Part shown: positions 1 to 63,643 of the stretch, piece by piece | Layout of the letters: each line of letters begins with the position of its first letter | Position numbering within the stretch: the stretch's first letter is position 1 | Made by a program: the position numbers and the translations under genes | IMG/VR virus record: IMGVR_UViG_3300045999_010097 | Location: 1-63,643 of that record | Strand: one strand, 5' to 3' | DNA length: 63,643 bases | Source of the DNA: a virus | Lineage: Duplodnaviria > Caudoviricetes | Notes under the pieces: model-generated | The model's input: only the letters and a program-made list of their open reading frames with translations | What the model was told of the DNA's origin: nothing | Database searches by the model: none

Positions 1-325
1 GGGCGGCGGCGGCGGCGGCTACGGTGGTGGCGGCGTCGGCGGCTACGGTGGTGGCGGCGGCGGCGGCACGGGCGGCGGCGGCGGCGTCGGCGGCGTCGTC
101 GGCGTCGAGTTGGCCGCGCGTGAAGGCGTCGTCGGCGGCGTCGGCGTAGGCGGCGGCACGGGCGGCGGCGTCGGCGTAGGCGGCGACGGCGGCGTCGGCG
201 GCGGCACGGGCGGCGGCGGCGGCGGCACGGGCGGCGTGGGCGGCGGCACGGGCGGCGGCGTAGGCGTAGGCGGCGGCACGGGCGGCGTCGTAGGCGGCGG
301 CACGGACGTAGGCGGCGGCACGGGC
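1..325. repeat. Low-complexity GGC/GGCGGCACG-type coding repeat
   Basis: Degenerate (ggc)n units with acg/gta/gtc interruptions; encodes RAAA/YAAA/DAAA on the minus strand; same unit at 63560-63643. Confidence 0.9.
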
Positions 326-742
326 CTCTTCCAGTGTCGTCGCCTGAGCGCACCGATCGGCATGCTCGTGGAGCCCAGCAGCACGCAAGGCAATCGGCAG
401 CACGCGCGTCACCATGCCGAGCGCGATGGCCTGGACCCAGGCCGAGCGGTCAGTGCCTGCGGTGCCCAATTGCGCGAGCGCCAGAGGCAGGAGTGCCTTT
501 GCTCGAGCCTCTGGCGACGACCACGGCGCATCGTTGATTCTGATCGCAAACTCACGATCTGGCTCAGCGACACACGACGGGCGATCGCCGTGAGCCTCAC
601 CCAGAGCGAGGCAGATAGCAGCCTCGACGCAAAGGCTTCCAGCCTTGGCTTCGCCGAGGCCGCTCACGAGGCCGGCGTTGACGATGTTGATGAGTTTCTG
701 GCGAGTTTCAGCGGTTATCTGTGGGGGCGTCGATTTTGTCAT
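1..742 (-). CDS. Ala-rich low-complexity phage protein, 5' part (runs off the window start and continues at 63643)
   Basis: Not in the ORF track because it is open at the edge. Manual translation from ATG at 742 (AAGGAC upstream): MTKSTPPQITAETRQKLINIVNAGLVSGLGEAKAGSLCVEAAICLALGEAHGDRPSCV...EEARAAAYVRAAAYDAARAAAY..., with no stop seen before position 1. Confidence 0.8.
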   Translation of the reverse strand, partial: MTKSTPPQITAETRQKLINIVNAGLVSGLGEAKAGSLCVEAAICLALGEAHGDRPSCVAEPDREFAIRINDAPWSSPEARAKALLPLALAQLGTAGTDRSAWVQAIALGMVTRVLPIALRAAGLHEHADRCAQATTLEEARAAAYVRAAAYDAARAAAYAYAAARAAAHAARAAAAAARAAADAAVAAYADAAARAAAYADAADDAFTRGQLDADDAADAAAAARAAAAATTVAADAATTVAAAAAA

Positions 743-759
743 GTCCTTGTTCTAGACCC

Positions 760-3522
760 CTACGCAACCGAAGTAAAGTCGAAATTCAGAGAAACAGGAT
801 CTACGCGAGTTGTCTCCGAGTCCCATCCTGCTGGTACCTTACGTCCATAGTGCATATGCAACCGCCCGCCTTGGCCTTTGAGTGCTTGTGGGTTGCGTGC
901 TCGACCGTGTGCTTGAGCAAGCTCAGACTCGGCAGATGCAGCAATGTATCGCAACCAATCGGCGTCATCTGACTTGGGTACCGAGCCAGTCAGCACGCGC
1001 CACTGTAGAGCTAGAGCAGAAAGATTGGTTATGGGGTCACCGAGCGTAATGAAGGTATTGAACCCCTCTTGAAAGAAACGATCGTAGCCTCGTGTATTAC
1101 CGAAGTAACCAACCTCTACTTCAGGCCAAAGGTCTTTAAGTTGTTTGACCTGGTCCATATACGTGAACACAACCACCTTAGCTTTATTGCCTTGTGCCTT
1201 TGCCCAACGAGAAACCGCTGTTTTCGCGTGAGTCACGCATTGTCCGAGACGTTCAGGGCGATGTTTTAGAGATTTACGGTCAAGCCCTGGAAGGTGCTGG
1301 AGATACCGTTCTGTATCTCCCGCGTCAGTGACTCGAAGTGTCACGGGACGAAGGTCTGGACGAAGTCTACGCAATTCAGCAAGATTGGCCGTTGCATCAA
1401 GCACTACACCACCATGTTTTCTAAACAAAGAACCATTAGCCGTCAAAGAAGATATAGAAATGTGATGCGGTTCGAGCACCAAAATAGCGTCTTCTCCCGC
1501 CATGATACCTAGTACCCTCATAATGCGCTCGGCCCTAAGCACCCGTTTCTGAGTATCAGGACGCATACCGTCATAACCAATCTCAGATTGATTCAATCGA
1601 ACTGCGTTTTGAAAACAGGCAATCAAATCGATATTGACGTTGCCTGAAGCTTCTACGCCGGTAGCGTCTCGCGCACGCGCCAGAACAACCAAATTTGTTG
1701 GCGTTTGAGCCCACTTATGGACAACATCTCGCAACAACAGAATGCCTTGCCAATGAGTTCGAGCGAATCTCAAAACTTCAAGTAGGGGCCGTACCGCTGC
1801 ACGATACCGGTCATGGAATAGACGGACGTCTACCATGGCTGTCAATAAAGCATCCATTCCTCTAGGCGGTACAGCTTCTCGGTCGAATTCGGAAATCAAC
1901 CAATCGATGTCCTTAATTGTAAGATTGCCTGTTTCTACCCATTGTGGAGACTCGTCCCACACCAGAAGTGGGTGGCGTCCCCGTTCCAGTAGTTCTTTTG
2001 CAACGGTCGGCATCAAAGCGTGATTCGTCAGTGTCAAAGCACCATCGCCAACGGTAGCATTGTCTCTGGCTGGACAAGTTTCTTTATACTCACAGTGATT
2101 ACACAACAGACGATGAACATTACCACCTGCACTTTGCAGTTGTTTTGCCATCGTCCATTTTTTGCACGCGAAAGAGCCATCGTCGTTTAGAACAGCCAAC
2201 ACACCTGTTCGCCGCATATGAGGTACAGTCAATCGAGGTTCTACCTCACGAAGGAGAGCATTCGTCGGTACTGCCAGTACCGCTGACAAACCCGAGGTGG
2301 ATCGTTCGTTCTCGAACGGAGCCGAGTAGGCGTTCAGATATTCGGCAATAGCTCTCGTCTTACCGGCACCGGTTGATACCTGTACAACAGTTGCATGATT
2401 TTCGATTGCTCTGTTATCTGCTAGTGCCGCTTGCATCGATTCATGGGCTCTCATCACAGATACTTTTGGTTCTGTACGCGACAATTCGATCTTTAGCGGT
2501 GTGATTGTTGCGGCAATGACTTCGGACCTAACCTTTTCAGGTAAATGACCGAGAAACCAAGCTAATGGCTTGCCTTGGCACTTTCCCGCCATACACGAAA
2601 CAACACCGTTAGGGTACAAGTACGTCTTAGACCGGTAATCGTCGCCGTGTCCTACAGGACAAGTCACGTCCCAAGCGCCTTTCGACTCAACCCATTCATT
2701 AACTTCGAAGGCCCCCAGCATCACCTTGGTTTCCGCCGTGGCTTCTGTTCGCGACCTCTTTCGGCGAACTTCGCCTTGTAGCCAAGGAGGAAACATAGCC
2801 GCAAAATCAAGAGCATTAGGCCCCAAATAAGTGTCGGTGGTTACCGGTTCATTGACGCCAGGTCTAGGTGTCATCAAATAACACAATCCCGCCGCTTTGG
2901 TCGTAGCATAGTCGAACGGAATATCGGCGGGGAGAATGCGAGAGGTAAGGGTTGCTTGATGTTCGCGTACCGTGCTGGGGGATTTGACTACCACGGGTTC
3001 TGCGTAAGGCAGAATAAGATGCACCTTGTAGGTTGTTGCCGACTTGCGCCACTGGAAGTGATACGACACACCGCGTTGACGCAGTCCTGTAACAAGACCC
3101 AACAAGGGGGCTAGGTCGGTTACACCTTCGTCTAAGTCGACGACAAGCCCCGTTACCACAGAATCGGGATCGGCCTCGAAGTCTTCATTTCGCCGACGAA
3201 AGTTCTTTGTGAAAGCGGTCATAACGGCAGGCCCCTCGCCTTTTGCGAAGGTGCGCTGGGCGGCTTCCGTGGTCAGGTCAAGTAGAGCTTGGTACGAGTC
3301 GAGCGGTGTACCTACGACACCAAAGCGACCTGCGTAGACAAGCCCCCGCCAAGACTTAAAAGGAGCTATGCCCAAGGAATCCAACGAAGAACTCGCTGGA
3401 TGGTTGCTCGCCGTTTTGGTTTGCGGACCCATGCAGTTAATTCGTCCTTGAATTCTTGGTTGCCGTCGACTGAGATGGTCACTTCTTCGATGAGGTCGTA
3501 AGGGTCTTGGGGCGGCAGCCAC
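760..3522 (-). CDS. Primase-helicase fusion (AEP-like N-terminus, Zn-finger, SF2-like helicase); true start probably about 3375-3432
   Basis: hhDhD motif LVVDLDEG and downstream KVHLILP (AEP-like); CPVGHGDD...SCMAGKC; Walker A STGAGKT; Cys cluster CKKW..LCNHCEYKETCP; Walker B LVWDES; LDAT; motif VI-like ELAQAHGRAR. Confidence 0.7.
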   Translation of the reverse strand: MAAAPRPLRPHRRSDHLSRRQPRIQGRINCMGPQTKTASNHPASSSLDSLGIAPFKSWRGLVYAGRFGVVGTPLDSYQALLDLTTEAAQRTFAKGEGPAVMTAFTKNFRRRNEDFEADPDSVVTGLVVDLDEGVTDLAPLLGLVTGLRQRGVSYHFQWRKSATTYKVHLILPYAEPVVVKSPSTVREHQATLTSRILPADIPFDYATTKAAGLCYLMTPRPGVNEPVTTDTYLGPNALDFAAMFPPWLQGEVRRKRSRTEATAETKVMLGAFEVNEWVESKGAWDVTCPVGHGDDYRSKTYLYPNGVVSCMAGKCQGKPLAWFLGHLPEKVRSEVIAATITPLKIELSRTEPKVSVMRAHESMQAALADNRAIENHATVVQVSTGAGKTRAIAEYLNAYSAPFENERSTSGLSAVLAVPTNALLREVEPRLTVPHMRRTGVLAVLNDDGSFACKKWTMAKQLQSAGGNVHRLLCNHCEYKETCPARDNATVGDGALTLTNHALMPTVAKELLERGRHPLLVWDESPQWVETGNLTIKDIDWLISEFDREAVPPRGMDALLTAMVDVRLFHDRYRAAVRPLLEVLRFARTHWQGILLLRDVVHKWAQTPTNLVVLARARDATGVEASGNVNIDLIACFQNAVRLNQSEIGYDGMRPDTQKRVLRAERIMRVLGIMAGEDAILVLEPHHISISSLTANGSLFRKHGGVVLDATANLAELRRLRPDLRPVTLRVTDAGDTERYLQHLPGLDRKSLKHRPERLGQCVTHAKTAVSRWAKAQGNKAKVVVFTYMDQVKQLKDLWPEVEVGYFGNTRGYDRFFQEGFNTFITLGDPITNLSALALQWRVLTGSVPKSDDADWLRYIAASAESELAQAHGRARNPQALKGQGGRLHMHYGRKVPAGWDSETTRVDPVSLNFDFTSVA

Positions 3523-3968
3523 TCATCGTCCGGTAGCGAGGCCAACCCTACCACCAACCAAGCTTCTCTGGGTAATGTTTTTTGTTGTTGGATTCCGTCT
3601 CGGGTCGCTTGTAGGGTCATGACCACTCGGTCGGGTCGTAGGTGGTCCCAGCAGCGACGTAGACGCCACAACATCCAAGGACTATCTTCGGTTGGACGTA
3701 AGAGTGACGGTTCGGCTAGAGAAGCCAGAACGGCTTCGGGGTCTTTTGACGACCGGATGATGTGGGCCAAGTCGTACCTACGCACGAACTCGGGGTACTT
3801 ATCGATAGACCAAACCGACATGCCGTCCAGTGTAACCGCTCGGTACGTCGCGTCTAGGGCGAGTACAGGTGACACCTGGTAGCGACTGCATAGTGTACCG
3901 GACACGACCCATGTGTAGTGGTCGCCGCGCCGCCCCGACCCCCCATAGGAAGGGGTCTTGTCTACCAT
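3366..3968 (-). CDS. Hypothetical protein
   Basis: 200 aa ORF directly upstream of the primase-helicase on the same strand; no motif recognised. Confidence 0.6.
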   Translation of the reverse strand: MVDKTPSYGGSGRRGDHYTWVVSGTLCSRYQVSPVLALDATYRAVTLDGMSVWSIDKYPEFVRRYDLAHIIRSSKDPEAVLASLAEPSLLRPTEDSPWMLWRLRRCWDHLRPDRVVMTLQATRDGIQQQKTLPREAWLVVGLASLPDDEWLPPQDPYDLIEEVTISVDGNQEFKDELTAWVRKPKRRATIQRVLRWIPWA

Positions 3969-4017
3969 AGGTAGTGGGGCCTTGTGGCCTCAACCACTAA
4001 AGTCTACCGTTTTGACG

Positions 4018-4068
4018 GTTTCTTGCTCTATCTAATCTAATAGCAGACAGCTCTTTAGAGCAAGAAAC
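4018..4068. repeat. Inverted repeat with conserved core, copy 1 (candidate origin or regulatory site)
   Basis: GTTTCTTGCTCTA (4018-4030) / TAGAGCAAGAAAC (4056-4068); core TGCTCTATCTAATCTAAT...GCTCTTTAGAGCA is shared with 27399-27457. Confidence 0.75.
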
Positions 4069-4158
4069 TGCTTTTTGGGAAGAGAATTGTGGACGCTACT
4101 ATCCCACACACCATAGGTTGTGTGCATAGACCACCACATCTAGTGGTAGACTACGCGG

Positions 4159-5412
4159 GTGACACAATCCACCGCTGACGGAACCAATCTGGTTCCCATT
4201 TCTGCATCTCAACTCACCACGTTCGCAACCTGCCGCCGCCTATGGGCTTTTGAAAAGCTCGACGGGTTAGGACGTGCCGAGACCAACGCCATCAACGACG
4301 GGACGGCTATCCACAACGAAGTCGAGTTGTACTTCAAAGTCGGGACCGCTCCACAACGACCTGAGGCTCGTGCTCTGCTTGGTTTGTGTCCTCCCCGAGT
4401 CGACAGCCTCATCCCTGAAGCAGAATTCATCCTGGCATGGCCAGGTGAAGCCGCCCTACTACGTGGCCGGATTGACTTGGTAGACCCGGTAAACCACGTC
4501 GTGTACGACCACAAGACGACATCGAACATCGACCGCTACGCAAAAAGTGAAGAAGAACTTCGGCTCGATGCACAACCTATTGTGTATGGGCTAGCGTACC
4601 GAGCCGTGTTCCACAACACTCATGAAGTTGTGATGCAATGGAACTATGTCAAGCGAGAGCAACCCCGTAACCGACCACCCCAAACAAAAGCGGTACGCCT
4701 TACACAAGATCTGCGTATGTTGCAGGAAGGTCTTGAAAAATGGCAACCTGTCGTGGCGGATCTCGTTCAGATTTCTCGTCGTCGAGGCCGAGCACTTGAC
4801 GTCTTGCCTTCGCCAGGAGAAGCTTGCTTCAAGTACGGGGGTTGTCCTTACCGGGATGCGTGCCCAGACTACGCAGGCAACCAAAAGCAAAAGGAGGTCG
4901 TACCTGTGAACCCAGCAGTCCTAGCGAAACTAGCCGCCCTATCATCGTCCACCCCTGCTCCGCTGCCTGAACCGCGCTTCGAGCCAGAGGCAGCTTTGCC
5001 TCCAGAAGTTCGGCAGATCGCTCCAATTCCGACGGCTCCGGTCGCTCCGACCATGCCGCTGCTTGACTCTGTTCGAATTGCCCTCGACATCAAGCCTGAC
5101 GTTGTGCCACCAGACGCGCAACCAGATGTGTCGCCGATTGACCCACCCCCACCACCTGTAGTGGAAACTAAAAAAGGACGAGGTCGCCCTAAAAAGACGG
5201 CGACTGTGGTTGATGAACCGAGCGTGTCGACTACGGTTGACGAACCAACCACCTTCGCCTTCTCCTCGCCCCCCGCGTCAGACTTGACAACTTCCCGCGC
5301 CCTGATTCAATCCGTTATCGACCAGGCAGCTAACGGCACTCTTGACCAGCGCATCGAGGCGGCTAAGTTGGCGTTGCAGTTGATTCATCTTGACCTGGTA
5401 CTCAAAACTTGA
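4159..5412 (+). CDS. Cas4/RecB-like PD-(D/E)XK exonuclease with Pro-rich, AT-hook-containing tail
   Basis: ISASQL..C, GTAIH, GRIDLVD, DHKT, QxxxY, and C-terminal CFKYGGCPYRDAC (Fe-S ligands); KKGRGRPKK. Confidence 0.85.
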   Translation: MTQSTADGTNLVPISASQLTTFATCRRLWAFEKLDGLGRAETNAINDGTAIHNEVELYFKVGTAPQRPEARALLGLCPPRVDSLIPEAEFILAWPGEAALLRGRIDLVDPVNHVVYDHKTTSNIDRYAKSEEELRLDAQPIVYGLAYRAVFHNTHEVVMQWNYVKREQPRNRPPQTKAVRLTQDLRMLQEGLEKWQPVVADLVQISRRRGRALDVLPSPGEACFKYGGCPYRDACPDYAGNQKQKEVVPVNPAVLAKLAALSSSTPAPLPEPRFEPEAALPPEVRQIAPIPTAPVAPTMPLLDSVRIALDIKPDVVPPDAQPDVSPIDPPPPPVVETKKGRGRPKKTATVVDEPSVSTTVDEPTTFAFSSPPASDLTTSRALIQSVIDQAANGTLDQRIEAAKLALQLIHLDLVLKT

Positions 5413-5499
5413 GGTGTTCGTGCTTACCGAATATGTGTTCTTGTTGTGCTCCATGGGAGTAATCGCATTTAGCCTTGGATTGCTTATCGGGGACACCTG

Positions 5500-7263
5500 A
5501 TGCAAGTATTCAACGACCCAGAGTTCGACCGCGTATTTGCTCTGCCTAAAAGAAATCCTCCATCTTCTGAGGAACTACAGCAACTCAGCGGTGTCCTGAC
5601 TCAGGCGTTGAAACAACCAACAGGTAGTCAAAAGCTCAAGCCCATTCAGGCTTGGGCTTTAGCCGAGGCGAGCCAAGGTCGCCTCGTAGGGCTTATCGGT
5701 GCCGGTGGTGGCAAGACGCTGACATCGGCGCTACTTCAGCGAGTATTGAAGTCGAAGCGAGTGTTGTTGCTGCAACCCGCTGCCCTGCGTCAGAAGACGC
5801 TCGATGACTTTGCCGCATTGCGCCATCATTGGGTCTTTCCAGCGGCTTGTTTGGCTGATGCTGTGTCAAACGTAGCCCCAGGCGATCCGATCATTCGAAT
5901 CCTGTCTTATGAGTCTCTTTCCACCGTCAACTACGCCACATACATCGAAGAATTCGATCCAGACCTGATTATCGCTGATGAAGCCCATTTTCTTCAGACG
6001 ATGAAATCAGGGCGGTCACGGCGAGTGTTTCGCTTCATAAAGAACAAGCGTAAACGAGGTGGTAAAGTAACCTACGTACCCCTAACCGGCACTGGTTGGG
6101 ACCGTTCTTTGAAGCAAATCGCGCACCAATTAGAGGCGGCTCTTGAGGAGTGGTCACCTCTACCTCGCGATTGGCTTTGCATGGAGCAACTCTCTCAAGC
6201 AATCGACCGCAACGTCCGCGAGGACATGAGGCTACAACCCGGTGCGCTCTTACGTTTGTGTCCCGAGAAAAGCGACCCGTCAATCGACGAGGTCCGCCGT
6301 GCGGTTCGTGATCGAATTGTCAACACGCCTTTCATTGTTACTTCGAAGGAAGTATCCTGCGGGCTCCCGCTTGTTCTTAGACGAAGAGACATAACCGTCC
6401 CCCCTGAAGTTCGCGCAGCAATGGATTCGCTGCGTAAGGACTACGTGTTGCCGTCTGGCGATTCGGTTGAAGCGGGCGTGACATTCTGGAATCACGCTCG
6501 CGAAATCGCCAACGGATTCGCGTATTACATGGACCCGCCACCTCCCCCGGCTTGGCGGCAAGCTAAATCTGCCTGGAACTCTTTCGTGAGAGGAAAGATT
6601 GAGTCGCACGGCAGCGTGCGGTACGACACTCCCCTTCAAGTATGGAACGCAACAGAAGTCGGTACTTTTGGGACAGTGCCCCAGTTCGATGCGTGGAAGG
6701 CTATCAAAGATTCTTTTGTTCCGGTCACTAAGCCTTTTTGGATCTCCGATTACTTGGTTCGAGACGCCGAAGAATGGTCTTTGGCGACAAGCGGTATCGT
6801 GTGGGTGTCCCACTCGACGGCGTACACCGAAGAACCGGACGACGACCGGATCGGTGGTATGTTCACGAAGATTCCGTACTTTGGCGCGGGCGACGAACGA
6901 ATCAAGTCCTACAAAGGCCCCTGTGCGGCATCGGTTCGCGCTCACGGCACGGGTAAGAATCTGCAACAGTGGGATGAAGCTCTGATTATGGGTTTTCCGT
7001 CTGGAGGTAAGACTGTCGAGCAACTTTTGGCTCGGCTGCATCGCGACGGACAAAAATCAGACATCGTGACCTTTCATTTCTACGCCCATTCGCTAGAGAA
7101 CCTCAACGCCATCGAAAAAGTGTTGGGCGATGCGGACTACATCCAAAGTACGTCAGGAGCCGACCAACGTGTGTTGGCGGCCCATTGGCTCGAACCAGAC
7201 GGTCACGCATTCGTGGTAGAAGACTACCGGAGATCACGCCCCACAGATCCGATGTGGGGTTGA
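5500..7263 (+). CDS. Superfamily 2 helicase (SNF2-like)
   Basis: Walker A GAGGGKT, DEAH box, LTGT motif III, GTGKNLQ, EQLLARLHRDGQ motif VI. Confidence 0.85.
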   Translation: MQVFNDPEFDRVFALPKRNPPSSEELQQLSGVLTQALKQPTGSQKLKPIQAWALAEASQGRLVGLIGAGGGKTLTSALLQRVLKSKRVLLLQPAALRQKTLDDFAALRHHWVFPAACLADAVSNVAPGDPIIRILSYESLSTVNYATYIEEFDPDLIIADEAHFLQTMKSGRSRRVFRFIKNKRKRGGKVTYVPLTGTGWDRSLKQIAHQLEAALEEWSPLPRDWLCMEQLSQAIDRNVREDMRLQPGALLRLCPEKSDPSIDEVRRAVRDRIVNTPFIVTSKEVSCGLPLVLRRRDITVPPEVRAAMDSLRKDYVLPSGDSVEAGVTFWNHAREIANGFAYYMDPPPPPAWRQAKSAWNSFVRGKIESHGSVRYDTPLQVWNATEVGTFGTVPQFDAWKAIKDSFVPVTKPFWISDYLVRDAEEWSLATSGIVWVSHSTAYTEEPDDDRIGGMFTKIPYFGAGDERIKSYKGPCAASVRAHGTGKNLQQWDEALIMGFPSGGKTVEQLLARLHRDGQKSDIVTFHFYAHSLENLNAIEKVLGDADYIQSTSGADQRVLAAHWLEPDGHAFVVEDYRRSRPTDPMWG

Positions 7264-7353
7264 CGAACAAAATCCGATGCGTATGCTTCGGAAACCAAAC
7301 GGTGGTCAACCACCATGAACTGGGCGAAAGCCCGAGAAGCAAGGAAGTGAAGA

Positions 7354-7893
7354 ATGGCTCTGCTTGATTCGATTATGAATGCTACCGGTGAGTCGACTCC
7401 CAACTACGGCAAGAAGGGCACCTACATCGGTCGCCTTCGCCGCATGCGGTTGCGCGACCCAGCCGAACCTGGGAGCAATCCTGAACTCAAGCCTGGATTC
7501 CGTGTCGATGTGGATGTCATCCATTGCAGCCGCGTTGAAAAGGACTTCAATGCTGGGGACATCGCTACGTTTACCGATCCGTTCAAGTTCGTTGGTACGG
7601 CTCTCGCCCGTGTTCGTCGAGCGGCGGCGAACGCCAAGTCCAGCAAGACGGGCGCACAAGTCTCGGAAGCAGACTTTGGTCTGTCGAAGGGAGAAGGTGA
7701 GTCGGATGATGCGTTTGCTTCGCGTGTCAAGGGGGAGATCAAGCGTCTGCTTGGTCCGGACCAACCGTGTAACGGCGCAGTTGTCAAGATTGTCGCCACT
7801 GAGGGCAAGAACCAAAAAACCGGGTCCCCCTATACGTTGTTCGACCTTGAGGTGCCCACCGAGGAAGACCTCCGGTTGGCTGGCCTGATCTGA
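7354..7893 (+). CDS. Hypothetical protein, possibly ssDNA-binding
   Basis: AAGGAAG RBS; sits between helicase and polymerase; beta-rich with an acidic end; function inferred from context only. Confidence 0.5.
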   Translation: MALLDSIMNATGESTPNYGKKGTYIGRLRRMRLRDPAEPGSNPELKPGFRVDVDVIHCSRVEKDFNAGDIATFTDPFKFVGTALARVRRAAANAKSSKTGAQVSEADFGLSKGEGESDDAFASRVKGEIKRLLGPDQPCNGAVVKIVATEGKNQKTGSPYTLFDLEVPTEEDLRLAGLI

Positions 7894-8000
7894 GTTCAAA
7901 AACGTGTGTTGTCGAGCGTATAAGGTGCGGCTCCTATCACCCCGCTGACTTGAGGCGGATCGACAATAAAAAGTGACGCGAGGGAGAGACCTCGAAGTAT

Positions 8001-8083
8001 GGCCGGATGGCGGAATTGGTAGACGCACTGGATTTAGATTCCAGCGGTAAACCGTGAGGGTTCGAGTCCCTCTTCGGCCACCA
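8001..8083 (+). tRNA. tRNA-Leu (anticodon UAG)
   Basis: Acceptor GGCCGGA/TTCGGCC, D-loop TTGGTAG, anticodon arm CTGGA-TTTAGAT-TCCAG, long variable arm, GAGGG-TTCGAGT-CCCTC, discriminator A plus encoded CCA. Confidence 0.93.
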
Positions 8084-8086
8084 TAT

Positions 8087-8174
8087 GTGGTGTAGGCTAC
8101 TGTTGGTTGGTAGCACGAGACTGTAACTCTCCGACCTTCGGGTCACGGTGGTTCGATTCCATCACACCACACCA
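8087..8174 (+). tRNA. tRNA-Tyr (anticodon GUA)
   Basis: Acceptor GTGGTGT/ACACCAC, GCTAC/GTAGC D-stem, GAGA-CTGTAAC-TCTC, variable arm GACC-TTCG-GGTC, GGTGG-TTCGATT-CCATC, A plus CCA. Confidence 0.9.
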
Positions 8175-8175
8175 A

Positions 8176-8285
8176 GCAGGGTGAAGCTAGAAACTAATGG
8201 TACGACGCAGGTTTATCTGAACAGACCGGTCTGCTTAGGATGAATACCACGTCGGTCGCGGCGAAACACCAAGGCCCCTGCGCCA
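8176..8285 (+). ncRNA. Candidate tRNA-like RNA (acceptor-like stem plus CCA, no anticodon or TpsiC consensus)
   Basis: Starts 1 nt after the tRNA-Tyr CCA; GCAGGG (8176-8181) pairs with CCCTGC (8276-8281), followed by G-CCA; internal stems TGGTA/TACCA, GCAG/CTGC, GGTC/GGCC. Confidence 0.45.
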
Positions 8286-8298
8286 AATTGACCCCTAG

Positions 8299-8330
8299 AC
8301 GTAGCCCCAGATCGGGGCTACGTTACTTTC
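8299..8330 (+). terminator. Hairpin after the tRNA cluster (terminator or processing site)
   Basis: ACGTAGCCCC-AGATC-GGGGCTACGT followed by TACTTTC. Confidence 0.5.
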
Positions 8331-8549
8331 ATGACGAACAACCGCGAAGCCGCTCTTCTCGAAGCCTTCAACACACATCTTCCGGTCATGACCCCTAAGG
8401 GTCAAGGAATCATCACGTGCTGGAATCGCTTCTACGCTCATCCTGGTCTTTTGGATGAGGATGATGTAGCCGACGATATTGAAGTGCGCCTGGAGAACGG
8501 CGAGGTGTTCGCCACTGATACCTGGACCGACCTCACGGTGATTGCATGA
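8331..8549 (+). CDS. Hypothetical protein
   Basis: 72 aa ORF with ATGA overlap into the polymerase start. Confidence 0.6.
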   Translation: MTNNREAALLEAFNTHLPVMTPKGQGIITCWNRFYAHPGLLDEDDVADDIEVRLENGEVFATDTWTDLTVIA

Positions 8550-10489
8550 TCTTTCGGTTCGACACGGAAACCTTTCCACTTCGCCCTGGTCGCCAGGCTC
8601 CGAAGTTGGTTTGTTTACAGTACGCTTTGGATGTCGACGGTGCTACCGCCCAGAACGGCCCCGTACAGGTCGTTCTGCGCGACACGGCTCGGGACGTGCT
8701 GACCGAAGTCCTTGATGGGGATGCCCTGCTTGAAGCCCATAATGGCGCCTTCGACCAAGTCGTAACGTGTGCGGCGTTTCCCGAACTTACTCCGAGGTGG
8801 TTTCGTGCTCTCGGACAGGGTCGAGGGCGCGATACGATGTTGCGAGATCAACTAATTCACATCAAAAACGGGTCATTGCAGGACCGTCAGCCAAAAGGAC
8901 ATTTCTCGTTGGCCGGGCTTGTCAAACGTAAGCTCGGCAAGGACTTGGATAAGTCTGAGGACACTTGGCGGCTGCGGTATGCCTTGTTGGATGGCGTCCC
9001 GGTAGATCAGTGGCCCCGTGCCGCCTACCAGTATGCCTACGACGATGTCGACTATCTTCGTCAAGTCTCGCGTGCCTTGACGGAAGAATTCGCCCCAGAA
9101 GATGAGTGGCTTCAGGTCGCCTCGGCGTTTTGTTTGAACCTTGCTCAGACTTGGGGTTTTCGTGTCGACCCCGAGCGGTGGCACTGGGTCAACGTGGCTT
9201 TGTTGACTCAAAAGCAAGAATCGGAACGTCTACTAGAGGAAGCCGGTCTATTCAAAGACGGTGCAATGCGTCAAGACGTTGTCCGTGCTGCCGTCGAACG
9301 GGCGTGTGCTCGGGCAGGGCGACCCGTACCGAAAACAAAACCATCGAGCAAGTTCCCTCTCGGGCAAACAAAAGCCGACGCCGAGACTTGCGAAGAACTC
9401 GTGGAATTCGACCCTGTACTTACTCAACTAGGAGTCCACACCACCGCAAACAAGATGATGTCGACTTACTTATCAGGCATGGCCTTCGGGATGACTTATG
9501 CGTGCGGTAGCCGCCCCAATGCTCTGGTTGCGTCTGGTCGAACCTCGTGGGGCGGATCTAAGTTGGACCAGCATAACCCTTGGTGGCCTACTCTGCCCGA
9601 GGGATTTGAATACGAGAAGGTCGAAGAACGAGTTGGTACCAACCTACAGAACTTCCCGCGAGAGGAAGGTATTAGAGATCTCATCAAACCTCGCGAAGGC
9701 AATTGGTGGCTTTCGGTAGATTACGACTCTCTTGAATTGCGTGCTTTGGCTCAGGTGACGTTGTGGATCTGCGGCGAATCCAATCTTGCAGCACGTTATC
9801 AAGAAAACCCTAATTTCGATCCGCACACAGAACTCGCCGCCACCTTGATGGGAGTATCCGGCGCCGAAGCTCTACAACTCAAGAAGATAGGCGACAAAAG
9901 GCTTAAGCACTTCCGCCAACTCGCTAAGGTCGCGAACTTTGGTTATATGGGAGGACTCGGCGCGAAGCGTTTTGTCGAATACGCTAAAGGGTCTTATGGA
10001 GTTGTCGTTACTCAAGACGACGCTTATCGCCTCAAAGATGCGTGGTTTGAAACGTGGCCTGAAATGCGTAAGTATTTCGAGTACGTTGCTTACACCTCTG
10101 AAGTTGGCGAACCCGTCCGACAGTTCATGTCGAACCGCATTCGCGGTGGCGTTGGGTTCACGGATGGGTGTAACACGCGAGTGCAAGGTTTGGCTGCCGA
10201 CGGAGCCAAGCGAGCCCTGTTTGCCGTGTCGCGTGCGTGCTACGTCGAACCGGGCGATGCGTTGTTTGGATCGCGAGTCATCACAATGATCCATGATGAA
10301 TTGTGCCTGGAAGTCCCATCGCAGTTGGCTCACGAGGCTGCTATTTCTTGTGTAGACCACATGGAGCGCGAGATGCGTGTTGTTCTGCCGGACATCCCAG
10401 TCAAGGCTACCCCTGCCTTGTCTACTGCTTGGATCAAGGCAGCCGAACCTGCCTATGATTCTACGGGTCGCTTGATTCCTTGGGGTTGA
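8546..10489 (+). CDS. polA: DNA polymerase family A with 3'-5' exonuclease
   Basis: Exo motifs DTET, HNGAFD, YAYDD; pol motif A DYDSLELR, motif B RQLAKVANFG, motif C HDE. Confidence 0.95.
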   Translation: MIFRFDTETFPLRPGRQAPKLVCLQYALDVDGATAQNGPVQVVLRDTARDVLTEVLDGDALLEAHNGAFDQVVTCAAFPELTPRWFRALGQGRGRDTMLRDQLIHIKNGSLQDRQPKGHFSLAGLVKRKLGKDLDKSEDTWRLRYALLDGVPVDQWPRAAYQYAYDDVDYLRQVSRALTEEFAPEDEWLQVASAFCLNLAQTWGFRVDPERWHWVNVALLTQKQESERLLEEAGLFKDGAMRQDVVRAAVERACARAGRPVPKTKPSSKFPLGQTKADAETCEELVEFDPVLTQLGVHTTANKMMSTYLSGMAFGMTYACGSRPNALVASGRTSWGGSKLDQHNPWWPTLPEGFEYEKVEERVGTNLQNFPREEGIRDLIKPREGNWWLSVDYDSLELRALAQVTLWICGESNLAARYQENPNFDPHTELAATLMGVSGAEALQLKKIGDKRLKHFRQLAKVANFGYMGGLGAKRFVEYAKGSYGVVVTQDDAYRLKDAWFETWPEMRKYFEYVAYTSEVGEPVRQFMSNRIRGGVGFTDGCNTRVQGLAADGAKRALFAVSRACYVEPGDALFGSRVITMIHDELCLEVPSQLAHEAAISCVDHMEREMRVVLPDIPVKATPALSTAWIKAAEPAYDSTGRLIPWG

Positions 10490-10530
10490 CGACCGGAGCG
10501 TCGTGTTTCTAGTGTAACCAGGAGGTCCAA

Positions 10531-11445
10531 ATGGCAGTCAAATCCTACCCTTCTTTGTACACCATCGGGCACAAAGGTATCGGTGACATTTTCGATGGTG
10601 ATGTTGTCGTGCAGGAGAAGGTGGACGGGTCGCAATTTTCGTTTCAAATCCGCGACGGCGAAGTAGAGATTCGCAGTAAAGGAGCAGAGCTTAATTTGGT
10701 GGCCCCAGCCAAGATGTTCGCGGCTGGCGTGGCTGCCGTAAAAGCAATCGCTCATTTACTTCGTCCTGGCTATATCTATCGTGGTGAATACCTCCGTGCG
10801 CCGAAGCACAATACCCTAGCTTACGACAGGATTCCAAAAAACCACGTAGCTCTTTTTGATATCGAAGATACCAATAAAGGAGATAGTTACTTTCTCAGCC
10901 CAGAGGAATTGGTTGCTGAAGCTGACAGATTGGGATTTGATGTTGCTCCGGTAATTTATGTCGGTTGTATTAAATCAGCCGACAGGTTACACGCTATGTT
11001 GGACCGTGTGTCTTTGTTGGGTGGCGCAAAAATTGAAGGTGTTGTAGTAAAGAACTACGCCAGATTCACGCAAGACAAGCATGTGATGATGGGTAAGTTT
11101 GTTTCTGAAGCGTTCAAAGAAATCCACGCTGGTGAATGGCGAAAGAACAACCCTACTCAAAGCGATATTCTGAATCAACTTATCGAACGCTACCGAACCC
11201 CTGCTCGATGGGCTAAGGCGGTTCAGCATCTACGCGAAGACGTCAAAATTACAGACACACCTAAAGATATTGGTTTGCTCGTCAAAGAAATCGGAGATGA
11301 TGTTGAGCGAGAATGTGCGGCTGAAATTAGAGATATTTTGTTTGCTCACTTCTGGCCAAACATCCGTCGTGGTTTGATGCGCGGAATGCCTGAATGGTAC
11401 AAGGAGCAAGTTATGACCCTGTCCTTCCAGGGAGAAGACAAATGA
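10531..11445 (+). CDS. ATP-dependent RNA ligase (Rnl2-like)
   Basis: Nucleotidyltransferase motifs EKVDGSQF (I), GEY (III), FDI (IIIa), EGVVVK (IV), GKFV (V); AGGAGG RBS. Confidence 0.8.
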   Translation: MAVKSYPSLYTIGHKGIGDIFDGDVVVQEKVDGSQFSFQIRDGEVEIRSKGAELNLVAPAKMFAAGVAAVKAIAHLLRPGYIYRGEYLRAPKHNTLAYDRIPKNHVALFDIEDTNKGDSYFLSPEELVAEADRLGFDVAPVIYVGCIKSADRLHAMLDRVSLLGGAKIEGVVVKNYARFTQDKHVMMGKFVSEAFKEIHAGEWRKNNPTQSDILNQLIERYRTPARWAKAVQHLREDVKITDTPKDIGLLVKEIGDDVERECAAEIRDILFAHFWPNIRRGLMRGMPEWYKEQVMTLSFQGEDK

Positions 11446-11687
11446 AATACTCCGTAAACGATTTCAATAAGGCAATGACCTCGTTGGATACGTCGGTCGT
11501 TGAACAGAATCGTGCTGTCGAACAGATGAACTACGACGTAGTCGATATCGTGAATCAAGTCATTGCGGCTGATGAACCTAGTGCGACTATCACTCGGATT
11601 CCGTTGAACACACCACAAGATATCGCTTTTGTGATGGCTCAAGTGGCTGCACGCATGCGAATTCTCTTGGCGAAAAGGAGGCAGTAA
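11442..11687 (+). CDS. Hypothetical protein
   Basis: ATG at 11442 after GGAGAAG; coupled to both neighbours. Confidence 0.6.
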   Translation: MKYSVNDFNKAMTSLDTSVVEQNRAVEQMNYDVVDIVNQVIAADEPSATITRIPLNTPQDIAFVMAQVAARMRILLAKRRQ

Positions 11688-12196
11688 TGGTCGCTCATCT
11701 GAACGCCGGACATTTTCAAGCCTGGCGCACACCCAAAAGAATCTACGAACAACTCTCCAAAGAGGCGGGTGGCTACTGTGCCGACCTATTCGCCGACAAA
11801 GACAACGCGCTGCACTCAAAGTTCTTCACTGAGAGCGAAGACGCCATCATGCAACAATGGGCTTTCCCTGGTGAAGTAGCCTTCGCCAACCCTCCTTACG
11901 GAGGACACTTTCAAGAAGAGGCTCTTGCTAAGGCCATCACCGAAGTACGTACTGCTAAGCGTCTTCGCGGTGTTGACCTGCTCGTTCAAGCCAGCGTCTC
12001 CACGAAGTGGTTTTTGCGAGCTGTGAAGGAATGCGATGTACAACTCTTTCATGGTCGCATCCAGTTTGACGTTCCTGTTGGCATGGACAACCCCCGTCGC
12101 CCTTCGTTCAGCAACGCCTTGATTCAGGTTAGGGACCGTCGCGGTAAAGGCGTTACGGGCATGCGCTCGGCTAAGACCGGTGCTATCATCCCATGA
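11687..12196 (+). CDS. Phage DNA N6-adenine methyltransferase (lambdoid Dam-like)
   Basis: WRTP, DLFA, catalytic NPPY, STKWF, GRIQF pattern of the phage Dam family. Confidence 0.85.
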   Translation: MVAHLNAGHFQAWRTPKRIYEQLSKEAGGYCADLFADKDNALHSKFFTESEDAIMQQWAFPGEVAFANPPYGGHFQEEALAKAITEVRTAKRLRGVDLLVQASVSTKWFLRAVKECDVQLFHGRIQFDVPVGMDNPRRPSFSNALIQVRDRRGKGVTGMRSAKTGAIIP

Positions 12197-12714
12197 TGGT
12201 CCATACACTCCTCGCCGTCGATCCCGGTAAGTCTGATGCTGGGGTCGCCTTCTTCGTCGACAACATCCTCACCGATGCACACTTTTTGGAGGTTCCGTCA
12301 GGGTCACCTTACGAAGTGGCCAAGATCGTGGCTGCCTGGGCGAGGCGCTGCATGATGAACCTGGGCGACCCTGATGGACGCATCACTCATCTAGTGGTCG
12401 AGGGGCAGCAAATCTATCGAGGGGACCGCCGTGACCCCAACGACTTGATTCCGCTGGCGCAGACTGTCGGAGGCGTGATGGCCCGAGTCGACGCTTTCGA
12501 GCGGGAGGTCATTCTTCCTCGAATCTGGACCGGAGGTATCCCGAAAGAGGTCCGGCAGCGCCATTTTCTAGCTGCGGCTTCTGAATGGGAGCGTGATATG
12601 TTGATGGCGATCCGCCCAGCCAAGAAAAGGCACAACGCTATTGACGCTGTTATGTTGGGTGCCTATGTCTTGGGCAGACTACCTACCGAACCCGAAGGTG
12701 GTTATGTCCAATAG
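12193..12714 (+). CDS. RuvC-like Holliday junction resolvase
   Basis: LAVDPG, VVEGQ, PxxW, H-N-x-x-D-A acidic triad pattern. Confidence 0.7.
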   Translation: MMVHTLLAVDPGKSDAGVAFFVDNILTDAHFLEVPSGSPYEVAKIVAAWARRCMMNLGDPDGRITHLVVEGQQIYRGDRRDPNDLIPLAQTVGGVMARVDAFEREVILPRIWTGGIPKEVRQRHFLAAASEWERDMLMAIRPAKKRHNAIDAVMLGAYVLGRLPTEPEGGYVQ

Positions 12715-12722
12715 GAGCGACT

Positions 12723-12911
12723 GTGACTTTACTCGCCATCACCGTAACAGCTTTGTTCACATTGGCGTTATTCGCCTTGGTGACTGCCGCTGTACAGAAA
12801 GACAAGGATCTTCTTATCAACGCGCTTCTAACCATCGTTAGCGGTGTAGTTTTGCTATCTATTCCGTTCGTGTATCGTGGTGTGCTTTTTCTTGTGAGTG
12901 GTGAACAATGA
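12723..12911 (+). CDS. Small membrane protein
   Basis: AGGAG RBS; two hydrophobic segments. Confidence 0.55.
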   Translation: MTLLAITVTALFTLALFALVTAAVQKDKDLLINALLTIVSGVVLLSIPFVYRGVLFLVSGEQ

Positions 12912-13471
12912 TTCGCACAAACGACGACGAACGAGTTGCAAGCAATGTGTCTCTTTTCAAAACACGAGTAGAACAAACGACCTCCGTCGGTTCTATGGCT
13001 GAGTATGTGCATCTCGCCAAGTCCCTGGTCGAGTTGCGTCGTGCCAAAGACTATGTCAAAGCACGCAAGGAGCAAATCACAGCGCCTGCTAAGGCTTTGA
13101 CCGACACAGCGAAAGAGTGGTTCGGCGCTACTGAAAAGGCTATTGACTCTACAGAGAAGCGTCTCAAGGATTTGCTTGAAGTTTTCATCGAGACACGAGC
13201 GGATACAGCACAAGGTGAGTCAAAAGCTGCCCTTGATGCCGGTGACGTTCAGAAGTCGATCGCATTAATGACGATCGTCCCTGACGTTGAGGGGTTATCG
13301 ATCCGCAACGAAGTCGCGTTTGAGGTCATCGATTACAACGCGGTGCCTGACGAGTTCTTTGAACGAACTATTCGCACGTCTGCTATCAAGACAGCCCTCA
13401 AAGCAGGCGAACAAATCCCCGGCATCGTCCGCAAGGACCGTGTTCAGATTGCCATCTCAACTAAGGATTGA
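12908..13471 (+). CDS. Coiled-coil protein resembling siphovirus Gp157/Gam-like proteins
   Basis: Helical N-terminus; C-terminal VPDEF...IKTALKAGEQIPG signature. Confidence 0.55.
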   Translation: MIRTNDDERVASNVSLFKTRVEQTTSVGSMAEYVHLAKSLVELRRAKDYVKARKEQITAPAKALTDTAKEWFGATEKAIDSTEKRLKDLLEVFIETRADTAQGESKAALDAGDVQKSIALMTIVPDVEGLSIRNEVAFEVIDYNAVPDEFFERTIRTSAIKTALKAGEQIPGIVRKDRVQIAISTKD

Positions 13472-13474
13472 AAA

Positions 13475-14242
13475 ATGGACATCGTAATTCCGGCCTATGG
13501 CAACCTCGACATTACTTCTCGTGCTTTTTTCGGGTGCGCCCTGAACGCCCCCAAAGGAGCAAAAATCACGTTGGTTGACAACGGTTCTGGCGACGTCCTC
13601 ACCCCACTGAAGCCGGTTGTTGAGTCGCTGGGACATCGGTTTCTGAAGATCGAGGTCAACGTCGGCCCCTACGGGGCTGTGAATGCCGGTCTGGCTGAAG
13701 GTAACCACGACGTGGTGGCTGTTGTGTGCAACGACGTCGTTCCACTCCCATACGCTCTAGATCGTTTGCGCTCAGGTCTTGAGCGGTTTTCTATTGTTGG
13801 TGCTGTTGAACTACAGACATCACCGTACTGCACGGACGACTTGATCCTCGAAGCCGAAAACAAAGGGCTCTACAACCAGGAGAAGTTCACTCCTGGCGTG
13901 TTCTTCTCTTGTTTCGTCACCACCCGAGCAGTTTTTTCTAAGGTCGGGATGTTCGACAGCCGTTTCAAGCTGACCTTCGGTGACACTGACTGGGAACAAC
14001 GAGCAGCAGACGCCGGTTGTGCCTACATGCGGGCCAATCACGCCCCTGTGTTTCATGGGTCGTCAGTCACCCGCAAACGACTCGGTTTGGATGCTGACAT
14101 GCGTGTCGACACCGCTGACCACAAGGTGTTCTTGGAGAAGTGGCAGCATCGCCCCGACGTCGTAGCCAAACACCCCCTCGAAAACCCCGACTTCAAGAGA
14201 GCGTTTGTTAAGAACGAGTGGTCCTATCGGGGAGAAACATGA
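13475..14242 (+). CDS. Glycosyltransferase family 2
   Basis: DIVIPAY, LVDNGS, NAGL, CNDV (DxD-like), GMFDSRF..FGDTDW. Confidence 0.9.
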   Translation: MDIVIPAYGNLDITSRAFFGCALNAPKGAKITLVDNGSGDVLTPLKPVVESLGHRFLKIEVNVGPYGAVNAGLAEGNHDVVAVVCNDVVPLPYALDRLRSGLERFSIVGAVELQTSPYCTDDLILEAENKGLYNQEKFTPGVFFSCFVTTRAVFSKVGMFDSRFKLTFGDTDWEQRAADAGCAYMRANHAPVFHGSSVTRKRLGLDADMRVDTADHKVFLEKWQHRPDVVAKHPLENPDFKRAFVKNEWSYRGET

Positions 14243-14856
14243 TCGATCTCGTCATTTTTGATATGGACGGTGTTCTGGTAGACCTCTGCCACGCCCACAG
14301 GGCTGCCTTCAGAGCCGCATTGGACGAGGTTACAGGGCATCATCTTGACCACGCTACAGAAAGATTCCTTGAAGGGCTGCCCACAACGGAAAAATGTCGG
14401 ATTCTGGGATTGCATAGCGACGTCACAGCAGCCGTGAACAAGCGCAAACAGGAACTCACAGGTCCTTTTTGTGAGAACTTGCGCCCCAACCAGAACCGTT
14501 ATGATGCTGTGCTCGCCGCTGCGGAGGATCATCAGGTCGTCTGTTACTCGAACTCCCTCCCCAGCACGGCTTTGGTGGCGTTGAGGCAGGTACGACTGCT
14601 CGACCTGTTGGCCGGTGTCTACGGTTCTTCTGATGTGCCGGTGCCAAAACCCAGCCCTGAAGGGTACAACAAGATCATGCGTGACTTCAATGTCCAACCG
14701 GACCAGGTTCTGGTTTTCGAGGATTCCCCTCCAGGGATACAAGCCGCAGCAGACGCCGGTTGTTTTGTTGTACCCACTTCCCTAGAATTCATCACAGCAG
14801 CTAACGTGCGCTTTGCGATCACCCAGACCAATGAGATCATCCGATGCAACTACTGA
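14239..14856 (+). CDS. HAD-superfamily phosphatase (beta-PGM-like)
   Basis: FDMDGVL, SNS, KPSP, FEDS; ATG at 14239 after GGAGA. Confidence 0.9.
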   Translation: MIDLVIFDMDGVLVDLCHAHRAAFRAALDEVTGHHLDHATERFLEGLPTTEKCRILGLHSDVTAAVNKRKQELTGPFCENLRPNQNRYDAVLAAAEDHQVVCYSNSLPSTALVALRQVRLLDLLAGVYGSSDVPVPKPSPEGYNKIMRDFNVQPDQVLVFEDSPPGIQAAADAGCFVVPTSLEFITAANVRFAITQTNEIIRCNY

Positions 14857-15521
14857 TTCCAGCCGCCGGTCTTGGCAGCCGCTTTACGACTGCCGGTTAC
14901 ACAACGCCGAAGCCCCTGCTCCCGGTCGACGGTGTTCCTATGATCCGTCGGGTGGTCGACGACTGTGTTGCTGCCTTTGGTCAGTTCAGCCGAATCACGA
15001 TTGCCGTGTCCTCCCCGCGTCTTGAGTCTTTCAAGAATGCTTTGCGAGGCATGGACATACACTTCGTACTCATTGATGAGTTGACCCGAGGTGCGGCTGA
15101 GACAGCTTTGTTTTGTCGGGAGCACTGTCTTGCAGAACAACCTCTGGTTGTGGCAAACTCGGATCAGGTGTTCTCTGTTCACAGCAGAGTTGATACAGCA
15201 ACCAACGGATGCCTTGTATTCCCCAACGACGGACAGACGAAGTGGTCTTTTGTTCGTGAAGGTAAGGTCATTGAGAAACCCCCTTCCGTGTTCGTTGATG
15301 ACGTACCGACTTGTGGGGTGTATTGGTGGAAGTCTTCGCAGGAGTTCTTCGACGCGGCTGCGGACGCCATTGCGAGTGACGAGCGACACGGTCCCAACCA
15401 AGAGTTCTACATCGCGCCGCTGTTGAACCGGTCTACCTTTCGAGTCGAGCAGGTCCGTCATTTCGCTGGTTTGGGCACTCCGGAAGATTACCAGACGTAT
15501 CTCTCGTCAAGGAGCAAGTAA
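14844..15521 (+). CDS. Sugar-phosphate nucleotidyltransferase
   Basis: LIPAAGLGSRF...PKPLL, TRGAAET, NSDQ, IEKP, LGTPED. Confidence 0.9.
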   Translation: MQLLIPAAGLGSRFTTAGYTTPKPLLPVDGVPMIRRVVDDCVAAFGQFSRITIAVSSPRLESFKNALRGMDIHFVLIDELTRGAAETALFCREHCLAEQPLVVANSDQVFSVHSRVDTATNGCLVFPNDGQTKWSFVREGKVIEKPPSVFVDDVPTCGVYWWKSSQEFFDAAADAIASDERHGPNQEFYIAPLLNRSTFRVEQVRHFAGLGTPEDYQTYLSSRSK

Positions 15522-16295
15522 ATGGCCAAGCAGAAGAAGGTCTTGATCGTCAGCGATATTCATTTTCCCAACCACGATCCCAAAGCTGTGGTCACGTTCC
15601 TGACGTTCCTGCGTCACTTCAAACCCCACAAAGTCATCCTGAATGGTGACATCCACGACTTCAAGGGCCTGTCCAAACACGACGACGCCGCGACGAACAT
15701 GTCTCGCGTGCAGTCAGAAACCACGATGGTGGCCGATTTCCTCGATGGCATCCGCCGCGAAGGCACACGGGGTATGGAGATCGATCTCCACGAAGGTAAC
15801 CACGACCAGCGTCTGACGACCTACGTCGCGCATCGAGCGCCTCACCTTGATGGGCTCATGTCTCTGCCGAGCCTGCTTGACCTTAAAAGGCGTCGTGTTA
15901 GTTGGATGAACTATTCGGCGGACAATGTCAACTTCATTAGCCCAAAGCTCGGTGTCACACATGGCACACTCCACGGTACAAACTACGCCCGCGACTACCT
16001 CTACAAGTACGGTGTGTCCTTGATCGTGGGTCACGCGCATCGACCGCAGTATGCATCTGTCCCCGTCGTCTCCCGCGACGGGCAACACACCAGGGCCTGT
16101 TGGGGACTTGGCTGCCTTGTTCCTGTTCAGCACGTCTCCTTCCCCCGTCATCCATCGGGCTGGACTCAGGGCTGGGGGATTGCCCTCATCGATGAGCGGG
16201 ACGGGGACTTTGATGTCCATCAGATCAACCTGACCCGAGGTCGGGTGCGCTGGGTTGATGGTAAGACTTACGGTCCGAACGGAAAGGTAGGTTGA
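15522..16295 (+). CDS. Calcineurin-like metallophosphoesterase
   Basis: SDIH, NGDIHD, GNHD, HG, GHAH. Confidence 0.9.
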   Translation: MAKQKKVLIVSDIHFPNHDPKAVVTFLTFLRHFKPHKVILNGDIHDFKGLSKHDDAATNMSRVQSETTMVADFLDGIRREGTRGMEIDLHEGNHDQRLTTYVAHRAPHLDGLMSLPSLLDLKRRRVSWMNYSADNVNFISPKLGVTHGTLHGTNYARDYLYKYGVSLIVGHAHRPQYASVPVVSRDGQHTRACWGLGCLVPVQHVSFPRHPSGWTQGWGIALIDERDGDFDVHQINLTRGRVRWVDGKTYGPNGKVG

Positions 16296-16296
16296 C

Positions 16297-17166
16297 ATGG
16301 AATCCGTCGCTAAGATTATCTGTGATTCAAAGCACTTCAACGGCGGTCGCTTAACGACAATGGAACTCGACGTACCGACGTGCGTGCTTGCTCAGTTCAA
16401 TACACACCGGATGTTCTCTCGTAACGCGGCTTCCATGAGAGCTATTCCGACCAAGCGTATTATTTCGGCTGTCAAGGCTGAAGCCTACGAGCCTGAGTGG
16501 CTTTCCAACAAGGCAGGTATGCAAGGTGGCGAACCCATCAAGCACCCTCGACTGGCCAAAGTCGTTTGGCAAGTGGCTTTGCTTACCTCTGCTTTTTTCG
16601 TCACTCTGCTCGCTCGATTGGGACTCCATAAGCAAGTTGTCAACCGCCTCTTGAGTCCTTGGTCATATACCAAGGTTGTGGTGACTGGCACGGACGAAGC
16701 CTGGGCCAATTTCTTGGCCCTTCGTGCGGAGCCTCACGCAGATCCGGCACTACAGCGTGTTGCTCGGGCGGCTGCCTATGCCTTGGCGCACTCTATTCCG
16801 CGTGTTTTGCAACTAGGTGAGTGGCACTTGCCTTATTGGCATCAAACCTCGACGCGAGGCCCTTCAGGCCCGAAACAAGGCATCATTCAGTCTGTAGCGA
16901 GGTGCGCTCGGGTGTCTTACGCCACTTTTGACGCGCCTGAGACGATCAGCAGCTTTGAAAAAGATCTGGATTTGTACAAAAAACTGCTTGAAAACGATCC
17001 AAAACACAGTTCTCCAGCAGAACACCAGGCATGCGCAGTTCTATCGGCTGATCAGGGCGGAAATCTCGGTCCAGGTTGGATGCAATACCGTAAAACCTTG
17101 GCCAGCGAAGCCAATTTGGACCTGAACCACGAGTTCGTTCGTCTAGGCTACGAACCGACCCCTTGA
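16297..17166 (+). CDS. thyX: FAD-dependent thymidylate synthase
   Basis: QFNTHRMFSRNAASMRA (ThyX motif variant), NRLL, WANFLALR, ARCARVSY, HSSPAEH. Confidence 0.85.
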   Translation: MESVAKIICDSKHFNGGRLTTMELDVPTCVLAQFNTHRMFSRNAASMRAIPTKRIISAVKAEAYEPEWLSNKAGMQGGEPIKHPRLAKVVWQVALLTSAFFVTLLARLGLHKQVVNRLLSPWSYTKVVVTGTDEAWANFLALRAEPHADPALQRVARAAAYALAHSIPRVLQLGEWHLPYWHQTSTRGPSGPKQGIIQSVARCARVSYATFDAPETISSFEKDLDLYKKLLENDPKHSSPAEHQACAVLSADQGGNLGPGWMQYRKTLASEANLDLNHEFVRLGYEPTP

Positions 17167-17211
17167 CGCCTTTACGGATCGGCTTAGATTGCTCGTAACA
17201 GGAGCAAAAAC

Positions 17212-17451
17212 ATGCTGAACATCATCCTCGTCTCGCTTGTCGGTAGTTTCGTTGGTACGATTGTTGGTTACACGGGTATGACGCTGGTTTTGGGTGTCAT
17301 GGCCCAGCGAGAAGCTAAGCGCCGTTCTGACAAGGTTAACGCTGAGTTGGCTGCCCTGCGCGAGGAAATGCAGACGCGGGTGTATGCGGCGTTGGCCTCA
17401 GAAGCGCTTCAGGACGCGACTGAAACCGGCCATATTCGTGCAGAAGCATGA
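17212..17451 (+). CDS. Small membrane-anchored coiled-coil protein
   Basis: AGGAG RBS; sigma70-like TTGACG-N17-TAGATT upstream; hydrophobic N-terminus. Confidence 0.6.
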   Translation: MLNIILVSLVGSFVGTIVGYTGMTLVLGVMAQREAKRRSDKVNAELAALREEMQTRVYAALASEALQDATETGHIRAEA

Positions 17452-17581
17452 ATTCAGTGAAAAACTAAGCAAATTATTGGTCGTGAGTCCAATAATTTTC
17501 TTTTTGTGCCTGGGTGTGTACGCCTGTCTTTTAGCGGAAGTGCTAGACTAGGCGGTCCCACCTCAGCCTTAGGGACAAAGC

Positions 17582-19552
17582 ATGTCGTCATCGGACCCTC
17601 GTCAGGATCTCGCTCAATTCGTTTTCCTCAAGAACTACGCTCGTTTCCGCCCCGACCTCCAACGACGCGAAACGTGGGATGAGGCTTCGAAACGGGTTGT
17701 AGATATGCACCGACGTAAGTACGGGGCATTGCTTGACGACCTCACCTACGATGACATCGAGACGGCTCTTAAGAATAAAGAGATTCTACCGTCGATGCGT
17801 TCGTTTCAATTCGGTGGTGACGCCATTTTGCGCAAAAATATGCGCATTTTCAATTGTTCCTATTCATTCTTCGACCGACCTCGTTTTCTCGCCGAAGCCG
17901 TGTGGTTGCTGTTGTGCGGTACAGGTGTTGGGTTTTCGGTTCAGAAGCACCACATCGCTAAATTGCCCCGTCTCATCGGTCCGAATCACGACACCATCAA
18001 GCACGTTGTTGACGACTCAATCGAGGGCTGGGCTGATGCCTTCGACGTGTTGTTGCAGTCCTATATCGCGGGCTCTGCGGTGGTTCGGTTCGACTACTCC
18101 AAGGTCCGCCCCGAAGGTGCGGCGTTGTCCTCGTCGTCGGCCAAGGCCCCCGGTCCCAAGCCGCTGCGGGACTCGCTTGAAGCCGTGCGGGCGTTGCTTG
18201 AGCGTGTTGTGGGGTTCGGTGGAGTCATCGCCCCCATCGACGCCTATGACATGGTCATGCACGCTGCCCTGTGCGTCCGTGCCGGTGGTGTGCGCCGTTC
18301 AGCGACGATTGCGTTGTTCTCGCCCGATGACGAAGCCATGATGCAGGCAAAGACCGGTGATTGGTTCGTCACCAATTCGCAACGTCGTCTAAGCAATAAC
18401 TCGGCGCTGCTGGTCCGGGCTACCGCCTCACGCGATGAGTTCGCCAAGCTGCTGGGTTTTACCCGCGACTTCGGCGAACCTGGATTCTTCTTTTCGAATT
18501 CAACCGAACACGGGACTAATCCGTGCGCGGAGATCGGACTTTACCCCGTCGACGAGCGAACTGGCACGACGGGTTGGGCCATGTGCAACCTAACCTCGGT
18601 AAATGTCGCTGCTTGCAAAGACCTAGACTCGTTCTTGGATGCTTGCGGCAACGCAGCGGTGCTTGGCACCCTGCAAGCGGGGTATACCAATACGGATTAT
18701 CTCGGCCCGACTTCGCAGTACATCATCGAGCGTGATGCGTTGCTTGGTGTGTCATTGACCGGTATGGCGGATAATCCTAGTCTGGCTTTCGATACCGATG
18801 CACTTCGATACGGTGCGCAACGTGTTAAGACCGTTAACATCGCGGTGGCTCGTTATATCGGTATCCGTTCTGCCGCTCGACTCACCACGGTGAAACCAGA
18901 GGGCACGGGGTCACTCGCCCTCGGTGTCGGCAACGGCATTCACCCGCATCATTCGCGTCGTTATTTGCGACACGTCGAGGGCGGAAAGTTGACCGACCCG
19001 TTGGTGGCCTTCATTAAGAAACACATCCCTGAAGCAGTCGTACCGTCGGCTTATACTCGTGACGAGTACAAGATTGTGTTTCCGGTTGACCTCGGGGAAG
19101 GACCGTTGTGGTTGAAAGCCGAGACTTCTGCGGTGGAACATCTTGGCAAGGTCAAATTTGTTTACGAAAACTGGGTGCAACCAGGCACTACACGTGGCGA
19201 TTTGACACACAATGTCAGCAACACTATCGTGGTGCGCCCCGAGGAATGGGCAGCGGTCGGCGAGTTCGTGTGGGAGAATAAGCAATCCTTCGGCGGTGTA
19301 GCAATGTTGGGCTCGTCGGGAGATCTCGACTATCCCCAGGCCCCCTTCGTTGAAGTGCTGGACGAGTACCAGATTCGCGAGAAGTATCCGGACGATGTTG
19401 TTCGTGCCACCAAGGCGTTGTGTGTCCTTGAGGACTTCCGTCAACTTCGAGCGAAGTGGGTGGCTTTGCCTTGGTCGGCGCTTCGCGAAGACCATGACGA
19501 AGCCGGTGGTGTCGAAGTCGTGGCCTGTGCGGGTGGTGCCTGCACATTCTAA
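17582..19552 (+). CDS. nrdJ: Class II (adenosylcobalamin-dependent) ribonucleotide reductase
   Basis: RRETW, NCS, GTGVGFS, RRSA, GEPG, catalytic TNPCAEI, CNL, KPEGT, C-terminal ACAGGAC; no R2 subunit gene nearby. Confidence 0.9.
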   Translation: MSSSDPRQDLAQFVFLKNYARFRPDLQRRETWDEASKRVVDMHRRKYGALLDDLTYDDIETALKNKEILPSMRSFQFGGDAILRKNMRIFNCSYSFFDRPRFLAEAVWLLLCGTGVGFSVQKHHIAKLPRLIGPNHDTIKHVVDDSIEGWADAFDVLLQSYIAGSAVVRFDYSKVRPEGAALSSSSAKAPGPKPLRDSLEAVRALLERVVGFGGVIAPIDAYDMVMHAALCVRAGGVRRSATIALFSPDDEAMMQAKTGDWFVTNSQRRLSNNSALLVRATASRDEFAKLLGFTRDFGEPGFFFSNSTEHGTNPCAEIGLYPVDERTGTTGWAMCNLTSVNVAACKDLDSFLDACGNAAVLGTLQAGYTNTDYLGPTSQYIIERDALLGVSLTGMADNPSLAFDTDALRYGAQRVKTVNIAVARYIGIRSAARLTTVKPEGTGSLALGVGNGIHPHHSRRYLRHVEGGKLTDPLVAFIKKHIPEAVVPSAYTRDEYKIVFPVDLGEGPLWLKAETSAVEHLGKVKFVYENWVQPGTTRGDLTHNVSNTIVVRPEEWAAVGEFVWENKQSFGGVAMLGSSGDLDYPQAPFVEVLDEYQIREKYPDDVVRATKALCVLEDFRQLRAKWVALPWSALREDHDEAGGVEVVACAGGACTF

Positions 19553-19568
19553 ATGGTAGGCTATCAGG

Positions 19569-20186
19569 GTGACCAATAAAACTCACCCTGTTAGTGCTCC
19601 CCCCGCCGTCGTGGCTGAACTGGCCTCGGCGGCGGTTGCCGTCGCAAGACATGATGCCGACCCCTTGGCGCCTGTGGCTGCGCTCGCCCCGATTGATTTG
19701 AGTCCTTCCGGTGTACCCGTACCCATCGAAATGGATGACGAGGTATATGCGTTACACATGGCAGGTTACACACCGAGCCAAGTAGCCCATCATTTCACCA
19801 AAGTCACTGGTCGACGTTGGACCGTCGAGGATGTGGACCTTTCCATTGGCAGAGTTGCTCAAGCCAATATCGGTCGGACGCAGGCCCAACTCACGTTCGC
19901 GGCTCAGCTCGAACTCGATCGTATGGATGCTGCGCTAAAAGCAATCTGGCCTTCGGTGCAGGACGGCAACCTACAGGCGATGGACCGCTGGTTGAAGTTG
20001 TCGGCGGAACGCCGGAAAATGCTGGGTCTGGACGCCCCCGACGTGCAGGTTCAGCTTCGCCTCGGTGCTGGTGGTGACGTAGACTATTCGACTCTCAGCA
20101 CGGACGAATTGAAAACTCTACAAGCCCTGCAACGTAAAGCCTCTTCAGCATCACGTCAAAAGGTGGTTCGTGGTAGGCAGGAATGA
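19569..20186 (+). CDS. Putative terminase small subunit
   Basis: HTH-like N-terminus; LELDRMD..LKAIW....GNLQAMDR.LK....RRKMLGLDAP and DYSTLSTDEL tail typical of TerS-like phage proteins. Confidence 0.55.
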   Translation: MTNKTHPVSAPPAVVAELASAAVAVARHDADPLAPVAALAPIDLSPSGVPVPIEMDDEVYALHMAGYTPSQVAHHFTKVTGRRWTVEDVDLSIGRVAQANIGRTQAQLTFAAQLELDRMDAALKAIWPSVQDGNLQAMDRWLKLSAERRKMLGLDAPDVQVQLRLGAGGDVDYSTLSTDELKTLQALQRKASSASRQKVVRGRQE

Positions 20187-20859
20187 CTTACCGAGTCACC
20201 TTCGAGCCGAGGTGACGTTATGGGAGGATTACTTCCGGTCTAAGGGCCAAGACCCTACTCGTGTGGAGTACCCTGATTCGGAGTACTTCGTATTCGATGT
20301 GCTTGCGTCTCGCTCGTTGACGGTCAGATTGTCCTGCCTCAATGCCATCAATGAATGGTATGAACGCCATCTCGATCGACCGGGGCCGTTTCGCCAAAAT
20401 CCTTGGGGCTACCCGTTACTCACTCGGTTTTTGCCGGTCACGTTCGGCGAGGCGTTTCAAGCCATCGCAGCCCTGCCCGACCCGGATCGAGGTTATATGG
20501 CGTTGGTTTTGGTGTGCCGTTTCTCGGCAAAGGACGTTGTCGCTTGGAACGGCTTCGCGCCGCAACGCCCTAATCTGGTTGAACACGATGACCTGCATGT
20601 ACCGGTTACCGATACGGTAGTGAAGTGGCTAACACCGTGGCGTCGTCCGGATAAAAAACGCCTAAACGCAGCACTGGCACAGGTTCCATGGTCCGTTACG
20701 GATTTGCATGGGGCTTTGTTCGCTGAACTCGAACGACGTCAAGTACCTGAAGTGACGCGAGCTTCTTTATACGGACGTTGGTCGGCCATGAAGTTTCAAT
20801 CCGCTACCAAACGAGTGGGTTTCTTTAGGGGGCCTTTACCTGGGATCGGTCCAAATTAG
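20170..20859 (+). CDS. Tyrosine-recombinase-fold protein with degenerate active site
   Basis: Spacing resembles XerC/Int (S..T...L.AI..WY; LP..T..E; DR.++.L; VP+; DL....F...L....V.......LYG), but catalytic R, HxxR, H and Y are absent. Confidence 0.5.
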   Translation: MVGRNDLPSHLRAEVTLWEDYFRSKGQDPTRVEYPDSEYFVFDVLASRSLTVRLSCLNAINEWYERHLDRPGPFRQNPWGYPLLTRFLPVTFGEAFQAIAALPDPDRGYMALVLVCRFSAKDVVAWNGFAPQRPNLVEHDDLHVPVTDTVVKWLTPWRRPDKKRLNAALAQVPWSVTDLHGALFAELERRQVPEVTRASLYGRWSAMKFQSATKRVGFFRGPLPGIGPN

Positions 20860-21133
20860 TCGGCCAGGGGACCCAGGGGGTCCCATTCAGATCCGCTGGG
20901 AAAATGACTTTGTTTTGGAGCCCCTAGCGTAATAGTTCGAAGACGTACTCAAAAACCGAGACGAAACGATTTGGGTTTTTTGATGGGTTTTCCCACAATT
21001 CTTCAGCGAAAGTTTCAAGTTTTACGCCGAGTTTCGCGCCGAGTTTTTATTGAAAAGTCCGCCAAACTTTCTAAGTAATTCAGTTGAGTTCGTCCTACTT
21101 TACGCGGCATTTTTATTGGATGTTTTTGTTGGA

Positions 21134-21181
21134 ATTGCGCCAAAGATTGCGCCAAAGATTGCGCCAGATTGTTGGCGCAAT
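21134..21181. repeat. Iteron-like 12-bp repeats with one inverted copy
   Basis: ATTGCGCCAAAG x2, ATTGCGCCAG, then inverted TGGCGCAAT, inside a T-tract-rich non-coding region (20860-21420). Confidence 0.75.
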
Positions 21182-21720
21182 TCGGCGGTTTTGTCTTAGT
21201 TTTTATATTGTTTTGGGTTGGAAAAGTAGGGGCGGTTTTGTATTTTTTCTCGGTTGCTTTTTTATGACCGGAACGGTCCTGAGAGCGAGTTTGGCTGAGC
21301 CAGGCCAAAAATTTTGGTTGGCCGAGCCGCATCGGTTGGCTTTGGCGGGCAAAAATTTTTTGGGCCTATAGGAACTTTTTGAGGGGGTCTGGGGCGCTGT
21401 TGGTCACTTCGGGCATCCCGAAGTCACCCCCTGCAAACCCCGTGCCAAGCGCCTAAAATGGCTTTGCAAAGCCATTTTTTCGTGTTTTTGACGGTGCGCA
21501 AGGCCCGGTTTTCGGCATCGCCCACGGCATCGCCCACGGCATCGGTTAGTGTGCGGTTTGACACTGTGCCAACGTACACACTGGGCGAAACCACACTAGG
21601 GCGAAAACGCACACTACGGATCGGGCAGTGGTTGGATCGTGCGGCATATTGCCGCGTGATCTCCCGATCGGGCCTAAGTGTGTAGATCTCCACAGATCTG
21701 TCGTCGCACGAACAAAACAC

Positions 21721-21749
21721 TTGACGCGATCGCGATCGTGCTTCATGCT
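21721..21749 (+). promoter_or_regulatory. Sigma70-like promoter for the amidoligase module
   Basis: TTGACG-N17-CATGCT; the spacer holds two CGATCG sites. Confidence 0.45.
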
Positions 21750-21789
21750 CGCGCCACAATCGACAACCCGCACACTAGGAGCCGCTCGA

Positions 21790-22221
21790 ATGCCTATCTT
21801 CATCGCCGTCATCCTCGCACCGATCGCCACTATCCTTGCCGTCGTCGCTGCTATGTCTCCGATCGCCTATGCCGTCGCCGTCGGCATCGTTGGCGTTGCC
21901 TTGTTCGCTACGTCGTCGTCGTCGCCCACGGCCTATCTTACCGATACGGGTCCGATCGTCGACTCCGTCGCTACACCGATCGGTGTAGCGGCCGTCCGAG
22001 CCGACCGCGTCGTCCGCGTCGGGGGACTGTCGGTTCGCATTGCGGCGCCGGTTTGGGCCGACGCGGACGACGTGGCGATCGCCCGATCGGCGTTGTTGCG
22101 CGAGTTGGCTCACCTGGAATCGTGCATCGAAAACGCGCGCCGATCGCGGCATCGCACGCGGTGCTCGCAATATCTCGGCCGCTATGCGGCGGTATCTGCC
22201 CGATTGGACGCTTTGCAATGA
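21790..22221 (+). CDS. Membrane protein (two N-terminal hydrophobic helices)
   Basis: ATG at 21790 after CACACTAGGAGCC RBS; MPIFIAVILAPIATILAVV... Confidence 0.65.
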   Translation: MPIFIAVILAPIATILAVVAAMSPIAYAVAVGIVGVALFATSSSSPTAYLTDTGPIVDSVATPIGVAAVRADRVVRVGGLSVRIAAPVWADADDVAIARSALLRELAHLESCIENARRSRHRTRCSQYLGRYAAVSARLDALQ

Positions 22222-22231
22222 CACCGATTGA

Positions 22232-22261
22232 CCCTAACCCCTAACCCCTAACCCCTAACCC
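22232..22261. repeat. (CCCTAAC)n telomere-like, G-quadruplex-forming repeat
   Basis: Minus strand reads GGGTTAGGGGTTAGGGGTTAGGGGTTAGGG. Confidence 0.85.
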
Positions 22262-22283
22262 GTACACACTAGGAGCCAATACC

Positions 22284-23993
22284 ATGCCTACCGACACCGA
22301 TACGACCGACACCGATACCGCCGACACCGCTACCGCTACCGCCGACACCGCTACCGCTACCGCCGACACCGCTACCGCTACCGCTACCGCTACCGCTATC
22401 CCGACGACGCCGCGTGTCAATCGGAAAGTGTGCCAAAAATGCGGCGCAGAATGCGAGCGTCGATTTTGGGTTCACACATCCGCCGACAATCACTCACACC
22501 GTGAACTCTGGTGCTCGTCGTGTCTCGCATCGGACGCGATCGCGTGCTCTCACGCCTATCCGTCACAGCGATGGGCTCGCAGTGTGAGTGTGCGGGCCGC
22601 GTCCGGTGGCACGGCATCCCCCCGTGCGATCGCGGCGTGTGGTTGGGTGCCTTGTCGCGGATGCGGTGCATACCATTATCCATATGACGCGATCGTGGCG
22701 CTCAGCGCCGACGATGTAGTGCATGACGCGTGTGATGGATGTGTCGATTGCTACGTGCCTCGGACGTATCGCGTGCCCGTGGGGTTGCCTCACGGTGGCA
22801 TCGTCCAGGCCGATCGGCGTCATCCGATGATCCGATCGGTCCGGACCGCTAGCGGGGGCACGTCGCAATGGCGATACGACCCGATCGTCCGATCGTGCCC
22901 CGGATGTGGCGCCGAGTGGCTCGCAGCGGCTTGCTGGGCGACGTCGTGGCGTCCATTGCCGCTAGACTCCGACGACGTGACCCACGGACCTCGTGAGGTC
23001 GCGGTCTGCCCGGCGTGTCATACGAATGCGACGGCGGGTGACGGAGGCGATCCGATCCTGGGGTACGGGTCGTCCTTTGGACGCGTGCATCCGATCGGTT
23101 CCGTCGATGGTAAATTGACGCAACGTGGAACGGATCCGAAACGCGCTAAGGCCGATCGCGGTTATACCGTGCCGCTGTTGTTTGGCGTAGAAGTGGAAAT
23201 TGCGTGCCCTGATTCCACGCCTACACCTGAGCACGTGAACAGACACGCTAGGTTGTCGCTTGGCACGGTATATGCTGAGGGGAAACGTGACTCAAGCATC
23301 GCACCGCGTGGTGTGGAAATCGTGACGCATCCGGCGACGATCGGCGCGCATCGTATCGCGTGGGGCAATTGGCGCCCACCGGTGGGCGCCGTCGCGAATG
23401 AGTCTTGTGGCTTGCACGTACACATCTCCCGATCGGCGTTGACAACCGGGCAGATCGATCGGCTTGCCTACTTGCTCTCACGGCGTCACGACCTTAGTCG
23501 ATGGTCCACCATTTTCCGTCGACAACCGAATAGCTACGCCAAAGCCATGCCCGTCGGTTCGTTTCCGCGTCGACGATGGAAAGACGTGGCGTCGGACCGG
23601 TACCACGTGCTCAATTTGGCCGGACGTGAGACGATAGAGATCCGATGGCCGCGCGGGACGGTTCGCGGTGACGTCATTTTAGCAACAATCGAATTAATGC
23701 ACATTATGTGCCACTATGTAGCGGCGGGGAATCCGGGGGGGTCGCATACATCGTCGGCGTTGTGTCTGGACGCGCTGTTGCGTTGGATCACGACGTCGCC
23801 GTGGGCGAGGTCGGAGACCCGAACATTGCGACCGTATCTGGTAAGCCGTGGCATTTTGCCGCAAGAAAAGAACGCCAAACCGACAACTTCCGCCGTCGAC
23901 GACGGCACTGAAGCGCACGGGACGACGGGCCCGCTACTCGGGTCACGATCGGGCTGGTCGGCGTTGCGGGATGCTCTCGCTGATACACACTGA
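22284..23993 (+). CDS. Putative amidoligase (COOH-NH2 ligase, glutamine-synthetase fold) with T/A/D repeat and Zn-ribbon N-terminus
   Basis: FGVEVE, DSSI..GVEIVTHP, SCGLHVHIS, RYHVLN, TIEIR; multiple CxxC; N-terminal hexamer repeats (TDTATATA). Confidence 0.85.
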   Translation: MPTDTDTTDTDTADTATATADTATATADTATATATATAIPTTPRVNRKVCQKCGAECERRFWVHTSADNHSHRELWCSSCLASDAIACSHAYPSQRWARSVSVRAASGGTASPRAIAACGWVPCRGCGAYHYPYDAIVALSADDVVHDACDGCVDCYVPRTYRVPVGLPHGGIVQADRRHPMIRSVRTASGGTSQWRYDPIVRSCPGCGAEWLAAACWATSWRPLPLDSDDVTHGPREVAVCPACHTNATAGDGGDPILGYGSSFGRVHPIGSVDGKLTQRGTDPKRAKADRGYTVPLLFGVEVEIACPDSTPTPEHVNRHARLSLGTVYAEGKRDSSIAPRGVEIVTHPATIGAHRIAWGNWRPPVGAVANESCGLHVHISRSALTTGQIDRLAYLLSRRHDLSRWSTIFRRQPNSYAKAMPVGSFPRRRWKDVASDRYHVLNLAGRETIEIRWPRGTVRGDVILATIELMHIMCHYVAAGNPGGSHTSSALCLDALLRWITTSPWARSETRTLRPYLVSRGILPQEKNAKPTTSAVDDGTEAHGTTGPLLGSRSGWSALRDALADTH

Positions 23994-24023
23994 CCCCACA
24001 CAACCACGATAGGAGCGGAACCA

Positions 24024-24935
24024 ATGTGCCTCATTGTTGACCAACACAAAAACACACCGCTAACCGATGAAGAATTGCGATCGGTATACCGTAAGAATTC
24101 CGACGGCATGGGGGCTGTGTACACTGAACGCGGCCGCTTGAAGGCATGGCGATATGTGCCGAAAAATGCCGACGACGCGATCGCGGCGTACCGCGTCACG
24201 CTGGACCGGGCAGACGATCGCGTCGTCTGGCACTGGCGCTTCGCAACACACGGCGTGGTGTCCGTGGCGATGTCGCACCCTTTCGGGTTGCCGTTTGGGG
24301 CTTATCTTCTACATAACGGCGTCCTAGGGGCCTGGGGGAATCGTGCCGCGTCGGGTGAATCGGACACGGCTTGCCTAGCGCGACATATTGCCGCAATCGC
24401 GACGCACGCGAGCACATATGACGATCCTAGGTTTCGGGCATGGTTGGCGCGGGAAGTGCAAGGGTCCGCTGTCTTAATCGTGCGACGATCGCCCGATGAC
24501 GGGCGAATGGTGGTCGACCGATACGGTAACGAGGGGATCCACCATGCCGATCGTTGGCTGAGCAATACCTATGCCGGACCGTCGAGTCTGTATCCTCCTC
24601 CGGTCTGGACGCCGCGCCAATGGTCCCCCCCGTCGTCGGGGCTGCGCCTTGACAGGCCGGGTATACCATGGGGCCCCGGTACCGTGGCTGAGCTTGCGTC
24701 GACGATCGCGGCAACAGGGTGGCATGGTAAATGGGCCCTGGAGTCGGATGACGTCGACGTGGTGAGGTGGGGTATCGGCGAATGGTGCTCCGAGCAATCC
24801 GCCGATGGTCTAACCGTCGCTGTACGCGAATGCCACGGCGGACGGGTCATGCTAACCGTATCGGGCGATGCTTGGGTCGCTTGGGTCAATCGTCGTCGCC
24901 AGCTTGCCCGATCGTCTTGGGCTTGGGGGGATTGA
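24024..24935 (+). CDS. Class II (Ntn) glutamine amidotransferase
   Basis: Catalytic Cys2 (MCLI), NSDGMG, HWRFATHG, HPF, HNG, SDT. Confidence 0.9.
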   Translation: MCLIVDQHKNTPLTDEELRSVYRKNSDGMGAVYTERGRLKAWRYVPKNADDAIAAYRVTLDRADDRVVWHWRFATHGVVSVAMSHPFGLPFGAYLLHNGVLGAWGNRAASGESDTACLARHIAAIATHASTYDDPRFRAWLAREVQGSAVLIVRRSPDDGRMVVDRYGNEGIHHADRWLSNTYAGPSSLYPPPVWTPRQWSPPSSGLRLDRPGIPWGPGTVAELASTIAATGWHGKWALESDDVDVVRWGIGEWCSEQSADGLTVAVRECHGGRVMLTVSGDAWVAWVNRRRQLARSSWAWGD

Positions 24936-24971
24936 CCGAGGTCGACCGAAACTAGGTCGACCTAGACTTAG

Positions 24972-24999
24972 ACCGGACCCATAAGGGTCCGGTTTTTTT
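24972..24999 (+). terminator. Rho-independent terminator
   Basis: ACCGGACCC-ATAA-GGGTCCGGT followed by a T-run. Confidence 0.85.
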
Positions 25000-25101
25000 G
25001 TGTGGTATGATATGGTTGCAAATTCCATGCCAATAGCAATAATCGTGCCACGATCAAACAGGGCCGCTATAACGGCATTATGTCCGCTATAACAGACACA
25101 C

Positions 25102-25353
25102 ACGGCGCGGCATTATGCCGCACCGATCGGGCATTGACACGGTCCTGTGGTCTTGGTAGGATCGCGGTCGAGGCGACTAGGCTCCGATCTAGATCGGTTC
25201 CAATCGGAACGGCACCATCGGATCCGCTACAACGGTCGGCCCCGTACCGTATCGCGTTGACATAATGCGGTTTAAATCGGGGGATGACCCTCCGATGCCA
25301 AACCGATCGGATCCGATCGGTTTGGAATTGCTACGGCGCGGCATTATGCCGCA
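25102..25353. repeat. 21-bp direct repeat containing palindrome GCGGCA-N3-TGCCGC
   Basis: ACGGCGCGGCATTATGCCGCA at 25102-25122 and 25333-25353; same palindrome at 21641-21655. Confidence 0.8.
25134..25162 (+). promoter_or_regulatory. Sigma70-like promoter with no convincing downstream ORF
   Basis: TTGACA-N17-TAGGAT, 12 bp after the palindrome. Confidence 0.5.
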
Positions 25354-25861
25354 TGGTCTTATGTGGGGGGTAGATCTACCTTGACAAAAAATTGCGCAAG
25401 GTGGGGGGTCCCGGAATCGGATGGGTCGCTATCGGATTTCCCCTGATCCCCGAACCATCCAAGCCCGTCCAAGCCCATCCAAGTCCGTCTAAGCCCAGGG
25501 GTGTCTTTTTAAACCCCACCCCCATGAAAATAGGGTCCCTAGTCAGGGCATACCCATTTCACAGCTACGGTATCGGGACCGATAGGTCTCGTGATGAGCT
25601 GACATTTGGCGTAGTGCATAGCCACAACCTCAGTCGGATTCAGAATAAGGCGAAGCAGGAAAGCGAGGATCAGCACGGTACACTCCACGCACCAGGCGGT
25701 CCAATTCGCGATGTACGAATTGATTTGCCTGCTCCATAGAGCTTACCGTAAACACGAAAATACCATCCGTCAAGATCCTGGCGGTCCCGTCTTTTTGTCG
25801 GTTGCAAGCGAAGTCGGTTCCCGTGCGAATGAGTCCTGGTACCGCTACCGGTAGGCACGGT

Positions 25862-26116
25862 TCAGCGAGGGATTCGGTTGCCATCGGCGTCGAAGTAGGT
25901 GACATCTTTTTTAGCCAGTTTCTTCACTAGGAGTTCGGAGGATTCTTGTTCGGCGGTTCCGTCCAAGTCGGACCAGCCCCACCAACGACGTACTTCAATT
26001 CGCCACGGGTAACTCCAATTGACGCGAGGCAGATATCGAATTCGATATCGGGCTTCGGGTCGAAGGCTGCCGTTGAAAACGGCCATGGACGTGTTTGGTT
26101 GGTCAGAGGTCGTCAT
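25862..26116 (-). CDS. Hypothetical protein
   Basis: AAGGAAG RBS; overlaps the upstream gene's stop. Confidence 0.55.
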   Translation of the reverse strand: MTTSDQPNTSMAVFNGSLRPEARYRIRYLPRVNWSYPWRIEVRRWWGWSDLDGTAEQESSELLVKKLAKKDVTYFDADGNRIPR

Positions 26117-26270
26117 GAGCTTCCTTGATAGCCTTGGATTTATGTCGTCGGATAGCTCGCCTCGTTAGGCGTTTGACATGGCGTCGGGCTCGTGGCGAGC
26201 CGTTGCAGTACCGGCACAGACACGCCGCGAAACCTTTCATATTTGCTTCCGCTCGACTTTTGGCGTCCAT
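26103..26270 (-). CDS. Small basic Cys-containing protein
   Basis: MDAKSRAE...CLCRYC...; starts 1 nt after the upstream stop. Confidence 0.5.
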   Translation of the reverse strand: MDAKSRAEANMKGFAACLCRYCNGSPRARRHVKRLTRRAIRRHKSKAIKEAHDDL

Positions 26271-26271
26271 G

Positions 26272-26520
26272 TCAAACCACTTCGCCCAAGATATCCACCG
26301 ATTGTACGACACACTTGTCATGGGTCGGAGACACCACCAACCATGTTTCGCCACCAGCATGGGTCACCAACACTTTAGGTCCGGATACGGCTTTGACCGT
26401 CCCGTCCAATGGAAAGAAATGACCCTTGAGTTGAAAGCGGAAGCGAACATCCTTTCCGACATAGCGGCGGAAGTAGGCTGGGCCTTGGGTCGCTTCGAGG
26501 TTCTTCTTCAAGATTCGCAT
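26272..26520 (-). CDS. Hypothetical protein
   Basis: AGGAGG RBS before ATG 26520 (MRILKKN...). Confidence 0.55.
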   Translation of the reverse strand: MRILKKNLEATQGPAYFRRYVGKDVRFRFQLKGHFFPLDGTVKAVSGPKVLVTHAGGETWLVVSPTHDKCVVQSVDILGEVV

Positions 26521-26563
26521 TCGAGCCTCCTGGCCTGAAGGATAGCCACGGTGAAGGGGCCGT

Positions 26564-27205
26564 CTAGCGTCGTTTTGCCCAGCGGTCTCGTGCCGCACAA
26601 GATCGACACCAGGCTTCGTACTTGGTGGGGTCGAATCCTTTGCGGCGTAGGGCCACCAAAAAGGCGGGGTCGGTGGCTACTTTAGGTCGGATAAAGACCT
26701 GCTCGGGTTTGCCCGTCAAGTCGATTTGACATTGGGAGCACTTGGACGAATCGACCTGGTGCCGTTTGTTGGCACGAATATTGCTGTTGTGTTGGGAATC
26801 GTTCCGTAGTGGGGCGACCACTCGCGCAATCCACAGGTCTGCGTCTGGTCCGTCCAGTCGGCCGGTTGCGGACAGCCATTGCAGCACCGACCGTTCCGGT
26901 AGGTCGTAGATGCTACTCGTTTCGGTCATCGGTTTCGGTGTGTAGCGGCGAAGCACCCCGATGGATTCGAGATGGTCACACATGACCCGATAGTTCGTGA
27001 ACACGGTTCCTTTGTACTTACAGGGCCAATCAGCATCCCATTTCGGGAGTCCGTCCGATGGATTGATGTCGAATGGTTCCATAGCGACCTTCATCGGGTC
27101 GTCCCCGGCTTGGAGACGGGCGTAGTAGAGGTCGTATGGAATCCCGGCCCGCATCAAGAAGTGGTTGTGCGATTCGTAACCGGGTGGCGGGTTTGAAGCG
27201 ACCAT
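26564..27205 (-). CDS. Hypothetical protein with C-terminal Zn-finger-like CxxC pairs
   Basis: CSQC...WCRSC; first gene downstream of the large palindrome. Confidence 0.6.
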   Translation of the reverse strand: MVASNPPPGYESHNHFLMRAGIPYDLYYARLQAGDDPMKVAMEPFDINPSDGLPKWDADWPCKYKGTVFTNYRVMCDHLESIGVLRRYTPKPMTETSSIYDLPERSVLQWLSATGRLDGPDADLWIARVVAPLRNDSQHNSNIRANKRHQVDSSKCSQCQIDLTGKPEQVFIRPKVATDPAFLVALRRKGFDPTKYEAWCRSCAARDRWAKRR

Positions 27206-27316
27206 ATGGTGAGTTTACCACGGTTGAACACTGTTCAATGGGCGGGGCCGATTCGCTGTTTAGGTGTGGGATGATGTAGGTTCGGGGGCTAGTTAACGTG
27301 GGCTTTTTGGTTGTTT

Positions 27317-27539
27317 GCGGTGACAGGTGTATTTTTCGGTCAAAAACGAGGCTGTTTTTACCGCATTGCAACGCGAAATTTCCGAAATTCCGGAAAAATG
27401 CTCTATCTAATCTAATCCCATAAGATCCGGATGTTATTAGATGTGCTCTTTAGAGCAGTTTTCCGCCAAAATGGAAATTTCGCATTGGGATGCGGTAAAA
27501 ACGGGGTGTTTTTGAGGGTTGGAGTACACCTGTCACCGC
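27317..27539. repeat. ~220-bp imperfect palindrome (cruciform), core shared with 4018-4068
   Basis: Nested arms GCGGTGACAGGTGTA/TACACCTGTCACCGC, TCAAAAAC/GTTTTTGA, TTTTTACCGCAT/ATGCGGTAAAAA, GCGAAATTTCC/GGAAATTTCGC, CGGAAAAATGCTCTA/TAGAGCAGTTTTCCG. Confidence 0.85.
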
Positions 27540-27650
27540 GCAGGGGTATCCAATGAACAACCCGTCGCATCCGGACGCCATCGGACGTCTTGAGCGGCGG
27601 GTCGTGGGTAGCCGGTCGCTGCCGACCGGCTCTTACAGGTTGGATGGCGG

Positions 27651-28595
27651 CTAGATGAGTAAGGAATCCCAACCCAATAGAGCCGCCGTGGCCGTTCGCC
27701 AGGACGGGATGTGGTCGGCTGTCACACCTTGCATCGTAGCCTGACCGGACAGGACCGCCAACAGGCCCTCCTCAAAAGACGAGGACGTGAACCGATAGCC
27801 ATGGCGAACGGTCGTGGCCAACCCACCGGACGGGACGACGATCGGAGTACATCCCGCTGCTTGAGCCTCGGCAGCCGCCAATGAGAACAACTCGCGACCT
27901 ACACCGGGATGCACCCAAAAATCAGATTCCGCCAACAAATCCCGAACTTGTTGGTCGCTGGTCGCCCGATCGCCATAAGTTCCGGTTACCAACCGATAGC
28001 CGGTTTCCTGTTCGATGTCGCAACGGTCCCACAACGCCTGTAGCTTCGCCAGACCGCGATCCGGACTGGATGTGAATGCCACCTGCCGTTTCCGGATTTT
28101 ATTGCTTGTAGGCGAATACAGTGCGTGGTCGATCCCGTGAGGGACGACTCTTGCTCCTAGATTTGGCGGCATCAGGTTCTTAGCCGCAGACGAGATAACA
28201 ACCAGATCATCCGTGATTACGTCAACTGAATCCAACCAGTCGAAGTAGTAGTCCGGATGGTCGAAGAAGAAATTCGTCCAGATGCGAACCGATCCGGTGT
28301 GTCCCACAATATCCAGATTGGACCGAGGATTCATCAACCAGACCTCGGCGGCATCCGGACAGGACCGGTCGTGTTGGCTGCGGTTCTTGTAAACAACTCG
28401 ATTCACTTCTCTAGTGGGACCGTCGTAGACCACGACGACTTCTCGACCCAACGAAGTCGCTTCCTCTGCCGTCCGCACATAGAAGCGGTCCGTGCCGCGA
28501 ATCGGACAGGACGGGTCCCAACGGAAATGCGGCGGCAATTCCTCGGTAATGAAGTACGTGATGGTCGACGAGATTTCTTTGTTGAGGCGAGTCAC
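27651..28595 (-). CDS. GT-B (GT4-like) glycosyltransferase
   Basis: VPHGID, FTSSPDRGL, ELFSLAAAEAQAAG (E-x7-E); GTG start after AGGAGG; paralogous to the C-half of the next gene. Confidence 0.8.
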   Translation of the reverse strand: MTRLNKEISSTITYFITEELPPHFRWDPSCPIRGTDRFYVRTAEEATSLGREVVVVYDGPTREVNRVVYKNRSQHDRSCPDAAEVWLMNPRSNLDIVGHTGSVRIWTNFFFDHPDYYFDWLDSVDVITDDLVVISSAAKNLMPPNLGARVVPHGIDHALYSPTSNKIRKRQVAFTSSPDRGLAKLQALWDRCDIEQETGYRLVTGTYGDRATSDQQVRDLLAESDFWVHPGVGRELFSLAAAEAQAAGCTPIVVPSGGLATTVRHGYRFTSSSFEEGLLAVLSGQATMQGVTADHIPSWRTATAALLGWDSLLI

Positions 28596-28974
28596 AACTT
28601 CCTCCTGACCCATCGGGTCGCATGTCGGGTCGCATGTCGGGTCGCATGTCGGATGATGTAGGTTGAGATGGGTTCGGTCAGGATGACCAAATAGAAGACG
28701 ATACAGCCCGCGATAACGCGATGCGTCATTGGCTGCTATCGTAGGTAATCACGACTTCGATTTTTCGTTCCGAGGGCGAGCTGGCAACGAGTCGCATGTG
28801 GTCTCGACAATGACGACGAATGAACTCCTGGTATGACTCCTCGTCTCGAAGAACAACCGTTGAGATGATGTGGCTCGGGGTGAGGACCTGTTTTTGTTCC
28901 ATCGATCGGCTCCTGTTGGGATTACCGTAAGCAACCTCGAAGAAAAAGTAAAGGGGGCCGAAGCCCCCTCTAGA

Positions 28975-31284
28975 TCAAGCACCTGTCGGTTTCTTGGGCA
29001 AGACGGTCCAGACCTCCGAGAACCGTTTAGCCACCTCAAGCCAGTCGAACTTCGCGACCGCATCCTTGGCCAGACGAAGCCTGTCTTCGGACGACATCGG
29101 GTTTTGAATGGCTGCGATAAGGGCATCCGCGTAGTTGACTGCCTCAGGTACGAAAGTAGCGTCCGGCGCGACTTCCGGAAGGGCACCGTTCGGAGCGGTC
29201 AAAACGTGACACCCGATCGCGGTTGCCTTTACAGCCGAGATACAAAATGTCTCAACATCGGTGCTCTCGTAATGCGAATAGGCCCACACGTTCGCGTCCG
29301 ACATGGCTTCGTATAGCTCTTGATGGCCAACTCCACCGTGATGATGGACGTCAAGATGCCGAACTGCCTCATAATGAGACATAACATCTTGATAAACAGC
29401 CGGTTGGAATCGTTGCAACATGGACCAATCGTAGTAGATATCCAGATAGGCGTCTGGACAGGCTTGTTTCACTTTGGGCCAAGCCTTCAGCAACGTTCGA
29501 AGACCACGAGACGGACACGACGTGTACACAATCTTGTTTGCTTTTTTAGGCAACGAAGCCATCAGCGGCGTCGGGTCCGCAGCTTCACCAAAACCGAAGT
29601 CTTTTCCAACGATTCCGTTCGCCAACTTGACGAATTTCACATTGTGTTCGGACGGTAAACTCCGTTCGATGCACTTTTGGTGATGGTCCGACAAGACAAT
29701 GACGCTCGAAACACCTTTCAAAATGGCGTTTGCAGTGCGCGGATCGGACACACCAACAGACATATCGTGCAGCCAAAAGGAAGAATTTCCGATTCCAGCG
29801 GGGGCAAAAGCAGCCTCGTCACCTTCCTTTTTTGCCTTCAAACGGCGAATTTGAGTCTCAATTAGGTGCTTGACAAGCCCAGTCGCACGCCAAATGACCA
29901 ATACACCGTGCTCATCATCGACGTCGAAATCCTTGAAGTCTCGCCACTCGACTCCCCAAGGATCAATCCCTCCCAGAGAAGTTGGGGGCAGGATTCCATA
30001 GACGCGGACGTTACGTCCTAGTTGCGCCAAGGCCCGCGTCAAGTAAACAACAGCCTCCTCGGAACCGCCCAACATCGTATTGGTGGATGACCAGTCGAAC
30101 GGTTGTGGTGTATGCGGCACCAAAATCGTGATGCGGTCGATGTGCTTACGAATGGACATGACGGCATCGCCGACCGCTTTATGCGTTCGCAGATCGCCCC
30201 GCACGGAATTAATCACCTTTTCGATACCACCTGCGGGATAATCCAGATGAGCGGCGGCATCAGCCATGCAAATCGGAGCAAAAACCTTTTCAAACAGAAA
30301 CCCCTCATGTGTGGTTTGTTGTCCCGCAACCGACGACTTGGTCGCGGCTTCAATACACTTGACCCATTCGCCCATGGCGTGATACACAATAGCCTCATAG
30401 GCAGGGCCAGCCAATTTCGCATACTTCAAAGCGGAGTGTAGGTTGCCGTCGTTCGCTTCGAGTCGACTAAGGTCCGAATAGGCGTGACGTCCCTCAGGTA
30501 GAGTCGGATACGTGTCTCCAACCTCTTTGAGGTAGGGTCGACACTCGGCAAACTTACCGTCCAACTTCAATTCCATTGCAATCGTGCGAGCGAGGCGGGC
30601 CTTATATTCTTTATCCGTAGTGGTCTCGTAGTCCCTACGAGCAATAACGGCATTACGTCGCAATGCCCGATCCTTATCCTCTTCGGATTTTCGTCGATGC
30701 TTCACACAAAGAGTGTCTTTGTTCTCAATATTGGCGAGAGCGTTATTCGGCAATGGTTTATTGGACACAAGACGTTCATGAATGGCGTCGGTCCAATTCC
30801 AATGACTACCCCACTTCAACAAGCGGAGCGTAGGTAGCTCCTCCAGAACGTCGTAATCGTAGGAGATGAACAAGCCCTCGACGTAAGGGTGTTCCTTCTC
30901 AGTTTTTTCAATCAAAGATCGGAGGTTATGACCACCGACGAGAACGTCATCCGTATCGAGGAAGAAGCGCCACTTGCCGGTGGCGGCCTTGAAGTTTGCG
31001 TTGCGCGCCTTAGCAAAGTCATCACACCAAGCGAAGTCGGTCAGTACGAATGCCTTTCCTCGCTCGCGGACAAGCTCACCGAACGATTCTAGGATCTTAC
31101 GAGTGTCGTCTTTACAACCGGTATCGGTAAAGACGAACTCGTCGAAATGGTCGACAACGGACTCTAGCAACGGACGGATTGTGTCCTGGTTATCTCGGAA
31201 GATCACACACAACGACAGAAACGGTTTTGGTGCTCGGGCAGTAAGATCTTTCAAGGGGCGAGTAATAGGCCGGATCGGTTTCAC
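28975..31284 (-). CDS. GT2 + helical (TPR-like) + GT4-like multidomain glycosyltransferase
   Basis: LSLCVIFRD, DTGCKDDT, WCDDFAKARN, FLDTDD, IHE (GT2-TPR/SunS-like); GGSEEA, WLHD, YTSCPSRGL, ETFCISAVKA (GT-B). Confidence 0.85.
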   Translation of the reverse strand: MKPIRPITRPLKDLTARAPKPFLSLCVIFRDNQDTIRPLLESVVDHFDEFVFTDTGCKDDTRKILESFGELVRERGKAFVLTDFAWCDDFAKARNANFKAATGKWRFFLDTDDVLVGGHNLRSLIEKTEKEHPYVEGLFISYDYDVLEELPTLRLLKWGSHWNWTDAIHERLVSNKPLPNNALANIENKDTLCVKHRRKSEEDKDRALRRNAVIARRDYETTTDKEYKARLARTIAMELKLDGKFAECRPYLKEVGDTYPTLPEGRHAYSDLSRLEANDGNLHSALKYAKLAGPAYEAIVYHAMGEWVKCIEAATKSSVAGQQTTHEGFLFEKVFAPICMADAAAHLDYPAGGIEKVINSVRGDLRTHKAVGDAVMSIRKHIDRITILVPHTPQPFDWSSTNTMLGGSEEAVVYLTRALAQLGRNVRVYGILPPTSLGGIDPWGVEWRDFKDFDVDDEHGVLVIWRATGLVKHLIETQIRRLKAKKEGDEAAFAPAGIGNSSFWLHDMSVGVSDPRTANAILKGVSSVIVLSDHHQKCIERSLPSEHNVKFVKLANGIVGKDFGFGEAADPTPLMASLPKKANKIVYTSCPSRGLRTLLKAWPKVKQACPDAYLDIYYDWSMLQRFQPAVYQDVMSHYEAVRHLDVHHHGGVGHQELYEAMSDANVWAYSHYESTDVETFCISAVKATAIGCHVLTAPNGALPEVAPDATFVPEAVNYADALIAAIQNPMSSEDRLRLAKDAVAKFDWLEVAKRFSEVWTVLPKKPTGA
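31193..31224. repeat. 32-bp inverted repeat, left arm (inside the GT 5' end)
   Basis: Reverse complement of 33106-33137 with 1 mismatch. Confidence 0.85.
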
Positions 31285-31598
31285 TTGTCGTTCTCCTGTT
31301 GCTCGGGGGAGGTTATCACGGACGTGGCGATGGTGAGTGTCATATTGACACCCGCGTCGGGCGGACACCGGTCGAAAGCGGCCATGAGGCAGTCGCCCAT
31401 GCGAGCAACGTGACTCAAGAAATCAGGGGATTTCTTCCCAAGATCCCGTTGTATAAGACCCGACAGTGGGGTTTGCTCAGGGAGCAGAGTACCGTCAGCT
31501 TGGATGATCACGACGCGCCGGTTACCTAGAGCAATTCCAACGCCGACGAAATCGTCGTCAGCATTGACATACAAGATAACCTCTCCACGATTAGTCAT
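31281..31598 (-). CDS. Hypothetical protein
   Basis: ATG 31598 after AAGGAA; its stop overlaps the GT start (GTGA). Confidence 0.6.
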   Translation of the reverse strand: MTNRGEVILYVNADDDFVGVGIALGNRRVVIIQADGTLLPEQTPLSGLIQRDLGKKSPDFLSHVARMGDCLMAAFDRCPPDAGVNMTLTIATSVITSPEQQENDK

Positions 31599-31630
31599 TT
31601 GATGGTTCCTTTCGCCTTGGCGATGGCGGA

Positions 31631-31924
31631 CTACTCCCCTCGGAGCCAGCGCCAAACGCGCACGGCGTCCTCGGGAGGGTCGACTCGGTACAAAGTGTTG
31701 ATGTCGGTGTTCATGTTCGGGCCAGAGACACGAAGCACCTCGACCTCGAAGCCGCGCACGAACACGGTCAAATTGCGGTTGCCTCGCCACCACTCAAGCG
31801 AGATTTCTTCATCCGTCCCGCCGACGTGCGGCGGATACCAAGGCAGACCGGCGGCCTCGATGGCCGAGCGGAAGCCGCGCAGCCATGCCCCCGCGTCTTT
31901 GTTGACGGGTGCCTTTCGGGTCAT
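31631..31924 (-). CDS. Hypothetical protein
   Basis: ATG 31924 after AAGGA, ATGA-coupled. Confidence 0.55.
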   Translation of the reverse strand: MTRKAPVNKDAGAWLRGFRSAIEAAGLPWYPPHVGGTDEEISLEWWRGNRNLTVFVRGFEVEVLRVSGPNMNTDINTLYRVDPPEDAVRVWRWLRGE

Positions 31925-32118
31925 GGCGTATCCTTCGGCAAGTGCCCCACGCGCCAGCACATGAACGCGTCGATGTCGACGCGCCCGCACTCGGCGCACG
32001 CCTCATAGGCAGCTTCGTACAACTCGTCCAAGCGGCGCGCTTGTTCTACGGCGTCGTGCAGAGCTTCTTCCCGCGCCGTCTCGATGTTCCAGTCATCTTT
32101 GCGATGTTCACGATTCAT
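31921..32118 (-). CDS. Hypothetical protein (CxxC)
   Basis: Coupled small ORF. Confidence 0.5.
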   Translation of the reverse strand: MNREHRKDDWNIETAREEALHDAVEQARRLDELYEAAYEACAECGRVDIDAFMCWRVGHLPKDTP

Positions 32119-32341
32119 AGCTGGCCTTTTTCAGCGTCACCTTGACGTCATACTCAAGGTACTGCGAAGTCTTTGCCTCGATCAGCGCGCAGCGCGAGCA
32201 GCGCGGACCGCCGTGGTCTTCGTAATCGTTGACGGGGTTCTCGTCGGAGCAGTAGCCACGATACAATCTGGCCCGTGAATCGTGTTTGCGCCGCTTATTT
32301 TCCACGGCCCATTTGTGTGCTTGCTCATCGTGTGCCTCCAT
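32108..32341 (-). CDS. Hypothetical protein
   Basis: Coupled small ORF with Cys motif. Confidence 0.5.
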   Translation of the reverse strand: MEAHDEQAHKWAVENKRRKHDSRARLYRGYCSDENPVNDYEDHGGPRCSRCALIEAKTSQYLEYDVKVTLKKASYES

Positions 32342-32350
32342 GTTGACTTT

Positions 32351-32965
32351 TCATACATCACCTACCCAAGCCGCCACTTTGGAGCTACCACCTGTCGCAC
32401 AATTAACAACTCGGGTGCCGTGAGGCAGCACCACTTCGCCATGAGCCTCATGGATGTGCCCGTGCAGATGTAGTTTTGGTCGAATGCGGGCAATAGCATC
32501 ACCCAAATGAGGGCATCCCGCCTGGCCTCCATGATGCACGGTATCCAGGATACCCCGTGATGGTCCGTGTGTGATCAACACGTCGATGTCGGATGGCAGG
32601 GCACCCCAAAGATTGATAGCGGCTCGCCAATCGTACATAAAAGCCCAATTACCAAACCTAGGTGTCCATGGAGCACCGAAGAACTTGACCCCCTCGATCA
32701 CGACAGAGGAATCACGTAGGTACTCGACGTCATAGCCAAGATCCGAGGGGCCTGCGAAGCCGTCTTCAAATGACAGATCGTGGTTACCTGCAATTACGAT
32801 CTTGTGTTCGTAAGGTAACTCACGAAGCCAACTTGAGAAGCGGGCAATCTCCCCTGGCCTACCGTAGTTAGTAAAGTCCCCACAATGGACGAACACGTCT
32901 CCTTCGGGCATGCTTTTGGCATCTGGATGGTTACCATGAGTGTCGGAAATAGCAACAATACGCAC
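32351..32965 (-). CDS. Metallophosphoesterase (MPPED-like)
   Basis: ISDTH, HCGDFT, IAGNHD, ITHGP, HGHIHE; AGGAGG RBS. Confidence 0.9.
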   Translation of the reverse strand: MRIVAISDTHGNHPDAKSMPEGDVFVHCGDFTNYGRPGEIARFSSWLRELPYEHKIVIAGNHDLSFEDGFAGPSDLGYDVEYLRDSSVVIEGVKFFGAPWTPRFGNWAFMYDWRAAINLWGALPSDIDVLITHGPSRGILDTVHHGGQAGCPHLGDAIARIRPKLHLHGHIHEAHGEVVLPHGTRVVNCATGGSSKVAAWVGDV

Positions 32966-32985
32966 GAAACCTCCTGGTCCGGTAG

Positions 32986-33013
32986 ACTGTATTCATGGGG
33001 CGAGACAAGTCAA
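32986..33013 (-). promoter_or_regulatory. Sigma70-like promoter for the minus-strand MPE-to-GT operon
   Basis: TTGACT-N16-TACAGT on the minus strand, just upstream of AGGAGG-GTG. Confidence 0.55.
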
Positions 33014-33105
33014 GACAAAACCGGACATGCGGGTGATTTCGCTCGGTCTTCTCGACGAGAAGAGCGAATGTTTTCTCCGTGAACCAGATCACCCGTGCCC
33101 AGCAG

Positions 33106-33137
33106 CCGTTCCTGTCGTTGTGTGTGATCTTCCGAGA
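33106..33137. repeat. 32-bp inverted repeat, right arm (remnant GT 5' end on the + strand)
   Basis: CCGTTCCTGTCGTTGTGTGTGATCTTCCGAGA; within mini-ORF VNQITRAQQPFLSLCVIFRDKVEI... Confidence 0.85.
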
Positions 33138-33198
33138 CAAGGTAGAGATCGGTGTCACGAAGTCTCATGTCGGCCTCCTAGTGGGATAGACTGTAAAC

Positions 33199-33855
33199 AT
33201 GTCGGGGATGAAGACAAGCGGCATTTACCTGATCCGCAACGAACGAACAGGTAAAGTCTATGTAGGCCAGTCCACAAACATTCACAGGCGGCGGCAGAGT
33301 CATGTGCGCCTGCTCTCAAGGGGGGTCCATCATTGTGCCCCTTTGCAGTATTCTTGGAACAAGTACGGAGGTGAGGTCTTCTCATTTATTGTGTTCTGTC
33401 AGGCCGCGTCAGAAAAGCTGAACGACTATGAAATTTGGGCGTTCGGGCTAATCCCGCCTCATTGGCGCTACAATGTTGGAGCCCCGGGGGCTTCAATGCA
33501 GGGTAGGAAGCATTCCGAAGAGACAAAAGCGCAGATGGCCCTCTCTCGGAAAGGAAGAACCGTCCCGGAGGATGTTCGCGCTAAGATCAGAGAAACTTTG
33601 TTGGGCCATGTTGTTGCGGAAGACACCAGAAGCAAGATCAGGGCAGCAAAAAGAGGCAGCTCTCTGTCCGAGGCCACCAAAAAGGCTATGCGAAAGGCAC
33701 AACAAAATCGCACGGAAGCCCATCAGAAAGCCATCGCTGAAGGACATCGAGGCTTGAAGAGGTCGCCAGAAACGAAGAAGCGTATTGCAGATGCCATAAG
33801 AGAACACTGGAGTAAACGCCGTGCGTCGCAAGAACATCAAAACAGCGCCCACTGA
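33199..33855 (+). CDS. GIY-YIG homing endonuclease with NUMOD3 repeats
   Basis: GIYLI...VYVGQS, R..H, LQYSWNKYG, YN; repeated KHSEETKAQM/SEATKK/SPETKKRI. Confidence 0.9.
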   Translation: MSGMKTSGIYLIRNERTGKVYVGQSTNIHRRRQSHVRLLSRGVHHCAPLQYSWNKYGGEVFSFIVFCQAASEKLNDYEIWAFGLIPPHWRYNVGAPGASMQGRKHSEETKAQMALSRKGRTVPEDVRAKIRETLLGHVVAEDTRSKIRAAKRGSSLSEATKKAMRKAQQNRTEAHQKAIAEGHRGLKRSPETKKRIADAIREHWSKRRASQEHQNSAH

Positions 33856-35419
33856 CTTAGTCGAGGCGGCAATCGAAGCCGAGTTGGTCCGCCGCGACGC
33901 GGAGACCCTCCCGCAAGACTTCTATGCTTTTGTGCGAGCCGCTTGGGACGAGGTCGAACAGTACCAATTCAAAGACGGTATGCATGTCCGAGCCATTTGT
34001 GCTCATCTGCAAGCTGCCGCCGAGCGGCGTATCAAAAATCTTTGCATCAACGTCCCACCGCGCCTAGGCAAGAGTACTCTGTGCTCCGTGATATTCCCTG
34101 CTTGGGTGCTCACACGGTCTCCCAAAGAAACATTGTTGTTCGCGTCCTATTCACAGACGCTTGCTAATCGGGATTCCGTAAAGACTCGTGCTCTTGTTGA
34201 AAGTGACTGGTACCAAGCCCGGTTTCCGTTTGTCAAGATTCGGGATGATTCAAACCTCAAAACAGCATTCGTTACCACCGAAGGAGGTGGTCGGCAGTGT
34301 ACCTCCGTGGGGGGTACCGTTACGGGACTTGGTGGTTCGTTCTTGTTGCTGGACGACCCGCTGAATGCTATGGATGGGGAGTCTGCTGTAGTCCGCGAGA
34401 CGGCGAATCAGTGGTTTCAGGAGGCGTGGATGTCCCGCGTCGCTGGCGATCCGAACCAAGCCGTGCGAATCGTCATCATGCAGCGACTTCATGCCCGCGA
34501 CGTCAGTGCTTTGTGTAAAGACGCAGGGTGGGACATGCTAATCCTACCCATGGAATACGAAGGTAAATCCGACCCGACGGCTTTGGCCTGGACTGATCCT
34601 CGAACCGAGTTCGGTCAGCTACTTTGGCCCGAACAATGGGGGCGCGAAGCAGTCGACCGCATGAAAGTAACGCTCGGCAGTTATGCCTACGCCGGGCAGT
34701 ACCAACAACGCCCCGCCCCCCGAGGCGGCGGTATTCTCAAGAGGCATTGGATTCGCTATTGGTACGACCCGACAGTGCTGGCCAATCCGGACCCGGTTCA
34801 GGTCCAACTGCCTGACGGCGAATGGGTCGAAGCTGTGCAGGAACCATTGACTATTCAACCGGATATGCGGACAGAAGCCTCGTGGGACTGTTCCTTTAAG
34901 GGAGGCGTCAAAAACGACTATGTCGTAGGTCAAGTTTGGCACAAAGATAAAGCCAAATTTTACTTGCTTGACCAATTCAGGGCTAAGGCCGACTTTCCAG
35001 AGACGGTTGCCGCTGTTCGACAAATTGCTAATACATGGAGACCTTTGCCTATCATGATCGAAGGCAAAGCCAATGGACCAGCGGTCATCTCTGCCTTGCA
35101 AGGTGAGATCTCAGGCATCTTAGAAATTAACCCCGCAGGGGGCAAAGAGTCCAGAGCTTCGTCGATCGCTCCGCTATTCGAAGCCGGAAATGTGTACCTG
35201 CCCCATCCCCAAATGGCTGCCTGGGTAGAAGAATCGATTCAAGAGATTACGATGTTCCCCCGAGCCCCGCACGACGACGTCGTCGACGCTATGTCACAAG
35301 CGCTCGTCCATATGCGCGATCGACGAGTCGAAGTCGTGGATATGGACGCGACGTATTCTGATGGGCGGGGGAGCACAACGCAGATAGACCTGGTCGGCGA
35401 GTCGTATTGGGCCAATTGA
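33821..35419 (+). CDS. terL: Terminase large subunit
   Basis: Walker A PPRLGKS, Walker B LLDD, MQRLH, QYQQRP, nuclease SWD..FK, KESR, HDDVVDAMSQ. Confidence 0.95.
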   Translation: MRRKNIKTAPTDLVEAAIEAELVRRDAETLPQDFYAFVRAAWDEVEQYQFKDGMHVRAICAHLQAAAERRIKNLCINVPPRLGKSTLCSVIFPAWVLTRSPKETLLFASYSQTLANRDSVKTRALVESDWYQARFPFVKIRDDSNLKTAFVTTEGGGRQCTSVGGTVTGLGGSFLLLDDPLNAMDGESAVVRETANQWFQEAWMSRVAGDPNQAVRIVIMQRLHARDVSALCKDAGWDMLILPMEYEGKSDPTALAWTDPRTEFGQLLWPEQWGREAVDRMKVTLGSYAYAGQYQQRPAPRGGGILKRHWIRYWYDPTVLANPDPVQVQLPDGEWVEAVQEPLTIQPDMRTEASWDCSFKGGVKNDYVVGQVWHKDKAKFYLLDQFRAKADFPETVAAVRQIANTWRPLPIMIEGKANGPAVISALQGEISGILEINPAGGKESRASSIAPLFEAGNVYLPHPQMAAWVEESIQEITMFPRAPHDDVVDAMSQALVHMRDRRVEVVDMDATYSDGRGSTTQIDLVGESYWAN

Positions 35420-35755
35420 TTACAGTAAAAACCCCTTGGGTAAGGAGCCTTCGGCGACCCATTTACGAGCAGCATCAATCCCTACGCAATACACCGTATT
35501 GAAATTTGGATGGCGACAGACAGCTTTTGATTCATGTTCCGTATCCAGAAAAAGGAACCACTCGTCGGTACGCATGTCGTTGCAATGAGCACGTCTAGTT
35601 TCCGTGCCGCCAGGACGAGAGGTCCATATGATTCCGTGGGGTGGCGTAAACATGGCGTTTACTTCTCCCCAACGAGAAATCTGAGACCCATCAGATGGGA
35701 CCTTTGGAGGGCACATATCCGGCCAAAAGCTGAGTTGTTCTGCTTGATTTACCAT
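35420..35755 (-). CDS. Hypothetical protein inserted antisense between terL and portal
   Basis: 111 aa ORF filling the gap; its stop abuts the terL stop. Confidence 0.5.
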   Translation of the reverse strand: MVNQAEQLSFWPDMCPPKVPSDGSQISRWGEVNAMFTPPHGIIWTSRPGGTETRRAHCNDMRTDEWFLFLDTEHESKAVCRHPNFNTVYCVGIDAARKWVAEGSLPKGFLL

Positions 35756-35810
35756 AGGCGCATTCTAATCTGCCCTAAGACAGCGTCAAGGGGTGGTACT
35801 ATAGGACATC

Positions 35811-37265
35811 ATGTCTCGAAAAAACTCCAAAGCCCTACCACCGCAAGCGGCTGCGGTATCTACTGTTCAGATCGGCACTCCTGGGCTCGACACCTCCGGT
35901 GGGTGGGTGATGGAGGAGAAGCATCCTCGACTGCGCGGCCGATTGGCGGCGCGGGTCTACGAGGAGATGTCCCAGAACGACGCCGCCCTATCGGCAGCCC
36001 TGTATTCGATTCAGGGCTTTCTTCGGCGCATGAAGTGGCGGGTTACGCCTGCCTCAGGTGAAGACCAAGCCAAGGTCGAAGCCGATTTTGTCAAGTCCTG
36101 CATGGACGATATGGACCAGCCTTGGTCGGATGTTGTTTCGGACATCCTATCTATGTTGATCTACGGGTACTCCCTTCACGAAATTGTATATAAAATCCGC
36201 AAAGGGCCGGGTAAGGTACCTCGATTTCGATCGAAGTTCAACGACGGTCGTGTAGGTTGGCGCAAGATCGACCTACGTGCTCAAAATACTGTAGACCGAT
36301 GGGATATCGCCGAAGATGGTGAGATTCTGGGAGCGTGGCAGGTCACTGACGGGGGTGACTACTACTTGCCCATGAATCGCTGCGTGTTGTTTCGCACGCG
36401 ATCCTACAAGAACAATCCAGAAGGCTACTCTGTGCTACGCGGCGCGTACCGCGCCTGGCATTTCAAGAAGCGCCTAGAAGAAACCGAGGCTGTGGGCCTA
36501 GTTCGGTCCTTGGTCAATCTGCCGAAGATGGAAATCCCGGCTAGATTCATGTCTCCGAGTGCTTCCCCGGCTGAGAAATCGGTTCGTACCCAGTTTGAAA
36601 AAATTGTATCGTTGGTATCGAAGGACCAACTTACGGGACTGGTGCTACCCGCAGAACGAGACGAGCAGGACAAACCCACTGGGTATAAGTTCGAGTTGAT
36701 CGGTGCCGCAGGCAATCAGATGCCTATTGACCCGGTCATTCGCCGATACGACTCGCGAATGCTCATGTCCCTCGCCGCCGAATTCGTATTGCTCGGTACG
36801 GAAAAGACGGGGTCGTTTGCTCTGGCTGCCGAGAAATCCTCGAACTTCACGCGGAGTCTCGAATGGTATGCCGACGTCATTGCTGATGCGTTCAACACCA
36901 CGGTCATTCCTCGCTTGATGGAAGCTAACGGAATCGACCCTATGTACTGGCCCAAGTTGACGCATGACCCCATCGCAGAAGTTGAAGTCCGCGACCTAGG
37001 TCTGTTCTTGAGCCAGGCGGCAGCCGGTGGCTTCATTACGCCAAGTCTCGCGACAGAGAACCGAATTCGCGAACGCACCAACCTGCCTCTGCTCTCGGAA
37101 GAAGAATACGAAGAAGCTCGTGAAGGGGTTTTGGAGCAGCAGAACGGTAATATGGTGCCCTCCGAAGACGAATCGGAAGACGAATCGGAAGACGAATCGG
37201 AAGACGAATCGGAAGACGAATCGGAAGACGAATCGGAAGACGAATCGGAAGACCCTGCCGTGTGA
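35811..37265 (+). CDS. Portal protein (Mu gp29/DUF935-like)
   Basis: Position after terL; YGYSLHEIVY, NPEGYSVLR..Y..W..K, GSFALA. Confidence 0.85.
   Translation: MSRKNSKALPPQAAAVSTVQIGTPGLDTSGGWVMEEKHPRLRGRLAARVYEEMSQNDAALSAALYSIQGFLRRMKWRVTPASGEDQAKVEADFVKSCMDDMDQPWSDVVSDILSMLIYGYSLHEIVYKIRKGPGKVPRFRSKFNDGRVGWRKIDLRAQNTVDRWDIAEDGEILGAWQVTDGGDYYLPMNRCVLFRTRSYKNNPEGYSVLRGAYRAWHFKKRLEETEAVGLVRSLVNLPKMEIPARFMSPSASPAEKSVRTQFEKIVSLVSKDQLTGLVLPAERDEQDKPTGYKFELIGAAGNQMPIDPVIRRYDSRMLMSLAAEFVLLGTEKTGSFALAAEKSSNFTRSLEWYADVIADAFNTTVIPRLMEANGIDPMYWPKLTHDPIAEVEVRDLGLFLSQAAAGGFITPSLATENRIRERTNLPLLSEEEYEEAREGVLEQQNGNMVPSEDESEDESEDESEDESEDESEDESEDESEDPAV
37164..37253. repeat. 12-bp tandem repeat encoding an (EDES)n acidic portal tail
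   Basis: GAAGACGAATCG x7 plus a partial unit. Confidence 0.95.
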
Positions 37266-38935
37266 TAGGATCAATCACGATGCCTCTAACGCCCTCACCT
37301 AACATGTGTCTAAAACCTTCGGCAGCGGTTGTCGGAGAATATGACCTTATGGTGCATGGAGATATTGGCGACTCTTGGTCGGGCGAATCTGTCACAGCAA
37401 AAAAAGTCGTCGAGCAACTACAGAAGTTGCCCAAAGCAACCAAGAAAATCAATATTCGAGTTAACTCGTTTGGTGGTTCTGTAGCGGACGGTTTGGCGAT
37501 TTACAACGCCTTGAGAGAATCCAAAGTCCGAAAAGTAACCATCATCGACGGCGTAGCTGTGTCCGCAGGTTCCCTTATTGCTATGGCAGGGGACGAGATT
37601 CAGGCACCAAAGACTGCCTTGCTGATGATTCATGGCCCCTGGACCACGGTCCAGGGCAACGCCATTGAAATGCGACAGCACGCAGATATCCTCGACAAAT
37701 GGGCAGACGCTATGGTGTCTGCTTACGTGCGTAGGCCAAAGGCGCCTGTCCCGACCGCAGCTATCGACCTGTCGCCTCCGGAAGGTGTTCAGGCCGAGTG
37801 TGCCCGAGGACTGCAATGGCTTGAAGAAGGGCATGGCGGGGACGGTTTGGTTCAGGCCACTATCGATTGGGCGCGTAAACTGGCGGCTGGCCAAAACATT
37901 ACTCCGGAAAAAGCTCGCAAGATGCGAGCATGGTTGGCTCGTCATGAGGTCGACCTTACTGCCGAAGGGGCAAAGCCTGGCGAAAAAGGCTATCCCTCCC
38001 CTGGTCGAGTGGCCTGGGCACTGTGGGGTGGTGACCCTGCTGTGACTTGGTCCGATAAAATCGTGCGTGCCCTAGAGGCCGAAGAAGACCAGGCAAAAGC
38101 CGCCATTCGGTCAAAAACCGAAGAAGAAATTCGGCGTATGCTAAAAGACGGGCAAGATCATTGGTATACTGCTGAGGAAGCCCTTGCGGCTGGTTTTATC
38201 GATTCTTTGATCGAAGAGGACCTCCCGCAACCCGCAAAAGCATGGCTTGAGCGGGCACCAGTTGGATTGCGTGCCGCCGCCATGGCTGCCTTTAGTCGTT
38301 CTGCCCTTTCTCAAACCAAGGAAAACTCTGTGCCCGAAGAACAGAACACCCCGCCCCTCGCCGCGCCTCAGGCGGACGAGCCTGTGACCGAACCCGTTCC
38401 GGAGACGGTGGTTGAAACCCCGGCAGTTGAACCTCAGGTCGTTGAAGCCAAGGTTGACGTTGCGGTGGAGGCCAAGGTCGACATTGACGCCATTCGCGCC
38501 AAGATTGAGGCTGAGTTCCAGGCTAAACTAGCGGCTGTCGAGGCTGAAAAAGTCGAAGCTCAGGCGCGCCTGGCACAGGAAATCGAAGCCAAGGAAGTGC
38601 GTGCCGCTGTTGCAGAGGCCGCTTCGATCTACGCCAATCTTCCCGGCAAACCCGAGGAGATGGGTCCGGCAATTCGAACTTTGCGTAAGACCGCCCCCGA
38701 GGCAGCGGCTGTGCTTGAGGCTACGCTCAAAGCGGCCAACGGGCTGTTGGTTCAGCTTATCGAGCCCCGTGGCGTTACCCAAGCCGAAGGTCTAAGCCCT
38801 GTGCAGGAAGTCGACCGTCTAGCCAAAGGGCTAATGGCGGCTAACCCAAATCTCACCATCGAGCAGGCCCGCACGAAGGTGTATACTGAAAACCCGAAGA
38901 TGCTTGCCGCCGTTCGCGGTGAGAATGAGGTCTGA
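37262..38935 (+). CDS. ClpP-like (S14) head maturation protease fused to scaffold; start may be ATG 37280; possible nested scaffold start GTG 38330
   Basis: INIRVNSFGGSV, DGVAVSAGSLIAMAGD, MIHGP, WYTAEEALAAGFID; Pro/Glu-rich linker then coiled coil; AAGGA before in-frame GTG 38330. Confidence 0.9.
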   Translation: MIGSITMPLTPSPNMCLKPSAAVVGEYDLMVHGDIGDSWSGESVTAKKVVEQLQKLPKATKKINIRVNSFGGSVADGLAIYNALRESKVRKVTIIDGVAVSAGSLIAMAGDEIQAPKTALLMIHGPWTTVQGNAIEMRQHADILDKWADAMVSAYVRRPKAPVPTAAIDLSPPEGVQAECARGLQWLEEGHGGDGLVQATIDWARKLAAGQNITPEKARKMRAWLARHEVDLTAEGAKPGEKGYPSPGRVAWALWGGDPAVTWSDKIVRALEAEEDQAKAAIRSKTEEEIRRMLKDGQDHWYTAEEALAAGFIDSLIEEDLPQPAKAWLERAPVGLRAAAMAAFSRSALSQTKENSVPEEQNTPPLAAPQADEPVTEPVPETVVETPAVEPQVVEAKVDVAVEAKVDIDAIRAKIEAEFQAKLAAVEAEKVEAQARLAQEIEAKEVRAAVAEAASIYANLPGKPEEMGPAIRTLRKTAPEAAAVLEATLKAANGLLVQLIEPRGVTQAEGLSPVQEVDRLAKGLMAANPNLTIEQARTKVYTENPKMLAAVRGENEV

Positions 38936-38938
38936 ATC

Positions 38939-39343
38939 ATGGCAGTTGGTTACAAGAATCTCCACACCAAGTCTTTCACCGCTGCTTCGGCGATGTCGGC
39001 GGCTTCGGCGCAGTTCTGTGTCGTGAAGCTTGTCGCCACTGGCGTGGCCCCGTGTGATTCCAATACGGATGTTCCTCTTGGTGTTCTTCAAAACAGCCCC
39101 GCGCTAGGCGAGCCCGCGCTCGTCGCTCTGTCGGGAGAAACCAAGCTCCGTGTCGGTGCCGCTGATATCGCTCGCGGTGCTCGCGTGGCGGCGGACTCGA
39201 CCGGTCGCGCTATCGCGGTGGTGGCCGGAACGTCGACCGGGTTCTACCCGATCGGTACGGTTCTGTCGATCGACGCGGCGGACAACGACGGGGCTCTGGT
39301 GAGTGCCGTTGTTGATTGCACCAACACCCACCGAAACCTCTGA
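38939..39343 (+). CDS. Capsid decoration/cement protein (DUF2190-like)
   Basis: Small Gly/Ala-rich protein before the MCP; PLGVLQN...G.RV.ADSTGRA. Confidence 0.75.
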   Translation: MAVGYKNLHTKSFTAASAMSAASAQFCVVKLVATGVAPCDSNTDVPLGVLQNSPALGEPALVALSGETKLRVGAADIARGARVAADSTGRAIAVVAGTSTGFYPIGTVLSIDAADNDGALVSAVVDCTNTHRNL

Positions 39344-39374
39344 ACTAACCACCTGAGTTCCTGAAAGGACCCAC

Positions 39375-40337
39375 ATGTCTCAACCCAATCGTACCCAGAC
39401 TCATATCGACCGTCCGTTGACGGACATGTCGATCGGGTTTCTCCAGAACCCCGGTGACTTCATTGCTCGGCGCGTGTTGCCGATCAAGACCGTTGCCAAG
39501 CAATCGGATCGTTTCTTCAAGTTCGTCGCGGCGGACTTCGCCCGTGACGATGCCCAACTCCGCATGGCGGGCGAGGAGTCGAACGGCTCGGGCTTCACCC
39601 TGTCGAACGACACGTACTTCGCTGAGAAGTACGCTCTGCACGTCGACCTGTCCTATGACGAGCTAGTCAATCAAGACGAAGCCGTTGAGCTAGAAGCGAA
39701 CTCGGTTGAGTTCCTGGCTCACCAGATGCTCATCAAGCACGAGCGCCTCTTCGCAGCGGCTTGCTGGGCGACGGGTGTTTGGGCTGAGAACGTGACCGGC
39801 GCGGCCACCACGAAGTGGGATGACTACACGGGATCCAACCCGATCCAGGTCATCGACCGAGCCAAGCGCAACGTGCATCTCAAGTCCTTTAAGACGCCGA
39901 ACAAGCTGATTCTTGGTCATGATGTGTACCTCGCCCTGAAAGAGCACCCCGATCTGGTCAGCCGAGTCCAGTACACCTCGGACGCTTCGATCGACACGAC
40001 CCTTATGGCTCGCCGTTTTGGTGTCGATGAGGTCATCGTTGCTAAGGGTGTGCTCAACTCGGCTTCGGAGGGCAAGGACGCCACCATGGGTTACCTGCTT
40101 GACCCGAAGTCGGCCCTGCTGCTGCACAGCCCGCCGTCGGTTGGTCGTATGACCGCTGCCGCTGCCGTGTCGTTTGCGTGGACCGGTGCGCCGAACCTCC
40201 CGCGCCCCATGGGTGTGGTCAGCCGTCGGTTTGAGATGGACGAGCTTCAGTCTCGCCGCATCGAGACTGAGATTGCTGTTGACGTCAAGATCACGGGCGC
40301 GGACCTCGGTGTGTTCTTCGCCGGTATCGTTGACTGA
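39375..40337 (+). CDS. Major capsid protein
   Basis: Size, position, strong codon bias, W.D...NPI..I, PNKLILG..VY.AL.EHP; followed by a terminator. Confidence 0.85.
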   Translation: MSQPNRTQTHIDRPLTDMSIGFLQNPGDFIARRVLPIKTVAKQSDRFFKFVAADFARDDAQLRMAGEESNGSGFTLSNDTYFAEKYALHVDLSYDELVNQDEAVELEANSVEFLAHQMLIKHERLFAAACWATGVWAENVTGAATTKWDDYTGSNPIQVIDRAKRNVHLKSFKTPNKLILGHDVYLALKEHPDLVSRVQYTSDASIDTTLMARRFGVDEVIVAKGVLNSASEGKDATMGYLLDPKSALLLHSPPSVGRMTAAAAVSFAWTGAPNLPRPMGVVSRRFEMDELQSRRIETEIAVDVKITGADLGVFFAGIVD

Positions 40338-40380
40338 GCATACCGTCCGGGCCTGTGAAGGCTCACTCGGACGGTGTTTA

Positions 40381-40414
40381 TAGGAGCCGGGAGCAATCCC
40401 GGCTCCTACCTTTT
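40381..40414 (+). terminator. Rho-independent terminator after the MCP (likely bidirectional)
   Basis: TAGGAGCCGGGA-GCAA-TCCCGGCTCCTA-CCTTTT; a second hairpin ACCGTCCG...CGGACGGT lies just upstream. Confidence 0.85.
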
Positions 40415-40872
40415 CAGCACCACCAAGTAGGGACACTGGTCTTCCATGTAGCGAAGCGAGCCTTTTCCCCACGGTAGAAAGCTCTGTAAGCAGCAACAGG
40501 GTCCACCTGTCGATATTGGTCAGGCATAGCTTGAGCGAAACAAGGCATTTCGCCAGAAGGCAGTTGCAAAGGCAGGCTTGCAATTTGCTCGATGACATCC
40601 TTGCTTTTGTGCTCCTTACCGTATCTAACACGGTATTCTTCGCACAAAGCCAGGCCATGCACAACTAACCATTCAAAGGCTCGTTTGGTTGAACCCGCCC
40701 AAATAGTACATGGGTGATTCTTGTGCGTCATACGATAGGGGGCTGTAAAACCGTTGACGAGGGCGACTGTACACAACATTTGTGCCGACTCTAAGGGCAT
40801 CTTAACTACGTGTTTATCACATTGGTCCTGAGCGGCGACGATAGGGTCTTGGTTGAGAACGAAGATGTTCAC
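40414..40872 (-). CDS. Pyrimidine dimer DNA glycosylase family protein
   Basis: NIFVL..DP..AA...CDKHVVKMPLESAQML, THKNHPCTIW, EY..RYGK.H, QAMP; GTG start after AGGAGG. Confidence 0.8.
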   Translation of the reverse strand: MNIFVLNQDPIVAAQDQCDKHVVKMPLESAQMLCTVALVNGFTAPYRMTHKNHPCTIWAGSTKRAFEWLVVHGLALCEEYRVRYGKEHKSKDVIEQIASLPLQLPSGEMPCFAQAMPDQYRQVDPVAAYRAFYRGEKARFATWKTSVPTWWC

Positions 40873-40935
40873 GGGACCTCCTTTCCTGTTAGTAACCACG
40901 CAAAGACCTGTGACAAGGCGTGGTATCATGAACAC

Positions 40936-41139
40936 ATGAAGTTCTCTGTGCTACGCGAAGCGAAGTTGGACGGACTGGTTCGTCGCCGTGGGGAGGTTAT
41001 TGACCTCGAACCCACCCTTAAGACGCAGCAACTCGTCGACCTACGCTACATTCTTCCGGCCGACGATACGGTTGCTTCCGTTGCTGGCCCCACTGATACC
41101 CCTAAGCGTGGTCGTTTGGCCACGAAACAAAAGGATTGA
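40936..41139 (+). CDS. Small head-associated hypothetical protein
   Basis: ATG 40936 just after TGGTATCAT (-10-like); RGEVIDL motif. Confidence 0.55.
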   Translation: MKFSVLREAKLDGLVRRRGEVIDLEPTLKTQQLVDLRYILPADDTVASVAGPTDTPKRGRLATKQKD

Positions 41140-41142
41140 CCC

Positions 41143-41610
41143 ATGGGTGTGACTCGTATTTCCAAGGGCCGTGTGGCCGCAGGTACCGTTGATGCTGACG
41201 GTCTCTCCGTTCGTTCGCTTCGTATCCCGCTGCGCCCCACGGCGAATAACAGCCAAGTTACTACGGGTAAGAGGGTTCCGAGGAACTCGGCGATCCTAAA
41301 TGCCTACGTCAAAATGACGAGCGGTGCTTCGGCGGCGACGCTCGGGGCGTCGCTTTTGAATGTGGGTATTACTACCGCTACGATTGGGTTGCTGAACAAC
41401 CTCAACATTGCCACGGCGGGTATCAAGCTCGGCTCGCTAGCGAGCGCTGTTACGGTGACGCAAGGTGCCTTTCTACAAGAAGTCACGTCTTCGGGACCGG
41501 CTCCGAAGCCGTATGCGGTTGATGCAGACGTCGAAATTACGTATGCTACGCTGGCCCCCAGCCCGAACCTTAACGGTGAATTGATCATCGAGTATCGCGT
41601 GCTGGGGTGA
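41143..41610 (+). CDS. Putative virion structural protein
   Basis: Ser/Thr/Ala-rich, structural region, AAGGA RBS. Confidence 0.6.
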   Translation: MGVTRISKGRVAAGTVDADGLSVRSLRIPLRPTANNSQVTTGKRVPRNSAILNAYVKMTSGASAATLGASLLNVGITTATIGLLNNLNIATAGIKLGSLASAVTVTQGAFLQEVTSSGPAPKPYAVDADVEITYATLAPSPNLNGELIIEYRVLG

Positions 41611-41755
41611 CATGTGATTATCATCCTCGATTCGACTGGTGAAGAAATCGAGCGAGTTGAGGATGTGTCGGTGGAGCCTGTCGTCGATTTACGATGGCAG
41701 GCTCTATCCTTGTCACTAGATACACATAGTTTAACGAACCCAGACGAGGATTAAT

Positions 41756-42157
41756 ATGGCTGTCCGAATCGCTAACAGTGTCCGTAACACCCGAGTAGAC
41801 GCAATCCGCACAGCTATCGACGCTGGCGCAGGCGCGGGTCTTCTGCGTATCTACTCGGGCACCAAACCGGCGAAGGGCGGCACGCCAGCGGGCACCTTGC
41901 TCGCTGAGCTGACGTGCGCCGACCCATGCGGGTCGTCGTCGTCTGGCGTGCTGACGTTCACCGTGCCTTTCTCGGACACGTCGGCGAACGCCACGGGCAC
42001 GGCGGCGTTTTTCTACCTCGTCGATTCGACGGGCACCTTCGTGTGCGACGGCGATTGCGGCACCTCGGGCAGCGACCTCAACTTGACGACGCTGTCAATC
42101 GTCTCGGGACAGCCGGTTCAGGTGACCAGCTTGACCATCACCGACGGGAATAACTGA
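41756..42157 (+). CDS. Putative virion structural protein
   Basis: LRIYSGT.P...LLAEL, A.ATGTA.FF, DG.C...G.DL.L pattern of small phage structural proteins. Confidence 0.65.
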   Translation: MAVRIANSVRNTRVDAIRTAIDAGAGAGLLRIYSGTKPAKGGTPAGTLLAELTCADPCGSSSSGVLTFTVPFSDTSANATGTAAFFYLVDSTGTFVCDGDCGTSGSDLNLTTLSIVSGQPVQVTSLTITDGNN

Positions 42158-42573
42158 TGCCTGACAATGTCGGATACACACCGGGATCGGGCGCCACGAT
42201 TGCAGCCGATGACGTCGGTGGCGCACTGTATCAGCGCGTCAAGCTCGCGACGGGCGCCGATGGGGTTATCGAGGGCGACGTCTCGCCCGCGAATCCTATG
42301 CCGATTCAGGAAGTCAGCGGGGCCATGTCGTGGCTGCGCCGTATCTTCGATCGGCTCTCGTCGCCGCCTGCCTACGACAGCTCGCTGGACCGCTCGCGCG
42401 GTACGGTCGTCGTCGAAAGTGGCACCGTGACGACGGTGAGCACCGTGACGACATGCACAACGGTCACGACGGTGGCCGGACTCACCAACATCGACGGCCG
42501 CAGCGGCGCAATGCTGATCGACCAGACCAACCTGTCGGCGTGGGCAAATTGTCACCGCGCACGAATCACCTGA
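42157..42573 (+). CDS. Hypothetical virion-region protein
   Basis: TGATG-coupled; VTTVSTVTT repeats. Confidence 0.6.
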   Translation: MPDNVGYTPGSGATIAADDVGGALYQRVKLATGADGVIEGDVSPANPMPIQEVSGAMSWLRRIFDRLSSPPAYDSSLDRSRGTVVVESGTVTTVSTVTTCTTVTTVAGLTNIDGRSGAMLIDQTNLSAWANCHRARIT

Positions 42574-42582
42574 GGAAACGAC

Positions 42583-44196
42583 ATGGCCAACACGTTCAAA
42601 AAAGTCATCGATCGCATGATCTGGGCGCAGATTGCGCCCGCGCCAAACGCGCACGCTGCTGGCTCGTCGATGTGCTGGGACATGAGAAACGACGCCAGCC
42701 GAAATCCGTTCGTTTACAATCTCATCTCGGCGACGGTGTTGAACCGGCTCAATATCGTCACCAAAGCGTGGCAACTTGCTGTCTCTCCCAGCGTCTCGGC
42801 CGTGGCTGCATCGTCGACGTCGTGCTTTGTTCCGTCGTTCGGCGCGGTCGGCACGATCGCGGCCGGCGCCACGACGACAAGCGTTGTCCTCTCGACGGCA
42901 CTGGCGACGGCTCCCGGCGTCAACATGTTGGCCAATCGTGGCGGGTCCGGCGAACTCGGCTTCAAACTTCGGATCATCGATACGGTAGCGGGCAAAACAG
43001 AAGAGCGATGGATCGTCGCCAACACGGCATCGACGACGCCGACGATTCACGTCGATGCAGCTTTCACCTTCACTCCGTCGACTGGCGCACGCTACGAGAT
43101 CCTCGGTGGCCGTGTGTTCATGCTCGGGTCCGGCGCAATTGCGGCGACGTCGTGGCGTATCTTCGAGGTGATGACAAACTCGTTGACGAACGGCGGCAAC
43201 ACCAACTTGCCGACGATCGCGACTGATTCAGCGCTCCTCGTCATGGACGAGCAATACGTTCCCTACGACCACAAACCCGGCGAAGGCATGGTCAAAGGCG
43301 CCACGGTCTACGACGCCTCGCCAGCGGGCCAAGGGCTCGTCGCGTTGCTTGCGACGGCGTCGGGTGCGTCGACGATCACTGGTCAGGCGACGGGCGGTGA
43401 CGCCGTCGTCGCGATCAACGAATATCGCAATTTCCAGGTCCGCATCGTCGCTGACCCGACGACGCCGGGAAGCGTTGGTCAGCGCCGAATCATTGCCAGC
43501 CACACGGCGGGACCATCGGCGGTCTACACGCTTGGCGCCGCTTGGACGACACAGCCGTCGTCGTCGGCGCGTTTCGTGATTGAGCAACCAAACCAAATCG
43601 TGTTGCGCACGGCGGGCAACACGACGACCTACACATACAACTACACCGACGCCACGCAAAACAACGGTACGAACTCAATCGCCGCAAACGCGTGGTCAAC
43701 GACGTATTTTGCCGTCGGGCCAGCGGTCAACGCGATCGGGTGCATGTGGATGCCTAGTTTTGGTATCCAGCCCGATGTGGCGCGCCTTGCGCGACACAGT
43801 CACAATTTTTTCTGGCGCGGCAACGCGACAACGATCGACCTCCTCGACATCGCTGGGAGCACGACAGGCACATGGACCGGCGGCGTTACCTACGATGGCG
43901 TTTCGCTTGCGCCTGCTGCTGGCTCGACGTCGTGCTACGCCCCTTACGACCAAGAGGGGCGCTTCAGCTACGTCAACATCTACGTCGCCAGCGCCATCAA
44001 TCAAATCTTCCGATTTGACGCCAAAAACCGCGTTCTGTCGCCGTATACGCCGACAGGATTCATCCAAGCCGGAACGGCGACACAGGGCGGGCGCATGGCG
44101 TCGTATTGCGCGATCGACGGCACTGACAAGTACAGCGTCGTGCTGTTGCAGTCGCACCTCTCCACAATCAGCCAAGAGCTTATCCCCCTCGTGTGA
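42583..44196 (+). CDS. Hypothetical Ser/Thr-rich beta-rich protein with internal duplication (possible fibre or decoration)
   Basis: GAGG RBS; two copies of R.I.A.TA...P....Y/F.I module. Confidence 0.7.
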   Translation: MANTFKKVIDRMIWAQIAPAPNAHAAGSSMCWDMRNDASRNPFVYNLISATVLNRLNIVTKAWQLAVSPSVSAVAASSTSCFVPSFGAVGTIAAGATTTSVVLSTALATAPGVNMLANRGGSGELGFKLRIIDTVAGKTEERWIVANTASTTPTIHVDAAFTFTPSTGARYEILGGRVFMLGSGAIAATSWRIFEVMTNSLTNGGNTNLPTIATDSALLVMDEQYVPYDHKPGEGMVKGATVYDASPAGQGLVALLATASGASTITGQATGGDAVVAINEYRNFQVRIVADPTTPGSVGQRRIIASHTAGPSAVYTLGAAWTTQPSSSARFVIEQPNQIVLRTAGNTTTYTYNYTDATQNNGTNSIAANAWSTTYFAVGPAVNAIGCMWMPSFGIQPDVARLARHSHNFFWRGNATTIDLLDIAGSTTGTWTGGVTYDGVSLAPAAGSTSCYAPYDQEGRFSYVNIYVASAINQIFRFDAKNRVLSPYTPTGFIQAGTATQGGRMASYCAIDGTDKYSVVLLQSHLSTISQELIPLV

Positions 44197-44204
44197 GGTC
44201 TTCC

Positions 44205-44369
44205 ATGTCGATTGAAGAGTTGATTGAGCTTGTCAGACGCAAGCTCACGTCGCTGAGCGGGGCACGATCGCATGCGTACCTCATCGGCGATATCGAGGCT
44301 GTCGTCGATCTGGACGCCAAAATTGAAACCACACAGACATCGTTGGACCAACTTCTAACGCTGGTGTGA
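44205..44369 (+). CDS. Small helical protein
   Basis: GAGG RBS, MSIEELIELVRRKL... (54 aa, below the track cutoff). Confidence 0.55.
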   Translation: MSIEELIELVRRKLTSLSGARSHAYLIGDIEAVVDLDAKIETTQTSLDQLLTLV

Positions 44370-44373
44370 CGAC

Positions 44374-45198
44374 GTGCTGCTAACGCTGCTTTCTGGCGTT
44401 AGCTTTGCGGGCGTGAGTGCCTCGGGCACGATCACGCTCGATAGCGTCGGCGTCGCTGGCGACGGCACACAGACGCATATCGCGACGGGGGGTATCACCC
44501 TCGACGAAGTCACGGTAGCAGGATCGGGAACCGTCGGTTCTGGCGTCGACGCCACGGGTGCCATCACTCTTGACAGCGTGACCTTTGCGGGCTCTGGTCA
44601 GCAGACCCACGTTGGTACGGGCGCCATCACCCTCGACGACGTGGCGGTCATCGGCGCGGGCGATGTCGGCTCGGCAAGCGTTGACGGCACCGGCGCAATC
44701 ACTCTCGACAGCGTCACGGTTGCAGGGTTCGGCTCACCGGTTGTCGACGTAACTGGCGCCATCACGCTCGATACCGTCACGGTTGACGGGTCCGGAACAC
44801 AAACCCACATTGCCACAGGGGGCCTTACCCTTGATGACGTTGGCGTATCCGGTAACGTAGCCGAGGTTGTTTTTGGTACCGGGTCGCCGATTCTCAGTGA
44901 TGCTACTGTAATTGGTTCGGGTACGCAAACCCACGTTGCTACGGGGTCTATCGCTCTAGATTCGCTTAGTTTGCAAGCAGACGGCACTCTGACTCTACTG
45001 GGTCAAGGCGCGGTTTTGTTGGATGCTGCTGTTCTTACCGCATCAGGGTCTCAACCTGCTATTTTCGACGTACCGACAAGATTTCGTTTTCGCGGCGAAG
45101 AGGTTCTTGTTCTACCGGCGCGGACGACGCTGCACACAGCCTCCACAGGAGTGGGTGTGCGCATCGAAATCGTTTCGGGCCGCACAACAGTTCTTTAG
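44374..45198 (+). CDS. Repeat protein (~21-25 aa TGAITLD.V.V.GSG repeats), likely fibre or spike
   Basis: About 9 imperfect repeats. Confidence 0.7.
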   Translation: MLLTLLSGVSFAGVSASGTITLDSVGVAGDGTQTHIATGGITLDEVTVAGSGTVGSGVDATGAITLDSVTFAGSGQQTHVGTGAITLDDVAVIGAGDVGSASVDGTGAITLDSVTVAGFGSPVVDVTGAITLDTVTVDGSGTQTHIATGGLTLDDVGVSGNVAEVVFGTGSPILSDATVIGSGTQTHVATGSIALDSLSLQADGTLTLLGQGAVLLDAAVLTASGSQPAIFDVPTRFRFRGEEVLVLPARTTLHTASTGVGVRIEIVSGRTTVL

Positions 45199-45213
45199 GG
45201 GGTATAATCAGGC

Positions 45214-45510
45214 ATGGCCTTTTCTCCCAAAACACCAACCGAAATTGTTCGCTACGGATTCAATTTCGGGGCGCTCATTCAACACGGAGAAAGTGTTGCC
45301 ACTTCGACGTGGAGTATTGTAACTTCAGGGGCCTCGCCGGTTTCGGCGGCCTCCATGTTGTTTGGCAGCCCTATCGTCGATTTGTCCCCTGTAGTACGGC
45401 ATTTAGTGCAAGGGGGACAGAACGGCACGACTTACATTGTCGGCTGTCGCATCACCACTAGCGAAGGTCAGATTCTTGAGACGGCCACGACGTTGGGAGT
45501 AAGTCAATGA
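45214..45510 (+). CDS. Small virion protein (head/neck accessory)
   Basis: K.P.E...Y.F.F, GG..G.TY.V.C.ITT..G pattern. Confidence 0.6.
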   Translation: MAFSPKTPTEIVRYGFNFGALIQHGESVATSTWSIVTSGASPVSAASMLFGSPIVDLSPVVRHLVQGGQNGTTYIVGCRITTSEGQILETATTLGVSQ

Positions 45511-45992
45511 CTTGGACATATATCCCTCAGTTGTTGACGTCGACGGCGACCGTTGCATCTCTAATGAAGGTGCGCTTAGTCATTGGCGACACGGATAGCA
45601 CTCGTCCGCAGCTTCAAGATGAAGAGATCTATTTTGTCCTTTCCGCGCAATCTATCATCAATTACGCCGCAGCGGATTGTGCGGACCTGCTTTCGGCTAA
45701 GTACGCCTTTCAGGTGAACACCGAAAACTCCTTGCTTCGGATTTCAGCCGCGGCACGGCATAAGCATTATGCAGATCTAGCCAAACGGCTTCGATCTGCC
45801 GGGCCTGGTGTTACTCCTGGTGGTGAAGGAGCAGGGTCGGTTCTGGCCACCGGATATGCCGGGGGCATCTCTGACACGGCAAATCAATCTCTCAGAGACG
45901 ATGCAGATAACATCCTGGCGCCAGCTTCCGTGGGACAGGATGACTTCCCCGACGTTCAGGACAATCCGGCCGATTATTTCGGCGAGGGCTGA
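45507..45992 (+). CDS. Head-tail connector/adaptor
   Basis: KVRLVIGDTD...LQDEEI..L signature. Confidence 0.75.
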   Translation: MTWTYIPQLLTSTATVASLMKVRLVIGDTDSTRPQLQDEEIYFVLSAQSIINYAAADCADLLSAKYAFQVNTENSLLRISAAARHKHYADLAKRLRSAGPGVTPGGEGAGSVLATGYAGGISDTANQSLRDDADNILAPASVGQDDFPDVQDNPADYFGEG

Positions 45993-45995
45993 TTC

Positions 45996-46331
45996 ATGGA
46001 CCATGTGCTGAAGGCGCAACTGAATCACGTCATCGGCTACGCGAGCGCAGCCTCATTGGATTTTTCTGGGCAAGTACAGGTTGGATCTCTAGCTACTTGT
46101 TGGGGGCGGTTCGAGCCCTATTATCGTGAGATTCCCGTGGGGTCTGATTCGATCGATGAACGCACTCGCCACATGCTCATTTTGGACGAGAGTTTTCCGC
46201 TTCCGGAAGCTGCGACACGCAGCGCGTGGTTTTACTTACCGGGTCTTCCGGATCAGCCTCGGCGACCTAAAAACGTACAATACTGCTATGATGAAAATGC
46301 CAATCTCTACCATATTGAGATTACCCTATGA
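45996..46331 (+). CDS. Head closure protein
   Basis: Position and size. Confidence 0.55.
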   Translation: MDHVLKAQLNHVIGYASAASLDFSGQVQVGSLATCWGRFEPYYREIPVGSDSIDERTRHMLILDESFPLPEAATRSAWFYLPGLPDQPRRPKNVQYCYDENANLYHIEITL

Positions 46332-46786
46332 GCAAGCATTTCATCATAAAAGGAGCAGACGAGATTATCAGCCGTTTTCGGAGATATCCTAAGGATTTCC
46401 TGGACGCCGCGGCAGTAGGGGAATACAACGCCGCTCAAGATGTCATGGCTCTATCTAAAACGCGAGCCCCCTATGAGCACGGGGATTTGGAAAAAGCCGC
46501 CTTTGTGGAGGTGCCTAAGTTCACAACCCATTCCGTGCTCGTCGAAATCGGCTATTCGGGCATTCCATATATCGCCCGACAGCACGAAGATCTTTCTTAC
46601 AATCACCCCGGATTGGGTAGCAAGACCTCAAACCCAGGCCGAGCGAGCCAAGGGCAAGCTAAATTTCTCGAAACGGCTGTACGAGACAGGCTCAAAGAAA
46701 GCCGCCAAATCGTTGCCGCAGCAATCAATTATTTCATTCGTACCGGTAAGTTGCCCGCCATGAAAGGTAGCATCAAAGGCCGATGA
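46328..46786 (+). CDS. Tail completion protein (HK97 gp10-like)
   Basis: AP...G.L, PY..RQHE, GQAKFLE. Confidence 0.75.
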   Translation: MSKHFIIKGADEIISRFRRYPKDFLDAAAVGEYNAAQDVMALSKTRAPYEHGDLEKAAFVEVPKFTTHSVLVEIGYSGIPYIARQHEDLSYNHPGLGSKTSNPGRASQGQAKFLETAVRDRLKESRQIVAAAINYFIRTGKLPAMKGSIKGR

Positions 46787-47217
46787 GCGTTGAACTCGAC
46801 GTCCGAAACTACTTGACCGGACCAGCGTTTAGCCGGTCGGGTTGTTCCTCGTCGTTCACGTTTGTCGGTCCCATGCGCCCCGGTAAGGCTCCTTTTCCCA
46901 TCGAAGCCGTTGTGGTTCAGGAGTACGGAGGTCCGCAGCCCAACGGCTTTTTAGACACTCGTGGGCAGACCTACCATAAAGTCGACGTACAAGTTCGCAT
47001 GCGAGGTCCGATCGGGTCCTATCTCCGCATTAAGGAGCGAGCGGACGCCGTTTGGGCCGCCTTAAATCGAGTGTCGACGGGGTCGATTTCAACAGGGTCT
47101 AGAGCCTATGTGAGAATCGAACCGCTCCAATCCGGTCCGTTGTTTATTGGCGAGGACGACCAAGAATGCCCTGAGTTCACTGTGAATGTTCGTTTGGAGC
47201 ACTACACCGGGACGTGA
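46783..47217 (+). CDS. Tail terminator protein
   Basis: VQVRMRG, QSGP.FIGED, FTVN; position. Confidence 0.7.
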   Translation: MSVELDVRNYLTGPAFSRSGCSSSFTFVGPMRPGKAPFPIEAVVVQEYGGPQPNGFLDTRGQTYHKVDVQVRMRGPIGSYLRIKERADAVWAALNRVSTGSISTGSRAYVRIEPLQSGPLFIGEDDQECPEFTVNVRLEHYTGT

Positions 47218-47254
47218 TACCATAGAAGCGTTCCTCCTACCCTAGAGGTGTACC

Positions 47255-47680
47255 TTGGCGATTGCTGGTTTTGACATGACGGTTTCCCTTGCGACCGGCG
47301 CGAGCGCAACTTACGCGGAAATGGATGGCGCGATTTCGATCAGCCTCTCGGATGGGCGAGATGCCTTGGACATCACCGACTTCCGTGACAGCAATCTGCG
47401 CCGCCGCATCATGGGTCTGCGGGATCTATCGGCGAGCATCGACGGCGACCTTGAAATCGGCGATACCGCGCTGGCCCATCTTCGGCACTGTTACACGAAT
47501 GGTTTGCCGATTATCCTGCGCCAGACTGTGGTTATCTCGGGCGCGACTCACGGCTTGGCTGCGTCAATGCTGGTCGAGTCGTTGGAGCGGTCGGCATCGG
47601 TCGACGGTAAGGTTGAGATTTCGGTCAGTCTTCAGCACGAGGGCGCCTTCGACCCGATCGTCATCGGTTCCGGCATCTGA
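47255..47680 (+). CDS. Major tail tube protein
   Basis: LDITDF...RRRIMGLRD.S.S.DG, S.SVDGKVE.SVSL. Confidence 0.75.
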   Translation: MAIAGFDMTVSLATGASATYAEMDGAISISLSDGRDALDITDFRDSNLRRRIMGLRDLSASIDGDLEIGDTALAHLRHCYTNGLPIILRQTVVISGATHGLAASMLVESLERSASVDGKVEISVSLQHEGAFDPIVIGSGI

Positions 47681-47705
47681 CGCTGGCATCTGACGAGGAG
47701 GTTCT

Positions 47706-48362
47706 ATGGCTCGCGCAGGGTTCCAATGTGCTATTCGACGTGGTGGTATTCCAACCACCATGACTGCCGAGGCCACGACTGCGTTGGCTTCGACGCAGTT
47801 TCGCGTAACGGCGGCCGCGAGGCGCTGCATCGACCCTTCTTTTCCCTGGCACATTACCGTGTCGGGGGCCACGCTAGCCTATTCGAACATCACCTCGTTC
47901 GACTTTTTGTTCGGCGAGTTTACGGTTACATCGCCGCTGGCGGCCATCCCGACCATTACTGGCACGTTTGTCCCTCTGACTACAGCCTCCGAGTTCATCA
48001 GCGAAGTCGTTGGGCATACGTTGTCAGAAACCACGGATATGCTGGATGTGACGGTTTACACGTCAACTAGCCCCTTCCGGCGCCGTATCGACGGTCTGTC
48101 GGACGCCACGCTCAGCCTGGATATGTTGCTGAACCCGGCTGACATGGCTCGGTTGGCGACGTTGCAGTTCCGAGGCGATGACGTGTTTGTTGAGGTCAAC
48201 AGCGGATACAGCCCTCTGTTCCGTGGAGTTGGTAAAGTCACCTCAATCGAACGTTCGGGGTCGGTGGACGGTCTTGTGGAAGCGTCCGTTGAGTGGGTAC
48301 TGTCGGCGTCACGAGACGACCGCACGGGGCGCATCGCAGGGTATTCAGAGCGAAATCTGTGA
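47706..48362 (+). CDS. Second tail-tube-like paralog with N-terminal extension
   Basis: LDVTVY...RRRIDGLSD.T.S.D, ERSGSVDGLVEASV aligns with the previous gene. Confidence 0.7.
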   Translation: MARAGFQCAIRRGGIPTTMTAEATTALASTQFRVTAAARRCIDPSFPWHITVSGATLAYSNITSFDFLFGEFTVTSPLAAIPTITGTFVPLTTASEFISEVVGHTLSETTDMLDVTVYTSTSPFRRRIDGLSDATLSLDMLLNPADMARLATLQFRGDDVFVEVNSGYSPLFRGVGKVTSIERSGSVDGLVEASVEWVLSASRDDRTGRIAGYSERNL

Positions 48363-48374
48363 TAACCTTGCGAC

Positions 48375-48734
48375 ATGTCAAACACCAAAGCCCTTCGTCA
48401 ACGTCTACTCGATCAGTCTGCTAAAGCCATTCGGCGCTCCATCGTTGAGATCCTCGACGGTGAGGAACGGATCGCCGTCGAAGTCCGCAGCCCTACGCTC
48501 GCACAGGCATCGTTGTTTGCCAAGGCAAGCGAAGCTGACGCGGGAGCCCAGGCTAAAATGATGGCGCAAATCGTCATCCAATGCGCCCACGACCCCGCCA
48601 GCGGCGCGCCCATCTTCGACGTTGCCGACGAAGCTGTTCTCTTGGAACTGCCTGCTCAGGGCAGCTTCATCGACCCCATCGTGACCGCCCTAACGGCTCT
48701 GATGGGTGAGGCGAAGAACGCCGCAAAAAACTGA
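48375..48734 (+). CDS. Tail assembly chaperone (gpG-like)
   Basis: Position before the tape measure; ends in slippery A-AAA-AAC. Confidence 0.8.
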   Translation: MSNTKALRQRLLDQSAKAIRRSIVEILDGEERIAVEVRSPTLAQASLFAKASEADAGAQAKMMAQIVIQCAHDPASGAPIFDVADEAVLLELPAQGSFIDPIVTALTALMGEAKNAAKN

Positions 48735-48910
48735 AAGGCGACAAGGAGTTACAAAGTCAACTCCTTGTCGCTGAACACATCGGCGTCACCCTAGACGTGG
48801 TACGATCCATGTCTGTGGAAGAGTTTTTTCTTTGGCTCGAATGGCTGAAGATTAAGAACAAAAAGGAATCGGACGCCATGTCGCGCCGCGACCGTCGATC
48901 TATGAGGTGA
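48725..48910 (+). other. -1 programmed frameshift extension (gpGT-like)
   Basis: A AAA AAC at 48725-48731, 13-bp hairpin GCGACAAGGAGTT/AACTCCTTGTCGC at 48738-48771, -1 frame open to TGA 48910 (LKGDKELQSQLLVAEHIGVTLDVVRSMSVEEFFLWLEW...). Confidence 0.8.
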
Positions 48911-48914
48911 TTTT

Positions 48915-51455
48915 GTGGCTACGAATACTGACCAGATTATCACTCAACTCGTAGCCGACACCAAAAAGTTCGACGGGGCCATGAACGGCTCCATTCAGGT
49001 CTTGAAGCGGTTCAATAAAGCAGGAGAAGAGATTGGGTCTCGTGTGCGTGTAGTTACACGCCACATGACGGACGCATCAAAAGAAACTGATGGGTTTCGC
49101 GTAACGATGACTCGCCTTTCGCGAGACATCAAAGTAGCCGGAACCATCTTCAACACACTCGAAGCGGGCATCAAAAAAGCCTACTCAGCGGCTTCGGAAG
49201 GGGCCAAGATCATGGCTGCCGAGCAGTTCTTCAAGAACGCCGGTAAGTCCATCGCTGAATATCGTAAGGCAACGAACGGCATGGTATCGGATGCCGAACT
49301 CATGAAGAAGGCCAACTTGGCCGACTCGATGGGCATCGACGAAAAGACCTTTAAAAAGTTGGTAATGGTAGCCGAGGCGAGCGCTCTAAAGACAGGGCAA
49401 TCCTTCGACTACATGTTCAATTCGATCATTGTCGGTACTGCGCGTTCATCTAGGTTGTTGCTTGATAACTTGGGTATCATTGTCTCAGTTGGTCAAGCCA
49501 ATGAGTCCTATGCAAAAAGTATCGGCAAGACGGTCGAACAACTAACAGACCAAGAAAAGCAACTCGCCTTCGTCGCGGAGGTTGCTCGCAAATCTCAAGG
49601 CACTCTGGACGAATACGCAAAGACAACTGACCGCACAGCCGAATCGTTCGCTCGATTTGACGCAAGCGTGGATAACCTAGCAAATACTATAAAGGTGTCC
49701 TTGGCAAAAGCGTTTGCGGACCTTATGCCCAGCCTTACATCTTTTGTGCAAGAACTGATTACTGCTATTGAACGTGGTCAATGGGCAGATGTAGGGCGTT
49801 CTATCGGCCTACGTATCATCCAAGGCTTGAGCAGCGCTTTTGCTAAGGTAGACCCGCAAGGACTGGGAGGTACCAGTTTTTTCACAAAGGTTAGCGAAGC
49901 TGCGGGGAAACAAATCGACTTGAATAACTACGTTACTCGTATGGATATTCAGGCCGAAAAGACGAATAATCTATTAGGTCTTACCTTAGCGCAAAAAGAA
50001 ATCGAGAAGATGACCAGTGAGTCACTTCCGACATTAATTCGTCGTTTCGATACGATGAAGACTACAGGGTCAGAGGCCCTAGATAACGCTATCTCAGACC
50101 TATTGAAATACAACAAAGCGTTAGAAGATTATCTTGATCTTGCAAAATTGTTTTCTTCTCGCCCAATAAAGCCTGTTGAGATGCCCTCGAAAAGCGGAGG
50201 AGGTCGGGGCGCGGCCATTGATTCTTTTCTTCGCAAAACCGAGCGGAATGAAGCTGGTGACAGAGTAACAGAGATAGAGGACGAGGAAGAAGCCGCTGCG
50301 AAAGAACGAGAAACCGGGCTAAAGGCGGCTGAGTACGCGAGTGACCAATACAATAAAATGGCCAGTCTTGTAGAGAGCGGCCCTAAGTTTGCAGCCCCGT
50401 TCAATAGTGGTGTTGTGCAGTTCGGTAGGAACGCTGAACAATTTAACGACTATCTAAAGGATAACGCGAAGAGGCAAAAAGAAATCTTTGATGATTGGTT
50501 GTTGCGCTTCGGTCAAGTCATGGGGTCGTCTGTTGAACAAATCATGACCGGACAAGGTCTAGCAAAACCCCTCGCCACCATCGCTACGGGGGGTGACCTT
50601 GCTGGTGGGGTTATGGATATGCTTGGGTCGGCTTTGTCCGGAACTACCTTGGCCCCCATGTTGGCTACTGTGGGTGCCCCTGGCGGGCCGCTCGGTATGG
50701 CTATTGGTGCCATTGTTGGCGTGCTCCTTGATTTAGTTGATAGTCTAAAGCCGGTAATGGATTTGATTGGTGGCATTCTAAGCGGAATTACACAACTAAT
50801 CGGCAACGCCTTGTTAGAATTCTTGACTCCGTTGTCTATGCTCGCAGGACCCCTTAACGATTTGCTTGCCGCAATTGGACTTGTGGTTGGTTCTGCCCTT
50901 CGGCCTTTTGTTGCAATCTTCACGGTTGTCGTTGGTGTTGTTAGTGTCGTCGTACAAGCTTTCACATTCTTGATTACAGTGCTATCTCCATTTGTTGAGG
51001 CGTTCGTTTGGATCATCTCTATGATTCTTTCGAGCGGACTTCAATTGTTTCCCCTGTTCATGGATCTTGCGGACACAACAAAAGCTATTACAGATGCTAT
51101 GAATACAGCTATAGGCGTTATGTTGAGTGCCGCAATAGGTCTAAACAATGCCATTGTCAATTTTATGCGAAACACTTTGAAAATCAAAGGCTTCGGCAAA
51201 TATTTGAAACCTAGTGATTTCAAAGGACCGGCTGATGAAGATGAAAACAAAGACGCCCTAAACGAGAACACCAAAGCTCTTAAAGATTTCACTCGCGAAT
51301 TCCGCAATCTTCCCCAATCCTACAAGGGAGGAGGCACTATCTATGCGGCACAAGATAGGGAGCGAAGTCGTGTGATTCCTGGAATGACTCACCGTTACAA
51401 TATCGGCATAGACCCTGTGATATCTGCAAACGCAGGCATGCGTTGGAGGTCTTGA
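48915..51455 (+). CDS. Tape measure protein
   Basis: 846 aa helical, LLDNLGI motif, hydrophobic C-terminal repeats, position. Confidence 0.9.
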   Translation: MATNTDQIITQLVADTKKFDGAMNGSIQVLKRFNKAGEEIGSRVRVVTRHMTDASKETDGFRVTMTRLSRDIKVAGTIFNTLEAGIKKAYSAASEGAKIMAAEQFFKNAGKSIAEYRKATNGMVSDAELMKKANLADSMGIDEKTFKKLVMVAEASALKTGQSFDYMFNSIIVGTARSSRLLLDNLGIIVSVGQANESYAKSIGKTVEQLTDQEKQLAFVAEVARKSQGTLDEYAKTTDRTAESFARFDASVDNLANTIKVSLAKAFADLMPSLTSFVQELITAIERGQWADVGRSIGLRIIQGLSSAFAKVDPQGLGGTSFFTKVSEAAGKQIDLNNYVTRMDIQAEKTNNLLGLTLAQKEIEKMTSESLPTLIRRFDTMKTTGSEALDNAISDLLKYNKALEDYLDLAKLFSSRPIKPVEMPSKSGGGRGAAIDSFLRKTERNEAGDRVTEIEDEEEAAAKERETGLKAAEYASDQYNKMASLVESGPKFAAPFNSGVVQFGRNAEQFNDYLKDNAKRQKEIFDDWLLRFGQVMGSSVEQIMTGQGLAKPLATIATGGDLAGGVMDMLGSALSGTTLAPMLATVGAPGGPLGMAIGAIVGVLLDLVDSLKPVMDLIGGILSGITQLIGNALLEFLTPLSMLAGPLNDLLAAIGLVVGSALRPFVAIFTVVVGVVSVVVQAFTFLITVLSPFVEAFVWIISMILSSGLQLFPLFMDLADTTKAITDAMNTAIGVMLSAAIGLNNAIVNFMRNTLKIKGFGKYLKPSDFKGPADEDENKDALNENTKALKDFTREFRNLPQSYKGGGTIYAAQDRERSRVIPGMTHRYNIGIDPVISANAGMRWRS

Positions 51456-51458
51456 CCT

Positions 51459-52385
51459 ATGGCTTTCCTACGTATTGACGGTTATCCAGTCGACGTGCTA
51501 ATTGATAACTTCGATGTTGACGATGTCAGTATTGAATCGTATTCTCGTGGGGCGTTTACGGATGGACTTGAAGGGCTGACTTATTCCAAAAAGAAACGCC
51601 TTACATTCGAGACGCCTCCTTTGTCTGTCGAGGAAGCCGCCGCGCTAGAGGGTTGGGTACGGGGTGAAGGTCATCGATGGTCATTTTCACGCAGCATTAG
51701 ACCAGGTGGGCCATTACTCGGCACGACAACTGTTACCTTTAGTCGGACGTCGGCTGATTCCTCTTACACACTCACCGGGGCCTCCAATTTTGGCTCGACC
51801 GTAAGTACCTTGTGGGCGAATCAAGCCTTCTCTTTGGGGCTCGTGCCGGGCGCAACTTCAACCGTGACGGTATTGTTTGGTTCCGAAGGGAATTGGACAA
51901 TCTCCGGTTATCACATCGCCGTGTCCGGTAGTGCTGGTTGGCAGCCATTCGTGGTTAAATCCTACAACGGTGTGGTTCGGTCCTACACGAGCGGTGCGTC
52001 TGTAGCCTCCATTCCGTATTTGGCCTACACCGCAGCCAGCGGTTTTTTGTCCGCACAGGTACAAGGCGAAACTGTTACGGGAACGACCGCCACGGCACAA
52101 TACGCCGCCTTGTCTTTGGACCGCTTTGCCTGGACCGAAGAGATGATTCTATCAGCGGCGACTCCCGCTTTAGGTTTGGCCAGCACCGGCTTTGCACGCC
52201 GCCCTTTTGTCGTGGTCACGGGGGATGCACTACAGGGACGATACGTGCCGTGTAATGGAGCGAACGAGTTCGGTCCGATGGTATGCAAGGGGTACACTGA
52301 AAGTTTTTCAGCGCGGCCGGTGGTAGTCGACAATGTCTTCCGCTACAATGCTCGTGCGGTACGAGTTGTACTAGAGGAGAAGTGA
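51459..52385 (+). CDS. Distal tail (Dit-like) protein
   Basis: Position after the TMP; FETPPL...A..L..W. Confidence 0.6.
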   Translation: MAFLRIDGYPVDVLIDNFDVDDVSIESYSRGAFTDGLEGLTYSKKKRLTFETPPLSVEEAAALEGWVRGEGHRWSFSRSIRPGGPLLGTTTVTFSRTSADSSYTLTGASNFGSTVSTLWANQAFSLGLVPGATSTVTVLFGSEGNWTISGYHIAVSGSAGWQPFVVKSYNGVVRSYTSGASVASIPYLAYTAASGFLSAQVQGETVTGTTATAQYAALSLDRFAWTEEMILSAATPALGLASTGFARRPFVVVTGDALQGRYVPCNGANEFGPMVCKGYTESFSARPVVVDNVFRYNARAVRVVLEEK

Positions 52386-52388
52386 CCC

Positions 52389-55300
52389 TTGCGGACGCTA
52401 CGTAGCCCCTATCAAGGTTTCATGGCCGATCACGACATGATCGCCTATTATCCCGGCTGGGTATCGTCCACGGCTACTATTCGCAACGAAACAACCACTC
52501 TCGGGGTATTGGGTAGCAACCCTCGCCATCTGATTGCCATCAACGGCAGCACGATGCCAACGGAAGTGGGTTCGCTGTTTAACCCCGAGCGCCCTTTAGG
52601 AGGGTGGTCTTTCACGGGTAACGGGGCCGTGGCAACAGCGAGTAGCACCCCCAACGACTCAGGTTATCTCTCAAACAGTAGCGTCGGCTTTACTATTGCT
52701 TTTTGGCATAGGAACATTAGCGCGGCCACAACGGTTATTCTGGAACGGTCGGTAACCCCTGGCGGGACGGGTACGTCAGGTGTTCTTTTTCAACTCATTC
52801 GTCAGGCGGACCGCCGTTTCGCCGCTATTGTTCGAAACGGCTCAGGCGGGTTAGTTACTTTCGTAGCGACTTCACCCAACACGCAAGGTTTTTTCGGTCT
52901 TGTTATTGAAGGCTTGAGCACACCTTCCAGCACTACTAGGGCCTTTCAGTTTTACGATTCTTTTGGAAGACCCGATAACAATATTGTCTGGTCAACAGGA
53001 ATCTCCTCAGTCGCCGCAACTGCTTCATCTGCGCGCTGGGTTATTGGTGGGTCAATCGCCAATGTCTCCGGAGGCAGTTATGCAAGTTTTCCAAGTAACC
53101 TACTGAATGGTGAAATTGGCGAGATTGGCATGTGGCGTCGAGCTTTGAATAGCTCGAAGATCCGTAATCTCTATGCGGGTAGTGTCCAGCCTTGGGACGA
53201 TAATGTTCTTTTGCAATCTGAAAATTATGAGGTTCGTACTCGTGTTTTGATTGCGGACAGCAACGGTGTTTTTCAAGACCTTACTGATATTGATGGGCAG
53301 GATCTTGTTCAGTCAGTGGAGAGGACCGAATCAGTTGAGGCTCTTGGAGCGACTGCCAAAATCACCCTATTGCGTCGTGTCGGGCTGTTGGCCGACCTAT
53401 CACCACTCAATGTGGGGGGCCTCTTTCCGTATTCCACCTTGTTGGCTTTGCGCCGACGAGTCATTATTGAACGAGCTATCACACCTCCTAATTGGAACCA
53501 CACTGGTTGGGAATGGCAACCAATCTTTGAAGGATCGATTGACTCGTGGGATGTCAACAACGAAAGCGTCAGTATAAGCTGCTCGGATAACTCCGCTTCG
53601 TTGAAGGACGTATTCATCCTCGAAAATAGGTCCTACAACTATTACAACCCCAATAAGTTGATGGAGCAAGCCCAACAACAAATCATCGACGATTTTGAAC
53701 CAAAATTACGCAGCGGTCTTGTCCAACCAGTAGGTTACAAGAACATCAAAAAACCGACTGTCTTTACACCAGCCGGTACAACTTCGACGCCACTGTTTGA
53801 AAACAGCGCCCTGATGATGCGCTACAACGACGTGGCTTCAGCCCCCGTAATGGAAGCCATCACTACGTTGTCCGACCAAATTGGTTTTGGTACCGGGTTC
53901 AACTACCATGAACCGTGGGCAGAATTTCGTCTCACAACGTACTCTCCAGCTAGAACTCGGCGCCTTAGTCATGAGACCTACCAGAGACTTTCTGGCACTA
54001 CGGCTTTGATTGAGTTTCGAGAACCGCACGGGCTATCCCCAGGCGTGCCCTTAAACGTCGCAGGGTCTACTTTAGGCGCAACAGTCAATCGAAACTACAG
54101 CGTGGCTTCCGTTCTCGATTTTTATCGAGTTCATGCTGAAATTCTTCCGGTCACCGGTACGGTAATCACATCCGGCGCTAGTTTTGGGGCGTCGTCCGCG
54201 AGTATCGCTTTTACATATCATTACGAATTGCCCGCAGCTTCTATTATGGAAATGGGCAATCTTGCTTCGAATGTTTCTGAAATCAGAAACCACGCTATCG
54301 TTCGTTTCAATCGAAACGACTCGGTAGCTACTCTTTCTGTTACCAGCGTCGACGTCGATGTCAGCGGGCTCATCGGGGTACAAGTATCTTCTCCGCTGCC
54401 TAACCTGGACCCCACTAATCAAGGCATCTCCTTCTCTCTTGAGGGGGCTACGGGGGCGGCTGCGTTTCTGAACGGCTCTTATTCTGGGTACGTCAATCAA
54501 ATAGACACAACAGGGGTCTACTCTGACGTTCCTCTAACATCGTTTACGGCAGGCATATACACGACAAATTTGCCTTTTTTTGCCTGCACACATCTTACCT
54601 ACAGAGAAATCTCTTCGACGGCAACCAGTTCCTTAAACGAATTCGGCTATTTGCCGGTGGCTGTTTTTGAAGGCAGTAATCTAGCCATCAATACGGAAGC
54701 TGAAGCCGTAAGGCTGGCAAACAATCTTGTCAGTGACCTGGCTAGCCCGACAGCCAATTTCAGTGTCACTACTAAGGTAAAACCTTTTACCTTAAACGAC
54801 TGTATCAATTTTCCGGACGATACCTTACGAGGACACTGGACAGGATCGGCCACAAACGGCAGTATCACAGAAATCACAGAGATTTACGAGAGCAATAACT
54901 GTAACGCCGTCTACAATATCCGGTTGGCAAATCCGACGCGAGGTACCGGTTGGGCGAGTGCCATTGCCGTCGGTCCTGGGCGACCTGCCTTGGCAGGCAA
55001 CTACTCCCTCGACACGATGGCTCAGAGTAATAAATGGAATCTTAACGAGAATATCTCGCGGAGTGCGCGACAGTACGATTTCTTTTTCGACCCGTCCATG
55101 GCTCGTCAAGAAATGGGTCTTCGACGGGACCAGACAATAGTTTGGATGTCGCCAACACCAAATTTCATCCCTTCTCCTCTAAATAAGGTAGGTACCTTCA
55201 AGAGTGAACGGTTCAGCATTACCCACGAAGCCAACGGTCAAAGGCTGTCTGCGGGCACCCGATACTACGTGCGCTTTGGTGAGATGGATGTCTTCGGCAA

Positions 55301-55877
55301 TGTGTCTGCTATCTCCGGTTTAGGTATTGCTTCAGCCGCCACGCTGCCTTCATTCATCCCTCGTTTCGCCGATGAGACCGCTGGTTGTTTCGCTGTTAGC
55401 ACCAGTGGGGTTACTCAAACATTCGGCAGCGGTGTGCCTTGGGCCAGAGCCAGTCTCTTGAATATCGATAACGGCACGGACGCAGGAGCCCTTTCATACG
55501 ATAGATTGGGCTTGTATTCCACGGCGAGTCATTTCTTTACCGCGCCTTGCGACGGTATGTATCTATGCAATCACGCGTCTTCTTGGATTGGTGATTCGAC
55601 TAAAGTACCTGTGTCAGCCACCTGGACTATGTTGGCCGGATGGCTACACACCCGAGGAGGTGTTACTTTAGGTTTTCACGGGGTATCGGGTGTTGAAGGA
55701 ACCGGAGCCTCCGTACCTTACCGATTGACTGCCACGGCGCAAATTTCATGCTCCTCTGGTGATAGGCTTACGCTCATGTGGCGACAGCAATCAGCGACAG
55801 AGATCTTCAATATGGCTGAAGCAACAACCGGTATTCATTACGGGTATGTTTCTTATGCTTTGGGGAATCAACGATGA
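52389..55877 (+). CDS. Tail hub/central fibre protein with N-terminal LamG-like domain
   Basis: FTIAFW...IGG...LNGEIGEIGMW.RAL (LamG-like), IFEG.ID...ISCSD (hub), FN3-like GTRYYVR..D.FGN. Confidence 0.7.
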   Translation: MRTLRSPYQGFMADHDMIAYYPGWVSSTATIRNETTTLGVLGSNPRHLIAINGSTMPTEVGSLFNPERPLGGWSFTGNGAVATASSTPNDSGYLSNSSVGFTIAFWHRNISAATTVILERSVTPGGTGTSGVLFQLIRQADRRFAAIVRNGSGGLVTFVATSPNTQGFFGLVIEGLSTPSSTTRAFQFYDSFGRPDNNIVWSTGISSVAATASSARWVIGGSIANVSGGSYASFPSNLLNGEIGEIGMWRRALNSSKIRNLYAGSVQPWDDNVLLQSENYEVRTRVLIADSNGVFQDLTDIDGQDLVQSVERTESVEALGATAKITLLRRVGLLADLSPLNVGGLFPYSTLLALRRRVIIERAITPPNWNHTGWEWQPIFEGSIDSWDVNNESVSISCSDNSASLKDVFILENRSYNYYNPNKLMEQAQQQIIDDFEPKLRSGLVQPVGYKNIKKPTVFTPAGTTSTPLFENSALMMRYNDVASAPVMEAITTLSDQIGFGTGFNYHEPWAEFRLTTYSPARTRRLSHETYQRLSGTTALIEFREPHGLSPGVPLNVAGSTLGATVNRNYSVASVLDFYRVHAEILPVTGTVITSGASFGASSASIAFTYHYELPAASIMEMGNLASNVSEIRNHAIVRFNRNDSVATLSVTSVDVDVSGLIGVQVSSPLPNLDPTNQGISFSLEGATGAAAFLNGSYSGYVNQIDTTGVYSDVPLTSFTAGIYTTNLPFFACTHLTYREISSTATSSLNEFGYLPVAVFEGSNLAINTEAEAVRLANNLVSDLASPTANFSVTTKVKPFTLNDCINFPDDTLRGHWTGSATNGSITEITEIYESNNCNAVYNIRLANPTRGTGWASAIAVGPGRPALAGNYSLDTMAQSNKWNLNENISRSARQYDFFFDPSMARQEMGLRRDQTIVWMSPTPNFIPSPLNKVGTFKSERFSITHEANGQRLSAGTRYYVRFGEMDVFGNVSAISGLGIASAATLPSFIPRFADETAGCFAVSTSGVTQTFGSGVPWARASLLNIDNGTDAGALSYDRLGLYSTASHFFTAPCDGMYLCNHASSWIGDSTKVPVSATWTMLAGWLHTRGGVTLGFHGVSGVEGTGASVPYRLTATAQISCSSGDRLTLMWRQQSATEIFNMAEATTGIHYGYVSYALGNQR

Positions 55878-56608
55878 ACGTCATCGAAGCTCTCCTCCGT
55901 CGCGTGGACGCTCTTGAAAACCCACCGGTTGTGTTTGTTCCCTATCTTAACGGGCTTCCGGCTATTGGGAAAAATTGGACGAAGCAAACCTCAACCAGCA
56001 CAGCTCTGACAGCAGACCGGACCGGTGCCGGTACTGTGCTTGGGACGGCTACCGCGTACAATACCGGGTTTTCTGCCGTCAACTATGCTACGGCAGCCGT
56101 CCTGAATGACGAGGCAGGGTTTCAGGATACATCGTTTACTGTAGAAGGTCACAGTAACCCTGTGTTTTCTTGTACCTTTTCTCTTAGTGACGTAGGGGCA
56201 AATTGCCGATTTCATGTTGGGCTAAATAGCTCGACGGCTCCTATGACTTATCCGGCAGCGGCTCAAGCGGCTTTCATACGATATGACGTGTCTGCTGGAG
56301 ATAGCACCTCTACCGGCTTTCGGGTACTGGTCAATACGAGCGGAACAAGCTACCCCGCTGTAGAAAATCAGGTAATCGTACCTGTTGCGAATACGGTCTA
56401 CCGCTTTATGATGGAGTTCGTTTCTGGCGGAAATCGCATGCGAGCCTGGTTGGCTGTTGGAAACGATGATCCGGTGCTCATTGCCAACACAAATAATGCT
56501 CAACTTCCGGCTGTTGGAAGCGAGATGTACATGACCGCTCGCTACAGAACTAACTCGGCCGCCAGTCGAGCCATACGTATTCAGAGTATGTTTGCTGGTC
56601 GTAGATGA
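55874..56608 (+). CDS. Putative tail fibre/receptor-binding protein
   Basis: L.RRV.ALE coiled start, beta-rich body, position. Confidence 0.55.
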   Translation: MNVIEALLRRVDALENPPVVFVPYLNGLPAIGKNWTKQTSTSTALTADRTGAGTVLGTATAYNTGFSAVNYATAAVLNDEAGFQDTSFTVEGHSNPVFSCTFSLSDVGANCRFHVGLNSSTAPMTYPAAAQAAFIRYDVSAGDSTSTGFRVLVNTSGTSYPAVENQVIVPVANTVYRFMMEFVSGGNRMRAWLAVGNDDPVLIANTNNAQLPAVGSEMYMTARYRTNSAASRAIRIQSMFAGRR

Positions 56609-56623
56609 TAGAATACGATTGAG

Positions 56624-57109
56624 GTGCCTATGTCCTACCGTCTTATCTTTCTCGTGCTTTTGATCCCTCTTGCGGCCTACGCGGCTCCTACTGTAGAACG
56701 GCTTCAGTACGCCATTGATGGCCCGCTCGTGCTAGATCCTGTACGAGACAATGACGCGGTTGGCCTAACACCCGTAGCGGCTGTAAGCACTGAAAATTTG
56801 AAAAAGACACGGGACGATATTCAGTTCTTCACAGTCGTGAACACACATCCTACGAACACGGCTGATTTGTGTTTTGGCACGGTTTCTGCTGTCGGTGCGA
56901 CGTGCAACGACGCTCTATGCGGTACGGCTTCGGCTTGGACGAGTCAGGGTTACGCCGCCATCATGAATTGCACTCACGGCAGTCCTTCGCAGGGCAGCCT
57001 CATTCTGCCTCGGACCTCTCGTACCTTTCGATATGACGGTACTAGATGTGGCTGCATCGTAGGCAACGCTGCCTCTGTTCAGGCGCAAGTTGAACGTATT
57101 GTGCGCTGA
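56624..57109 (+). CDS. Signal-peptide-bearing Cys-rich protein
   Basis: LIFLVLLIPLAAYA signal-like N-terminus; 6 Cys. Confidence 0.6.
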   Translation: MPMSYRLIFLVLLIPLAAYAAPTVERLQYAIDGPLVLDPVRDNDAVGLTPVAAVSTENLKKTRDDIQFFTVVNTHPTNTADLCFGTVSAVGATCNDALCGTASAWTSQGYAAIMNCTHGSPSQGSLILPRTSRTFRYDGTRCGCIVGNAASVQAQVERIVR

Positions 57110-57124
57110 CCCAGGGGGTATGAC

Positions 57125-57514
57125 ATGAAGGGCATCGCCGTCATCGTTGCTATTTTGCTATTTAGTGCCTGTCAAAAAACAGGCTATGGTGATTCGTGTC
57201 CCGTGACGCTGCCGGACGCGGTTGACGTCGTCAAGACCGAGATGCCTTGTGCTGTGGCGGTCTTGGATAGAACGGACATTAAATGCAACGAGGCCGATCC
57301 CCTAGACGACGTGGCTTGCGTGTACTGGTGGTACGGGTCCAATATCGCTCGCGGGCGAATGGAAGTTCGCGAGGACCTCGCTGGGCAATGTGTTGTCCAT
57401 GAGGCGATGCACGCCTGTCTGTGGCTGGAAGGCGATGATTGTCGCAACCATGACATGTCTTGCGGCTGGGATGTCGATGAAATCGAGCGTGTCACGGCTA
57501 AGGTGCTCGAATGA
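57125..57514 (+). CDS. Lipoprotein with HExxH motif
   Basis: Lipobox-like LFSAC; VHEAMH. Confidence 0.65.
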   Translation: MKGIAVIVAILLFSACQKTGYGDSCPVTLPDAVDVVKTEMPCAVAVLDRTDIKCNEADPLDDVACVYWWYGSNIARGRMEVREDLAGQCVVHEAMHACLWLEGDDCRNHDMSCGWDVDEIERVTAKVLE

Positions 57515-58362
57515 AACGCGCCAAGCGATATTTCGTCATTGCTGGCGGGGCCTCGCATGGTCCGACCTTGTGGGGCGGCCTCCAGCCTTGGTTGGACCGC
57601 TTTGAGGCTGCGGGCTACGCGGGGGCGTCTATCGGAGCGGTCATTGCTGCCGGTTTGGCTCTTGGGCTAGATCGTCTTTTTCTTGAGACCCAAATGGTTC
57701 GGCTCTTTCAGAAAAACGCTTTGACGGGCGGAAGTAAAGTAATCCGCTTTCACCCACGGCTCGTGTTTACACGCGAAAGCGGAATGCACGACTGGTCGTT
57801 TGTACGAACGGCGCTAAAAGACATTTTTGGTAACGCGAAGATGGGTGATGCCAAAGTGCCTCTGTGCATCGTGGTTGCTGATTGCTACACTGAACGCCCC
57901 GTCTACGTGAGTTCCTGGCAGCATCCCGACGCGGTTATTTGGGAAGTTCTCGCTGCGAGCACAGCGGTGTTTCCTGTCGCGGCGGCTCAGGAGATTCCGT
58001 CTTTGGGTACTGGTAATCGGCTGTACGTTGATGGCGGATGGGGAAACAACTGCCCCCATGACGTTTTTGCCGATAAGCTAGATCCTACGGTCAGCATCTA
58101 TCTGACTCGAAAGGATTCGGACAAGGACGGGCAACCTGACCCTGTAAGACGAGCCGGGTTTGTGCAATTGCTTGAAGCCTGTCTGAATATTGGTTTGTAC
58201 GTCGAACCCAACATCCGTTCTCGTCAGGACGACATTGCTGTCCCCATCGTACCTCAGGGTTCCGGATTGAACTTCAATCTGACTACGGATGAGATTCGAG
58301 CCCGAGTGAGTTCAGGCTTTCGGCAATCGCTAAATGTGCTATACAACTTGACCACCTACTGA
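57511..58362 (+). CDS. Patatin-like phospholipase
   Basis: AGG oxyanion loop, GASIG nucleophile, AS.A.P, DGG. Confidence 0.9.
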   Translation: MKRAKRYFVIAGGASHGPTLWGGLQPWLDRFEAAGYAGASIGAVIAAGLALGLDRLFLETQMVRLFQKNALTGGSKVIRFHPRLVFTRESGMHDWSFVRTALKDIFGNAKMGDAKVPLCIVVADCYTERPVYVSSWQHPDAVIWEVLAASTAVFPVAAAQEIPSLGTGNRLYVDGGWGNNCPHDVFADKLDPTVSIYLTRKDSDKDGQPDPVRRAGFVQLLEACLNIGLYVEPNIRSRQDDIAVPIVPQGSGLNFNLTTDEIRARVSSGFRQSLNVLYNLTTY

Positions 58363-58725
58363 TTGCGAGGCTCTATGCACATCCCGCCCGCTCTTACTCA
58401 AAACACTGATGTTGCGCTTACCTCCGCTGCTGGCTTCGGTACGACATTGAGTCTCGCCTCGACAACCCCTGTAGACCCTGCCAATCCTTGGACTTTCTTG
58501 TCGTATATTCCTGCCCTTATCGGTCCTGCGCTCGCTGTGTTGATGAACCGCTGGTTGTCGGCTCAAGCAGCTAGAAAGCAAGCCCGTGCCACCTTTTTGG
58601 CACAGGAAGCCAAACAACTTGAACAAGACAGCGATAAGACCAATGATGGTAAGGCTAGAGAATTGCGTTTAGAAGCCGCTGAGCTTCAGGCCGAAGCAGA
58701 TGCTTTGACACACAAACAAAGGTGA
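58363..58725 (+). CDS. Putative holin/membrane protein
   Basis: One TM segment plus coiled coil, directly before the endolysin. Confidence 0.45.
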   Translation: MRGSMHIPPALTQNTDVALTSAAGFGTTLSLASTTPVDPANPWTFLSYIPALIGPALAVLMNRWLSAQAARKQARATFLAQEAKQLEQDSDKTNDGKARELRLEAAELQAEADALTHKQR

Positions 58726-58728
58726 ATC

Positions 58729-59187
58729 ATGTCATCAGATGTCATCCGCATCGCTGAGTCTCAAGTCGGTTTTAGAGAAGATCCTAAAGGGTCAAATCGC
58801 GGTGTTGACATCGATAAGTACACCGGAGCCAGGGCCGAACCATGGTGTGCTCATTTCGTTGCTTGGGTGTTTCGCGAAGCAGGCAAACCGATTCCAGGGG
58901 ATATTATCCCCAATAAAAAGAGAGCGAACCCGTTGGCGTCTGTTTCGCACACCGAGCGAGTGTTCGCTGAACACGGATGGCTCGTGCGAGAGCCCGGTCC
59001 AGGGGACGTTGTTTTTTTCAAGACTCGCGGGCAATCTGACCGTGGTCCGGGAAGACATATCGGTATCGTCGTGGGTGTGGACCTAACACACATCGACGTG
59101 GTTGACGGTAACTGGGGCGATCGCGTTTCTAAGCGAAGAATCAGACGGAATGACCCCGAAATCGTCAACTATGGGCGTCGTCCGTGA
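58729..59187 (+). CDS. Endolysin, CHAP/NlpC-P60-type
   Basis: QVG.RE...SN, PWCAHFV.W, PGDVVFF, HIGIV, DGN. Confidence 0.85.
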   Translation: MSSDVIRIAESQVGFREDPKGSNRGVDIDKYTGARAEPWCAHFVAWVFREAGKPIPGDIIPNKKRANPLASVSHTERVFAEHGWLVREPGPGDVVFFKTRGQSDRGPGRHIGIVVGVDLTHIDVVDGNWGDRVSKRRIRRNDPEIVNYGRRP

Positions 59188-59513
59188 CGGTTCCACCAAA
59201 TACGGACCCAGTCCGTAATGCTGAATACAACGCAGCAAACGTAGACCGTGTTCGCGTAGCTACGTTGAATATGTTGCGTAAGAACGGTTGCATCCTACCG
59301 GACTACGTAACCGAGGCAATCGTCGAACAAGTCCTCGAAGAATCTTTGGCGACTCGAAGACGTATCGGATATATGGTTCACGTCTTTACCGAAGCGTTCG
59401 GTGAGGAATGTACTCCAGAACGTCTTGAGCGGCTTGAGATTTGTGTTTTGCTTCATGAACGCGATGCTGCTAACGGCGTCGTTATGCCAGTCGAGGTTGT
59501 AGACGAGGTGTAG
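59184..59513 (+). CDS. Hypothetical protein
   Basis: GTGA-coupled ORF. Confidence 0.55.
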   Translation: MTVPPNTDPVRNAEYNAANVDRVRVATLNMLRKNGCILPDYVTEAIVEQVLEESLATRRRIGYMVHVFTEAFGEECTPERLERLEICVLLHERDAANGVVMPVEVVDEV

Positions 59514-59514
59514 A

Positions 59515-60081
59515 ATGCACCAAGCAGAAGCTTCCCTAGTCGAGCACGCTGTTTCGAGGCTTGCTGTGGTAAGCGGAGAACTCGTACTCGCCCCTGCGCA
59601 TCGAGTAGGCAACGGGTCTTTAGGTGAGTTCGACGACTCAAGTCGGATGCTTGTGGTTGGGTGCAGCAATGCTGATTGGTCGGCTATTCTTGCCCACGAA
59701 CTCGGTCATGTAGAACAGCTTATCAATGGGACATTCAGCCATGTCGGTGAAGCCCAAGACGTGTTTGAGGCTCATCTGAACGGTAAAACCGTCCCGTCTC
59801 GTAAACTACGTCGCGCTACACGAACTCTGCAAAAAATGGAACTCGACGCTGAGCGGCATGCCGTCCGATTGATTGACTTATTCGATTTGCCTGTGGACCG
59901 CTTGATGTACGTAAAAGCGGCGAATGCCTATGTCTGGTCGTTCGAATGGGCACGAAGACACGGAACCTGGCCTTATTCGGCCTGGCCCCTATGTCCCCAT
60001 AAGTTGATTACCGAGCGCGATTTGTGCCGCCTTAGTCCTGAACTAGAATCTGCGATGGGCTCGAAAAACCCATTCAAATAG
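59515..60081 (+). CDS. Zn-metallopeptidase-like protein
   Basis: LAHELGH, E.DAE. Confidence 0.65.
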   Translation: MHQAEASLVEHAVSRLAVVSGELVLAPAHRVGNGSLGEFDDSSRMLVVGCSNADWSAILAHELGHVEQLINGTFSHVGEAQDVFEAHLNGKTVPSRKLRRATRTLQKMELDAERHAVRLIDLFDLPVDRLMYVKAANAYVWSFEWARRHGTWPYSAWPLCPHKLITERDLCRLSPELESAMGSKNPFK

Positions 60082-60402
60082 CTACTTCAGATGCTTGGCC
60101 GGAGTTTTGGCATCGCGAATCTGCTTCAGACGCCGTTGCAGATACCACACAGCCTTCTCAAGGTCTTGCTCCAAGTCAGGTGTTTTCTTACCTGCCCGTG
60201 AGATGTACTTGACCGCGTTGCCGAGACAAAAATCGAGTGCCCACGCCTCAATCACCTTGATCGTCTCGTAAGTAGAGTCTCCCCCGTAGTGAGCGGGATG
60301 ATCGACGGCGGACACTGGGAAATTAATTTTGATATCTCGGAGGTCAGTACATCCTCCACACATGCTGGGTTCTTTACATTGGGGGCCATGCGTCGGTCTC
60401 AT
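60082..60402 (-). CDS. DUF3310 protein (T7 gp1.7-like)
   Basis: VDHPAHY, ETIKVI, FCLGNAVKYISRAGKK, DLEKAVWY. Confidence 0.85.
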   Translation of the reverse strand: MRPTHGPQCKEPSMCGGCTDLRDIKINFPVSAVDHPAHYGGDSTYETIKVIEAWALDFCLGNAVKYISRAGKKTPDLEQDLEKAVWYLQRRLKQIRDAKTPAKHLK

Positions 60403-60782
60403 TTTGTCCTCCTGACGGTTTTTGGTGTGTATTTATCAACAGGCACACCGATATGTTTAGCTACAACATCCAGTGAATGTTCGATCTCAACATAAACCGG
60501 ATCTACCGTTACAGCCATTGACCCTTGTTGAGCCCTAAAGTAGGCCGCTTCGGCAGTAGAATCGATTTGATTCTCCAATTGATGCACTTCAAGACGCCAC
60601 ATATCCGCCCACCAATACAGACGCCAATCCGCATCCGTAAAAGGTTCACCGAGTTGTACCGCTTCGTCTGGATCATCCCGGTAGCCCGGTCGGGCCATGG
60701 CGGCGTCCCACTTCGCATTGGCTCGTTTGAGCCGGTCTAGTAAGCGAGCAGTTTCAGGGCTCATTGCTTGTCCGAACCTCAA
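60399..60782 (-). CDS. Hypothetical protein
   Basis: Coupled ORF. Confidence 0.5.
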   Translation of the reverse strand: MRFGQAMSPETARLLDRLKRANAKWDAAMARPGYRDDPDEAVQLGEPFTDADWRLYWWADMWRLEVHQLENQIDSTAEAAYFRAQQGSMAVTVDPVYVEIEHSLDVVAKHIGVPVDKYTPKTVRRTK

Positions 60783-61062
60783 TAGAAGTGACTGCTAGAC
60801 CCAAAGCAAGGGACGCAGCATATTGAAATGCCGAGGCAGCTTCCCACTGACGTCGGGTCGATGCTTGTTCTGCGAGTTCCATGTAAGTGGAATACAGCTT
60901 TTGTCGAATATCCACAAGTTGTTTTTCAGCAGTCACGGATTCTCCTTCCACGGAAAACGGCCCATACCCTTCGTTGCAGGCGCTCGTTCTCTGCGAGCAA
61001 GCGCCGCAGACGTCGCAGCCGTCCCACGGGTTGCAGTTGTGGCCGACGTGGAGGGCCATCAC
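60754..61062 (-). CDS. Hypothetical protein with Cys/His cluster
   Basis: MALHVGHNCNPWDGCDVCGAC; GGAGG RBS. Confidence 0.5.
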   Translation of the reverse strand: MMALHVGHNCNPWDGCDVCGACSQRTSACNEGYGPFSVEGESVTAEKQLVDIRQKLYSTYMELAEQASTRRQWEAASAFQYAASLALGLAVTSIEVRTSNEP

Positions 61063-61673
61063 TTTTCCTCCAGCAGCGCAAGGGCGGCAGCGACGTCGCC
61101 GTTGGCGAGGGCCGCACGCACCTGCTTCTTCACGCGCCACGCCGTTTTGTCGTTCGTGTAGTAGTGGACCTCGTCGGACCCGCCGCCACTAGACGACGAA
61201 GTCCGCGTCCACCCGTAGCCCTTCTTGCGCCTGACAGCCTCGTCGATGGCTCCTTCGATGAGGTGCCACCTCTGCGGCTGGTCCTCGACGACCTTGGCGA
61301 AACCCGCAGGCAAGCGCACCGTCACCGAGTCAGGCGCAACATCGGAGACGACTGCGAGGCTTCCGATGATGCTGTTGACGGTGTCCTTCTGCACGTCGAC
61401 GACTTCCGACGTCAGCGCCTCGATCCCGTAGAGGGCTTCGCGCACGCCGCGCAACGCCTTGACGCTCTCGATCTTGAGGTCGCTGGGGCCTGCGTCGCCC
61501 GCTTCGACGGACGAGATAGACCACGCGACGTCGCGCAGCGCGTCGATCACCTTGCCCCACGCCTGCGTGAGCGGGTCGCTGCCACCTCGACAATCATCGG
61601 CGGCTTCGGAAATCTTATAGTGAAAAAACGGCTCAGATCCAAATTCTCTAGACACTTGGTCCTCCCTTTTCAT
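61059..61673 (-). CDS. Hypothetical protein
   Basis: GGAGG RBS near 61660; ~200 aa. Confidence 0.55.
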   Translation of the reverse strand: MKREDQVSREFGSEPFFHYKISEAADDCRGGSDPLTQAWGKVIDALRDVAWSISSVEAGDAGPSDLKIESVKALRGVREALYGIEALTSEVVDVQKDTVNSIIGSLAVVSDVAPDSVTVRLPAGFAKVVEDQPQRWHLIEGAIDEAVRRKKGYGWTRTSSSSGGGSDEVHYYTNDKTAWRVKKQVRAALANGDVAAALALLEEK

Positions 61674-61918
61674 CACCCGGCACGGTGTCGAAGGCGGCGA
61701 GGGGCACACTTGTCAAGGGTATTGTGGGCGGCAATGCCGGCCAGCCACAGCACATCGTCGGCAGCGCCGTCCATGTGCGCCGTGTTGCTGTGAGGGATGA
61801 TGGGATACGCCCCTAAGCCTGCGACAATGGCGCCGATCTCCCGTGCGCGGTGGATGTTCTGGTCCACGTCCCACGTCGTCGGCGCGCGATACGGTCCAGC
61901 AATATACACGAGCTTCAT
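61673..61918 (-). pseudogene. Truncated DUF4406/nucleoside deoxyribosyltransferase-like protein
   Basis: MKLVYIAGPY...PHSNT...WLAG, then diverges; the usual downstream CDA...GA..E half is missing. Confidence 0.5.
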
Positions 61919-61931
61919 CACACACCTTCCC

Positions 61932-62207
61932 TCATGGCTTCTCGCCCCTTGCTTTGGCGATGGCTGCTTCGACTTTGCGGAGCGCATCGGTCCACACCGG
62001 ATCGCCCCACGTCGCTGTCGACAGCGACCGAGGCAGCATCGGAGAGATGGCCTCCAGGGCCTCCAGCAGATCGGGCGCGGCGGCGACGAGGTGTCTGTCG
62101 TCGTTCGCGCGCGTGTGGATCTCGCAGATCGTGACGTTGTTCTCGCCGAGAACGATCACCGACGGATAGCCGTCGTCGATCCTCCACGGTCCTTTCGTGT
62201 GGCTCAC
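61932..62207 (-). CDS. HTxGPW...AAAPDLL family phage protein, paralog 1
   Basis: SHTKGPW...LVAAAPDLLEALE...AAIAKARG. Confidence 0.7.
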   Translation of the reverse strand: MSHTKGPWRIDDGYPSVIVLGENNVTICEIHTRANDDRHLVAAAPDLLEALEAISPMLPRSLSTATWGDPVWTDALRKVEAAIAKARGEKP

Positions 62208-62548
62208 GTTCCCTCCGTGTCGTGCGATGCACGGTTCATAGACGCCGCCGTCGAGAAGCCGTCGGGGTATCGCTGCCAAAGCTTCTCGATGTTTATCGTC
62301 GCGACTCGCGACAGCGGAATCCCGAGGTGCCACGCGGCAACCGCGACGTACCAGAGCACGTCGCCAAGTTCCTTTTCCAGTCTTTCAACGTCGAGCGGAT
62401 GTCCGTGCCCGACGTACTTCTTTATCAGGTCGACTGCCTCGCCCGCCTCTCCAGCGAGCCCGAGGCCGATGACGGCAAGCGCCGTCTTCGGGTCCGCGTC
62501 GCTCGCCGCCGTGCGTGCCGCTTTCGTTTGGTAGTCGTCGAGATTCAT
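62204..62548 (-). CDS. MazG-like nucleoside triphosphate pyrophosphohydrolase
   Basis: GLAGEAGE..D..KK, ELGDVLWY, NIEKL..RYP; AGGAG RBS. Confidence 0.9.
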   Translation of the reverse strand: MNLDDYQTKAARTAASDADPKTALAVIGLGLAGEAGEAVDLIKKYVGHGHPLDVERLEKELGDVLWYVAVAAWHLGIPLSRVATINIEKLWQRYPDGFSTAASMNRASHDTEGT

Positions 62549-62625
62549 GCCTGTCTCCTTGCTGCGTTGAAGACCGTCGTCGCCGCGAAGGCGATCCATC
62601 TCGCGTTTCTCCTTTCTCGTCATCG

Positions 62626-62856
62626 TCACGGCATCTCGCCTTGTGCTTCGCGCATCCACAGCGCGGCGGTCATCATCGCTGCCGTCTCACTTTTCTCGAT
62701 CGCGTTCCTGACTTCGATCCACACCCGCCGCTGCGGGTCGCGTCGACGAAGGCTCGACACGACGAACAATCCGTCGTGTCGATGCCAGACCTCGACTCGT
62801 CGATCTTCGCCGTCGAACAACGCTCGGCGTTGTGCCAGCCGATCTGCGAACATCAC
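62626..62856 (-). CDS. Hypothetical protein
   Basis: Coupled small ORF (MFADRLAQRR...). Confidence 0.5.
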   Translation of the reverse strand: MMFADRLAQRRALFDGEDRRVEVWHRHDGLFVVSSLRRRDPQRRVWIEVRNAIEKSETAAMMTAALWMREAQGEMP

Positions 62857-63158
62857 TGCCCCCTTGCCTTTGTGATGGCTGCACGCGCTCCGTCTGCCAT
62901 TCGGCAATCCTCGAGCCACGGAAGCAAATCCTCCAGCGCCGCCAGCAAATCGGGAGCGGCGGCGATGAGGTGGGCGTTTGCCTCGACGACCTCTCGGTTG
63001 ATCGGCTGCCCTTCAAGTCCGATGCAGGGTGCGACCGTGGCCGTCAGGTCCGGCCACGTCCCAAGGTCAACGTATGCGACCCAGTACTTGCCGTGACCGT
63101 AAAACTCAGGCGCGACTTCTGCAACGGCCCACGGTCCCGGTGTGTGCTTGCTGCTCAT
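62853..63158 (-). CDS. HTxGPW...AAAPDLL family phage protein, paralog 2
   Basis: KHTPGPW...ANAHLIAAAPDLLAALE...AAITKARG. Confidence 0.75.
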   Translation of the reverse strand: MSSKHTPGPWAVAEVAPEFYGHGKYWVAYVDLGTWPDLTATVAPCIGLEGQPINREVVEANAHLIAAAPDLLAALEDLLPWLEDCRMADGARAAITKARGQ

Positions 63159-63313
63159 CTCTCACCCTCCTCGTTGATTTTCTTCTCGAGCACCCTCACA
63201 CGTTCAAGCGCCTCGTTGCGCTCATCTTGCATGCGATGCCACACCGATGTAGGCACCACGACGACGTTGACGGTGTCGTCGAGGATACCGAGGATACGGA
63301 ATAGAAAGTTCAT
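63155..63313 (-). CDS. Small hypothetical protein
   Basis: MNFLFRILG..., ATGA-coupled on both sides. Confidence 0.5.
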   Translation of the reverse strand: MNFLFRILGILDDTVNVVVVPTSVWHRMQDERNEALERVRVLEKKINEEGER

Positions 63314-63498
63314 CGGGTCACCGCCATGAGTTTTTGGACTGCGTCTACTGCCTGCTCTTTGCCTTTGGCGACGACGACGCAATCACCGAGGCCGCGCAAG
63401 TACTCATGCCAATCTTTCTGCTCTTTGCTGACGGTCCCGCCGACGGCACGCATCAACGTGTATGCGTTCTCACAGGATTGCCATTCGTCGCGGGTCAT
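63310..63498 (-). CDS. Short chimeric ORF ending in a VRR-NUC-like C-terminal fragment
   Basis: GGTVSKEQKDWHEYLRGLG..VVVAKG..A, without the upstream PD/ExK motifs. Confidence 0.45.
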   Translation of the reverse strand: MTRDEWQSCENAYTLMRAVGGTVSKEQKDWHEYLRGLGDCVVVAKGKEQAVDAVQKLMAVTR

Positions 63499-63643
63499 TG
63501 GTGTCTCCCTTCTGCGGCGTAAGCGTCGAGCGCGACTTGCACCGCGACGTTGAGGATCTCGTCGGCGGCGTCGTCGGCGGCGGCACGGGCGGCGGCACGG
63601 GCGGCGGCACGGGCGGCGGCACGGGCGGCGGCGGCGGCACGGG
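63495..63643 (-). CDS. 3' end of the Ala-rich gene that begins at 742
   Basis: ...RAAARAAADDAADEILNVAVQVALDAYAAEGRHQ*; stop overlaps the next ATG (ATGA). Confidence 0.75.
   Translation of the reverse strand, partial: RAAAAARAAARAAARAAARAAADDAADEILNVAVQVALDAYAAEGRHQ

What the first reader, a model, noticed from the sequence alone, without database searches (positions are those of the whole stretch)
21420..25500. Self-contained ~4 kb amidoligase + glutamine amidotransferase module saturated with CGATCG
Seen: by manual count roughly 30 CGATCG hexamers between 21660 and 25320, where about 1-2 are expected from base composition; they look sparse elsewhere. They occur in coding and non-coding DNA, including the promoter spacer. 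The module has its own promoter, shared RBS context, terminator and flanking palindromes, and encodes a membrane protein, a Zn-ribbon amidoligase and an Ntn GATase. Established: amidoligase-GATase pairs occur in phages with unknown targets; T5 and SPO1 carry pre-early modules in long terminal repeats. Inference: a first-injected or terminal-repeat host-takeover module whose sequence is shaped by methylation or restriction (a Dam-like MTase is encoded at 11687), or a protein-binding array.
Basis: partly seen in the sequence, partly recalled or inferred. Interest (0 to 1): 0.75.

Follow-up and report, generated by a model that had tools for sequence, protein, structure and literature searches.

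The report
CGATCG-saturated accessory operon in phage
One three-gene accessory operon of an uncultured freshwater phage is packed almost to the limit with the six-letter palindrome CGATCG while the rest of the phage is not, which points to selection on the DNA word itself by a reader that is still unknown.

Summary
33 of the contig's 64 CGATCG sites lie in 21665-25319, at 8.8/kb against 0.52/kb elsewhere. The excess survives order-1 and order-2 Markov backgrounds. It also survives a shuffle that keeps each protein and its own codon usage: 27 coding sites against 8.9±2.35, 0 of 2000 shuffles as high. 27 of 38 synonymously possible positions are used, against 27 of 233 in the backbone. Density is the same in coding and non-coding DNA, and one-mismatch neighbours are not enriched.

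The block is a membrane protein, Zn-ribbon amidoligase and Ntn-amidohydrolase operon in a conserved slot of a phage family. Its divergence scales with backbone divergence in three relatives, and its codon usage is ordinary once the sites are masked. It therefore looks inherited and fast-evolving, not recently imported. A distant relative (L002) has its own island at entirely different positions, L003 has a weaker one, and the closest relative with DNA (L001) has none.

The terminal-repeat idea could not be tested. Earlier notes of this scan report similar islands on other DNA.

The parts
21641..21655 (.). Left bracketing palindrome GCGGCA-N3-TGCCGC (operator-like). The first CGATCG of the island starts 10 bases after it.
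   Evidence: 3 exact copies in the whole window (21641, 25107, 25338) and 5 with up to 1 mismatch, against 0.35 expected. inverted repeat I3.
21665..25319 (.). The CGATCG island: 33 sites, 8.8/kb, in coding and non-coding DNA alike.
21718..21746 (+). Weak promoter-like site TTGACG-N17-CATGCT with two CGATCG in its spacer. Not called by the consensus scan.
   Evidence: Sequence. One search lists no promoter here.
21790..22221 (+). Gene 1: 143-aa protein with a hydrophobic first ~40 residues (probably two membrane helices) and a basic C-terminal helix region. 7 CGATCG (16/kb).
   Evidence: hydropathy at least 1.9 over residues 1-43. (28% identical to the L001 gene in the same place). (7 of 8 possible sites used). 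No Pfam or PHROG match.
22284..23993 (+). Gene 2: 569-aa amidoligase. It has a Thr/Ala/Asp repeat at the N-terminus, then six CxxC pairs (Zn-ribbon-like), then the Amidoligase_2 catalytic domain (about 296-530). 13 CGATCG.
   Evidence: PF12224, 31.9 bits against a cut-off of 22. (phrog_2443, amidoligase). (C205, C208, C242 and C245 invariant). (structure model poor, pLDDT 43.8).
24024..24935 (+). Gene 3: 303-aa class-II (Ntn) glutaminase-fold protein that starts Met-Cys, with an extra C-terminal domain of about 90 aa. 7 CGATCG.
   Evidence: Cys2 invariant in 9 of 9. (profile matches EgtC at 6.8e-5 and GlmS). (GATase_4 in 5 of 9 family members, not in this protein itself). (pLDDT 77; Foldseek GlmS glutaminase domain, EgtC and PurF, E 4e-6).
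24970..24995 (+). Intrinsic-terminator-like hairpin (11 pairs) followed by a T run, ending the three-gene unit.
25107..25162 (+). Second copy of the palindrome (25107-25121), one CGATCG (25124), then the best sigma-70-like promoter of the region (TTGACA-17-TAGGAT with TG, 25134-25162).
25168..25335 (+). Non-coding stretch downstream of that promoter that folds strongly as RNA. It ends in a perfect hairpin holding two CGATCG (25295-25328). Candidate small RNA and the last part of the island.
   Evidence: -70.3 kcal/mol, z = -3.6, 0 of 200 shuffles as good. inverted repeat I10. (partly conserved in L001).
25338..25352 (.). Right bracketing palindrome. The last CGATCG ends 19 bases before it. It is followed by a backbone sequence conserved in L001 and L002 (TTGACA...AAAATTGCGCAAGGTGGGGGGTCC, about 25382-25412).
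   Evidence: (alignment A3).
11687..12196 (+). Phage-type Dam (GATC N6-adenine methyltransferase). It is the only DNA methyltransferase found on the contig.
   Evidence: PF05869, E 1.2e-22. (no PF00145, PF01555 or PF03852 match on the contig).

Best explanation
The block is a separately regulated accessory operon that has long been part of this freshwater phage family. It encodes a small membrane protein, a Zn-ribbon amidoligase and an Ntn glutaminase/amidohydrolase. The exact hexamer CGATCG has been driven close to saturation in place, by selection or a biased repair drive acting on the DNA word itself. This has happened between two operator-like palindromes (21641 and 25338) and nowhere else on the contig.

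Shown: the enrichment is real, exact, independent of reading frame and limited to the operon. It costs synonymous freedom and some amino-acid choices. The operon co-diverges with the backbone.

Inferred (about 0.3 on its own): CGATCG works here as an enzyme recognition or methylation word. The writer would be a host CGATCG cytosine methyltransferase, and the phage Dam acts on the inner GATC. Dense marking would give this one operon an epigenetic state that a methylation-sensitive factor reads, for example to time or silence a potentially harmful cell-envelope-modifying function. This would resemble Dam control of the Mu mom operon, but spread over a whole operon.

From published family-level proposals: the enzyme pair most likely makes or trims a gamma-glutamyl/amide link on a cell-envelope or protein target.
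For: 1. Exact-word signal.
- 33 sites against 5.3 (order 1) or 11.7 (order 2) expected.
- 27 coding sites against 8.9±2.35 under protein- and codon-usage-preserving shuffles, 0 of 2000 as high.
- 27 of 38 possible synonymous positions are used, against 27 of 233 in the backbone.
- Density is equal in coding (8.8/kb) and non-coding (8.6/kb) DNA.
- The site-to-neighbour ratio is 33:37 in the island and 31:400 outside.

2. Cost to proteins.
- Compatible dipeptides are 2-3.7 times more frequent than in the backbone: RS 10.8 against 4.5, DR 9.8 against 4.0 and PI 7.9 against 2.2 per 1000 aa.
- Many sites sit where relatives have other residues.
- The closest protein relatives (86% and 63-67% identical) share the raised count of compatible contexts: 3.6, 2.6 and 4.1 per 100 aa, against 1.1-2.0 in the L001 clade.

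3. Not a recent import.
- Cassette and backbone identity fall together.
- The 61,952-bp relative: backbone proteins 99% and 93% identical, GATase 86%.
- L001: backbone 91% and 76-77%, GATase 51%, amidoligase 42%.
- The 70,465-bp relative: backbone 69%, GATase 38%.
- After masking the sites, the amidoligase and GATase genes rank 29th and 31st of 52 genes for codon-usage distance from the genome mean.
- The GC excess is mostly at codon positions 1 and 2 (0.60 against 0.52-0.58), not position 3.

4. Recurrence with turnover.
- L002 (cassette about 37% identical) has 25 of 28 sites in its first 5 kb around the cassette (p 3e-8).
- In L002, 11 of 22 possible positions are used and 0 of 1000 shuffles are as high.
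- None of W's 20 amidoligase and GATase sites shares an alignment column with L002's 11.
- L003 has 9 of 9 sites in the cassette part (p 3e-4).

5. Edges.
- The island starts 10 bases after one copy of a palindrome and ends 19 bases before another. That palindrome has only 3 exact copies on the contig.
- In W and L002 the island stops just before the same conserved backbone sequence.

6. No known genome-wide density matches it.
- Synechococcus elongatus PCC 7942 has 7,402 HIP1 in 2.7 Mb, about 2.7/kb (PMC3025956, passages read).
- Elhai models a set point of about 1 site per kb (PMC4390886, passages read).
Against: - No reader or writer of CGATCG was found. The contig has only Dam and no C5 or N4 cytosine methyltransferase or Vsr.
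- The contig is estimated to be 63% complete, and the host is unknown.
- L001 also has Dam but uses 0 of 21 possible sites in its cassette. Dam alone therefore cannot be the cause, and the island is dispensable for the operon.
- Why a reader would need sites all through the gene bodies, and not only at promoters, is unexplained.
- The co-divergence argument rests on three relatives.
- Gene 1 does have unusual codon usage (rank 7 of 52).
- NCG codons stay somewhat raised after masking.
- A second, weaker cluster (8 sites in 42348-44265; 6 of 8 possible positions used in 42583-44196) lies outside the operon and is not explained by this reading.
- In 76 other amidoligase-bearing phage loci there is no comparable palindrome island, so nothing ties the word to the enzymes' chemistry.
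- No methylation, expression or coverage data exist.
Confidence: 0.5

Rival explanations
1. Imported cassette. The W-type operon was swapped in by recombination at conserved flanks, from a phage, prophage or host lineage whose whole genome is under a CGATCG (HIP1-core-like) drive. The island is then simply donor composition.
For: - The cassette is far more diverged than its flanks relative to L001: 42-51% against 76-91% protein identity, with no detectable DNA similarity inside but about 72% outside.
- Short conserved patches flank it: 21344-21397 and 25018-25127.
- The block is GC-richer, 0.61 against about 0.54.
- In L003 the backbone avoids the word (0 against 4.3 expected) while the cassette does not, as a foreign segment would.
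- Genome-wide CGATCG or HIP1 enrichment exists in cyanobacteria (PMC4390886, PMC3025956). L012 is a cassette-bearing phage with 20 sites against 5.4 expected, spread evenly.
Against: - Cassette identity tracks backbone identity in three relatives (86/93-99, 51/76-91 and 38/69), as expected for vertical descent at about twice the rate.
- Masked codon usage is ordinary.
- Only 5 of 33 sites are the HIP1 octamer. The favoured flanks are C before and G after, unlike cyanobacterial HIP1.
- In cyanobacteria, the CGATCG excess largely vanishes when HIP1 is subtracted (PMC4390886).
- The density of 8.8/kb is about three times that of the densest cited genome.
- Among 108 fetched loci, no 3.75-kb stretch exceeds 19 sites.
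- Three separate phages would each need a CGATCG-rich donor.
- One scan of 185,579 species genomes, using two peptide patterns, found no close bacterial homologue: only Pelistega at 32-33%.
Confidence: 0.2
2. Recombination or end-protection word. In the host, CGATCG would act like a Chi site. An operon filled with it would resist exonuclease and recombine through its flanks. That would favour survival and spread of the cassette, or protect a DNA end that lies nearby.
For: - A preprint reports that HIP1, which contains CGATCG, raises integration into Synechococcus PCC 7002 up to 7-fold, and over 100-fold when methylated. Its authors suggest a Chi-like role (bioRxiv 10.1101/2024.09.10.611283, abstract read).
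- The cassette evolves faster than its flanks, and conserved sequences bracket it.
- The phage encodes a Mu Gam-like end-protection protein.
Against: - The host is unknown, and there is no sign that it is a cyanobacterium.
- The backbone shows no enrichment (31 against 30.6), although Chi-like words are normally favoured genome-wide.
- The co-divergence pattern argues against frequent cassette exchange.
- No DNA end is mapped.
Confidence: 0.1
3. RNA-level word. The selected object would be CGAUCG (or SGAUCG) in the transcripts. It could be a target of a sequence-specific RNase for timed decay, as GGAG is for T4 RegB (my recollection). It could also be a self-complementary contact for RNA-RNA pairing with the structured RNA downstream.
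For: - The island coincides with two apparent transcription units and stops at their ends.
- In L002 the related word GGATCG is strand-biased: 20 on the coding strand against 4 CGATCC. A palindrome-reading DNA enzyme would not cause that.
- The 168-nt downstream RNA candidate carries two CGAUCG in a stem.
- A protein with a weak PHROG match annotated 'Rnase E' is encoded just upstream.
Against: - Sites at 21665, 21727 and 21733 lie at or before the only promoter-like site seen.
- W shows no strand bias: GGATCG 3, CGATCC 3.
- No RNase of that specificity is known to me.
- L001 keeps the upstream protein at 91% identity but has no sites.
Confidence: 0.08
4. One reading: a first-injected or long-terminal-repeat pre-early module, as in T5 or SPO1.
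For: - It has its own regulatory elements and a terminator, small and accessory genes, and a distinct sequence style.
- A collapsed terminal repeat can look internal in an assembly.
Against: - There is no second copy on the contig.
- The record is linear with no end repeats found, by the class that IMG/VR gives it.
- The same cassette sits between the same backbone genes in L001.
- In T5, by my recollection, first-entering DNA is purged of restriction sites, not filled with them. An earlier scan note (unchecked) on a freshwater phage reports the same.
- Coverage could not be examined.
Confidence: 0.05
5. Artefact: a chimeric contig, or chance.
For: The source is a metagenome assembly. The block has a distinct composition.
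Against: - Three homologous genes occupy the same slot in L001.
- Boundary sequences are conserved.
- Runs from other studies hold 88% and 65% of the words of 20000-27000. The junctions themselves were not inspected.
- Chance is excluded.
Confidence: 0.02

Closest known systems
HIP1 (GCGATCGC) and its CGATCG core in cyanobacterial genomes, with orphan CGATCG and GATC methyltransferases (Elhai 2015, PMC4390886)
   Same: The core word is the same. It is enriched far beyond composition in coding and non-coding DNA, formed in place by point changes, and linked in the literature to methylation and a biased repair model.
   Different: HIP1 is genome-wide at about 1-3 per kb and is an octamer. Here the word is the bare hexamer: 5 of 33 sites are octamers, and CCGATCGG flanks are preferred. 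It is confined to 3.7 kb of a phage at 8.8/kb, and the other 60 kb is neutral. No CGATCG methyltransferase was found on the contig.
Dam-dependent control of the phage Mu mom operon, and GATC clusters at oriC or P1 pac (recalled from general knowledge, not from a call)
   Same: A phage or host GATC methylase, plus clustered sites, gives one locus a methylation-dependent state. The controlled function can harm the cell.
   Different: In those cases a handful of sites sit in a regulatory region of about 100-250 bp. Here 33 hexamers run through whole gene bodies, and the selected word is longer than GATC.
Phage 'morons' (autonomous accessory transcription units in mosaic phage genomes; recalled)
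   Same: Accessory genes with their own regulatory elements and terminator sit between backbone modules, with a distinct composition.
   Different: This cassette is present, in diverged form, in all relatives examined and co-diverges with the backbone. It is not a sporadic recent add-on.
Amidoligase-GATase pairs of phages (phiEco32, LUZ24-like phages, mycobacteriophage Marvin, OM43 phages MEP401/402)
   Same: Adjacent Amidoligase_2 and class-II GATase genes. A role in modifying the cell wall to block superinfection has been proposed, as cited in PMC10580990 (passages read).
   Different: This version has a long Zn-ribbon N-terminal half, an added C-terminal domain on the GATase and a membrane-protein partner. 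None of 76 other amidoligase loci shows a comparable palindrome island.
Methylation-word islands noted earlier in this scan (GANTC in phage early operons; a local GATC/CGATCG cluster in another phage). These are AI notes that I did not check.
   Same: A methyltransferase-type word is packed several-fold into one block of phage genes at a cost to codons and proteins, and this recurs in relatives.
   Different: The word and the presumed host group differ. Here the enrichment is 17-fold, against about 5-fold in those notes, and it covers one three-gene operon plus a small non-coding unit.

Membership tests
HIP1-type highly iterated palindrome | The octamer GCGATCGC is the over-represented form | tested here: not met
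   5 of 33 sites are GCGATCGC, against 2.9 expected from independent flanks. C before (19 of 33) and G after (14 of 33) dominate.
HIP1-type highly iterated palindrome | Genome-wide distribution at roughly 1-3 per kb | tested here: not met
   The backbone has 31 sites against 30.6 expected (order 4) and 28.3 (order 1). The island has 8.8/kb.
HIP1-type highly iterated palindrome | A cognate CGATCG methyltransferase in the genome | tested here: inconclusive
   No PF00145 or PF01555 match on the contig. The host is unknown and the contig is about 63% complete.
Amidoligase_2 (PF12224) | Match to the family model above the curated cut-off | tested here: met
   31.9 bits against 22, residues 341-420. 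PHROG 2443 'amidoligase enzyme', E 1.7e-9.
Class-II (Ntn) glutamine amidotransferase / amidohydrolase | N-terminal catalytic Cys directly after the start Met | tested here: met
   The protein starts MCLI, and Cys2 is invariant in 9 of 9 homologues.
Class-II (Ntn) glutamine amidotransferase / amidohydrolase | Ntn glutaminase fold | tested here: met
   Model pLDDT 77.4. Foldseek finds the GlmS glutaminase domain, EgtC and PurF at E 4e-6 to 1e-4, TM 0.37-0.49. The profile search finds EgtC at 6.8e-5.
Class-II (Ntn) glutamine amidotransferase / amidohydrolase | Pfam family match of the protein itself | tested here: not met
   0 families for the window's protein. GATase_4 is found in 5 of 9 homologues.
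Phage Dam (PF05869) | Match above the cut-off | tested here: met
   80.8 bits against 28.1. Its GATC specificity is assumed from the family, not tested.
T5/SPO1-type terminal-repeat pre-early module | Lies in a long direct terminal repeat (two copies, or doubled read depth) | not testable with these tools
   There is no second copy on the contig.
T5/SPO1-type terminal-repeat pre-early module | Expressed first after infection | not testable with these tools
   No RNA run is listed as holding the stretch.
Moron | Own promoter and terminator | tested here: inconclusive
   A terminator-like hairpin was found at 24970-24995. The consensus scan called no promoter ahead of gene 1, and only a weak site can be read.
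Moron | Sporadic presence among otherwise collinear relatives (recent addition) | tested here: not met
   Homologous cassettes occupy the same slot in L001 and are present in L002. Cassette and backbone divergence run in parallel.

The most novel reading that the evidence does not exclude
Phages can give a single operon an epigenetic address. They saturate that operon with the target word of a methyltransferase (here CGATCG, elsewhere GANTC), so that a methylation-sensitive host or phage factor treats it differently from the rest of the genome. Because selection acts on density and not on positions, sites turn over freely: none is shared between W and L002. Lineages that meet a cognate restriction enzyme purge the island, as L001 has.
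Probability: 0.3. Interest if true: 0.8.

Novelty: new variant of a known kind. Interest (0 to 1): 0.62.

Why it matters
Short palindromes in phage genomes are usually discussed as things to avoid, because restriction enzymes cut them. Most relatives fetched here do avoid CGATCG, for example L005 with 1 site against 11.1 expected and L016 with 0 against 6.4. This phage does the opposite in one operon. It uses 71% of all positions where the word can be written without changing the protein, and it has also shifted amino acids to fit more.

If that is selection for a mark, a whole operon rather than a promoter can be the unit of epigenetic control in a virus. The mark can then be found from sequence alone. 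It would also offer a way to study the function of the CGATCG core of HIP1, which has stayed unexplained in cyanobacteria, in a 3.7-kb natural test piece that has a site-free natural control (L001).

If it is instead donor composition, it marks a reservoir of genomes with a higher CGATCG load than any in the papers I read.

Tried and rejected
- Closest relatives' DNA. I therefore could not read the 61,952-, 60,596- and 70,465-bp contigs. I used protein identities and contig lengths instead.
- Phage collection DNA searches with the module and with 26-46 kb found no match.
- Single-protein scans of viral contigs found nothing. Profile scans gave 18 and 79 loci.
- The metagenome scan gave only distant fragments. 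The species-genome scan gave only Pelistega at 32-33%. A scan with the upstream backbone gene returned only L001's contig.
- Read evidence. One search listed 24 runs, none on record as RNA ('no RNA holder listed'). Depth, junctions and variants are therefore untested.
- Host. TerL and DNA polymerase have only distant cultured relatives, at no more than 37% and 29% identity and with mixed hosts. No host call is made.
- High-order Markov backgrounds (orders 3 and 4) were rejected as circular.
- GC content as proof of foreign origin was rejected. The excess is mainly at codon positions 1 and 2.
- The idea that palindrome islands are a general property of amidoligase cassettes was rejected. Of 76 loci tested, the best was CCATGG, 6 against 1.2 in L077, and none was comparable.
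- No other palindrome replaces CGATCG in L001's cassette.
- Rfam gave only two sub-threshold matches.
- The amidoligase structure model was too poor to search with.
- The Iyer 2009 paper is not held. Its proposal is cited through PMC10580990.
- Supplementary tables of Elhai 2015 (absolute CGATCG densities) were not seen and could change the density comparison.
- Literature searches for a local restriction-type palindrome island in a phage found no precedent. These are three keyword searches of the held library only.

Full report
**What the window is.** The window is one whole virus record of 63,643 bases. IMG/VR classes it as linear, and CheckV estimates it to be 63% complete. Its recognisable genes are these:
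- DNA polymerase, helicase, exonuclease and RNA ligase
- a phage-type Dam
- ThyX, a class-II-like ribonucleotide reductase, and several glycosyltransferases with a sugar-activation set
- large terminase, a Mu-like portal, a ClpP-type protease and a scaffold
- two tRNAs

It has no close cultured relative. DNA searches of the phage collection found nothing. TerL and the polymerase reach only 37% and 29% identity at most, to phages of mixed hosts. Its 31-mers occur in many lake and freshwater metagenomes from different studies.

CGATCG occurs 64 times, and 33 of these lie between 21665 and 25319. In 21600-25350 the density is 8.8/kb, against 0.52/kb elsewhere. Local expectations are 1.2 from base composition, 5.3 from order 1 and 11.7 from order 2. 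Orders 3 and 4 give 24-27, but only because the pentamers they use are themselves the sites.

I then kept each protein and each gene's own codon usage and permuted synonymous codons. The three genes carry 27 sites against 8.9±2.35, with a maximum of 16 in 2000 shuffles.

Next I counted every place where the word could be written without changing the protein. The cassette uses 27 of 38. The rest of the genome uses 27 of 233. Further properties of the signal:
- The sites are spread over all three frames.
- Density is the same in the 697 non-coding bases (6 sites) as in the 3,054 coding bases (27 sites).
- Only the exact word is affected. Its 18 one-mismatch neighbours together number 37 in the island and 400 outside, roughly the same per kb.
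- Dipeptides that can carry the word are 2-3.7 times more frequent than in the backbone.
- Many sites sit at positions where relatives have different residues.

The word has therefore been written into the DNA at some cost to the proteins.

**Anatomy.**
- *Gene 1 (21790-22221)* encodes a 143-aa protein with a strongly hydrophobic first 40 residues. It matches no family.
- *Gene 2 (22284-23993)* is an Amidoligase_2 enzyme. Its first half holds a Thr/Ala/Asp repeat and six CxxC pairs, four of whose cysteines are invariant in homologues.
- *Gene 3 (24024-24935)* starts Met-Cys. Its Cys2 is invariant in nine homologues, and its model matches the Ntn glutaminase domains of GlmS, EgtC and PurF. The protein itself misses the Pfam cut-offs, although five of nine relatives match GATase_4.
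- *Ribosome-site context.* All three genes share a TAGGAGC context.
- *Terminator and downstream unit.* A terminator-like hairpin follows at 24970-24995. After it comes the best promoter-like site of the region (25134-25162). That site leads into 168 non-coding bases that fold far better than shuffles (z -3.6) and end in a perfect hairpin holding two CGATCG.
- *Bracketing palindrome.* GCGGCA-N3-TGCCGC has only three exact copies on the contig: 21641, 25107 and 25338. The first CGATCG starts 10 bases after the first copy. The last ends 19 bases before the third.
- *What lies on either side.* To the left is an AT-rich spacer with short tandem repeats. To the right is a sequence conserved in L001 and L002.

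**Relatives.** Adjacent amidoligase-GATase pairs are known in phages (PMC10580990). Profile scans fetched about 100 viral loci.

- *L001* is a true relative of this phage. Its DNA is about 72% identical up to 20914 and again from about 26.4 kb, with small conserved patches at 21344-21397, 25018-25200 and 25335-25463. The flanking proteins are 76-91% identical. In the same slot it has the same three genes (138, 569 and 354 aa). These are only 28-51% identical, and none of their 21 possible CGATCG positions is used. L001 as a whole is poor in the word: 6 against 10.2 expected.
- *L002* is a more distant relative, with backbone proteins 35-66% identical and the cassette about 37%. It has 25 of its 28 sites in the first 5 kb, around the cassette and a second small unit (p 3e-8). 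Its amidoligase and GATase use 11 of 22 possible positions, and 0 of 1000 shuffles are as high. Its island ends just before the same conserved backbone sequence as in the window. None of the window's 20 sites in these two genes shares an alignment column with any of L002's 11. L002 also shows a strand-biased excess of GGATCG (20 against 4 CGATCC), which I cannot explain.
- *L003* has all 9 of its sites in the cassette part and none in the other 5.2 kb.
- *The wider set.* Among 76 further amidoligase loci, no palindrome shows a comparable local excess. Among all 108 loci held, no 3.75-kb stretch has more than 19 CGATCG. Most of these phages avoid the word.

1. *Codon usage.* With the sites masked, the amidoligase and GATase genes rank 29th and 31st of 52 genes for distance from the genome's mean usage. 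Gene 1 ranks 7th. The block's extra GC is mostly at codon positions 1 and 2, which reflects protein composition.
2. *Divergence.* I compared the cassette with the backbone gene just upstream in three relatives.
   - In the 61,952-bp relative the two upstream proteins are 99% and 93% identical, and the GATase is 86%.
   - In L001 they are 91% and 76-77%, and the GATase is 51%.
   - In the 70,465-bp relative the upstream protein is 69% and the GATase 38%.

   The cassette diverges about twice as fast as its neighbour but in step with it. That is what vertical descent predicts and random swapping does not.
3. *Flanks of the sites.* Only 5 of 33 are GCGATCGC, and the preferred flanks are C before and G after. 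In cyanobacteria the CGATCG excess largely disappears once HIP1 is subtracted (PMC4390886, passages).
4. *Density.* 8.8/kb is about three times the HIP1 load of Synechococcus elongatus PCC 7942, which is 7,402 in 2.7 Mb (PMC3025956, passages). Elhai lists that strain among those with the highest absolute CGATCG densities.

Together these make import the less likely reading (about 0.2), though not an excluded one. The cassette is still far more diverged than its flanks, and L003's backbone-versus-cassette contrast looks like a foreign segment.

**What writes or reads the word?** The contig encodes Dam but no C5 or N4 cytosine methyltransferase and no Vsr. L001 also has Dam and no island, so Dam alone is not the cause.

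The exactness of the word, with its neighbours not enriched, points to an enzyme-type recognition site and not to a loose binding motif. CGATCG is the PvuI-type site (my recollection) and the target of the widespread cyanobacterial orphan methyltransferases (PMC4390886).

The backbone of this phage is neutral for the word (31 against 30.6). Its host therefore probably does not restrict the word. L001 and many relatives look restricted.

My best account is that the operon is marked by dense methylation of this word, and that a methylation-sensitive factor uses the mark to time or silence the operon. The operon's enzymes are proposed in the literature to alter the cell envelope (PMC10580990, citing Iyer 2009, which I could not read). 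That step is inference. No methylation, expression or binding data exist, and I cannot say why gene bodies and not promoters alone would need the sites.

Earlier notes of this scan report GANTC islands in phage early operons and a local GATC/CGATCG cluster in another phage. They prompted the methyltransferase search, but I did not check them and they are not evidence.

**Other readings kept open.**
- *Chi-like recombination or end-protection word.* A preprint abstract reports that methylated HIP1 raises recombination in PCC 7002.
- *RNA-level word.* This is supported only by L002's strand bias and by the match of the island to apparent transcription units.
- *Chimeric assembly.* This is unlikely, given the synteny with L001 and the 88% and 65% word shares in independent runs. 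The junctions themselves were not inspected.

**Verdict.** This is a real, statistically extreme, operon-limited saturation with an exact restriction/methylation-type palindrome, on a cassette that appears to be an old resident of the phage family. It recurs with full positional turnover in a distant relative and has been purged in another. I rate it a new variant of known kinds (HIP-type word enrichment and methylation-site clusters), with an unknown reader. Three keyword searches of the held literature found no description of such an island in a phage.

Noticed in passing
window 25134-25335: An orphan promoter-like site (TTGACA-17-TAGGAT with TG) leads into 168 non-coding bases that fold strongly as RNA (z -3.6). 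They end in a perfect 28-nt hairpin. Part of the stretch is conserved in L001. Candidate small RNA.
   Followed up: partly
window 22222-22283 (spacer between gene 1 and the amidoligase gene); L001 8205-8245: A four-copy heptanucleotide tandem repeat fills the spacer. L001 has a different C/A-rich short tandem repeat at the same place, and L002 has similar C/A-rich repeats downstream of its cassette (3900-4150).
   Followed up: no
window 22288-22392: The amidoligase gene opens with imperfect 15- to 21-nt tandem repeats that encode a Thr/Ala/Asp low-complexity N-terminus. The 60,596-bp relative's protein (P0003) has a similar repeat.
   Followed up: no
window 21015-21175; L001 6890-7060: The AT-rich spacer left of the cassette holds short tandem repeats (12-nt units). 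L001 has a longer array of different ~20-nt units at the same place. They look iteron-like, so this may be an origin or a regulator array.
   Followed up: no
window 42348-44265: A second, weaker CGATCG cluster of 8 sites in 1.9 kb. The 537-aa head-region ORF 42583-44196 (GC 0.61, no family match) uses 6 of 8 possible positions; 36 of 500 codon shuffles are as high.
   Followed up: partly
L002 1-5000: GGATCG is strongly strand-biased in L002's island (20 on the coding strand against 4 CGATCC, and 0 against 1 in its backbone), in several frames and in non-coding DNA. The window shows no such bias (3 against 3).
   Followed up: partly
L004, L005, L007, L010, L016, L018, L003 1-5199: Many related phage loci avoid CGATCG relative to their own CGATC and GATCG counts, for example 1 against 11.1, 0 against 6.4, 0 against 4.3 and 1 against 6.2. 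This suggests that PvuI-type restriction is common in their hosts.
   Followed up: partly
whole window: CGCGCG, GCGCGC and CCGCGG are strongly depleted throughout (for example 4 against 29.3, 0 against 10.9 and 2 against 19.1), and likewise in L001 and L002. This looks like restriction avoidance.
   Followed up: no
window 1-400 and 63440-63643: Both contig ends are (GGC)n-rich (GC up to 0.81). The assembly probably broke inside a Gly-rich gene or repeat. The record is classed as linear and 63% complete.
   Followed up: no
protein collection: The search for amidoligase homologues of 312-996 aa found none at about 86% identity, although the 61,952-bp relative has an 86% GATase. Its amidoligase may be split, shortened or replaced. 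Gene 1's 90% cluster holds only the window's own protein.
   Followed up: no
window 13257-13277: Two CGATCG lie 15 bases apart inside the Mu Gam-like gene (12908-13471), which uses 2 of its 3 possible positions.
   Followed up: no
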